A DNA stretch of 64,000 bases from Tubiluchus corallicola (Eukaryota; Animalia; Priapulida), in the NCBI GenBank assembly GCA_030141605.1, contig JAQGDQ010000232.1, positions 186,001 through 250,000 of the forward strand. Reading direction: 5' to 3'. Position 1 is the first letter of the stretch. Every line of letters begins with the position of its first letter. This document shows positions 1-64,000 of the stretch, piece by piece. A model generated the notes under the pieces. That model saw only the letters and a program-made list of their open reading frames with translations. It searched no databases and was not told where the DNA came from. Made by a program: the position numbers and the translations under genes.

Positions 1-1012
1 AATCGTCGTTTAAATTAAACCTTTAGAAACACTTTGGATACCCCCGAAAGCACCACGCTAAAAACTCCCATAAAAACTGTCAACTAGGATTCGATTTTTT
101 TCTTTACGTTTTTCTCGGTGAAAACACTTGGTAAAAAATAATAAGCTTTAACACAGAATTTCATAGGCTTTCTACTCCTTACAACATGGTAAAGTTTGTT
201 GCAATAATCGTAAAACTTGCAGGTGCGCATTAGACCGGACACTGGCGGTTGGTTGGTGGTAGGTAAATTTTACTGATTGTTTTTCAACTACAATTTATTT
301 AATATTAGCCATCATTGGTTGATATTTAGTATATACACATAGTATAGACAAGAATTCTACCTTCAAAACCACAGAACGATATGCCTAAATGAATGTTCTA
401 AGAGCGGTAAGGGCCGCAATGCTTAGGTGCGAGCTATGACTAGACGGCATGCTATAATTACTAATAAACAGATCATTTCACTTGTAATATTTGTGCTTGA
501 AGGTGATCGCAGTCGATGTAATTTTTTTTATTTTGCTGTACTTACATAATACTAACTTTTATTACCAAGTGACTTGCATTATCATAACTTTGTGAAGAGA
601 CTTATGAAATGATGTTGTAAGAATTAAGACTTAAAAACGTCCCATGCAGTTTAGGGGCAATATTAATACCTGTCGTCCTCTCAAAGTCACTAAACATTCC
701 AAATTTCGATACTGTTGAATTTGAAGTTAAATGGGTTGAAATTAAATGGATGGAAAAAGGACAGTTGAGAAACAAAAATGTTCAGCATTTTGTTGCGGTA
801 AATATTAGTTACAGGAAACCAGCTTCAAATGTTTTTCTTTCTTGCTAATGAAAGCCTCGTGCTATTGCTAATGTACAGCCACAGCATCCACATGCATTGT
901 TTACAGCGTTTGTTTTGCCATCTACTAGCTGATTATTTAACTAACACAATAATGCACAAACAGCTTAATGCAACATGTGATAAAATTCATCTAAGCATTT
1001 GAAGAAATTTAC

Positions 1013-4000
1013 CTTGTAAAGCGTTGATATGAACAACACAGCTTGATCATTCAGCAAAAATATAAGCCATGCTGTCCAGAATTCTCTGGTCTTTAGCGCC
1101 TGTTTTGGATGAATAAAAAGACCTTCATGTAGTTCTTCGTCTAAAGCACACAATCTGCTGCTCAGACTAGGTCGAGCTCCGGCTCTAACTAATGGAGTTT
1201 GTTCGGCCTAAAATAAAAAATACAGCTCATTAAAACGAACTTTTATAATTTGTTACGAGAGTTATATACTTGAAGAACTGAAAAACAGGCACAAAAGTTT
1301 TTCTCTAAATGCAAGACTGGGATGAGCAAAAACATATTTCACGTAACTACTAACTAGTTCATGTAGGTAGGTGGGTGATCAAGTTGATAGGACCTAAGTC
1401 CACTCCTAGAAAATGTGAAGATGAAAGACCTAAGCTTTGTTCAAGCGAAAGACTTCCGCTATTTCATTCCAACAAAACCTTGTTGGCTCAGCGTGTAAAG
1501 CACCTGCTTTGTAAGTAGGAGACACCTTATTCAAGTTCTTGTCCTGGAAATATTTTTGCATTACTTTCGCTTCGTTCCAGTCACAGGAAATCAGTAGCTT
1601 AATATGTTCTTTTTACGACCCAAGAAATATATGACTAGCACATACACTACATGTTTTTTTTTGCTAAAAGCATTGAAAAGCTGAAACAGTAATTTAAAAA
1701 AAAACGCTTAAAATCGTTTATTAATCACGTTCTGGAAGAGTGTTCTTTTAATTTTTCAATGTTTTTTCGCCTCAAATAAGATACACATGCAGCCTTGCAC
1801 AGGGACGTTTTTATAGTCTTACGAATTCAAAATTTAAAAAAATCATTTTGTTTGTTATAAAAAAGATTAGTTGCCTTTTTATACAGTTTGACATTCAACA
1901 GGTTAGCATCCACCACTCACAACAAGGCGTACTTAATGTAGACGGTGAGGGCGGGACAGGAACCCAAATAATTACCTAAGTTAACTTTCCAATATGATAC
2001 ACTGAACCGACTGGGGTGTCTTAGCCTATCAATGCATCTTCCCACAAGTTAAATACCAGACACTCATATGCAGTTCTTTTGACAGTCATCCATCAATTAA
2101 CTGACCTCATTTAGTATTACTTAACTTTGGTCGATAAAAACAAACCATTTAGATAATCCCTCGGCCAGAAGAATGCGAAGTTCAGTTAGTCCTAATCTGC
2201 ACTAAAAATTGAAAAAAATGAGGAAAACAGTGGGAGGTTGTAAGAAATGTTGGAAAATGAAAGTTGGTAATATAAAACGACAAATCAATGAACTGATAAA
2301 AACTAAAAAGAATAAAAGAAGCAAATTGGAATAAAGTGTAAAACGGAGTGAAAAAGACAGAAAGAATGAATGTTGGCAATAATCAGGAAAAGGTAAAGAA
2401 AAGAAGGAGATGATGAAAAAAGGAAAAAACATAAAGAACCCAACGAACCATGTCCACGTGATGCGTCGGTGGTGTTGACAACAGCAATCCTGCAATGAGC
2501 ACCATTGCTGCATAAATACATCCAAAAACCAAAAAACACCATGGAACTTTATCTAAGAGACTGTCTTCACAAAAATACCTAGATATATTAGATATGTAGA
2601 TAAATAATTATTGTGTAGCAGAGCGGGACGTACGAACTTTTTTTGAAAAGGCAAATTTTATTATATTAAATCATTAGTTAGACCAGTGCGCAGCGAGCCA
2701 ACATTTTTTGTTACTAATATGCTGGCGTCATCTGTTGAACTGTATGCGAAATAGCCTTCTTACAAGATACCATCGCCATCAATATCACAGTCTGGACTTC
2801 GATTTTCTGGGTTAATGAAAGCCGTGTGTAGCTGAACGAATAATATAGAAGATCCTCCAAATCCAGCAACAATTATGCCTGAGATAAATCCCTTGTTACC
2901 ACTAAACCACTGAAAAAACAATATCTAAAGTAAGTTTGATGTTCATTGGCATGGTTAAGTACTATTAATTCTTACAATTGCTACGTCATCTTCACTAACA
3001 CGAATTAACGTTTAGTCGTCATTATCATTTCGAAATTTTTATTTTAATTACGGTAGATTATAATTTTTCCTTATTTTTATGTTATTATAATTATCAGAAT
3101 ACCGTTGTCATCATTAACAACAGCATCGTCATCATCACCATCACCGTCGTCGTCATTGTACCATCCACTCCAGTAACTTTTTTATGAAAAAATAAACGAT
3201 ATGCATAATAAAATAAACAAACCTTCATCGCACAGTGTAACGGAGGCGCATAGGCTATTCCTACACCTGCGCCAAATAGAAATCCATTTGTGAAAAAGAC
3301 CAAACCAAATGAAGTGTCCAAAGCTAAGTACGTCAACGCAAAGCCACCGCTAAACAAGCAGAAGAAACTCGTATTGTTCAAGTTTTGTTAACCAGCTTTT
3401 ATGTGTAAAAAATCTAAAACTCGTCACTCACAAGTATTAGAATGTGGAAAATGGTTTGAACGGTTTCGATTTAAGATAGTCGAAATATGTTTATGATATT
3501 TGATTATTCCATACCATTAAGTACATGCATGTACAATATATGTTAACATATGTACTTTAACATCCGTCTAAGACACATTCCCATTTCAGTGTCTCATCTC
3601 AGAGGAATTTTCCTTGATTATTAATTAGATTCCGGTCCTGCTACAGTAATTGACATTAGTAGGTTATTGTACTAAGCTGAGCTAAGTGTTTAGCGGCTTG
3701 CAGTGTGCCAAACTATGCAGAAAAGGAACTGAGACGAAAATATGTTAATTGGCTGAATTGCCATCAAATGAATTACCATTTGGTAAAAACTGTTGTCATT
3801 ATACTCATGCCCATAACACACCGCAAATGCGAGCCCGTTCGCACGCACGCACACACGCACAAATAAATGTGTGCACGCACTCAGGCGCGCGGTTTTTCTT
3901 GAATGAATGAAGTAATTTTGAAGTAATTTTTTAGTAAACTTAGAAATTTTGCCTAACGAAAGATGATCTGATAACATGCTCAAAAGATAAAAGTGGAGCA

Positions 4001-4826
4001 ACAAAAAATCAAGTGTGCACTATGCACATGTGCTCTTGGAACCCAAATCTTAGCTTGTTTTTTCAAAAAATTATACGTAGTACTAAAGGTTGATTTTTAG
4101 CAATGTGAAATAAAATTTTGTTAAGGTTCCTTATGTTCATTGTTTTGCAGCCGTTTTAACTGAGGCAGTGATTGCAAATATGGAGTTACACGTTATCGCG
4201 TACCTTGTAATTAGCCCACCCAAAACACTGGTCCACCTTGGTCCAATCTTGTGTTCCAGAAGGCCTCCAGCAAACATGAATGTTCCTTGACCACACACGG
4301 CCAAGGCGAAAATCCAGGCGGCATCAGGATAAGTTGCTGATGTAGAATGACCACGTACTTTGGCGTAAGAAACCACGTAAGGTATTAAATTGCCTGTAAC
4401 AAAGCGAGGGGAATTAAACGTGAATTTAATATAGCAAAGTGCCAAAGCTTTTACTTAATTAAAAGTATATATATATATACATATAGATATATATATATAT
4501 ATACTAGGCACAATCGTTTGTAATCTGACGGAGAAAAATAAATTTGAATTCAATTTAATTCACTTCAGCGAACATTTACTTTGAGATCGGAGCAAAGCGT
4601 ATAATTTAATGATAATTATAAGTGAATTAATTAATTAATGGATTGTTGTAACCACATCCCATCAACTATATCCAAATATACAATTATCGGCAAAACTGAT
4701 ATAAAATTTACCCATTTGACATTTTCAGTCATTTTGTAAATGCTTACCGAAGGAGTACATGCTACCAAGAGTAAAGTGAAGCAGAAAACCTCCCAAAACG
4801 GTGAGGTATCCTTTAAATTTCGTCAT
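1013..4826 (-). CDS. MFS transporter, oxalate:formate antiporter/monocarboxylate-like (N-terminal 6 coding exons; gene continues toward and past the left edge)
   Basis: GT-AG exons in consistent phase: 4826-4748 (MTKFKGYLTVLGGFLLHFTLGSMYSFG), 4393-4204 (NLIPYVVSY...GGLLEHKIGPRW), 3349-3223 (GFLFGAGVGIAYAPPLHCAMK), 2909-2764 (WFSGNKGFISGIIVAGFGGSS), 2578-~2449, 1207-1013 (PKQALKTREFW). Hydrophobic helices and motifs fit this MFS family. An acceptor just before 4836 implies an upstream 5'UTR exon. Confidence 0.88.
1477..1548 (+). pseudogene. Degenerate tRNA-Thr(TGT)-like sequence (tRNA pseudogene or SINE head) in an MFS intron
   Basis: A-box-like TTGGCTCAGCGTGTAAAGCA, anticodon arm CCTGC-TTTGTAA-GTAGG, decayed B box (TTCAAGT); the acceptor stem does not pair. 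Confidence 0.5.
1925..2135 (-). mobile_element. 5S rRNA-derived SINE (SINE3-like), old copy
   Basis: Minus strand reads CGACCAAAGTTAAGTAA...GGTCAGTTAATTGATGGATGACT (5S internal control region-like). Its body aligns by eye with 43600-43790 and 58310-58500. Confidence 0.6.
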
Positions 4827-4935
4827 GGTGTCACACCTTGGAAAAACGAAAAGCACTTCGTCAATTATAATGAAATCTTAGATAACAAATTTACTTGGAG
4901 TTTACATCTTTGGCGCTAAACATCTTAATACACAT

Positions 4936-5055
4936 CAGTGCTAATTGTAATAATCAGCTGTGTGATCACAGCGTGATTATTGACTAAAGTTAAGCAAAGG
5001 AATTCTGAACTTGGTAAATAAATGGATGGGTGACCACGGGAAAAACCCTTTCGTG
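4936..5055 (+). mobile_element. 5S rRNA-derived SINE head
   Basis: TGACTAAAGTTAAGCA...GGATGGGTGACC resembles the 5S A box and C box. The upstream segment matches 43560-43600. Confidence 0.55.
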
Positions 5056-6140
5056 CGGTTTCATCTCCAAACAATTTGCCTTTTCAGTTGCCAAGGAACT
5101 AATACCTTTGCGGCTCACCGTCTCATCTTAAAGCTTCGCTGTGGATAGTTAGCTAGTTTTCACTTCCACCACAACCATTCTGCGTGTAAAGTGTTGAGTG
5201 GCATTAAATTTGTAAAAACAAAATTTACGCCAAGTTTACAATAGCTATACGTGAACAGTTATTTTACAATTTCTTCATGTATCGCAGTTGAGTCTACAAA
5301 TAAGTCTCGTTTCGTGTATATAACTAATAATACAAGACAAATAAATATACAGGTATGTACAGAAAGGTAAACTAGCGTAAGAAAGAGCAAGAGGGAGTAG
5401 AAGGCGGCTTTCAATTTCAAGAAAGGAAAAGCAAAAAACAACAAAACAAACTCCAGCAATGGAAAATATATGGCTGAATAACTTATCCAAAAATCTTAAT
5501 AAGTGAGAACACTATGGTGTTACTTACCCACAGGAAAAATAAATAAAAGTTACTTATCACTTATCCTAAGCACTATCACGATGCAGGAATATCGTGCTAT
5601 CACGATGCTGATGTTTAGGCTAATAGTCAGAAATCACAATTCTTCACCTATACGAAGTGCTAAAATAGTCACACTTCGCCCCACAAACATCACAAGATTG
5701 TCTTATTTAACAGTTAGTTTAGTAAGTGCAATAAACTTTCACCGATAGAACGACCGGCAGGTAAAATGTTACTACTCTGCATGCAACGCTGATCGTGGTT
5801 GCGCGTATGCGTGTGCGTGTGAGTGTGATCAAGCTATGTAGGAGTTGCACGAGCAAAAACAATAACGGCACATTTTCGTGATTGTTTACTAATAGTTTAC
5901 CGCAGCTAGCAAAGCTTCCAGAAAGAGAAAGCCTGATTATCGTTTATTCATTTAAAAATTGTTTATAGTTTAAATACCATTTTCTTATGGAACACGCATT
6001 ACAGACTCTACAATAACAGCCTGGCTTTGCAAATGTCTCATATACTTTTTGGGTGAAAGCACGCAGTTTATGACGTATTCTTAGACGAATTTATTTGTAT
6101 AGACCTAATTACTAATTAGAGTGGTTTGCATATCTGCCTT

Positions 6141-6242
6141 CAGGGCCGGCCTTAGGTAATTGGAGGCCCTAGGCGAGGTGAATTTGGTGGCCTCAAATGA
6201 AATAGAAAAATAAAAAATAAATACGAAAAAAATAAAATTACG

Positions 6243-6337
<95 letters not shown>

Positions 6338-6443
6338 CAGTATGTTCGCATAAAGCAAAAAAATGTTACCTCGGCGTGAGGCCCCCCTGGAGGGCGAGGC
6401 CCTAGGTGGTTGCCTAGTTTGCCTATGCTTAAGGCCGGCCCTG
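6141..6443. mobile_element. MITE (non-autonomous DNA transposon, hAT/P-like termini) with internal (GA)n
   Basis: Perfect 14-bp TIR CAGGGCCGGCCTTA at both ends; 7-bp direct repeat CTGCCTT at 6134-6140 and 6444-6450. Confidence 0.9.
6246..6336. repeat. (GA)n microsatellite
   Basis: About 45 perfect GA units. Confidence 0.98.
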
Positions 6444-8756
6444 CTGCCTTATCAGGTTTGCGTTGATTGCTAATATTGCAGCTAGGAGTAGGCAAGTGCC
6501 TGACGCTGTGAAACTAGTTTTATACACCCCCAGAAGGAATCTTGAAGGTCTACATACCAGTCGGAACTTAGAAATATTATATACATGCTCAGTGAAGAGT
6601 TGACTTCCCCGAATAGGGTGCTGATGTAGTAACCTTCTGCTTTGTTTATTTCCAGTTTCTTATTGCTATTACATACTTCGTTATTAGATTTTCATAAAGT
6701 TGTTTGATGAACGTGTCACTTCTGTGTTTGAATTCTGTTGCATGCATGGCAGCTACTATGTAAAACCGGTTTCATAGTTTTTATTTAATTTTTATTTTTG
6801 TCACAAGGTACACTGACACAAACCTTTTTCAAACCACGAAAAATCCTAATCTAGTTCGACAGGACAGCATGATTTGCATGACCCCAAATTTTAAAACAAC
6901 AAGGTTAAACAAAAATATATATTAATTATATATTTTTGGTTATATTTATTATAAACAAAAAATTTACAATATTTGAACTTCAGAAAGTGTATTACTCTGT
7001 AATTATATCGTTCGAGCGTACCTTAACATTGCAGAATGAAAAGAAGGAAGGATATACACAGGAAATCACATATTAAAAAATCTATGGGCTAGTAAAATCA
7101 CTTACGCAAAATTTGAAACTGGTCGCTAACGTCATGCACAAAACATTTATCTTGGATTTAAAGTGAATGGCCACATTATTCGGGCGCATACTATTCTAGT
7201 GGAATATATGTTATGAGTAATCAAAGATGAACAGAAAATATAATAAATAATTTTTGTAGTATTATGTTTGCGTATTATGTTAGCATATAGTATTTTTATA
7301 TTCTGTTTGTTTTTGACAATTTTATTTTGCTCGTCTCGCAAAAATGCCAATTCTTCGTTCTCTAAGAAAAGTAGGCCTACTTATTTTTTGTTTTAAGGAG
7401 ACATAAGTAATAACTATGTCGATCAAAAAGTAGAAGATCATAAAATCTAGCAATTGTAAGGAGATGTACGTAGTCCGAATTTCAGCCCAGGTGGTTTACA
7501 TCACAGAAGCCTCAAGCTTTTAGTTCGAATGCTAATGTTGGGACATGTACATTTATTTATTGTTAAAACTCAACATACGCGGTATGCGTTGCTTGTGCGA
7601 CACGTCTTTCGTAGATATTTTTAAAAGTGCAAGTTAGTCGCTAAACACATTAATATTGCAGTTTACATTAACTGATAAATGGGCGACTTTAAATAGATGT
7701 TGTCTTTGCCTTATCAATCTTAAAAACTCACTAGACATGAAACAAGGAATAGGGCGGTACAACAGCTAGGGTTTTCACACAGATAAACTTAATGAAAACG
7801 TACCTTGCTCGCCGTTATTCCTGTCACTAATGCCGATTGAAGAGTGTTGTCTGCATATATTGTACCATAATTAAAAAGGATACGATATAAGTAATGAAAT
7901 CACACAGTAACTTTTATTATATGAACGAAAATTTTTTATCCAAAGAACTTATTCTAAGTTTACAGTCACATGCATGATAGATACATTGACCCTTTGTAAA
8001 TAATTGAAGTATGCTGGCTTGCGTGACTTTGCACTACTGTTTACTTATACTATAACCTCGCATTGGTTTAATCTAGGTATATTCCAGTTTGAGTCAAAAC
8101 TTGATTTAGCCTTTCCTTAATGCCATACTATGGGCATGATATCTCAACTATCCAATAACCTGACCATGTTACCCATACGTGTCAAACGAAGAGCAGAATT
8201 TTAAGGCAAGACAAGTAGAAAGCTTCGGGAAGCCCTGTAAGCTCCAAAGCACTAATGGTCAAATGCAGTATCTGCGATCAGTGATCTTTTTGTGAGCAGA
8301 AAATGGAGTGTTCTGTGTTCAGAAATGCTCAACTTCAGGTATTACCATGGAAAGTTAAAACCTTCGATCTATAGAAACTCCAAATGTTCCACGTCCGAAA
8401 GTACGAAATTTTACCTTGCTAAAACATTGAAAGTGTATCTTTAAGTGTGAAAATTAAGTATAAAGATGAAATTTATGGGTCTGCATTTCGACATTGTGAT
8501 TATTTCTTGCACGGTGACTTTTTACTTCAAATATTTTATGAATATTAAAATCAATTTTGCATTTAGACAAGGTAATTATTTCTGGTATGCTTTTTTACTT
8601 TAAGTATTTTATTAATATACTATCAATAAGTTTGAATGATACTGCTTACAGAAAATTCGATGGTACAAGAATAAAAAACAAGTGATTGTGACTTGAGAGA
8701 ATGCGAAAGATTGGTATCATTGCAATAATTAAGATTTTCGAGTTTGTGTGGGCTAT

Positions 8757-8767
8757 ACACACACACA

Positions 8768-8828
<61 letters not shown>

Positions 8829-8833
8829 ACACA
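8757..8833. repeat. (CA)n/(CACG)n compound microsatellite
   Basis: Directly visible. Confidence 0.97.
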
Positions 8834-9231
8834 TATATATTTCTATGGTTTTAAGCAAGTCATTACTAGATGCTTCTTGATTTGCTCTGACCATCGAATC
8901 TGTTCATTTAAGTGTAGTGGCAGATTAAGTAACTAATCACTAAACAGCTGTAAGCTGTCTTACTTAAGAGAAATGCCAGACAAAGCAGACAAACTGTGTG
9001 ATGCGACCTTACAGTTTGGAATGTAATAAACTAACTGACTTAACTTGATTAGGGATAAGTTAATGTGATCTATTTTATGTGCGTGTTAAACAGTAATAAA
9101 CACTTTAACCTTAATTTATGCCAAAATAATTATTAGATCATAGTTTGTAATTTAGACAAACGTGTCCATCGAACTGAGTAAAGAAAGTCGAGTTGAATAA
9201 TAACTGCATGGTATAAATCCTACTGTATCAA

Positions 9232-9244
9232 TTTTCCCGCCAAA
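9232..9244 (+). promoter_or_regulatory. E2F binding site in the MCM6 promoter
   Basis: TTTTCCCGCCAAA matches the E2F consensus TTTSSCGC, 120 bp upstream of the MCM6 ATG. MCM genes are established E2F targets. Confidence 0.75.
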
Positions 9245-9363
9245 CCATTCATTCGTAAGTGCATAACTTCTGAAACAGTTGTTGCACTTTTGAGTAGTTT
9301 TCTTTTCATAGATAACTAATGGTTTTACTTTTTCGTTAATACTTTTACTCATTTAGAAACGTA

Positions 9364-22666
<13,303 letters not shown>

Positions 22667-23009
22667 CTATTTTGCTGAGAACAGAAACACGTAGTATGAT
22701 TTCCACATTTCCACAAAACAATGTTGAAAAAGATCTATTTAAATAGTATATGCATGTGCGGAGTTAATAAGGATCATATAGGTTCATGCCAGTATGCCCA
22801 TGTATGTCAGTACGTCCCATTTCAGAATGATAATGTATCAAGTTGATGTCACCAATATTGCAGCCTGCTAGCAATGTGACGAATTGAAGGCTAATCTAAG
22901 ACTGACTGCAAATAATATTGATTGATTAATCAGTATTATTGTTTTTTCTAAAATTTCTTCATAGTCGCATGCCAGACTTTAAAAGATTAATTTAGCCACT
23001 GTGTATATA

Positions 23010-23015
23010 AATAAA
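23010..23015 (+). terminator. Candidate polyadenylation signal of MCM6
   Basis: AATAAA about 345 nt after the stop, followed by a GT/T-rich stretch. Confidence 0.5.
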
Positions 23016-26000
23016 TATATAAAAGCTTTTCTATTTGTTCTGTTTGTTTAGTAATATTAAAACTTCGCATTTGAAATGAGTTAAACCGTCTATTGGAAGT
23101 TTGTGCAGTGCATGTATAAAGAATTTAGTTAGAAAAATCTTTATTTAATTCACCTTACATCAGTGATAAGCGTGTACATGTAAATCTTTCATTACTGGTG
23201 TAGCTTTGTGATGGCTGTACTATTGTTTGCCTCCTGTACTGTTTGCCTCAGTATTTATGATTTAACACTTCATTTTGTGTTTCATAGCACAGGATTAGTT
23301 TTCAAAGTCCACAGCAGATCTTAAGTGAATTAGCATAGGTGACTTAGTCCTAAATTGGCTTTACAAAGCTGTACCATTGACGCATATTGTTTGTGTGTGG
23401 ACAGATAAATTTTAGCAAAGCAGAGAATTGTTTGCTGAAGTCCATTCAAAATCTTAAAGCTACCAAAGTGCAGTTCAAGGTTCATTCAAAGTCATTAACG
23501 CTGGCTTGTATAATTACTAATTTATTATCATTAATTTAAGTTTTGCTTTAAACTTATGTTTTTTGCCACAAGCATACCGTTCTAAGTTTTAATGCATTTT
23601 CGACTCTGTAAAGCCTCCACACTGTTGCTAAGTTTTCTTGGCTCCTGCCTCCCAATTTATCTAAGGTGATTAAAATATGTTTGACTTTATCTGTTATCTG
23701 TTCATTAAAATTTCTGGTAACACGTGCAGTATAATTTTTATGACAAACTAGCTGTCAAAGTTTCTATTGCAAATTTATTTAATAAATGATTATTTTATTT
23801 ACAAAGTGCAAATGTACATGCATGAGTTCCCTGGTCTATGATTGTGGTACGGCAGTTTGCCGATTCTTTTATTGGTGTCAGTGACCTCAACAAGCTAAAT
23901 TATGTATCAACTCTGTCACCAGGCTGGCTTTTATTGGTGTAGTTGGGTATAGTTTTTTTGTAGGCTGCGTATACGATAGAGGGAAAATATTGATTACAAA
24001 TGCGGAAGTGTATTTGCCCTGACTTTTTTGCTATTGTAGATCATGTTAGATGTAAAATGTTTTTTATTTTAGTATAACTTCCTTTTCATTTAAATGATTC
24101 TATATGTAGTCACTATATACATAGGAGCAAGGACGGTGTTGGTTTTATTTTAATCACGTGGCGGAAGGGAAAAGGGGTCAGACAAAATTATACTGCCATT
24201 CTTTCTGCCTGGTTAGTAAACTGTTAATAAGTTAATAAACTGCAAGTTCCATTTAGTACTTATTTCAGCCTTAAATGGAACGTTTGAAAGACAAGAGATG
24301 CAGCTGTTCCGTTTTTAGTAGTTCTGTTTTTTTAATGCTAAGAAGTGTTTGGAAGACACCAGTATGCTGTTAAGTGCAAAGGCATTTGAAAATTCGTTAG
24401 CGCCAAAATTTAGACTAGCTATTAATATACCTAGTCGGGAAGCAATTCTAGTTCATCTTTCTTATGTTTTTTTTGTTTATAGTTCTCTAAAGCTGTGACT
24501 GTAACGGATTTAGAGAATCCAGATTTACCAGATTTGTTGCGTGTCTCACCTTCGGCATTATCATCGTTTTAGAAACAGTAATTTTTTGTGCACGACGGGA
24601 CAGAATTAGTTCGTAATTCCACAGCAAGATTTTATGACATTTAGAAAGTAATTACAGTAAATGTGTGCGTTTGCAGAACGATAACTAAATCAACAAAGTA
24701 CAGCACTCTTTGGTGCGTGGCTAGAAGATTCAGCTGCTTAATTCGCTGTGCTACAAATACGTGTTAGAATGTGTTCGGATAATTAAGTTACATTTTTTGT
24801 GCATTTTGTGACAAGTTATCAAACGCCTCATTAGATTTTTTATTATATTGCGTGCTCACATTTACCATATAGCTTTTATGTTAGAATGAAAGCTAAACAT
24901 TTGCAGCGTGTTAATAAAAGTGCCAAGAATTTTACAAATCATTTGCTAAGAATACGTATCTGTATTTCATTAAAATATATGTATAATGCGATCGAGATTT
25001 TCCTTGTCGTTAAATGCGTCTCGTTGTCAAATAGTAGTAATTTCGTACACTATACCTTGTATTGCTTTGCCTAATCTATATGTGCTGCGTTAGGTGTGAA
25101 GCCCTGTTATGCATGTTTTCCATACAATGTTTATGTTATAATAAACAAAGGCAACCATCCCGACTTTCGCACTTTCTCTTGTTATGTATGTAAAGTCAGT
25201 GAACCCTGGCTGGTAGTGTGATCATTCTGCTCCATTAATTACATGTAATGGATGATTGTTGAGGTGAGGGGCAAAGTTGATGTAATAGGGACGGTGAATG
25301 TCCTTTTGTAACTAAGACACGCGCTCATAATGCTTTCGAAGAGCTTCATTTTACCGCTGCTTGGTATGACGGATTTACTCCCTTGGATCGCGTTGCATTA
25401 ATTGAAGAGCTGTTGTGCTACACAAAAATGTTCCCAGAGCATTAGAAATTTGTCGCATTATGAATTCCTTTTCATTTAAATGATTCACTATTTTTAGTTT
25501 AATTTTTGATTCACTGATTTAATAATTGATTAAGCTTTAAAATTTCGTGAACTGTTGCACATATTACTTTAGTTAATAATTGCTAATTCGGGCATGTGTT
25601 AAAGTAATGGTTACACAATTTTTTAGCTATTTTTTCTTTGAAACTATCAGTTGGCCATAAATAGTGATTAAAAGGATTTTTTACATTGATTTCTTGCATG
25701 AACTGATGGTTAATCGCAATTGATTCTGCTGTTTTGTTAAAACTTTTGATGTTTAAACGTTAAAACGTTTAAAACAATTAAGTGATGAAGCGGTTATTAA
25801 GTTTGTTTAAATGGACTGCTTTAATTTGTAGCAAACTTTTGCGACATTTAAGTCTGAAGCTTTTAGATGTGAGAAGAAATAAACTAATTTGCGGTCGATT
25901 TACTCGTGTTTTCAATCGCTGTGGGACAAAAGTAGGCCGACGCCTCGATGCCCACTCTTTTTCTCCTGACATCTTCACCAAGTGTTGATCAAAATTCAGT

Positions 26001-28470
26001 GAGTTTACAGATTGATTAAGGTGACATGACGACAGTAACTATAGGTTAATTGACAATTTTCCTCGTTACTTTTTGCAGGATAAAATGCGTCATATATAGG
26101 CCGCCGCAGACCTTTTACTTAGACCTACACCAGCCAGATGTTGATAAAAATTACTAGTTAAAAATCATACTGGTCACCGCAGTAGGCTCAATAGTCATAT
26201 TTTTCGAATTTTTCCATAATTGACTAGTTTGAAATTGATGATGTGATTACATAAATTGCGGTGGTGTTTACCTAAAAGGGAACCATTACGATTACACTGT
26301 GCTGCGCACTCGAAAATTCTGAGTGAATTATAATTTAAACGTCCCTATGATTAAACAGTAATTTTTACCTAAAAAACTGGTCAATACAAATTTTATAAAC
26401 TATTATAATAAAGTGTATAATTTTTATAAATTATAAAATAAAGATAAAACAAGATAAAAAATAAAATGAAAAAATCAAGCACAGTCATAAGCCTGCTGAT
26501 TTTCATCTTTGATAAAAATGTAAAAAAATTATAAATGTCTCAAAATTAAATAAAAATAAATTGTACACCGTTGTAGCACTAAATTTGCAACTGTATGATT
26601 ATACTTATTGAAGTCTTAAAACATCGCAGAAACATTCCAGAGGTTCAATAAATACTTATATATATGTGATATGCGAAAACTTATTACTCATTTTATTTTA
26701 ATTTTTTTCTAATAATTACGGTTAGTTTAACGGTACTGCTATCATAAATGTCAATAAATTTAAAAGGCTTTATAATCACATACGTTGAATTTACCCAGAT
26801 ATATTTCCGTAAAATTCTATACAATTTAAATTATGGAGTGCGGCGTGCCTAGCTGTTAAAAGTTCGATTGCAGTTCAACCTTATTACATAGATCTGCTCC
26901 TCAAAGAGACATAGACATTCTACCTACCTGGTTATAGTAACTAAATGCCTATGATGAAACATAAGGCGTGGGGTAAATGCGATACCTGTAACAGCCTTCA
27001 ACTTCATCTGCCGATCCTACTGTGACGACAGAAGGTAAAAGTTTATTGACATCAGTCAGTTAATTATTAATGAGAGAGCCAATTAAAATGGTCTCACCGC
27101 AGAAACGAAGAATGATGAGCAAACAAGGTTGTCATATCGACGCCATCATTAGGCTTTGTTCAGTACACTATGATTTGAATTGTGTGTACCCTGGGCTGGG
27201 CAGCTAGCGCTGGACACTCGAAGAAAAAACAGGCCTTTGTAGGAAGAGTTCTACAACAGGGCCTATTGGATGAATCAGCGTCATATATAATTGGTTACAT
27301 ACTTGGTTTATTCGGTTGCTAAACTTCTACGAAGTAAGACTACGAAGTTTAGTTTAGTAACGAAGTAACCGATAGAATTCGGAGTTTCGAACACAAAATG
27401 ACGCTTAGGTTTAAAGGCGCAGCACACCTAAGAATGCTTTCTTTTTCGTAAAAGATGCCGTCGTTGGCTCTTTTTTCTGCGCATGAATGTGTAATTATTA
27501 TCGATTGCGCGGATCATTATTGAAAAATTAATTGAGCTAATAAAAGGTAGTGTGTGTTCAACCAGGCCAAGAGATCCTATCTCAGTACATGGTACATCAT
27601 TTCTAGTTATCAGAAAAGACAAAGGGCCTAAAATGTATATGTAAATGCACTTAGTTTCGTGCTAATCTCCAATTTCATCAATCATGAAAACACATGTTAA
27701 CCCCATCAACGTTGAAGCAAAGATGGAAAATTTAGATATTTAGAGAATTTGTACGGTTGCTAGCTAAAATTTAAGATGGCACAAGCCCGCTTGGGTGTGT
27801 AATTGGCTTGCCTAGTCTTGTTCTCTTTTAAAAAATAGTTTAAAATAAATAGTTTCGCCTTTATGCAGTTCTTATGCCTCTCAGTTTTGTGACTAACAAA
27901 ATCCCTGATGCACTTTTTGGTATTGAAAGTACAATTTCATATTTCATTTTTACTTTTGGAATTCAACGGCCATGAAAACATGGGCATAGGCGCATCATCT
28001 ACTAACAGGCTTGGGTGCTCCGAATTAGCTTATCTACAGCAAGGCATTATTTTTCAATTTCTTCTGTTGGTGTTCTTTATTATAATTATCGAGAACCACA
28101 CTAAAAAACTTAAATGTTTTTGAGAGCAGCGAGCACGGACAATTGTCGAGGCGCAATACTTTGTCACAGATAGCCAAGGTCAAATTTGATGTGATTCCAA
28201 ATAGTTAAATCTATTATTCGTAAATTTTATATAAATAGTAATTGTGTTAATGAAATTTTTATTATACTATCCTGTTTCTTGCATAGTATTGTATTGTATA
28301 CTAACTGTTGTTGTATTGTATTATATTGTATTGTATACTAACTGTTTTTATATGAGCAATGCTTGCAATAAAAACGTAACTTACTTATAATATTTGCAAA
28401 CAAATTTAATCAAACTTGTTTTGAGCATAAATTAAAGTGCGAATACAATAACCTCGACTTATCATTCGAA

Positions 28471-28637
28471 TATTCGCAAAAACGATCTTACGCAAAAACT
28501 TATGAACTTTGTAAGAGCATTCTGATGGGTTATTTATCAAGCGCTTTTATGAAACTTTACTTATTTGCGAAACATTTTTAGGAAGTTCGTAGCTTAAGAA
28601 GCTTGACAAATCGCACGTAGTAACGATTTTACGAATA
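28471..28637. mobile_element. Degenerate MITE (Harbinger-like inverted repeats)
   Basis: TATTCGCAAAAACGATCTTACG is an imperfect inverted repeat of CGTAGTAACGATTTTACGAATA; no clear TSD. Confidence 0.35.
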
Positions 28638-30758
28638 AACACATTTCAATATATATCAAACCCGTTTCATTAGTAACTAGTATAAATTATTTTTACTAAT
28701 TGTATTAGTTTGTGAAATTATTGCAGTTGTTTAGAAAAGATAGGCCTTTAAAATTTGAAATCATTTTGTATATATGCGTATTACTGCGTTTTTGAAACCT
28801 CTTTAAAGAGCTCTGAAAAATGAGGTAACCTTCTTGAAACGTCAAATGCCCGCCCATTTAAAAAAAAACTCAGGCAATTCTCAATCTATTTTGAAGGGTG
28901 TGCTTTTGTTGTACTTGTGTAGCAGATTTGGTGCTTTTCTACGATTCCTCCCATTTTTTCTTGAAATTGCTGAAGTTATAATTATTCTTAAAATTATATA
29001 TATAGTCATGTGTTGTTTTGTGGCTGTTAGGCCTGTGGTAATTTATTTTTTCCAATATAAACCACCCTCATTAACGGATTTGTGTGCTACAGGTATTATA
29101 TGCATATAGCTCTGACTGACACAATAATGCTACATTTGCAATTTCCATTATAAAATCAATACATATTATGCTGGTTAGCATGCGCCAGGTAAAGTGAATC
29201 AGTTATAACAGGTACGGCCTGCAGGTAATCAAAGATCTTGCTGCATATACGGATAAACAGATGAATCAGTGGGATAGGAAAGATTGAATAACGTGTGGTT
29301 TGTGTAAATTGTGGGTTTCTAGAAATTTCCTAACATGTGACGTTTCATTTGATAGGTATGAGGTTTTAACCTTTTTAACTCATGTTGTGGTGGGTATGAT
29401 CGTGATGGCAAACTTAGCTATTGGGGGGTTGGAGGATGGTGGTCGGGTATGTGTGAGCAGGGCCACTTTAAGCTAGTTTTATTTTTGGCCATTCTCTAAC
29501 GAAAGTTGTTAGGATAATGTTTAAATCGAACCTCTGAAGTTAGTGTTTTTTACAAGTCAGTACTAATGATTGTAAGAAAGTAACAAATAACAAGTATTAT
29601 AATAGGCGAAATTCAAGACACAACTTTAGAGCAAACACTAGCGGCTTTGTTAAATAATTTAACTCTATTTTTTAAATTGTATGTTATTCTTGCAGTAGAC
29701 CTGCGTTAGTTTAAACACAATTTATTGATTCGAGCAGATAGTTTTAACAACTGATAAGCATTTTTCCGTGCAAAATACACAATACAATTACAATTAAACG
29801 TTAGCAACACAATTATATTATTCTTACTGTACAATCTAATATACTGTAACCATGAAAATTCTATGAACTAATTTGAACTCAGAGTCAGCGTAACTACTTA
29901 AGGCGGCTAATCAGATTCATAAAAAATTCAACTTGATCAAAAATTATATAGCTCGATTTATAATTTAATTTTTGATTTCCATTAAGATGTATATGTGTAA
30001 GTTCACTACTCGCTAAATTATGCAAGTTAATTGAATATGAATTTAGTGCCAGGAAATAAAAAAGTAGGAATAACTGCTGCGCTTGACTGACTTAGATAAA
30101 CATAGGACAAGTAATTTTGAAATGTTCACAGGTGTTAAAAGCTGTGCCACAATTTTAGTTTGATGAAACAAAAGAACCATTTTTGCATTCTCTAACTAAT
30201 AAATCAAATTTCAATTGGTTAAAGCAATATGAATTCACTAATAGCCAGATCCTTTGTTTGATAAGCCTTATTGCTAACAATTTACGAAGAACTAAACTTT
30301 AATTAACCAGTCTGATGCATAAGATTCAGCTTAATACTCTAAATGTTGATGTATTTTTTTGAAAGCGCGTTTCTGTATCCTTTTTCATTTGCAGCACCCG
30401 TCGAACAGAAGGGGGTGAGGCGAACGGCGGTTTTGTGATATGGAATATCATTAATATTGCATTTAAAGCTTGTCTTATGTACATAAATAAAAAAGGAAAA
30501 TAGATGTGTTCTAGAAATAATTAAATGTACACTTAATGACTTTGTTAGTTAAATCTTAGTTGCTCAGCTAAATTCAACCGTTAAAATAAGTCGTTAAAAT
30601 TAAAATAATTGGATAACTGTTTAAATAATACTCACTATAGGTTTGTTTTGTGGTCTAGTAAGGCCGTAGTCTGTTATGCTTGTTATACAGACTTGCAACC
30701 ACTACACGTGAAGAAATTTTAATACATGCTTTTGTTTGAATTTTTAGATGTTGAAGTC

Positions 30759-33700
30759 ATGTGGCAGAAATCACTGCTACTAGTCTTCTATCAGGTAATA
30801 TTTCATTTGTTCATCTAGAAATTTAACACGTTACAAAATCCGTTACAATAGGTTAACTGAGGAAAATAAATTAGTTCTCAATACGATAATCAACGTGGTA
30901 AGTTTGTGAATGGCAAACAAAATTTGAGTAGATAGTTTGATTTCAGTACTAAATTTGCAGATTTGCTTCCAATGCTAACTAGACTTGTTGGTCAGACTTC
31001 AATGTCGGAAAATCTTTGTTTAATAATAACAATACTTTTAATAGTAAACAATTTGAGACATAATTCAACCTATTTAATTCTGAAATCACATGTTTGTGTA
31101 ACAATGAGTATGGTTGCAGAATAACCATGCAGTACGCAATCAATTATTAATCTCACGTCTTTATAACAATCATCAATATTCAGAAGGCAGACGCTGTCAA
31201 TATCTTGAGTCAGACGAAATACAATGACATTGAGAATGCGGTTCCAGAGGCGTGCTTTTCATTATGCAGTGTGTATTATTTAGAGAACCTTCCCTGTATT
31301 AAAGTTATTTTCAGATTTAGGATTTAGATAAAACTATAATTAAACTATTGTAACTTAGACTATAAGCCCGCAACAAGTCTAATTTGCCTATTTCTCGTTA
31401 TTGTAAGTAAACATTGCGCAATGTTTGGTAAATTAATGTGACTATATAATAAAAGGTAATTATGACAGGCTATTTAACTTCCGTTACTCCATGAGAAGCT
31501 GACTGGTTGTCTCCTAGGTACCTGTTCGGCTGTTTATACCGCATATCGAAAGCATAGGGGGGGGGGAGATATTGTTCTCCCAGGGAATAATCATCCAGCT
31601 TGTTTATTTTATTAGTTGTTTTTCTTTGCTTTTCCTACTCACTGTCAAAGAATAAAACGAGTTCCGATCTAGTAGCAGCTACAAAGCTAAAAGACCTCGA
31701 AAAAGTTGTAGCACTTCTGTTTATGGTGGGTCAGACAGGCGAATGGTTACGTCGTCCCAAAGCTGGCTAGTAAACGGACCGGTGACTGCATCTGGGCTAT
31801 GTGTTCCGATTAAGGAGGCCACACACACATTTTTTCCAATCCTGGTCGCATGTAAGAGCATTATCTTTTATAAAGAGCATTGCTACTAGATTCTGGTCTA
31901 ACCGTAACGACCAACAGTCATCAACATTAGCAGTAGGCTCTATCACTGAGTGTTAGATTCCGGCCTGAAGCGTGCCAAGCTGTGCTATAAGGTTTAGTAG
32001 ACAGAGCTGATTACAGAAGAGAGTCAGTGTAGACACTTATCTCTGACTAGAAAAAACTCTCCACGCCTTTTTCAGCTTATGTCCAGTTAGCCAAGTTCAT
32101 TTCTCTGCATTTGAATACAGGCGAGGGAAAATCCCAAAAGAGAGCTTTGTCATAGTACGTAGTCTTAAGGTGTGGGTCAGGTGAATGGGGTACTTTTTAT
32201 ATCTGCATGGTGCCAACAGAAACTATTGATAGAAAAATTTGAGGTGTTTCTTCAAAGCAAATGTAAAGCGGATATAGCAGCCATGAAAAATGGGGGATTA
32301 AACGCTACTTTCGTCTAAATGAATCCGTAACGACGAAGCCATTTAACATTCAAAGCTCTTAAACATACGTACCAGCTTGTACGGGCTCCATACAAACATT
32401 ATTGCATTAATAAAATAATAACGCAAAGCGCATTTGGGCTGACACACTGACCTACATTAACAATTTTAATGAATTTTCTATAGGCATAACGTTTTCTTCG
32501 TGTTTTCATAGCGTATGTGTGATAAAATTTTTGTACGCCATACATTTTGAATTTATATTAATACAATATTTTAGTGAATTCACGCTGTTTGTACATTTAA
32601 TTCATGCTGAACTGTGTTCACGAATTCCATTTTCTACTTTGCAGTTGTGTGTAGTGACTATCATAGGACAAAACTTGATAGGTAAGGAATTCCTCGATAT
32701 TGCATGTGGTGTATAAGATACTATAAACAAAGTACTTTTAGGCTCTACTTTTTAAGGTAAAACGTAGATTGATAATATTGAATGTAAATGAGTCTTGGAT
32801 TGCTAATACACGGTAAACACTAGTTGGTTCATGTTCATCCATATTGAATATAGGTTTATATGCTATTTCGGTGACTAGGTTTACAGACCATAAGCGAATT
32901 ATACCAGAGCAGCTTTCGTTTCGGGAGTACAGAATTCAGTCCTGGCTAAGCCAATATTATATTCTTGATATAAAATTCTTGAATTGATGATGTTAAAATC
33001 AAGTTATTTCTTCGCGTCAGGTAACAGTATTATTCAGGCTGTCTATTATTAATATTAGTTTAGCTCCATGCAACACTTCATTAGCCTCGTATGTATCGCC
33101 GATATATTGTGAAAAATGAAGCACAGACATCGAATTCGTGGGTGTACTTTCTCAGGATATTGAAAATCATGAAAAACATCTTTGGGCGACTTTATAAGTG
33201 GGCGGAGCTTTATTGCAGTATGGCTAGCAAAGTTTCTGATTAATATTTACATGAAATTTACATCTTTGCGGTATTAATTAAATGAATGAAGGTTTAGCAG
33301 GTAGCTGCATGTTAATTCAACTGAGCACATTCTGAATCTTTTTTTCAAACAATAATACTTAATTCTGTTATTATAAATATATATGTACCAGCTAATAAAC
33401 TAATGTTTTCTGTTTACAGAGTGCTGAACGTTCTCAATAAGTTTTAAGTATATTTAATCCATTTTTTATTTAACAGATAAAAAAGTCGACTGTAAAGACA
33501 GTTCACTTACAGTGGCACTTGAGTTTGACACAATATTTAGCGGACTAGTGTACGCCAACAACTACAATGATAGGTCGAGGTGTCGAACACAAGGACGCTC
33601 AAGAGAGGTGCGATTAAGTCTGCGCCATGACAGCTGTGGAATGTACAGTTCACAAAATGTAAGAAATGAACAAATTTCATTAATGCATTATTTGTTACAA

Positions 33701-36610
33701 AGTTGTCAAAGTTAAATACAATCAAACAGAGTAAGATTTACCAGTATGGGAAACCTTTATTAACGATTATCTATGAAAATGCCAAACAAAAGTTGATTTG
33801 TGCAACATAGTTGAATAATTAAGTATTGCGGGACATCTTTCCCATGAATGCTTAACGAAAATGCACACAAAAATATACACACAATACACTTTTGTGCCAA
33901 AAATACAAATTCAGCAATGTGGGAGGTCTTTTTAAAGGAATGCAACCTTGTTTGTTCTACGTTTTTTAGTGTAACAAGGCTTACAAATACTAAATTCTGA
34001 AATCTAGAATTTGTACTGATTTTTTGATTTTTCTAAATACACAGCGCTGTTCCTGTACCACGTACCAAGGCTGTTTTCCATTAAATTCAGAGATACTTAA
34101 TTGACTGCACATATTGGTCAGTAAAATAAACTAGCAGTAATATTGTTGTAGGGAAGAGTTCAGGAAGTTACAGTGGTAGCACAGAGGAATGCCAAGGTGA
34201 TAACTCAGGCAGACAACTTCTTTCACGTGACATGTGACTACTTGCTGTCTCACAACGTTTCATTAAATTTTGGAATTGGTGTAGAGTAAGTCATCACGTT
34301 TGAAAGATAATCAACAATTTTTGTCATTGATTGCAGTATCTCTTTTTTCATTTCATATATAATTATAAGTCACTTGTATCATTTGTTTTATTAAAGAATT
34401 CCAAGGTTCAAATTCTTTTCTAAGTCTTCTGTTAACTGGAAAACAGAGAAATTGTCACTCAAATCTCTGTAAAACATTTGAACCATGTTATGAACAAAAC
34501 TTTTTCAGTGAGCCTCCTGTGAATTTATTAGAAGCACCTGCTATCACTAAAGAAGTTCTGGAACTGAAGATTATTCCAGACACAGACTCGAGCAAACAAA
34601 TAACTGATGCAATTGTTGGTGAAAAACTCTATCTTGCTGTAGAAATGAGTGAAGGACAAGGTAAAGAAAACAATAAAGCCAAAAGACTACTTACTTCTAT
34701 TGACTATGGAACCTAATACTGTACTTATAATAAACAGATGATAGTTAGGTTTATAGAGATATCTTTAACCTTTCATTTCGCAGCTGCTGCATTATTTGGG
34801 TAAATATAAGTCTTGGTGTGGAAAGCCTTTACCGCGGGACTCACTATTACAAGACATTTAATTTCTTGCTAGGTTTTAGTAGAGTAAAGACAATGCTTTT
34901 GGAACATAGCTGCATTTATGCAAGTGTTACCAAATTAAGCATTTTGCTATAATCTAAATACAAGCCAAGTTTAGACCAATTTGAAATAAACTCGTTTAGC
35001 TAATTAATAAAGGAGTATTTTCCTTTTTAGATGTATTTGACGACTTTTTCCTTCATTCATGTTTTGCAACCAATCAAGATAATACTGTTATTATACAACT
35101 TGTCGACGATAATGGGTAAGAAGTTCTGATTTTTCAAGCATCAATCCTTTCATTGTGTAATTTGAGTAGGAAATGCATTCATTCAAATGATTCAATATTA
35201 ACAACCATATGTTACAAGACTCTGAAGACAAATTGTTTGAAAAATATTATCTATAAAATCAGAAACAGGTAGAAATTTTTGTATTGCAGGTGTGCCAATA
35301 CAGACATCCCAAGTATGGTATTATCCCCAAGTGTTCGATCGCAACGTCGACCAAGAATGAAGTACATCAGTATTGCAGCTTTCAAGTTTCCAGAAGCAGA
35401 AACTGTCCAGTTTACTTGCCAAGCAAGGTTATGCAAGCCTGACCAGTTGCAGTGTTCATCGGTAAGTACATCTTGCAATCAATGCAAACCTGCAAATACG
35501 AATTATTAAAATGTTTATTTGTGTAAGACATTATCAGAAAAATGTTCATTTGCATGTTTTGGGTAGGTAAACTGAGCCTATAAGTACTAGACACTCCATG
35601 AAAGTTTGGAGAATCGTTATATTCATCTGCAAATGCTGTACATTCGATAAACATTTAAACAAATTACTGTTCAACAGTGTTGGGTAATAACATGTTTCTT
35701 TCTTTTTTTGCATGTTTTTTTTCCAATTCAAACATAGTCTCTGTCTAAGAACTGTTAAAACCTATTTTGCAAACCACTTGAGCAGCACCCAAAACTAGCA
35801 TATTAGACCAACCTGCTATGCTATGTCGTGTTGATATTACATACACCAAACCACATTTTACGTTTTGCGTTAGCAATGTAGATCAGTATCAGCACGAAGA
35901 AATCGTGTTCGGCGTGACGTGGATGATGCTCCAGGTGGACAAGAAAACACAGATCCAGATGAAACAGAAGTTCACAAGTCTATACGAGTGCACACGCCTA
36001 CTGACGAACTTACACCAGTTGATGAAGGCAAGCCCTTAATTTAAGCATTTTTAAGGAAAAAGTGATATAGTAATTGACACTATAACCAGTGTAAAGAATT
36101 TCGTAGATGCTCACAGGATTGGTTAGGGACAATGGTTCTTGTGTATTGTTGCATTTTCAACAATTGAGATATTCATGATGATGGCATGTACTTGGAGTTA
36201 GTCAGGAGTACACATTGATTTTATTTTATTGTTTAGGTCCTACAGATAAGCCGGATTTGACACACAGATACTGTTTCACACTTACATACTTGACAATAGC
36301 TGCAGCATTTCTGCTTGCATTGTTGATCAGCACCATAGTCTCTTGTGCTTGTTTGTGCACAAAGTACTCCAACATCTACAAAGAACGCGAGAAGCTTAGG
36401 TCACGTCATGAACGATTGCGCCAAGAAATGGCATGCTATATCAACCCTGCCATGTTCAAGATTCCACGTCCAATGGTCAGCCCTGACCCGCCAATGTCAG
36501 AATTTGAAGGGACAACAATAAGGACCGACTCACCAGCCGTGGAGAGAGATCACGAAGTTGAGAATGTAAATAATGATGGTGATCACACGTATGCAACTAT
36601 GCAGAACTAA
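30759..36610 (+). CDS. Zona pellucida (ZP)-domain single-pass membrane protein, cuticlin/dusky-like, 9 exons, about 441 aa
   Basis: Exons 30759-30794 (MWQKSLLLVFYQ), 32645-32681, 33477-33658, 34152-34285, 34509-34660, 35031-35115, 35290-35461, 35874-36027 (GC donor), 36237-36610 sum to 1326 nt in frame. Signal peptide; ZP-N (VDC...FSGLVY...C...CG...VTCDY); ZP-C (VGEKLYL, SCFA, LVDDNGC, AFKFPE..VQFTCQARLC); furin site RNRVRR; TM helix; cytoplasmic tail. Confidence 0.88.
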
Positions 36611-38273
36611 TGTAAATAAGCAATGTTTGTTAGTTTGTACATTTTTCAGTGCAAGTTATTTTTGTAGCTTCTTCTCCAAGTTGTCAATTTGTCATGTTTG
36701 TAAATAACGCACTATTTTTGTTTTAGTTTGCAAGAGAGTCAGCAGTTAGTTTAGTTCCATGCTTAATTGCTAGTATGTGGTGTGGACTGACCTAATTTGT
36801 GGTTGAAAATTTTAAATGATGATTTTTATTTTGCAGAAAATTATAACAGATGAACAGGAGACAGGATTAGTTTAGGCTTATTTTTTTAAAGAGAATATTC
36901 ATGTCTTAACAGTAATGATGTTTTGAAGGTACATTGGAGAAACTTGTACATAATGCTCTTAGCATTATTTCTTGAAATGTTAACTTTACATCGTCTGGTA
37001 TTGCAGACAAAACTTCTTTAAGAAAAAACATAACTGGCGCTTTATTAGAAACATTGCGTAAAATTTCTAGAAATACACGTGCGTCATCAAATATTTTACC
37101 ACTTGCTTCTATTACATAGTCAGTATGATCCTAGTCAATTGATTTGTGCAATAAATTTAATAAGACAATTAAGATTTGGGAGTCTACAGTAACACTGTGT
37201 ATAGTGTACAGGATATGAGATACATGACCAAATTTATGTCGCATTTAACTGTTAATACGTGTACATGATTGTAAAAAACAGGTACAGCTTTTAAAAGGAC
37301 TTAAATGTATAAGGCAGACAATAAACATGAAGCATCACCTAGAGAAAGTGAAGGAAAACGACTGCATGCATACAATTGCTTTGCAAATTGGTTTGATCTG
37401 CCAACTTGACAGTAACATGTTGCCAGCCAGCAAAAAAAAAAGAAAAAACACGCATACCAAGACATTCTTTACGGAGTATAATTTCACAGAGAAAAATTTT
37501 CTGATTTTGAAAGTGTAGTTTATGTGCTCCTTTAGGTTAGCCATTATATTAATCTGTTCAAACCACTGAACTGTCTGAACGCCTGTAGGTAGAAAAGAAA
37601 AACTGACGAACTTCAACATCTCCTTAGTTTGTATAATCTATAAAACTGAAATTACTGACTTAAAAGTTTAATGACATTGGATTTCATTATCTGCACTGAC
37701 AATAAACTTATATAAAATGGTGCAGATAATAAACTTATATAAAATATGGCCAAGATGCGGGAAAAATTTTGTTAGGAGTGTGCACATTAGCTATGCATTG
37801 ATAAGTCAATTTTCAAGACCCCATCTGAGGCAGAGAAAAACAGGAGCAGAGAGTGAACAGATAAAGAGAGCATTTGATGCATAGATTTTGTGCAACTTTC
37901 TATGGTAGCTTCTACCATCAAACGTTGCATCGATTCTACTGAGAAATTATTGTAGCTGTGGCACTTGTGGATTACTTCCCATGAGCGTTCTTACATAACA
38001 GTGGAAGTGGAGCGATAGGCCAATGTGTTAGACGTTAAAAATGAAAAACTAACCACAAAAGTGGTAAAAACAATTTTATTATAAAAATGATTTGCATAAT
38101 TTGACATTTTTTAAAAGTACTAATAATTGTAATATGCAAATTATTTAATGGAAAGAATTTCCAATCGACAAAATTTGTGTAAGAGTTTCAAAATTACAAG
38201 CATAATTTAAATTAAGTTATTTTTAAGAAAGTTTGGATCTTTTGTTGAAACAGCATGACAAAGAACAGAATTC

Positions 38274-38279
38274 TTTATT
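38274..38279 (-). terminator. Polyadenylation signal of chitin synthase copy A (also conserved in copy B, about 53256-53261)
   Basis: AATAAA on the minus strand about 110 nt after the stop in both copies. Confidence 0.55.
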
Positions 38280-38387
38280 ACAGTGTTTGCAAGTTCAGAA
38301 ACTGACATGACCTTTAAGGAAAGAGTAACAGTCACCTGCACAGCAGAATGCTGCTATGGGTCTAGATTTTAAATTCTTAGCAACTTG

Positions 38388-41300
38388 CTAATCAGCTAAT
38401 GCCTTTACTTTGTAGATTATCATAGAAAGTATTTGCATAAGTAAAACAAACATGTAAGCAGAAAAAGTAATAATATAAACCGGAGAGACAGATAAAGTTC
38501 GATCAAGAAACCATGATACATGTGTAGACTTATCTAAGTCATAAATTATTCCTACAACTATGTAAACAAAGTTTACACAAAAGATGAAAATAGTTGAAAT
38601 ATTTCGTATATTCTTCATCTCACTCAAAACCTAAAACAAAAAAATCTTCTTTAGAACCTTACAATGGCCTGGAAAATGGATATTTTGCTTAAAAATTACA
38701 TTGTTTGAGTTTTAACTGAGTAATGGATTTTGGTTTGACTTTTTGACTTGCAAAGTTTAGGATTCATTGTTTTTGCACAGTTATTAAAGCATTTTATAAA
38801 TTCTTATTTCCTTTATTTACCAGAAGGCAGGGATTACAACATTTATCTTAACATACCTTTTTATGACGTTGTTTTGTCACTGAACTTGGGGCGAGGTAGG
38901 AAGATATGAGATTTTTCCAGAAAATTACTTCCCGTTCATCAAGCATTTCATAATCTTGAGAGTTTTCTGAAGTGTTCAAAGCTGATTACTATAGAAAAAT
39001 CATATTATTATAAAGATCTGACATACAAAGCACATAACTAAGCAAACAGTAACTTTCCAAGAATAAGAATCTGTACTAGGAGCACAAATATGAGTTTAGG
39101 ATTAACTGCATTTAATTCTTAGTTATGAATGATGTAACATGGAAAAAAATCATGTAGTATTGAATTCCATTGTAACTTAAAACTAAAACAGTATGCTAAT
39201 TTTGCAATATTTTTGCATGAATATTAGGTAAACAGTAGAAGTTCGAATTAGTTTAAGCAGTATTGCATAATCATGTGAAACAATGATGTGCTTATGAAAA
39301 ATCACAAAGTTAACCAGTTACGTCATAACTTTTAAGTAAATGGCTGCAACCACTGAACATGAAAATTTCTATACAGAAGTAGTGTAACTGAACTTTATCC
39401 TTACAGATAGTTTTTGCAAATTCTTTTTATATTTTTCTAAATTTAAGTGATAATAGTAAAATAAACCCAACAAGCTAAGTGACTCATCTTTTCTTTGAAT
39501 AGTGCTTAGGCACTTTATAGCACCGAAATATAGCTTAGAACCAATCGTGGAAGCATTTTTGGTGCAAAAAATTAACTTTTGTTCTAGACATTTTCATTAA
39601 AAATGAACACTGAAATGATTCTCTTTCTGTACCTGTGTTACAGTAACAGTCAGCCAAAATTTTCACATCAGGTTTTATGGAAAATGTATCATTGTACATT
39701 TTGCATCCGTCTATTGATTCTAATAACTTGGTAACAATTTTCCTGCTGAGAGGTCTACCAGGTTTGGAGAAAAAATACAACAGAGTGCAAAAGCTTTTTA
39801 ACAACAACCATTTGATCTTCTGGTACATGGTATTCGCTTTGCCTAAAACGAGAAAATTCTGAGTAAATAAAAAATCAACATTAGTGTAAAAGTACAGCAA
39901 TCCTGGCAGGTCACTGCTGAGCGATGAGGTGACTTGTACACGTGATGGGGGCTGTGCATTTTCCCCCGAGGCTATGCAGTGAGGCTATGTTTACCAATTC
40001 AGGTAATTTCGGCCAAATGTTGGTGAAGTGGTCATCAGATTTTACGGGAAAGGACTCCAATGGAAATATAGTTTCTTTTAAGCTTTAAAGATACATTAGC
40101 TTCTATTAGTTTACAGACTACCCATAATTGGTGGCATTTTGGTCATAAATGTCTTCAGCTGGTATATATTGTAACTCATGAGACACAATTATCAACGGTG
40201 TGCTCGGGCAGTTGTTATAATTGTCAGCTAAATTTTTTTAGAGGTAGAGGTGCTTACGTGTTATGTTAAAGTTCAAAAACTAATACGGTTCTATTTAAAC
40301 CCTATTTCACATTGTTGTCATGGCTAAAGAACTGACCCCCAGCAGAAATTTGTCGGGAAAGATCTGCAAAAATGGGGACAGTAAATTGATGTAATTCTGA
40401 ATGTGATATTCAAATATTTTAATATTTTTTACATGTGATTATATAGCAGAACTTACTAGAGATCCTGGTAAACTTTTTATTCCTAATTGTAAGTGAACAA
40501 GCCTGTTGACTGCCTGAGAATTCCCGAGTTCCCCAGGAAATGATGTTCATGTTACATATGGCATAAATCAGTGTTATCAAATAATAAGATGGTGCTCCAA
40601 GAACAAAAACTATCTGAAATATAAAGCAGATAGCTTAGGATTGACGTTGATCAACGATAAAGACAATTTTCAACTGATATAAATTTATTGGATAAGAAAA
40701 ACAAAAGTTTAATAATGTATAAAAGATTAGTTACATCGGTTAGTAAAAATGAACGACTAATAAAAATAGCTCTAAAAACTTCTCTGTTTGTCAAATTTTG
40801 AACAATTAAAAATGGCAAAAAACTTTCATTATTATAGCAGCTGATTTTATAAGAAGCTTAATATATTTTATTGATTTTTAAGAGTGAGACATTTCGAACA
40901 AAAAAAATCACAAAAAAAACTTTTGTTGATTATTTCCTGAGAAAACTTCATTATCAAAAGTTATGGAATGTGTTTAATTAAACTTCAACTTACCAGCATT
41001 ACCAAGTTGAGATCGTTTCTGTGACACACAAAGCTAGCAATGAAAGGTGCAAAACATCCTAGCAGTAAAAACGCTGAACTTGACATGTGACTGGCAGCGA
41101 AGATATTGATAAACAAGCCCACCATTGACAAGAAACTTAAAATGCCGTAAAAAATGGTCAAAAATTTCGCATAAGCAAACTGAAAATAAAATTGGGTACT
41201 ATAAAATCAGATACTATAATTTGTTAATATAAAAGAAAGCTAATATTAATAGACCGGCAAAAAATCCATGTTTTCCTAACTGCCCAGTGCAAAAGTCTTC

Positions 41301-44300
41301 CATTTGTCGGTTAGTTAAGGTAATGCTGATACTGTTTACTTATTTGTATTCAAAAGGTATTAACAATACCATTAGTGTTTGTCAAAACTATTTGCGACAA
41401 AGGTGGAATTTTATTAGAAAACATTAAAAAAATTAAATTTACTGCCTCAGTGCAAAATCATGTATTCAGTCTTTTAACAGAGTTTTCACTGTATGCTTTC
41501 ATTAAAGTAGGCAGTCCGACAGCAACATAAATTATTAAAAAAGTGTATGGCAACTCACTTTTAAGTTAGAGTCAACAGTAAAGAATTAAAAGTACAATAT
41601 GCAATAAATAATAAGGACAATATAGACAACATATCAAAAATAGAAAATATTATTAACTATAGAGATAATACATGAGACAGCTTTTACAACAAATCCTTCT
41701 TTAAAAGCTAGTACAGTACCTTGCCCCATTTAGTGATTTTTTCACTATGCCCATCTAGTGATTTTTTCAAGGTGCTGCAGGACTTACTTAAGTATTGAAT
41801 TATATTAATACATTATTTAAGTATTGATATCAGCTGGAGTACAATAAATTAACTGGCATATTTACCTGTATTTTTTCTGAAGTGCACAAGCAAACGAGCA
41901 TAAATAAGACAGCCGGAACTCCTGTTATGACAGCTCCCGAGAAGACTAGATCTTGTTGACATGAAATAGTAAATAACTGAAACAGAGAAAAAACACAATA
42001 CCAGATTTTAGTTTGCAAACAAAAAAATGCATGCAACAACAACTACAATTGTTTTATTTATGCTCACATATTATTTCATTATGCATACCTGTCAAGCTAA
42101 CTTTGTTTCATGAAGTAATTCTGAAAATGCTAAATAAATTTAACAAAAATGTCTGAGCTAGCCAAACTATGATGAAAATAAAAATAAAATTAGCTAAAAC
42201 AAAAACCAGGCAATCAAAAAAGAAAACAATTGTTGAACAGTTTTTACTTATTTTTTCTTAAAAAACATTTGCATGTGAAAGCTCTTGGCAGAGCTTTTTT
42301 TATTAATTCTATTGCTAAAAATTTTTTTAGCTGCTGCAGAATGACTGTGATCTATATTTTGTTGGTTTATGGTATATTGATAAATCAGTTGGTAATTTCC
42401 TAAACTGCATAAACATTATTTAGTATAATATTGATCAAAACATAAGGACAGAAGAAAAAGAAGAACAGTAAATGTCCTCTGACATGGGCATAGTTGGTTA
42501 CAGCCTATTTATGAAGCCTCGACACCTGAAGAAGACAGGTGGCTAGCCGGTTTTTCGGCTCCCTTTCTTCCTCCAGTATATGATCAGGTACTCAATTAGG
42601 GCTGGCTACGTTTACACAGATCGCCAGAAGGTTTAATTTGAGTGGTAAGTAGCTCAAAACCTCTACAATGAGTGGGATTCGAACCCAGAACCTCTGGATT
42701 GACAATCAGTGGCATAAGTGGGACGCCATGCCTTCTGACAGTACAACATACAGAGCATACAATGAATTTTTCTGCTATGCTTTGGTCATCAATACGTTGT
42801 AACACTGTAAGAATTTACTTACAATATTGTTAGAAATAACAAAGCCATGCATGAGAACAAACAGTGTTATACCCGGCGTGAGTAAGCCACTGATTACATT
42901 CAGGAAATGATATAATAGGAACCAGATTCTGAAAAGATTGCATGGTAGTTGTCTTCCGCTTTCTGAAAAAACAACAAGATTTTGGCATGAACTCATCATT
43001 GACAGCAGTGAAATATGCTTGCATTTAAGGTAAAAATAAGAAAAGGTATCCTGCTGTAATATTTGACACCTAGCATAATTTAATTAACAGCTCATTCAAA
43101 TGTATATTTTCCAATGTTTCCAGCACTCCCTTTTATGATTATAAATACAACAGCATAATTATATACCTTTTAAAATGAACTATTAAGTGCTAGTATATTT
43201 CGATTTCTTTGGGTAACAGAAAACAAGAGATTTGAGATATTTATTGGCGCTAGGTGCACAAATGCTGTGTATAAACACATTCTGCTGTGTTTTAAATGAT
43301 TCTGCAGCTAAAATAATAGGTATACATGTTAATACTATGTCAACTAACAGAATATAGTAAATAGCAAATATTTAAAGGTGAAGATATATATAATAATAAC
43401 AGTTTTATAATAACATGCCAACTAAGAGCTTTAAATTCGATCTCCGATGGGTGCATGTTAATGATTTTACCCAACTGCAGTAAATGATATAAAATAATAG
43501 TGTTGCTATGGGCTCTCTAGCAATGCAGTACTCTTGTTAAATTATTTAGTACATACATTTGGTGCAAGAACAATAATTGATTTGTCACAGCATATACTTG
43601 GTGACTGAAGTTAAGCAGTGTTGGGTTTGGACAGTAACTTGATGGTGGGGTTTATCTTGTTTAGGTTAGATGTAAGCCCTTCAGATGTAAACTAGGTTAA
43701 GACACTCCCATAGGCTTACTGTCACTTCTTAGAAGGTACCTTGATAATGTGCTAGATTCCACTACAAACACTTACATTAAATAGGCAATCATTTAGTGCT
43801 GAATTTCAATAGGCAATATGTCAAACTCTACAAAAATTAATACCTGCAAGGAAAGCTATGTTATTAGCTTGAGAAGAAGGACTCCATCGTCTTCTCTGTT
43901 TGTAAAATTCCTCTAACGACTCTGGGGCATGAGTACCAGCAAGGGCGTCAGCGCAATACCCGGTTCTTTTACCACTGTGCCTAACCAAGCTAGTGAGCCA
44001 TCTATCCTCTCCTAATATATACAGAAATTATTTGTACAAGTGTATTTTGCCGTACATATGCTTATCAAAATAATCATTACAGATCTTTAACAATGTTTTT
44101 TGGTCATGCACAACACATATATTCATTAGTTTGCTGATAAAAAAACTGTATTTATGTTGCAGCAACAAATGACATCAACTTCTGTGAAACATTGCAACAA
44201 AGTTCTGATTACCATAAGAATGAGAAAAGCTTTGAGAAAGATTTGAGTCATCATTAGGCAAAGCTTTGTTAAAAAAAGATTTTCTCCTGAGTCTATTGCG

Positions 44301-44534
44301 CAAACGGAAATGCAGTTTTTCTATATACGACATTTTGTGCTAAGCCACAGTATAATACAGTGACATTAATTATTGTCATTGTGTCACTACCAATGTTATT
44401 TATTTACCAAGACGATTGCGTAAATGGGGAGTAAACAAGTCTATGTATGCATCTATGTCTTTTATTTGCATAAGCATAAGCAGTTTTATTGTGGTAAAAG
44501 AGCATCATAGTCATATACACCATATATACATATA

Positions 44535-44609
<75 letters not shown>

Positions 44610-47600
44610 ATGTGTGTGTGAAAGACAGGCACTAGTAAATTGAACATGAAGATCATACAAGTGGAAGCACAGACAGAACAGTTCTTCATGAAACTCATAC
44701 AGTGACAAAACGAATTTCTCCAGTTTTAAACAAACAAAAACTTTAAACCTTTGTAACTGCTGATGAGGTTTGCAACTGCATTGACATTCAGAATGTGTAA
44801 AAGCTAAGAACACCTTAAAAATAAAAGTAAGTGATTGAATCACAATCTTAAACCACTTCAAATTATTGATAATTGCCAGAACGTGTTCTTCATTAAAGAT
44901 TACATATAATGAAGGTTAAAAGCTTAATATTTAGAATATATTTTTGGGGAAAACTACCTCACCAGTTTTTGTTAAACATGTATAGATGTGCTCAAGTTTG
45001 ATTTTACTGTATTTAATCTCTTATCAAACACGAAACATGCAGAAACTTATTTTTCAAATACAACTCAAATTGCCATTCTGTTAGTCATGCATGTGAGTAA
45101 CGGCTATCAATTTCATTCAACCAAATGTTAAAAATGGTATTGTGCAAAATTAATGTTTACATAAACAATAAACATTACAGCTAAAATGATTAAATTATGC
45201 ATTTCATAAACAACCCACAATATAATAGATTTGATTAAATTTTTATTAGAAAAATCCCGCATTTCTAAATAAATTTATTATTATTATTATTTATTCTAGT
45301 ATTATTATTAATACCATTAATAAAATATTAATTACCGTATTTTCCCATGTATAAGAGACCCTTTTTTGCTCAGAATTTTCACTTTAAAAATTGGGGGTCT
45401 CTTTTTTGCTCAGAATTTTCACTTTAAAAATAGGGGGTCTCTTATACATGGGAGTAAGTCTTTTCAATAAGATGCATAAATTGTGACACTAATGATTTTA
45501 AAGAAATAAGTGCTCTACAACTGTTTTATTTCGAATAATTATAGCTTCCATTCAATAAATCTTCTCCATGGCTAAATTCTAATGATAAAATTAATGTACC
45601 GGGTAAGTTATTATTTTTTTAAATGTCTCTCTGGTATTGGAGAGAAATCGATTGTTCTGCAGCCAATCAACGCATCTGCATAAGCTCTCTGCATGCCCGT
45701 CGACGTCATTGATACGTCGGCAGAGGTCAACGAGATGAGTCAGCCTAAGCTGCAGTTGGGTCCTCAAGGCATGGAATGGTGTAAAGCCAGAGGTCATTAT
45801 TAAATCTTTCAAGAAGTGTGGCATCTCCAATGCCATGGACGGCACAGAGGACAATGCCATTTTTGAGCAGAGTGACTCCTCTGATGATGAACTGGCTGGA
45901 ATTGCTGAAGGTCTGACTCCAGTTGATATTTTTGATGAGAGTGATGAGGAATTTAATGATTTCTATGATGAATAAAGTTATTCATTACCAAAAAACTTTT
46001 TTCCAGAATTTTTGCCTAAAAATTGAAGGGGTCTCTTATACACAAGGGTCTCTTATACATGGGAAAATACGGTATTGAGCATTAATTATAGTTTTCATAT
46101 TTTGTTTTTTGTTCTATTATTATTGCTTGCATGAATAATCTTAGTTTGTGTCATGTTTTTGTTTTGTTCCAAATTTTAAATCATGCTATATATATTTTCT
46201 GACAATAAATGCTAGTGTGCAGACGAAATGTTGGATTTTTCTAATAAAACTTATTATATTGCGGGTTGTTTATGAAGCAGACATTGTTTTTGTTATAACA
46301 AATGTAAAAACTTTATTACATTCTACATGCTTAGTATTCAACAATATAAAAACTTCTTTGTACCTTGATCATATAACAAGAACTGTATTCCTCGTTCTGT
46401 GTTTTTAGAGTATGTTTGTTTGACATTTTCAGCCATTAGTGCACTAGCTCTGTACAGACTGAAGCATCCTGGACAGCACAACACACTACCAAGTAACGAC
46501 TCAGTTGACTTGTATAACCAATGAGCCATAGCATATTCAGTTTTTTGAAACCAAATAATAGGACCTAGACAATATAAAAGATAAGAAGTAGAATAGATTA
46601 AAGACGCAAACAGTTGTCATAGAATGGATTAGTCTTTTCACTGCATCTCTACAATGTTTTGCAGACTAAATAGATTGTCAGTCAAAAGCCAATTAGTCCA
46701 AAAATATTAAATCAAAGAAGGATCAGAATTCATCACCATTTTCAGGCATTCTTTTTAACTAACTACTACACACTTGTTTTTATTTATCTCTCATGTAAGT
46801 GAGAGATTAATTCTAAATCAAAAACTAATCTAGGACTTCTGAAATGCCCCAAAAAATTTACTAAACCAACAAAGCATTTAATCACTAAATGAGCATCTAT
46901 TACCTGTTTATTATTGTCTTGTTTACATCAGGTCAAAATCAGTAGTAATAGTTAATGATTGTTAAATTAGCAAATGACCTAATCATCTCTTCAGCTTTAA
47001 GCCATAAACAAGTTATAAATAAGCTACAAACTATATCCGATCAGTTTCACACTACAAACTAGATGGTAATCACTGATTGCCAATATTTCTTGGTATAATT
47101 TACAAATGATTGATAGACTGTTGATCAATTTCAACAATGTGGGAACAGAACTTTTTAAAGGGGAGGGGGTAGTTAGGCAGTAGCAGCCAGCAGCAGTAAA
47201 CTGTGATATTCGTAGTTACGATAACAAATATACATAAGATCAGAAGCATCTTTGGTGGACGTCCTGATTAACGCCTGTGTGTTTACTGAAGCTACCAAGC
47301 TCTTGATAGGTGCAGTAAAGCCCATGAGTCGTTATTGTGTAACTGTGTTTCGTGTTTCTCGACCAGGTGTTCAGTCTTCTGAGGGCTAAAACTGAATGCT
47401 CTCCTTATGTTACAGAAACTGGCATTGCTAGGATCCGACCAAGCTAAGCAGTTTGACAACTTTTTCAGTAGCTTTGCTTATACGGATATCGAGCTAAGCA
47501 TTATACTACATGCGGGTACCAGGTGAATGTGTTTTTGAAAAAACAAGTAGGCAAACAATATCCAGATGACCTCTTATGCACAAAGTCTTGCATGTAATAA

Positions 47601-50600
47601 GGGAATTGTGGATCTTTCTAAGAAAAAAATGAAAGAGGCAAATAGTATACTTGCCATTACTATATTTTCAAGTGGCCACCTTTGCACTTAATGCCCTTTG
47701 TTCCCGAATCCATGATCAATTTAGTCATTTTTTGAGTATGTAATAGAAAGTTTTTATACCTGAACCAGTCGGATAGATTCGTCCACATACAACTCCTAGA
47801 GATCTATCTTTCTCCATTGTAGTGACTAGCTTAGTGAGTGAATTTGGTTCAAAGTTAATATCACCATCAATGGCAAGTATGTAGCAATCATCTTGGTTTT
47901 GATTTGGATAAAACTGGTGTTTCCAGTCTAACAAGTAATGTATGTACATGACCTGTAGAGTACACACAAAAGTACTAAATATTAATGTTCAAGCTTCATA
48001 ACAAATAATGCATTTTCATAAAATGGTAGCATGGTTCATAGGCAACAAGCAATTTGAATATTTTAATGTTACCATAAAATTATCACACAGTACTTGTGTT
48101 AAAATTTGGAGTTGTCTTACACAAGTTTAAAAAATGATCTCGACAGAAATTAAAATAAATTTTTGGGAAATAATAGCTAACGTTTCCGTAATGGTTGATA
48201 AGAAACTAAGATGCTTCAGCGGTGTAATTAGAGCTTCTGGCACCCGAGCAGCACTTGAGCTTGTCTCCCCCTGATGAAAAATGCATAGTAACAACGTCTT
48301 TGTGATTTTAGATTTGTAAAATTTAGCGTTGCTGCGTTGCAGTTATGATAAGACAATTGTGGAGGTAAACTGAGAAAATAATAAAGCTATTGATTTGATA
48401 ATAATAATGAAAAGATTTGTTTGTGAAAAAGTAATTTTTCCCTGTATGTTTCCATAGCTGCGATAGGCCTACTCAGAAGCTTGGCCAAATGTTAGCATAG
48501 GAAAGAACATGATTATAAATGTACTTCACAGTAAATTAAAGACATACATTGTGCAGAAATCTTAAAAACAAAGAAACGAAAATCTGTGAAATATTGCAAA
48601 GACATTAAATCATTAACTGTCATCTAATTCATCTTTCTTTTTAGCTTTCTTTTAAGAGCAATGGGCTATAAGCAGTGTTTTCATGAAAAATTAAATGGTA
48701 TCACGCATTTTACTTTTTGTTAGGAAAATTCTCAAACACGTTGAACAACATTTAAATGTTTGACAAATTAATGTGAGGAAAGTCACAAGCCAGCATCAAA
48801 CAGCTGATTAGCAATCTTCAATTGTTTCTAAACACATAACACATACAACAAGAGACACACAAATTATGACAAAGAAATTATAGGTCATGACGCCTGCAAC
48901 AGTAACTAACAGAGAAAATTAGGCAATGATATTTTGCCTACTGTGCACAGGCTGTATAAGTTTTGTAACACATTTCTACTGTTCTGAGAGAATCAACCTT
49001 TATAATGTACTGATCAAAGTGCTGCCCGGAGGGCCACTCTTTTGCTCACCTAGCTATGCCACTGAGGTATTAGAACAACAGTACCTGCTCATTAACTATA
49101 TTCACTAACAAGTTATACATGCATAATAAACTAAGCAAATTTTGCAAAAAAAAGTTATAAATGACATTGAGTTTTCTCTACAGACAAGTTAAGACACATT
49201 TTTACCTGACTCCATCTTTTCTTGTTTCGTATTTTAGCTTTATCTTTCAAATGCAACACAAGGGTCATTCCGCTAAGTAGCGTGAATGTGCACTGATTTC
49301 CATAAGGTGTATCAAGAAACTTGAAATTGTTACTGTCAGATCTGCATAGAAAATAGATTAACACCTATTAGGTAACTAACTCACAGATGTTTGAACATGA
49401 ATAGACAATAAACAAATTGACGTTCTCAAGTGAAATTGCATGGCTATATGTACAAAATGTCAACTAAACACAAGATGTTGCACTTACTTAAGCAGGCTGC
49501 AGAGAACTTGCAAAAAGTTCTTCACATATTCATTATATGTCTTTCGTCCATGTTTACAATGCACATCTTTGCTCAATGCATCGTCAAAAAATACGTGAAC
49601 TGAAATACCAACACCAATAAATATGTAACAATGTATATATAATGAGGTAAGAGTGTCAACACAAAAATTTTCTAACTTAGTCAAGCTAACAAATATTGAA
49701 TCAAATGAACATTGATTAATTAATTAAATTAGAAATTGTACTTCAGCCATGATTAATTAATAGACAATTACAAGCCACAATCTTGATGAGGTTCGCCCAT
49801 TCTGGAATTGGTGAAAAATCTCATATTTAAGCATTTATGGTAAGTTTGCTTAATGTGAAGCATCAGCTAAGCAGCACACTAATTAATTCAGCAAATACTT
49901 ACAAAAGGTCAGTTTCAACTGCAAAATGTTTTAACAGTCTGCACACATTGTAGAATCTCTCCAAACAAAATGACATTTATACTGTCTTATATGGGCGCTA
50001 CAGTTGGGCATCGAATAAAGAATTATTTACTACCAATACTCCAAACAACAAGAAAACAGAATGTCCTGTTGCTCAGATTATAAGAAATATGAGTAAAAAA
50101 TTAAGAAATGGTGCAGAACCTATTCTATCTGCAACTTGTAAGAAAACAACTTTATATCTAACATTAGCTATTGCCCTTCTAGTGACGACTAAAGTTGATC
50201 TCCGATGTCCAGATATCATTATTATCTCAAACTCTAATTTTGCTTTGAACTCTTTAAATTTTTTCCTGTCACTTGCCTAAATTCCAAGGGGAATTCCATT
50301 TGCTGGCACTGTAATTAGTTAGTTAATTGTAACTATAGGCCACATGAGTTTTGTATTTCTTTTTCTGAACTCTAATGTTTCCCATTGGTTGTAATTGCAA
50401 TAACCTTATTATTTTGCATTATCTAATGGAATCTATGAATAAACAAAAATGAGGACCTAATTTGTTTGGGGTCTCTAAATCATTCCAAAGTACGTTATCT
50501 AGAAACATAGAAATTTAATAAAAAGATAAAGTAAAGAGCTATACAAACACTGTCAGACTGTAACTAGGTTACCTTCAGATTCATAATAGATAGTATCTTG

Positions 50601-51917
50601 TTTGTGTGGTCCTCTTAGTAGTTTTTCTGTTCTTCTAATAAATTGATCCTCATCACACCTATAAAACATATGGTAGACTTATGCGAGTTTTGCAACCTAT
50701 AAAATATTATGTCTTACAGTATATCCTGGTACAGAAGTGTACAAAGAAATTAGAAATTTGTCACAAATAAGTATAGAAATAACGAATTTATGGAAAATAC
50801 ATGGTATTTATAAGACATTTACTCTCACAGTTTAAGACAAGGGCACTAATAACTAAGCGAAAAATACAGCAAACAGAGGTATCATATCAATTCACCTGAA
50901 AAACATGTAACATTTAACGTAAACCCATAATTATTAAATTAGAATGCATGTCAAAGGAAAAACCAATCTAAACACAAGCAAGGCTCATTCTCAGAGATTA
51001 GTACAACAAACTTGCAACGTCACCACATCTCTCATTCTAGTAATTGGCTAGCATAGGTTCTTCACGAGTCTTCATTGTGAAATGCAAAAGCTTTGCTTAG
51101 ACAAATTGGTAATAATTGTCATTTGTACACCACACTCTGAGACGCATTTGTTTCAACTGAGTGGGGGGGGGGCGAATCACAAACCAAATGGAAAAATGTA
51201 TGTCATGGACTACTACAACTCCTATAATCTAGTCTATATAAGCATCCATGGATGTTAGTCAAATCGATATTTTAGTCAGTTAGGTGCAGTGGGGTGATTC
51301 AAATGGTCAAGAGTGTCCGAGCTACTGTCCTTACTAGAATTCATATCGTAACTGTTTTTCGAGTATTGTACATTAGTGTACATACTATTTGGTAATCTTA
51401 CTTTACTATCTTTTTTCTTTGTTTTCTAGCAAAACGACTATCTTTTTGGCATATAAAACACATATCAAAGAAAATACATCTAAAACAAAACAATACAACT
51501 GAAGTAGTAAATTCATTTAAACCAAAAACCAAAACAAAAACACCCACACACAAGTATAATTGTATACTTTTCATCTTTGAAAATCAGCAATAAGGCCTAC
51601 CTAGAATTAGTAACAAATACATCACTAAAAACAATAGCAACAATCAATATTAAAAACACGTGTAATACATACAGTCTTTTATTGCAAGACAAGACTAATT
51701 TGTCCATAATCATAAATAAAAACCTTATACTGTCAAGCAAAATATAATGTTCTCACCTCAAGATAGATTTTAACAAGGTTTCCATCTCTTCTATTGTCTC
51801 ATGCCACATGGTTGCACAAATGTAAACTTTCACTGGTATTTGGTGCAAAAACTCAAACTCAGAAAGTCCACAGAGCAGATCAGGGACCATCTGTATAGTA
51901 ACATTCTGTTTTGGCAT
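38388..51917 (-). CDS. CHS: Chitin synthase (GT2), divergent compact form, copy A, 14 exons, about 742 aa
   Basis: Exons 51917-51757, 50658-50573, 49599-49488, 49341-49206, 47952-47760, 46564-46364, 44011-43844, 42962-42823, 41976-41866, 41179-40994, 40613-40457, 39842-39633, 38981-38857, 38630-38388 sum to 2229 nt in frame with no stops. Motifs: [76 protein letters not shown]. The start codon is uncertain (51917 or 51890). Confidence 0.9.
42455..42735 (-). mobile_element. tRNA-derived SINE in a chitin synthase intron (paralogous copy about 57350-57585)
   Basis: Minus strand shows B box GGGTTCGAATCCC, a central segment CAGCCCTAATTGAGTACCTGA...GGAGGAAGAAAGG and a (TTC)-rich tail. Present in both duplicates. 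Confidence 0.7.
43560..43795 (+). mobile_element. 5S rRNA-derived SINE (paralogous copy about 58268-58500)
   Basis: TGACTGAAGTTAAGCAGTGTTGGGTTTGGACAGTAACTTGATGG is 5S-like. The body is shared with the copy at 1925-2135. Confidence 0.65.
44539..44620. repeat. (TG)n microsatellite
   Basis: Directly visible. Confidence 0.97.
45335..46072 (+). mobile_element. Tc1/mariner superfamily (Tc2/pogo-like) internal-deletion derivative
   Basis: Perfect 29-bp TIR CCGTATTTTCCCATGTATAAGAGACCCTT; TA TSD at 45333-45334 and 46073-46074; transposase C-terminal remnant at 45757-45975 (WVLKAWNGVKPEVIIKSFKKCGISNAMDGTED plus acidic tail); internal 40-bp tandem duplication at 45361-45440; empty site in copy B near 59905. 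Confidence 0.93.
48217..49064. mobile_element. Old hAT-like MITE in chitin synthase intron 4 (paralogous copy 61847-62697)
   Basis: Termini CAG(C/T)GG(T/C)GTAATT... and ...CCTAGCTATGCCACTG are imperfect TIRs. Flanks AGATGCTA and AGGTATTA look like a decayed 8-bp TSD. Confidence 0.6.
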
Positions 51918-52699
51918 AGTTTTAGTAAAGTTATCCTTATTATGCACTTTTTAGTGTGAAATTATCTTTATTATATGTAGCTGTTATGGCGTTGCGTTTG
52001 TGTTACACGAGTTGTATTATTCAATCGCTGTGCACATATATGACGTTGAACTTAATCGGATGTTACATATACAATCACAAGCGAGTACATAGATTTCGTC
52101 ATAGCGAGTATACATTTCTTAGATTTCATTCTGAACAAATAAGTGATCAAGGACATAGAAGCCTATATAGCACATTGACATCACTGGGCCTACTATATGG
52201 CCTTACTAACATCGTAATACTATATGATAAACTGTTCAAACAGGAACTAATGATTAGACTAGACAGACTGTGTAAATTACACACTTGTTTAAACATTAAT
52301 CCTTGAAGTTGTCAAACTTTCGCAAAGAAAGAAATGACCAAGACATTGAAAAATGCAACCATGCTGTTGGTGAACGTAATGACTTGAGTGAATGGAACAA
52401 AGTATTAAACTATCATGAAATCAACTGAGATTCATACAATAACAGTACTGTACAGACCCTTTAATCAAATGGACAGTCAGAATTAATTACTCTTTTAGCA
52501 TTGCCCACTGCAAACAATAAGGCAGTTTCATTGGTCTGAGCTATACACCTTATATACTATATAATACAGTGAACATACAGTGGACAAGCCTTAACTTAAT
52601 ATGACTGATATGAATTGAAAACTTTTATATTATTCACTATTAGTCAAGCAGGACAAGAAGGAAAAAATGAAAGTTTACAATAAATGTTTAATTTAATAT

Positions 52700-53043
52700 C
52701 TTGTTTCAGTCCTTATTTCAGTTATCTTCAGTTTGATTTTATTATTATTATTATTATGCGCTTATTATTAATTATTACTGTGTATGAATTGTACTAACAC
52801 GTTATAAGCATATCATTATCAATTTTATGTCATTCGTAACAATTTAGTTTTTATTATAAGCAGTACTAACACTAATGCACTGTAGCATAGCGCCTTTAAA
52901 AAAATGTTCATCACTAACCAAAGGGCAGCTGACTAGATGACCAATTGGTCTTTCGCTGCCCTTTCTTCACATTTTTGTTGCTAAATTAATTGTATTGTAA
53001 CTGTGTGTGTTAAAAGATAAATAAAAGATTATTATTATTATTA
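52700..53043 (+). mobile_element. 3' end of a non-LTR retrotransposon (L2/CR1-like)
   Basis: Stem-loop AAAGGGCAGC...GACCAATTGGTC...GCTGCCCTTT (52920-52964), then AATAAA and an (ATT)n tail. The 5' boundary is approximate. Confidence 0.55.
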
Positions 53044-53371
53044 CCTGCTAATCTGTCACTAAACTTGAATGTAGACAACGTTTAAGTTTAGTTTGTCTAC
53101 AAGTTACTACAAAATTATAATTTATTATAATTTAACACTTTAAGAATTCCAAATTGACAAAATTTGCGTAAGAGTTTCAAAATTCAAATTAAGTAATTTT
53201 TAAGATAGTTTGGATCTTTCGTTGAAACAGCATTATGTGACAAAGAACAGTATTCTTTATTACAGTGTTTGCAAGTTCAGAAAACTGACATGACTCTTTG
53301 AGGAAAGAGTAACAGTCACCCGCACAGCAGAATGCTGCTATGGGTTTAGATTTTAAATTCCTAGCGACTTG

Positions 53372-56300
53372 CTAATCAGCTAATGCCTTTACTTTGTAGA
53401 TTATCATGGAAAGTATTTGCATAAGTAAAACAAACATGTAAGCAGAAAAAGTAATAATATAAACTGGAGAGACAGATTCAGTTCGATCAAGAAACCATGA
53501 TACATGTGTAGACTTATCTAAGTCATAACTTATTCCGACAATTACATAAACAAAGTTTATGCAAAAGATGAAAATAGTTGAAATATTTCGTATATTCTTC
53601 ATCTCACTCAAAACCTAAAACAAAAAATCTTCTTTAGAACCTTACAATGGCCTGGAAAATGGACATTTTGCTTAAAAAATTACATCGTTTTGAGTTTTAA
53701 CTGAGTAATGGATTTTGGTTTGACTTTTTGACTTGCAAAGTTTAGGATTCATTGTTTTTGCTGTTATTAAAGCATTTTATAAATTCTTATTTCCTTTATT
53801 TACCAGAAGGCAGGGATTACAACATTTATCTTAACATACCTTTTTATGATGTTGTTTTGTAACTGAACTTGGGGCGAGGTAGGATGATATGAGATTTTTC
53901 CAGAAAATTACTTCCCGTTCATCAAGCGTTTCATAATCTTGAGAGTTTTCTGAAGTGTTCAAAGCTGATTACTATAGAAAAATCATATTATTATAAAGAT
54001 CTGACATACAAAGCACATAACTAAACAAACAGTAACTTTCCAAGAATAAGAATCTGTACCAGGAGCACAAACATGAGTTTAGGATTAACTGCATTTAATT
54101 CTTAGTTATGAATGATGTAACATGCAAAAAAATCATGTAGTATTGAATTCCATTTTAACTTAAAACCAAAACAGTATGCTAATTTTGTAATATTTTTGCA
54201 TGAGTATTAGGTAAACAGTAGAAGTTCGAATTAGTATAAGCAGTATTGCATAATCATGTGAAACAATGATGTGCTTATGAAAAATCACAAAGTTAACCAG
54301 TTACGTCATAACTTTTAAGTAAATGGCTGCTACCACTGAACATGAAAATTTCTATACAGAAGTAGTGTAACTGAACTTTATCCTTACAGATAGTTTTTGC
54401 AAATTCTTTTTATATTTTTCTAAATTTAAGTGATAATAGTAAAATAAACCCAACAAGCTAAGTGACTCATCTTTTCTTTGAATAGTGCTTAGGCACTTTA
54501 TAGCACCGAAATATAGCTTAGAACCAATTGTGGAAGCATTTTTGGTGCAAAAAATTAACTTTTGTTCTAGACATTTTCATTAAAAATGAATACTGCAAAT
54601 ACGCAGAAAGAAGTGATTCTATTTCTGTACCTGTGTTACAGTAACAGTCAGTCAAAATTTTCACATCAGGTTTCGTGGAAAACGTATCATTGTACATTTT
54701 GCATCCGTCTATTGATTCTAATAACTTGGTAACAATTTTCCTGCTGAGAGGTCTACTAGGTTTGGAGAAAAAATACAACAGAGTGCAAAAGCTTTTTAAC
54801 AACAACCATTTGATCTTCTGGTACATGGTATTCGCTTTGCCTAAAACGAGAAAATTCTGAGTAAATCAAAAATCAACATTAGTGTAAAGTACAGCAATCC
54901 TGGCAGGTTACTGCTGAGCGATGAGGTGACTTGTACACGTGATGGGGGCTGTGCATTTTCCCCCCGAGGCTATGCAGTGAGGCTATGTTTATCAATTCAG
55001 GTAATTTCGGCCAAATGTTGGTGAAGTGGTTCATCAGCTTGTACGGGAAAGGACTCCGATGGAAATATAGTTTCTTTTAAGCTTTAAAGATACATTAGCT
55101 TCTATTAGTTTACAGACTACCCATGATTGGTGTCATTACAACAGTCATAAATGTCTTTCAGCTGGTATACATTGCAACTCATGAGACAGAATTGTCAACG
55201 GTGTGCTCGGGCAATTGCTATAATTGTCAGCTAAATTTTTCTAGGTGTAGAGGTGCTTACGTGTAACGTTAAAGTTCAAAAACTAATACGATTCTATTTA
55301 AATTCTATTACACATTGTTGTCATGGCTAAAGAACTGAACCCCAGCAGAAATTTTTCGGCAAAGATCTGTAAGAATGGGGAGAGTACATATATGTAACTC
55401 TGAATACGATATTAAAATATTTCGATATTTTTTTTGTTTGTGATTATATAGCAGAACTTACTAGAGATCTTGGTAAACTTTTTATTCCTAATTGTAAGTG
55501 AACAAGCCTGTTGACTGCCCGAGAATTCCCGAGTTCCCCAGGAAATTATGTTCATGTTACATATGGCATAAATCAGTGTTATCAAATAATAAGATGGTGC
55601 TCCAAGAATAAAAACTATCTGAAATATAAAGCAGATAACTTAGGACCAACATTGATAAATGATAAAGACAATTTGCCACTGATACAAGTTTAATGGATAA
55701 GAAAGACAAAAGTTTAATAATGAATAAAAGATCAGTTACACCAGTAATTGTTCTAGAAAAAGTGAACGACTAATAAAAAGAGCTCTAAAAACTTCTCTGT
55801 TTGTCAAATTTTGAACAATTAAAAATGGCAAAAACTTTCATTATTATAGCAGCTGATCTGATAAGAAGCATAATATATTTTATTGGTTTTCAAGGGGGAG
55901 ACATTTGGAATGAAAAAATCACAAAAAACTTTTGTTGATTAATTTCTGAGATACGGAGAAAACATTATTTTCAAAAGTTATGTAATGTGTTTAAACTTCA
56001 ACTTACCAGCATTACCAAGTTGAGATCGCTTCTGTGACACACAATGCTAGCAATGAAAGGTGCAAAACATCCTAGCAGTAAAAATGCTGAACTTGACATG
56101 TGACTGGCAGTGAAGATGTTAACAAACAAGCCCAACATTGACAAGAAACTTAAAATTCCATAAAAAACGGTCAAAAATTTCGCATAAGCAAACTGAAAAT
56201 AAAATTGGGTACTATAAAATCAGGTACTATAGATTGTCAACATAAAAGAAAGCTAATATTAATAGACCGGCAAAAAAATCCATGTTTTCCTACTACAAGT

Positions 56301-59300
56301 GCAAAAGTCTTCCAATTGTCGGTTAGTTAAGTTAATGCTAACACTATTTACTTAACAATTACTGTTTGTCAAAACTAAAGTGTGACAAAGATGAAGTTTT
56401 ATTAGAAAGGCATTAAAAAAATTAAATTTGCGGCCTCAGGGCAAAATCATGTATTCGGCGTTTAACAGAGTTTCCACTGTATGCTTTCATTAACATTAGA
56501 CGGTCCAATAGCGACATAAGTCTATGGCAACGCACTTTTAAGTTAGAGTTAACAGTAAAAAAATAAAAGTACAATTTGCAATAAACAGTAAAGACAAAAT
56601 AGACAACATATAAAAATAGAAAATATTATTAACTATAGAGATAATGTATGAAACAGCTTTTACCGCAAATCCTTCTTTAAAAGCTAGTACAGTACCTTGC
56701 CCATTCAGTAATTTTTTTCTATGTTCTGCAGGACTTATTTAAGTACTGATGTCAGCTGGAGTATGATAAATTAACAGGCATATTTACCTGTATTTTTTCT
56801 GAAGTGCACAAGCAAACGAGCATAAATAAGACAGCTGGAACTCCTGTTATGACAGCTCCCGAGAAGACTAGATCTTGTTGAGATGAAATAGTAAATAACT
56901 GAAACAGAGAAAAAACACAATACCAGAATTTAGTTTGCAAACAAAAAAATGCATACAACAACAACTACAAATGTTTTATTTATGCTCACATATTATTTCA
57001 TTATGCATACCTGTCAAGCTAACTTTGTTTCATGAAGTAATTCTGAAAATGCTAAATAAATTTAACAAAAATGTCTGAGCTAGCCAAAGTGTGATGAAAA
57101 TAAAAATAAAATTAGCTAAAACAAAAACAGAGCAATCAAAGAAGAAAACATCCGTTGAGCATTTTTTATTCATTTTTTCTAAAAAAAACATTTGCATTTG
57201 AGAGATCTTGGTAGAATTTTTTTGGATGCTGCAGAATGACTGTGATCTATATTTTGCTTATTTTTGGTAAGCTGACAAGTCAGTTGGTAATATCCTAAAC
57301 TGCATAAACATTCTTTAGTATAATATTGATCAAAACATAAGGCCAGAAGAGGAAGAAGAAGAACAGTCCCAAGTCTTCTAACATAGGCATAGCCTGTTCC
57401 TTGGCCACCTTTCTTCCTCCTGTACTTGACCAGTTACTCAGTTAGGGCTGGCTAGGTTTACACAGATCGCCAGAAGGTCATATTTGAGCGGTAAATGGCT
57501 TGAAACCTCTACAACGAGTGGGACGGAAACCCAGAACCTCTGGATTGACAATCAGTGCCATAACTGGGATGCCATGCCTTCTGACAGTACAACATACAGA
57601 GCATACAATGAATTTTTCTGCTATGCTTTGGTCATCAATACGTTGTAACACTGTAAAAATTTACTTACAATATTGTTAGAAACCACAAAGCCATGCATGA
57701 GAATAAACAGTGTTATACCCGGAGTGAGTAAGCCACTGATTACATTCAGGAAATGGTATAATAAGAACCAGATTCTGAAAAGATTGCATGGTAGTTGTCT
57801 TCCGCTTTCTGAAAAAAAAACAAGTATATTGTTTTCAAGTACTACACTTTATGCTTTTAGATGTAAAACATAACAGCATAATAATATAACCTTTAAATTG
57901 AATATTTTGCTAGTATATTTTGAATTCTTTGGGTAATGAAGAACGGGAGATTTGAGAAATTTATTGACACTGAGGTGCAAATGTGTTCTGCTGTGTTTTA
58001 AATAATTCTGCAAATAAAATAACAGGTAAATACTATAACAGTATGTCAACAAACAGAATACTTCTAGCAAATGGCAAATACTTAAAATTGAAGAAGAATA
58101 ACAAATTGCAGTTTTATAATAACATGCCAAGATGCAAACGTTAAGAGTTTTACATTTAATCATTGATGGGTGCAAGTTAATGATGTTACCCGACTGTAGT
58201 AGATGATATAAAATAATAGTGTTTCTATGGGCTTTCTAGCAATGCAGCAATGCTTAGTACATACATTTGGTGCAAGAACAATAATTGATTTGTCACGGCA
58301 TATACTTGGTGACTGAAGTTAAGCAGTGGAGGATTTGGATAGTAACTTGATGGTGGGATTTATCTTGCTTAGGGAGGATGTAAGCCCTTGTGCTGCAAAC
58401 TAGGTTAAGACACTCCAGCAGGCTTACTGTCTCTTCTGAGAAAGGTACCTTGATAATGTGCTAGATTCCACTACAAACACTTACATTAAATAGGCAATCA
58501 TTTAGTGCTGAATTTCAATAGGCAATATGTCAAACTCTATAAAAAATAATACCTGCAAGGAAAGCTATGTTATTAGCTTGAGAAGAAGGACTCCATCGTC
58601 TTCTCTGCTTGTAAAATTCCTCTAACGTTTCCGGAGAATGAGTACCAGCAAGGGCATCAGCACAATACTCAGTTCTTTTACCACTGTGCCTAACCAAGCT
58701 AGTCAGCCATCTGTCTTCTCCTGATATATACAACAATTATATGTACAAGTGTATTTTGCCAAAAATATAATAACAAAAATAATCATATTAGATCTTTAAC
58801 AATATTTTTTGGTCACGCACAACACATAAACTCATTAGTTTGCTGATAAAAAACTGTAATTATGTTGCAGCAATAAATGACATCAATTTTTGTGAAACAT
58901 TGCAACTAAGCTCTGATTACCATAAGAATGAAAAAAGCTTTGAGAAAGATTTGAGTCATCATTAGGCAAAGCTTTGTTAAAAAGGATTTTCTCCCGAGTC
59001 TACTGTGAAAATGAAAATGCGGTTTTTATATATACGACATTTTGTGCTGAGTCGCAGTATAATACAGTGACATTAATTATTGTCATTGTACCATTGCCAA
59101 TCATCTTTATTTAAAAGTAGCAGGCAAAAATTCCCTCCTTCTAAAATTACTCAGCAGTCACTTTGATGATGCATAGATGAGGAATAAGGTAAACAAGTCC
59201 ATATTTGCATCAGTGTCTTTCATTTGCATATGCAGTTTTATTGTGTAAAAAAGCATCATAGTCGTATGCACCATATATATATACATATATATATATATAT

Positions 59301-59318
59301 TTATATATATATATATAT

Positions 59319-59387
<69 letters not shown>

Positions 59388-62300
59388 ACAGACACTTGTA
59401 AATTGACCATGATGATCATACAAGTGGAAATACAAACAGAAGATTTCTTCATGAAACTCATATGTTTTTCAGAATTTCTCCAATTTTAGACAAACAAAAA
59501 CTTCAAACCTTTGTAACTGCTGATGAAGTTCACTACTCCATTGACATTCAGAATGTGTAAAAACTAAGAACACTTTAAAAACAAACAGTAAGTGATTGAA
59601 TCACAATCTTAAACCAAATTCAATTTTTTCATAATTGCCAGAACGTCTTCTTCATTAAAGATTAAATGTAATGAAGGTTAAAAGCTTAACATTTACAATT
59701 TATTTTTGGGGAAAAGTACCTCACCAGTTTTTGTTAAACATGTATAGAAGTTTGATTTTACTATATTTAATATTGTCTTATCAAACAGGAAATATACAGA
59801 AACTTATTTTTCATATAAAAATCAAATTGCTATTCTGTTAGTCATGCATGTGATATTATTACTATTGTTATTTATACCATTATTACTTTTGCTAATAATA
59901 TTAGTTATTAAGCACTAATTATAATTGTTATCTTTTGTTTTTTCTTCTATTATTATTGCTTCCATAGATATTCTTAGTTTGCATCATGTTTTTGTTTTGT
60001 TCTGAATTTTAAATCATTATTTACATATTTCCTAACAATAAATGCTAGTGTGCAGACAAAATGATGGATACTTCTAACAAAATTTATCATATTGTGGGTT
60101 GTTTATGAACCAGACATTGTTTTTTTTATAAAGAATTTAAAAACTTTATTATGTTCTACATGCTTAGTATTCAACAATATAAAAACTTCTTTGTACCTTG
60201 ATCATATAATAAGAACTGTATTCCTCGTTCTGTGTTTTTAGAGTATGTTTGTTTGACATTTTCAGCCATTAGTGCACTAGCTCTGTACAGACTGAAGCAT
60301 CCTGGACAGCACAACACACTACCAACCAACGACTCAGTTGACTTGTATAACCAATGAGCCATAGCATATTCAGTTTTTTGAAACCAAATAATAGGACCTA
60401 GACAATTTAAAAGATAAGAAGTAGAATAGATTAAAGACGCAAACAGTTGTCATAGAATGGATTAGTCTTTTATTTGTATCTTTGTAGTATTTTTCAGACC
60501 AAATAGATTTTCAGTCAAAAGCTAATTAGTCCAGAAATATTAAATCAAAGAAAGATCAACATTCATCACCATTTTCGGGCATTTTCTAACTACTATACAC
60601 TCGTTTATAATTGTCTCTCGTGTACAGGAAAATTTATTCCAAATAAAAAACTAGTCCAGAACTTCTGGAATGCTCCAAAAATTTACTAAACCAACAAAGC
60701 ATTTAGTCTTTAAATGAGCATCTATTACCTGTTTATCATTGCTTTGTTTACATCAGGTCAAATTCAGCAATGATAGTGAACAATTGCAAAATTAGCAAAT
60801 GATATAATCATCTCTACAGATTTAAGCTATAAATAAACTATATCCAATCAGTTTCATACCACTGCTGCTTGCCAATATTTCTTGGTATAATTTAAAAATG
60901 ATTGATAGGCTGGCGATCAATTTCAAGGATGTGGGAACGGAACTCAAAGGGGAGGGGGTAGTTATGCAGTGGCAGCTAACAGCAACAAACTCTGATATTC
61001 ATAGTTATGAAAACAAATGTACATAAGATCAGCAGCATCTGAACACAGAACGTCTTGATTAAGGCCTGTGTGTTTACTGATTCTACCAAGTCCCTGCGCA
61101 CGTGCAATAAAGCTCATGAGTCGTTTTTGTGTAACTGTGTTTCTCGACCAGGTTTTCAGTCTTCTGAGGACTAAAACTGAACGCTATCCTTATGTTACAT
61201 AAGCTGGCATTGCTAGGATCCAACCAGGCTAAGCAGTTTGATTACTTTTTTCGAAGGAAAAAATGAAAGACGCAAATAGTATACTTGCCCTTACTATATT
61301 TTCAAGAGGGTACCTGCCTCTTAATGCCCGAATCTATGATCAATTTAGTCACTTTTTGAGTATTTAATAGAAAGTTTTTATACCTGAACCAGTCGGATAG
61401 ATTCGTCCACATACAACTCCTAGAGATCTATCTTTCTCCATTGTAGTGACTAGCTTAGTGAGTGAATTTGGTTCAAAGTTAATATCACCATCAATGGCAA
61501 GTATGTAGCAATCATCTTGGTTTTGATTTGGATAAAACTGGTGTTTCCAGTCTAACAAGTAATGTATGTACATGACCTGTAGAGTACACACAAAAGTACT
61601 AAATATTAATGTTCAAGCTTCATAACAAAATAATGCATTTTCATAAAATGGTAGCATGGTTCATAGGCAACAAGCAATTTGAATATTTTAATGTTACCAT
61701 AAAATTATCACAGAGTACTTGTGTTAAAATTTGGAGTTGTCTTACACAAGTTTAAAAAATGATCTCGACAGAACTTAAAATAAATTTCGAGGAAATAATG
61801 ACAAACGTTTCCTCACAAAAATGTTTGATAAGAAATTAAGATGCTACAGTGGCGTAATTGGAGTTTGTGGCACCTGAGTAGCACTTGAACTTTTCTCCCC
61901 CTGATGAAAGATACATAGTAACAACATCTTTGTGATTTCAGATTTGTAAAATTTAGCGTTGCTGCATTGGAGTGACAAAAAGACAATTGTGGAGAAAACT
62001 GAGAAAATAATAAGGCTATTGATTTGATAATAATAATGAAAAGATTTGTTTGTGAAAATGTAATTTTTCCCTGCATGTTTCAAAAGCTGCGATGGGCCTA
62101 CTCAGAAGCTTCGCCAAATGTTAGCATAGGAAATGACATGATTATAAATGTACTTCACAGTAAATTAAAGACATACATTGTGCAGAAATCTTAAAAACAA
62201 AGAAACGAAAAAATCTGTGAAATATTGCAAAGATATTAAATCATTAACTATCATCTAATTCATCTTCCTTTTTAGCTTTCTTTTAAGAGTAATGGACTAT

Positions 62301-63230
62301 AAGCAGTGTTTTAAAGGAAAATTAAATGGTATCACGCATTTTGCTTTTTGTTAGGAAAATTCACAAACACGTTGAACAACATTTAAATGTTTGACAAATT
62401 AATGTGAGGAAAGTCACAAGCCAGCATCAAACAGCTGATTAGCAATCCCGAAATGTTTCTAAACACATAACACATACAACAAGAGACACACAAATTATAA
62501 CAAAGAAATTATAGGTCATGACGCCTGCAACAGTAAATGACAGGATAAATTAGACAATGATATTTTGCCTACTGTGCACAGGCTGTATAAGTTTTGTAAC
62601 ACATTTCTACTGTTCTGAGAGAATCAACCTTTATAATGTACTGATCAAAGTGCTGCCCGGAGCAGACCACTCTTTTGCTCACCTAGCTATGCCACTGAGG
62701 TATTAGAACAACAGTACCTGCTCATTAACTACATTCACTAACAAGTTATAGATGCATAATAAACCAAGCAAATTTTGCAAAAAAGCTATAAATAACGTTG
62801 AGTTTTCTCTACAGACAAGTTAAGACACATATTTACCTGACTCCATCTTTTCTTGTTTCGTATTTTAGCGTTATCTTTCAAATGCAACATAAGGGTCATT
62901 CCGCTAAGTAGCGTGAATGTGCACTGATTTCCATAAGGTGTATCAAGAAACTTGAAATTGTTACTGTCAGATCTGCATAGAAAATAGATTAACACCTATT
63001 AGGTAACTAACTCACAGATGTTTGAACATGAATAAACAATAAACAAATAAACGTTCTCAAGTGAATTTGCATGACTATATGTACAAAATGTCAACTAAAC
63101 ACAAGATGTTGCACTTACTTAAGCAGGCTGCAGAGAACTTGCAAAAAGTTCTTCACATATTCATTATATGTCTTTCGTCCATGTTTACAATGCACATCTT
63201 TGCTCAATGCATCGTCAAAAAATATGTGAA
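53372..63230 (-). CDS. CHS: Chitin synthase, divergent compact form, copy B (exons 3-14 in the window; 5' exons beyond the right edge)
   Basis: Exons 63230-63119, 62972-62837, 61576-61384, 60397-60197, 58720-58553, 57808-57669, 56898-56788, 56192-56007, 55618-55462, 54840-54631, 53964-53840, 53614-53372. Exon lengths are identical to copy A, with intact DGD, GEDRW, QRRRW and SWGTRE motifs. Confidence 0.9.
59273..59384. repeat. (TA)n microsatellite
   Basis: Directly visible. Confidence 0.97.
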
Positions 63231-64000
63231 CTGAAATACCAACACCAATAAATATGTAACAATGTATATATAAGGAGTTAAGAGTGTCAACACACAAAAA
63301 TTTTCTAACTTAGTCAAGCTAGCAAACACTGAATCAAATGAAAATTCATTCATTAATTAAGTTATGACTCGCACTTCAGCCATGATTAATTGATAGACAA
63401 ATTACAGGCCACAATCTTGATTAGAATGATCTGAAACTAGCAAAAAACTCCCATGTTTAAGCATTCATAGCAAGGTTTGTTTTATGTGAAGCATCAACTA
63501 AGCAGCACATTAATTAATTCAGCAAATGCTTACAAAAGGTCAGTTTCAACTGCAAAATGTTTTAACAGTCTGCACACATTGTGGAATCTCTCTAACAGAA
63601 CGACGTTTACTGTCTTATATGGGCTACAGTTGGGCTTTGAAGAAAGAATTATTTACTACCAATACTCTAAACAACAAGAAAACATAATGTCCTGTTGCTC
63701 AGATTATAGGAATTATGAGTAAAAAATTAAGAAATGGTGCAGAACCCTGTTCTATGGTTGACCATAGACTTCAGATACGACAACCTGTAAGAAGGCAACT
63801 TTATATCTATAGACCTATAAGCCACACGAGTTTTAGATTTCTTTTTCTGAACACTAACATTTCCCCATGGGTTGTAATTGCAATGACCTTATTCTTTTTG
63901 CATTGTCTAATAGAGTCCATGAATAAACAAAAATGAGGACCTAATTTGTTTGGGTTCTCTAAATTATTCCAAAGTAAGTTATCTAGAAACTTAGAAATTT

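What the first reader, a model, noticed from the sequence alone, without database searches (positions are those of the whole stretch)
38388..53140. Minimal chitin synthase of about 740 aa that appears to lack the entire N-terminal multi-TM domain
Seen: copy A is an intact 14-exon ORF that begins only about 20-30 residues before ICATMWHE, the start of the catalytic domain. An in-frame TAA lies at 51951-51953, and only about 1.2 kb separates this exon from the 3' end of copy B, with no TM-coding exons recognisable there. The C-terminus also ends right after the last TM helix. Established: arthropod and nematode chitin synthases are about 1300-1600 aa with an N-terminal domain A of many TM helices. 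Inference: this is a half-size animal chitin synthase (catalytic domain plus translocation channel only) retained in an expanded tandem family, possibly with different localisation, regulation or product length.
Basis: partly seen in the sequence, partly recalled or inferred. Interest (0 to 1): 0.82.

Follow-up and report, generated by a model that had tools for sequence, protein, structure and literature searches.

The report
Half-size animal chitin synthase gene pair
An unidentified animal carries two tandem chitin-synthase genes, and the one that lies whole in view has no room in front of it for the large membrane domain that starts other animal chitin synthases, so it likely encodes a half-size enzyme of about 740 residues that would make and export chitin without that domain, which is predicted to have a transporter-like fold.

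Summary
Observation confirmed. Copy A is an intact 14-exon minus-strand frame (13 GT-AG introns, 742 aa from ATG 51917) with all chitin-synthase motifs. The 1,454 nt between copy B's stop and that ATG cannot hold domain A, and profile searches find none. Signs that the ATG is a true start: weak acceptors in front of exon 1, an A-rich leader, and the array's strongest CpG patch just upstream, as at MCM6's 5' end. A and B are under purifying selection (dN/dS 0.25). Both also stop right after the last helix, with a likely decayed tail exon 195 nt behind the stop. In a tick stand-in model, solved fungal/oomycete enzymes superpose from where copy A begins, and the missing domain matches SLC35/DMT transporters. 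Not shown: any transcript, copy B's 5' end (outside the window), activity, the organism. Short database records are mostly split models, which is also a warning. About 68% that a short gene is real. New variant of a known kind.

The parts
51757..51917 (-). Copy A exon 1, coding part from the first in-frame ATG (second ATG at 51890); holds ICATMWHE
   Evidence: matches relatives only from KVYICATMWHE on
51951..52150 (-). CpG-retaining, A-rich patch just upstream of the ATG: likely promoter / 5' leader; in-frame stops at 51953, 51986, 52019
   Evidence: 9 CpG, o/e 1.68, against 0.41 in the gene body; composition; sequence
50573..50658 (-). Copy A exon 2
49488..49599 (-). Copy A exon 3 (FFDDA)
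49206..49341 (-). Copy A exon 4 (KKRWSQ)
47760..47952 (-). Copy A exon 5 (DGD)
46364..46564 (-). Copy A exon 6 (QKTEY, CCPGCF)
   Evidence: PF03142 35.2 bits, cut-off 27
43844..44011 (-). Copy A exon 7 (EDRWL, QRRRW)
42823..42962 (-). Copy A exon 8 (first hydrophobic segment of the C-terminal block)
41866..41976 (-). Copy A exon 9 (hydrophobic segment)
40994..41179 (-). Copy A exon 10 (two hydrophobic segments)
40457..40613 (-). Copy A exon 11 (hydrophobic segment, SWGTRE)
39633..39842 (-). Copy A exon 12 (divergent loop; placed by splice sites, frame and conservation in B, not by the profile)
   Evidence: missed by the profile
38857..38981 (-). Copy A exon 13
38388..38630 (-). Copy A exon 14 (last two hydrophobic segments, stop TAG); AATAAA 109 nt behind the stop
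38160..38192 (-). Likely decayed start of the ancestral tail exon of copy A (reads FETLTQILS), no AG in front, behind the poly(A) signal
   Evidence: top score of 60,947 positions, 19.2 bits
53372..64000 (-). Copy B, exons 3-14 (63230 down to 53372), intact; exons 1-2 lie beyond the window
53149..53181 (-). Same likely decayed tail block behind copy B; A/B homology ends just after it (53142 / 38153)
   Evidence: 16.0 bits, second of 60,947
45333..46074 (.). Pogo/Tigger-like insertion with terminal inverted repeats in intron 6 of copy A, absent from B
   Evidence: (joint 45332-46073); family name recalled

Best explanation
Copy A is an intact chitin-synthase gene under purifying selection that likely starts at its own promoter just upstream of ATG 51917 and would make a stand-alone enzyme of 733-742 residues, predicted to polymerise UDP-GlcNAc and push the chain out through its C-terminal helices as fungal and oomycete enzymes do, without the N-terminal membrane domain A. 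Shown: the frame, the motifs, the lack of room for domain A, selection on both copies, the early stop in both copies. Inferred: the start site, expression, activity. Likely history: a fast-evolving lineage of animal (type II-like) chitin synthases lost domain A and then the cytoplasmic tail (the tail exon lost its acceptor and a poly(A) signal in the old intron now ends the transcript); the short gene then duplicated head to tail as a unit of about 15 kb (dS about 0.08), so copy B would be short too. With no signal peptide or N-terminal helices, the catalytic domain would fold in the cytosol and the first C-terminal helix would target it to the membrane, the layout of yeast Chs1 (established for that enzyme, PMC10409773).
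For: (1) Gap of 1,454 nt, part of it B's 3' end and a high-copy repeat, against about 430 residues (1,300 coding nt plus introns) for domain A; no domain-A signal by profile or by 10 short blocks, while controls work. (2) In-frame-compatible acceptors before CATMWHE score 1.6 (51890), 1.8 (51832), -0.5 (51905) and 3.7 (a GAG at 51851) against 2.6-11.3 for the 13 true acceptors left out in turn; the one strong acceptor (52130, 7.3) runs into stops. (3) The 50 nt before each ATG are 26-28% T; before the 13 true acceptors 34-54%. (4) Both gene bodies are CpG-poor (o/e 0.41-0.42); 51951-52150 holds 9 CpG, the top of 124 windows (mean 2.2), against 0-6 before 25 internal exons; MCM6 shows the same 5' retention. 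(5) A vs B: dN/dS 0.25, P 4e-7; 0 indels in 1,980 exon nt against 92 in 7,705 intron nt; a neutral branch is rejected (P 0.011 and 1e-7 by two tests). (6) Tick stand-in model (pLDDT 87): solved chitin synthases superpose from residue 525-529 on (Z 21-25, rmsd about 3 A, 447-461 aligned), and copy A's match begins at residue 536. (7) Yeast Chs1 without its first 340 residues is active, and has only six helices, all behind the catalytic domain (PMC10409773, passages). (8) Trimming at the other end too: tail 6 aa against median 164; WGTRE-to-last-helix 204 aa against median 266 in 58 relatives.
Against: No transcript seen. Copy B's start is outside the window. The CpG patch was first noticed by eye, the grid happened to sit on its maximum, and over 8 grids the count is 5-9 (top alone in 5, tied in 1); methylation is inferred from depletion. 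The acceptor model rests on 13 sites, and 28% of intronic decoys score as high as 51890. Copy A departs from 21 of 127 near-invariant columns, and has Gly325 where 99 of 111 relatives and copy B have Glu. All complete relatives examined have domain A, and short records are mostly annotation splits. In Drosophila even Kkv/Chs2 chimeras stay in the ER, and the authors suspect that both ends take part in oligomerisation (PMC12431666, passages). The structure is of a tick protein, 39% identical, not of copy A.
Confidence: 0.55

Rival explanations
1. One long gene with two alternative 3' halves: domain-A exons lie beyond 64000 and are spliced either to block B or, skipping 13 kb or more and B's poly(A) site, to block A, giving full-size enzymes.
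For: Explains selection on both blocks and agrees with every complete relative having domain A. CAG acceptors at 51890 and 51832 would enter the frame just before the conserved domain and score only slightly below the weakest true acceptor. Relatives break at this linker (Patella split; Ixodes partial records), so an intron there is plausible. Unchecked notes report other variable-exon genes in this genome.
Against: Needs skipping of 13-14 exons and a kept AATAAA. Sequence before exon 1 is T-poor and CpG-rich, unlike the 13 other intron ends. The conserved linker that precedes CATMWHE in relatives is not detectable in exon 1.
Confidence: 0.15
2. The short gene is real but not autonomous: it works in a dimer with a full-length chitin synthase or with a separately encoded domain A, or it makes only short chito-oligomers.
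For: Solved chitin synthases are dimers through C-terminal helices that copy A keeps (PMC10409773, PMC12653383, passages). 21 of 127 near-invariant positions are changed. Domain A folds as a self-contained unit (pTM 0.90), so it could exist apart.
Against: No direct evidence; no genome is held in which to look for partners. All catalytic and gate motifs are kept.
Confidence: 0.13
3. Copy A is a 5'-truncated duplicate of a full-length copy B that is silent or has only lately lost function.
For: A high-copy repeat sits at the junction (52.7-53.1 kb), as expected for unequal crossing-over; a second version of 52445-52576 in a DNA run leaves the window's sequence at 52576, which may mark the unit's edge. 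Gly325 in A replaces a conserved Glu. Exons 3-6 differ at only 6 of 642 nt, so gene conversion could have refreshed A.
Against: No stop, frameshift or broken splice site in A; about 10 frame-breaking indels and about 69 amino-acid-changing differences expected if one branch were neutral, 0 and about 30 seen; A's branch (0.015) is not longer than B's (0.032); of 28 differences the commoner residue is A's in 10, B's in 13, tied in 5.
Confidence: 0.12
4. Assembly artefact: A and B are two haplotypes of one locus joined in tandem, which cut the front off A.
For: Marine invertebrates can be very heterozygous (own knowledge); no listed contig was seen to span the junction.
Against: A separate DNA run holds both A-like pieces (about 0.4-1.4% different in three listed pieces, 3.6% in a fourth) and a 13%-different version of one and the same interval, and differs by about 1% in the single-copy flank; A and B introns differ by 9%.
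Confidence: 0.05

Closest known systems
Metazoan type II chitin synthases (Zakrzewski et al. 2014, PMC3942024; best named hits: tick CHS of Hyalomma/Ornithodoros/Ixodes, Saccostrea chs-2-like XP_061190012, Lingula XP_013405480)
   Same: Same catalytic motifs and spacing (CATMWHE to QRRRW 301 aa against median 310 in 131 relatives), same 5+2 hydrophobic segments behind the catalytic domain, SWGTRE, no SAM domain; 32-33% identity over about 700 residues.
   Different: No domain A (PF23000; ten predicted helices in tick and insect enzymes, PMC13219254 passages), no myosin head, almost no tail, shorter loop; very long branch (2.88 changes per column).
Division-1 fungal and oomycete chitin synthases with solved structures (S. 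cerevisiae Chs1 8K3U/7XS6, P. sojae Chs1 7WJM, C. albicans Chs2 7STL)
   Same: Layout: soluble start, GT-A domain, then all membrane helices; the part of an animal enzyme that copy A keeps is the part that superposes on them.
   Different: Distant by sequence (exon 6 E about 0.001); they have a long soluble N-terminal region that copy A lacks; copy A is an intron-rich animal gene, so the likeness is convergence by loss, not transfer.
Bacterial division-1 chitin synthases with a short N-terminus (Goncalves et al. 2016, PMC5122149, passages)
   Same: Precedent for a chitin synthase that begins close to the catalytic domain.
   Different: Different division, horizontally acquired, activity untested in that paper.
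Short animal chitin-synthase database records (e.g. Patella vulgata XP_050419061.2, 1,145 aa; Gigantopelta XP_041374239.1; Ixodes partial records)
   Same: Begin 9-128 residues before CATMWHE (18 of 122 proteins).
   Different: Two are labelled partial and 14 visibly begin inside the conserved linker or the end of domain A; the Patella record is one half of a split model. Two (Gigantopelta, Callosobruchus) begin with unrelated residues and were not resolved; both have long tails.

Membership tests
Chitin synthase (GT2, PF03142) | Chitin_synth_2 domain | tested here: met
   Exon 6 alone scores 35.2 bits (cut-off 27); exons 5 and 7 match the flanking profile parts below cut-off
Chitin synthase (GT2, PF03142) | QxxEY, EDRxL, QRRRW and WGTRE motifs in order (PMC12653383, PMC8002005, passages) | tested here: met
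   QKTEY, EDRWL (309), QRRRW (346), SWGTRE (535), also DGD and CCPGCF; 106 of 127 near-invariant columns kept
Chitin synthase (GT2, PF03142) | C-terminal membrane block that forms the channel | tested here: met
   Seven hydrophobic segments by a hydropathy scan; profile hits on 6 of 7 exons
Chitin synthase (GT2, PF03142) | Processive synthesis of chitin from UDP-GlcNAc | not testable with these tools
   Needs an assay
Canonical metazoan chitin synthase (A-B-C architecture) | N-terminal multi-helix domain A | tested here: not met
   Absent from the window between the copies; DNA beyond 64000 could not be read, so this holds for copy A as a stand-alone gene. I therefore file it as a variant, not as a canonical member.
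Metazoan type II clade | Groups with type II sequences in a rooted tree | tested here: inconclusive
   Quick tree only, no type I or fungal rows, long branch, midpoint root; the 20 hits that were named are from ticks, insects, nematodes, molluscs, a brachiopod and chordates
Metazoan type II clade | No C-terminal SAM domain (PMC3942024, PMC10216261) | tested here: met
   The frame ends 6 residues after the last helix in both copies; a truncated type I enzyme would pass this too
Lophotrochozoan groups A-C | N-terminal myosin motor domain | tested here: not met
   No room or reading frame before exon 1
Insect class A (CHS1/Kkv) | Coiled coil after WGTRE | not tested
   No coiled-coil prediction was run; the loop is shorter than in all but the shortest 5% of 58 relatives

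The most novel reading that the evidence does not exclude
A lineage of animals has evolved, expresses and has duplicated a minimal chitin synthase trimmed at both ends to the catalytic-plus-channel core; it makes chitin on its own, which shows that the SLC35/DMT transporter-fold domain fused to all other animal chitin synthases is a detachable accessory module rather than part of the synthesis machine.
Probability: 0.45. Interest if true: 0.72.

Novelty: new variant of a known kind. Interest (0 to 1): 0.52.

Why it matters
The role of domain A, a third of every described animal chitin synthase, is open, and no animal enzyme appears among solved structures (library up to April 2026). A natural, selected enzyme without it would be a ready-made deletion experiment and a small target for expression and cryo-EM. 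The stand-in models add a concrete hypothesis: the lost domain has the fold of nucleotide and nucleotide-sugar transporters (SLC35B1 Z 16.2, rmsd 4.4 A, 282 of 295 aligned; the next five rows are also DMT-type carriers), in line with Pfam's name for PF23000. Comparing short and full enzymes would test whether that domain handles UDP or substrate, trafficking, oligomer assembly or fibre form. If instead the copies are alternative 3' halves of one gene, that too would be an unusual layout; if A is a dying duplicate, it is ordinary.

Tried and rejected
No whole genome is held, so copy B's 5' end and other paralogs could not be read. RNA: no RNA holder listed; the run guessed to be RNA gave only five short partial matches; neither is evidence on expression. 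DNA contigs do not cover 51882-52349, so the paralog's start codon region was not seen. Word-index searches with single exons were nearly blind (1 hit; none for an MCM6 exon), so the organism was not identified; notes calling it a marine worm are unchecked. The alignment search was led by a tick protein, capped at 1,369 aa and showed 120 of 2,495 hits; the exhaustive search showed 150 of 645 with best single-stretch identity 61%: no close ortholog seen, but short enzymes further down the lists are not excluded. The domain-A training set held one row (P0002) whose upstream part is a second catalytic domain; its tblastn hits on exons 4-7 are not domain A. A by-eye likeness of exon 1's 'LLCGL' to the linker motif was rejected (no hit). 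TATAAA at 52629 with TCAGTC 21 nt later was considered as promoter; spacing is short and I do not rely on it. Short-block scans can give 21 bits by chance (intron 7), so the tail block counts only because it lies at the predicted place in both copies. The careful tree did not finish. Rfam: nothing in 36500-64000. Foldseek alone gave no match at E <= 0.001 for domain A. No model of copy A itself was made and no complex was predicted. Ten literature searches showed no paper describing an animal chitin synthase without domain A; the library lacks most subscription journals, and the supplement of PMC3942024, which lists domain architectures, could not be searched.
Full report
What is there. The window is AT-rich animal DNA (33% GC). 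A self-comparison shows a head-to-tail duplication: 38153-50516 matches 53142-64000 at 81-93%. I built copy A exon by exon from the minus-strand sequence. Fourteen exons with 13 GT-AG introns give 753 codons without a stop, closed upstream by TAA at 51951-51953; ATGs at 51917 and 51890 give 742 or 733 aa. ICATMWHE, KKRWSQ, DGD, QKTEY, CCPGCF, EDRWL, QRRRW and SWGTRE are present, followed by seven hydrophobic segments. Exon 6 passes the Pfam cut-off for Chitin_synth_2. Copy B has exons 3-14 at equal lengths with intact splice sites; its first two exons fall just outside the window.

Is domain A missing? Between B's stop and ATG 51917 lie 1,454 nt, which include B's 3' end and a high-copy repeat; domain A needs about 430 residues. 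A profile from 37 relatives found nothing in six frames of the window, while the C-terminal control found 6 of 7 exons in each copy. The profile detects 19 of 45 held-out exon-sized pieces, so it could miss very divergent exons, but not for lack of room. Ten short blocks across domain A and its linker ranked no better than 27th in the gap; of four control blocks two ranked first, one third to fourth and one was missed. Pfam found nothing in the 11 frames of the gap that I tested. Domain A, if it belongs to this locus, must lie beyond copy B.

First exon or internal exon? Three indirect tests point to a first exon. A splice-acceptor model from the gene's 13 acceptors scores the usable sites before the conserved domain at -0.5 to 1.8 (CAG) and 3.7 (a GAG), against 2.6-11.3 for true sites; the one strong site, 52130, leads into stops. 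The 50 nt before the ATGs are A-rich and 26-28% T, the 13 true intron ends 34-54% T. Both gene bodies are CpG-depleted (o/e 0.41-0.42), the usual trace of gene-body methylation (own knowledge), and the richest 200-nt window of the array outside a transposon lies 34-233 nt upstream of ATG 51917 (9 CpG, mean 2.2, n = 124; 0-6 before 25 internal exons); the 5' end of the MCM6 gene in this window shows the same retention. I noticed the CpGs by eye first, and the count varies from 5 to 9 with the grid. Seven extra CpGs are unlikely to arise in 9% of divergence, so the patch likely predates the duplication, which suggests that B is short too (inference). None of this replaces a transcript: no RNA run is listed, and contigs of a DNA run do not cover the start region, though they show second versions about 4-6% different at 51729-51835 and 52445-52576.

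Is copy A alive? A and B differ at 62 of 1,980 coding nt and 28 of 659 residues; dN/dS is 0.25 (P 4e-7). Introns differ at 691 of 7,705 aligned nt with 92 indels; exons have none. If one copy had been neutral since duplication, about 10 frame-breaking indels and about 69 replacement changes would be expected; 0 and about 30 are seen (intron indel rates probably overstate exon rates, and the counting method ignores transition bias). Against: A has Gly at 325 where B and 99 of 111 relatives have Glu, and A departs from 21 of 127 near-invariant columns.

The C-terminus. Both copies stop 6 residues after the point where 95 relatives continue for a median of 164, and both keep AATAAA 109-111 nt downstream. 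The 11-residue block that opens the tail in relatives scores best in the whole window at minus 38192 and minus 53181, about 195 nt behind each stop (19.2 and 16.0 bits, next 11.0, of 60,947 positions). A GT donor precedes the last six codons, but no AG precedes the block in either copy. I read this as a tail exon lost before the duplication by acceptor decay and intronic polyadenylation (inference; chance scores of 21 bits occur elsewhere, so the position carries the argument).

Relatives. An exhaustive search with exon 6 gave 645 proteins; of the 150 shown the best single-stretch identity is 61%. Copy A is 30-41% identical to the top 20; named best hits are tick, oyster, brachiopod, wasp and clam enzymes. 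In a quick tree of 57 rows the pair sits on a branch of 2.88 changes per column with no reliable position. Of 122 proteins with both motifs, 18 begin within 130 residues of CATMWHE; two are labelled partial, 14 start inside the linker or the end of domain A, and two are unresolved. Several share clusters with longer proteins, and the Patella vulgata record is half of a split model whose other half is domain A. So I found no verified ortholog with this architecture, and also a reminder that missing domain A is usually an artefact. Here, unlike those records, the claim rests on contiguous DNA.

Mechanism. Copy A could not be folded as one chain, so I modelled a tick enzyme with domain A, the catalytic domain and the first membrane block (pLDDT 87). 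Yeast, Candida and Phytophthora structures superpose from residue 525-529 onward in 15 of the 18 chitin-synthase rows... more exactly, 16 of 18 such rows start at 525-529 and two pick up a few residues near the N-terminus (Z 21-25); copy A's similarity starts at 536. The yeast enzyme has six helices, all behind the catalytic domain, and is active without its first 340 residues (PMC10409773, passages; review PMC12653383, passages). The kept part is therefore predicted to be a complete synthesis-and-export unit. Hyaluronan and cellulose synthases superpose from residue 460, so a short stretch before the catalytic domain that copy A lacks has a counterpart in those enzymes. Domain A alone (pLDDT 90) matches human SLC35B1 (Z 16.2, 282 aligned, 4.4 A) and then five other DMT-type carriers among 48,161 chains; a shared fold shows no function. 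Caution from flies: Kkv needs WGTRE for ER exit but not its coiled coil (PMC9894549, passages), and Kkv/Chs2 chimeras fail (PMC12431666, passages).

Literature. PMC3942024 (parts 1-2 of 4 read) describes membrane helices on both sides of the catalytic domain in metazoan enzymes, myosin-head loss and tandem copies in Lottia; PMC8002005 and PMC13219254 (passages) give the A-B-C layout and ten N-terminal helices; PMC8476170 and PMC12460157 (passages) report expansions or several paralogs in tubeworms and chaetognaths; PMC5122149 (passages) notes short N-termini in bacterial enzymes; PMC10216261 and PMC10234404 (passages) had nothing on this point. Tandem expansion is thus known; loss of domain A was not found in ten searches.

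Verdict. Real feature; new variant of a known kind. About 0.68 that a short gene exists (0.55 autonomous, 0.13 partner-dependent or oligomer-making), 0.15 long-range splicing, 0.12 dead duplicate, 0.05 assembly artefact. Interest 0.52; about 0.7 if a transcript and activity confirm it.

Noticed in passing
stored protein P0175, residues 30-458 (tick chitin synthase domain A): Domain A of animal chitin synthases is predicted to have the SLC35/DMT transporter fold (SLC35B1 Z 16.2). Pfam already calls PF23000 a putative transporter domain; one literature search showed no paper on it.
   Followed up: partly
window 45333-46074: Pogo/Tigger-like non-autonomous element with inverted repeats and an acidic transposase C-terminal remnant in intron 6 of copy A; empty site in copy B and in a DNA run.
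   Followed up: partly
window 38387-38298 and 53371-53192 (minus): After the TAG-C stop the frame stays open for 30 codons in A and 60 in B with a shared CCAGDC stretch; stop-codon readthrough was not tested.
   Followed up: no
window 46364-49599 vs 60197-63230: Exons 3-6 differ at only 6 of 642 nt (exon 5 at none) while exons 7, 10 and 14 differ at 11-13 each; introns 11-12 in the call's numbering near the 3' end are also very alike (1-2%); patchy gene conversion is possible.
   Followed up: no
window 44520-44620 and 59270-59390: At the matching place in intron 6, copy A has a (CA)n and copy B a (TA)n microsatellite.
   Followed up: no
window 33458-36607 (+): Cuticlin-like ZP-domain gene ending tail to tail with copy A (CUT_N 34 bits); an extracellular-matrix neighbour, link untested.
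   Followed up: partly
window 9364-21450 (+): MCM6-like gene (recognised from recalled motifs); CpG-retaining 5' end and depleted body, used as control.
   Followed up: partly
window about 970-4450 (minus): Exons of what looks like a major-facilitator transporter gene, head to head with MCM6 (label recalled).
   Followed up: no
P0267 and P0282 (Patella vulgata records): One chitin synthase is annotated as two neighbouring genes, domain A and the rest; the P. caerulea ortholog is a single 1,720-aa protein.
   Followed up: yes
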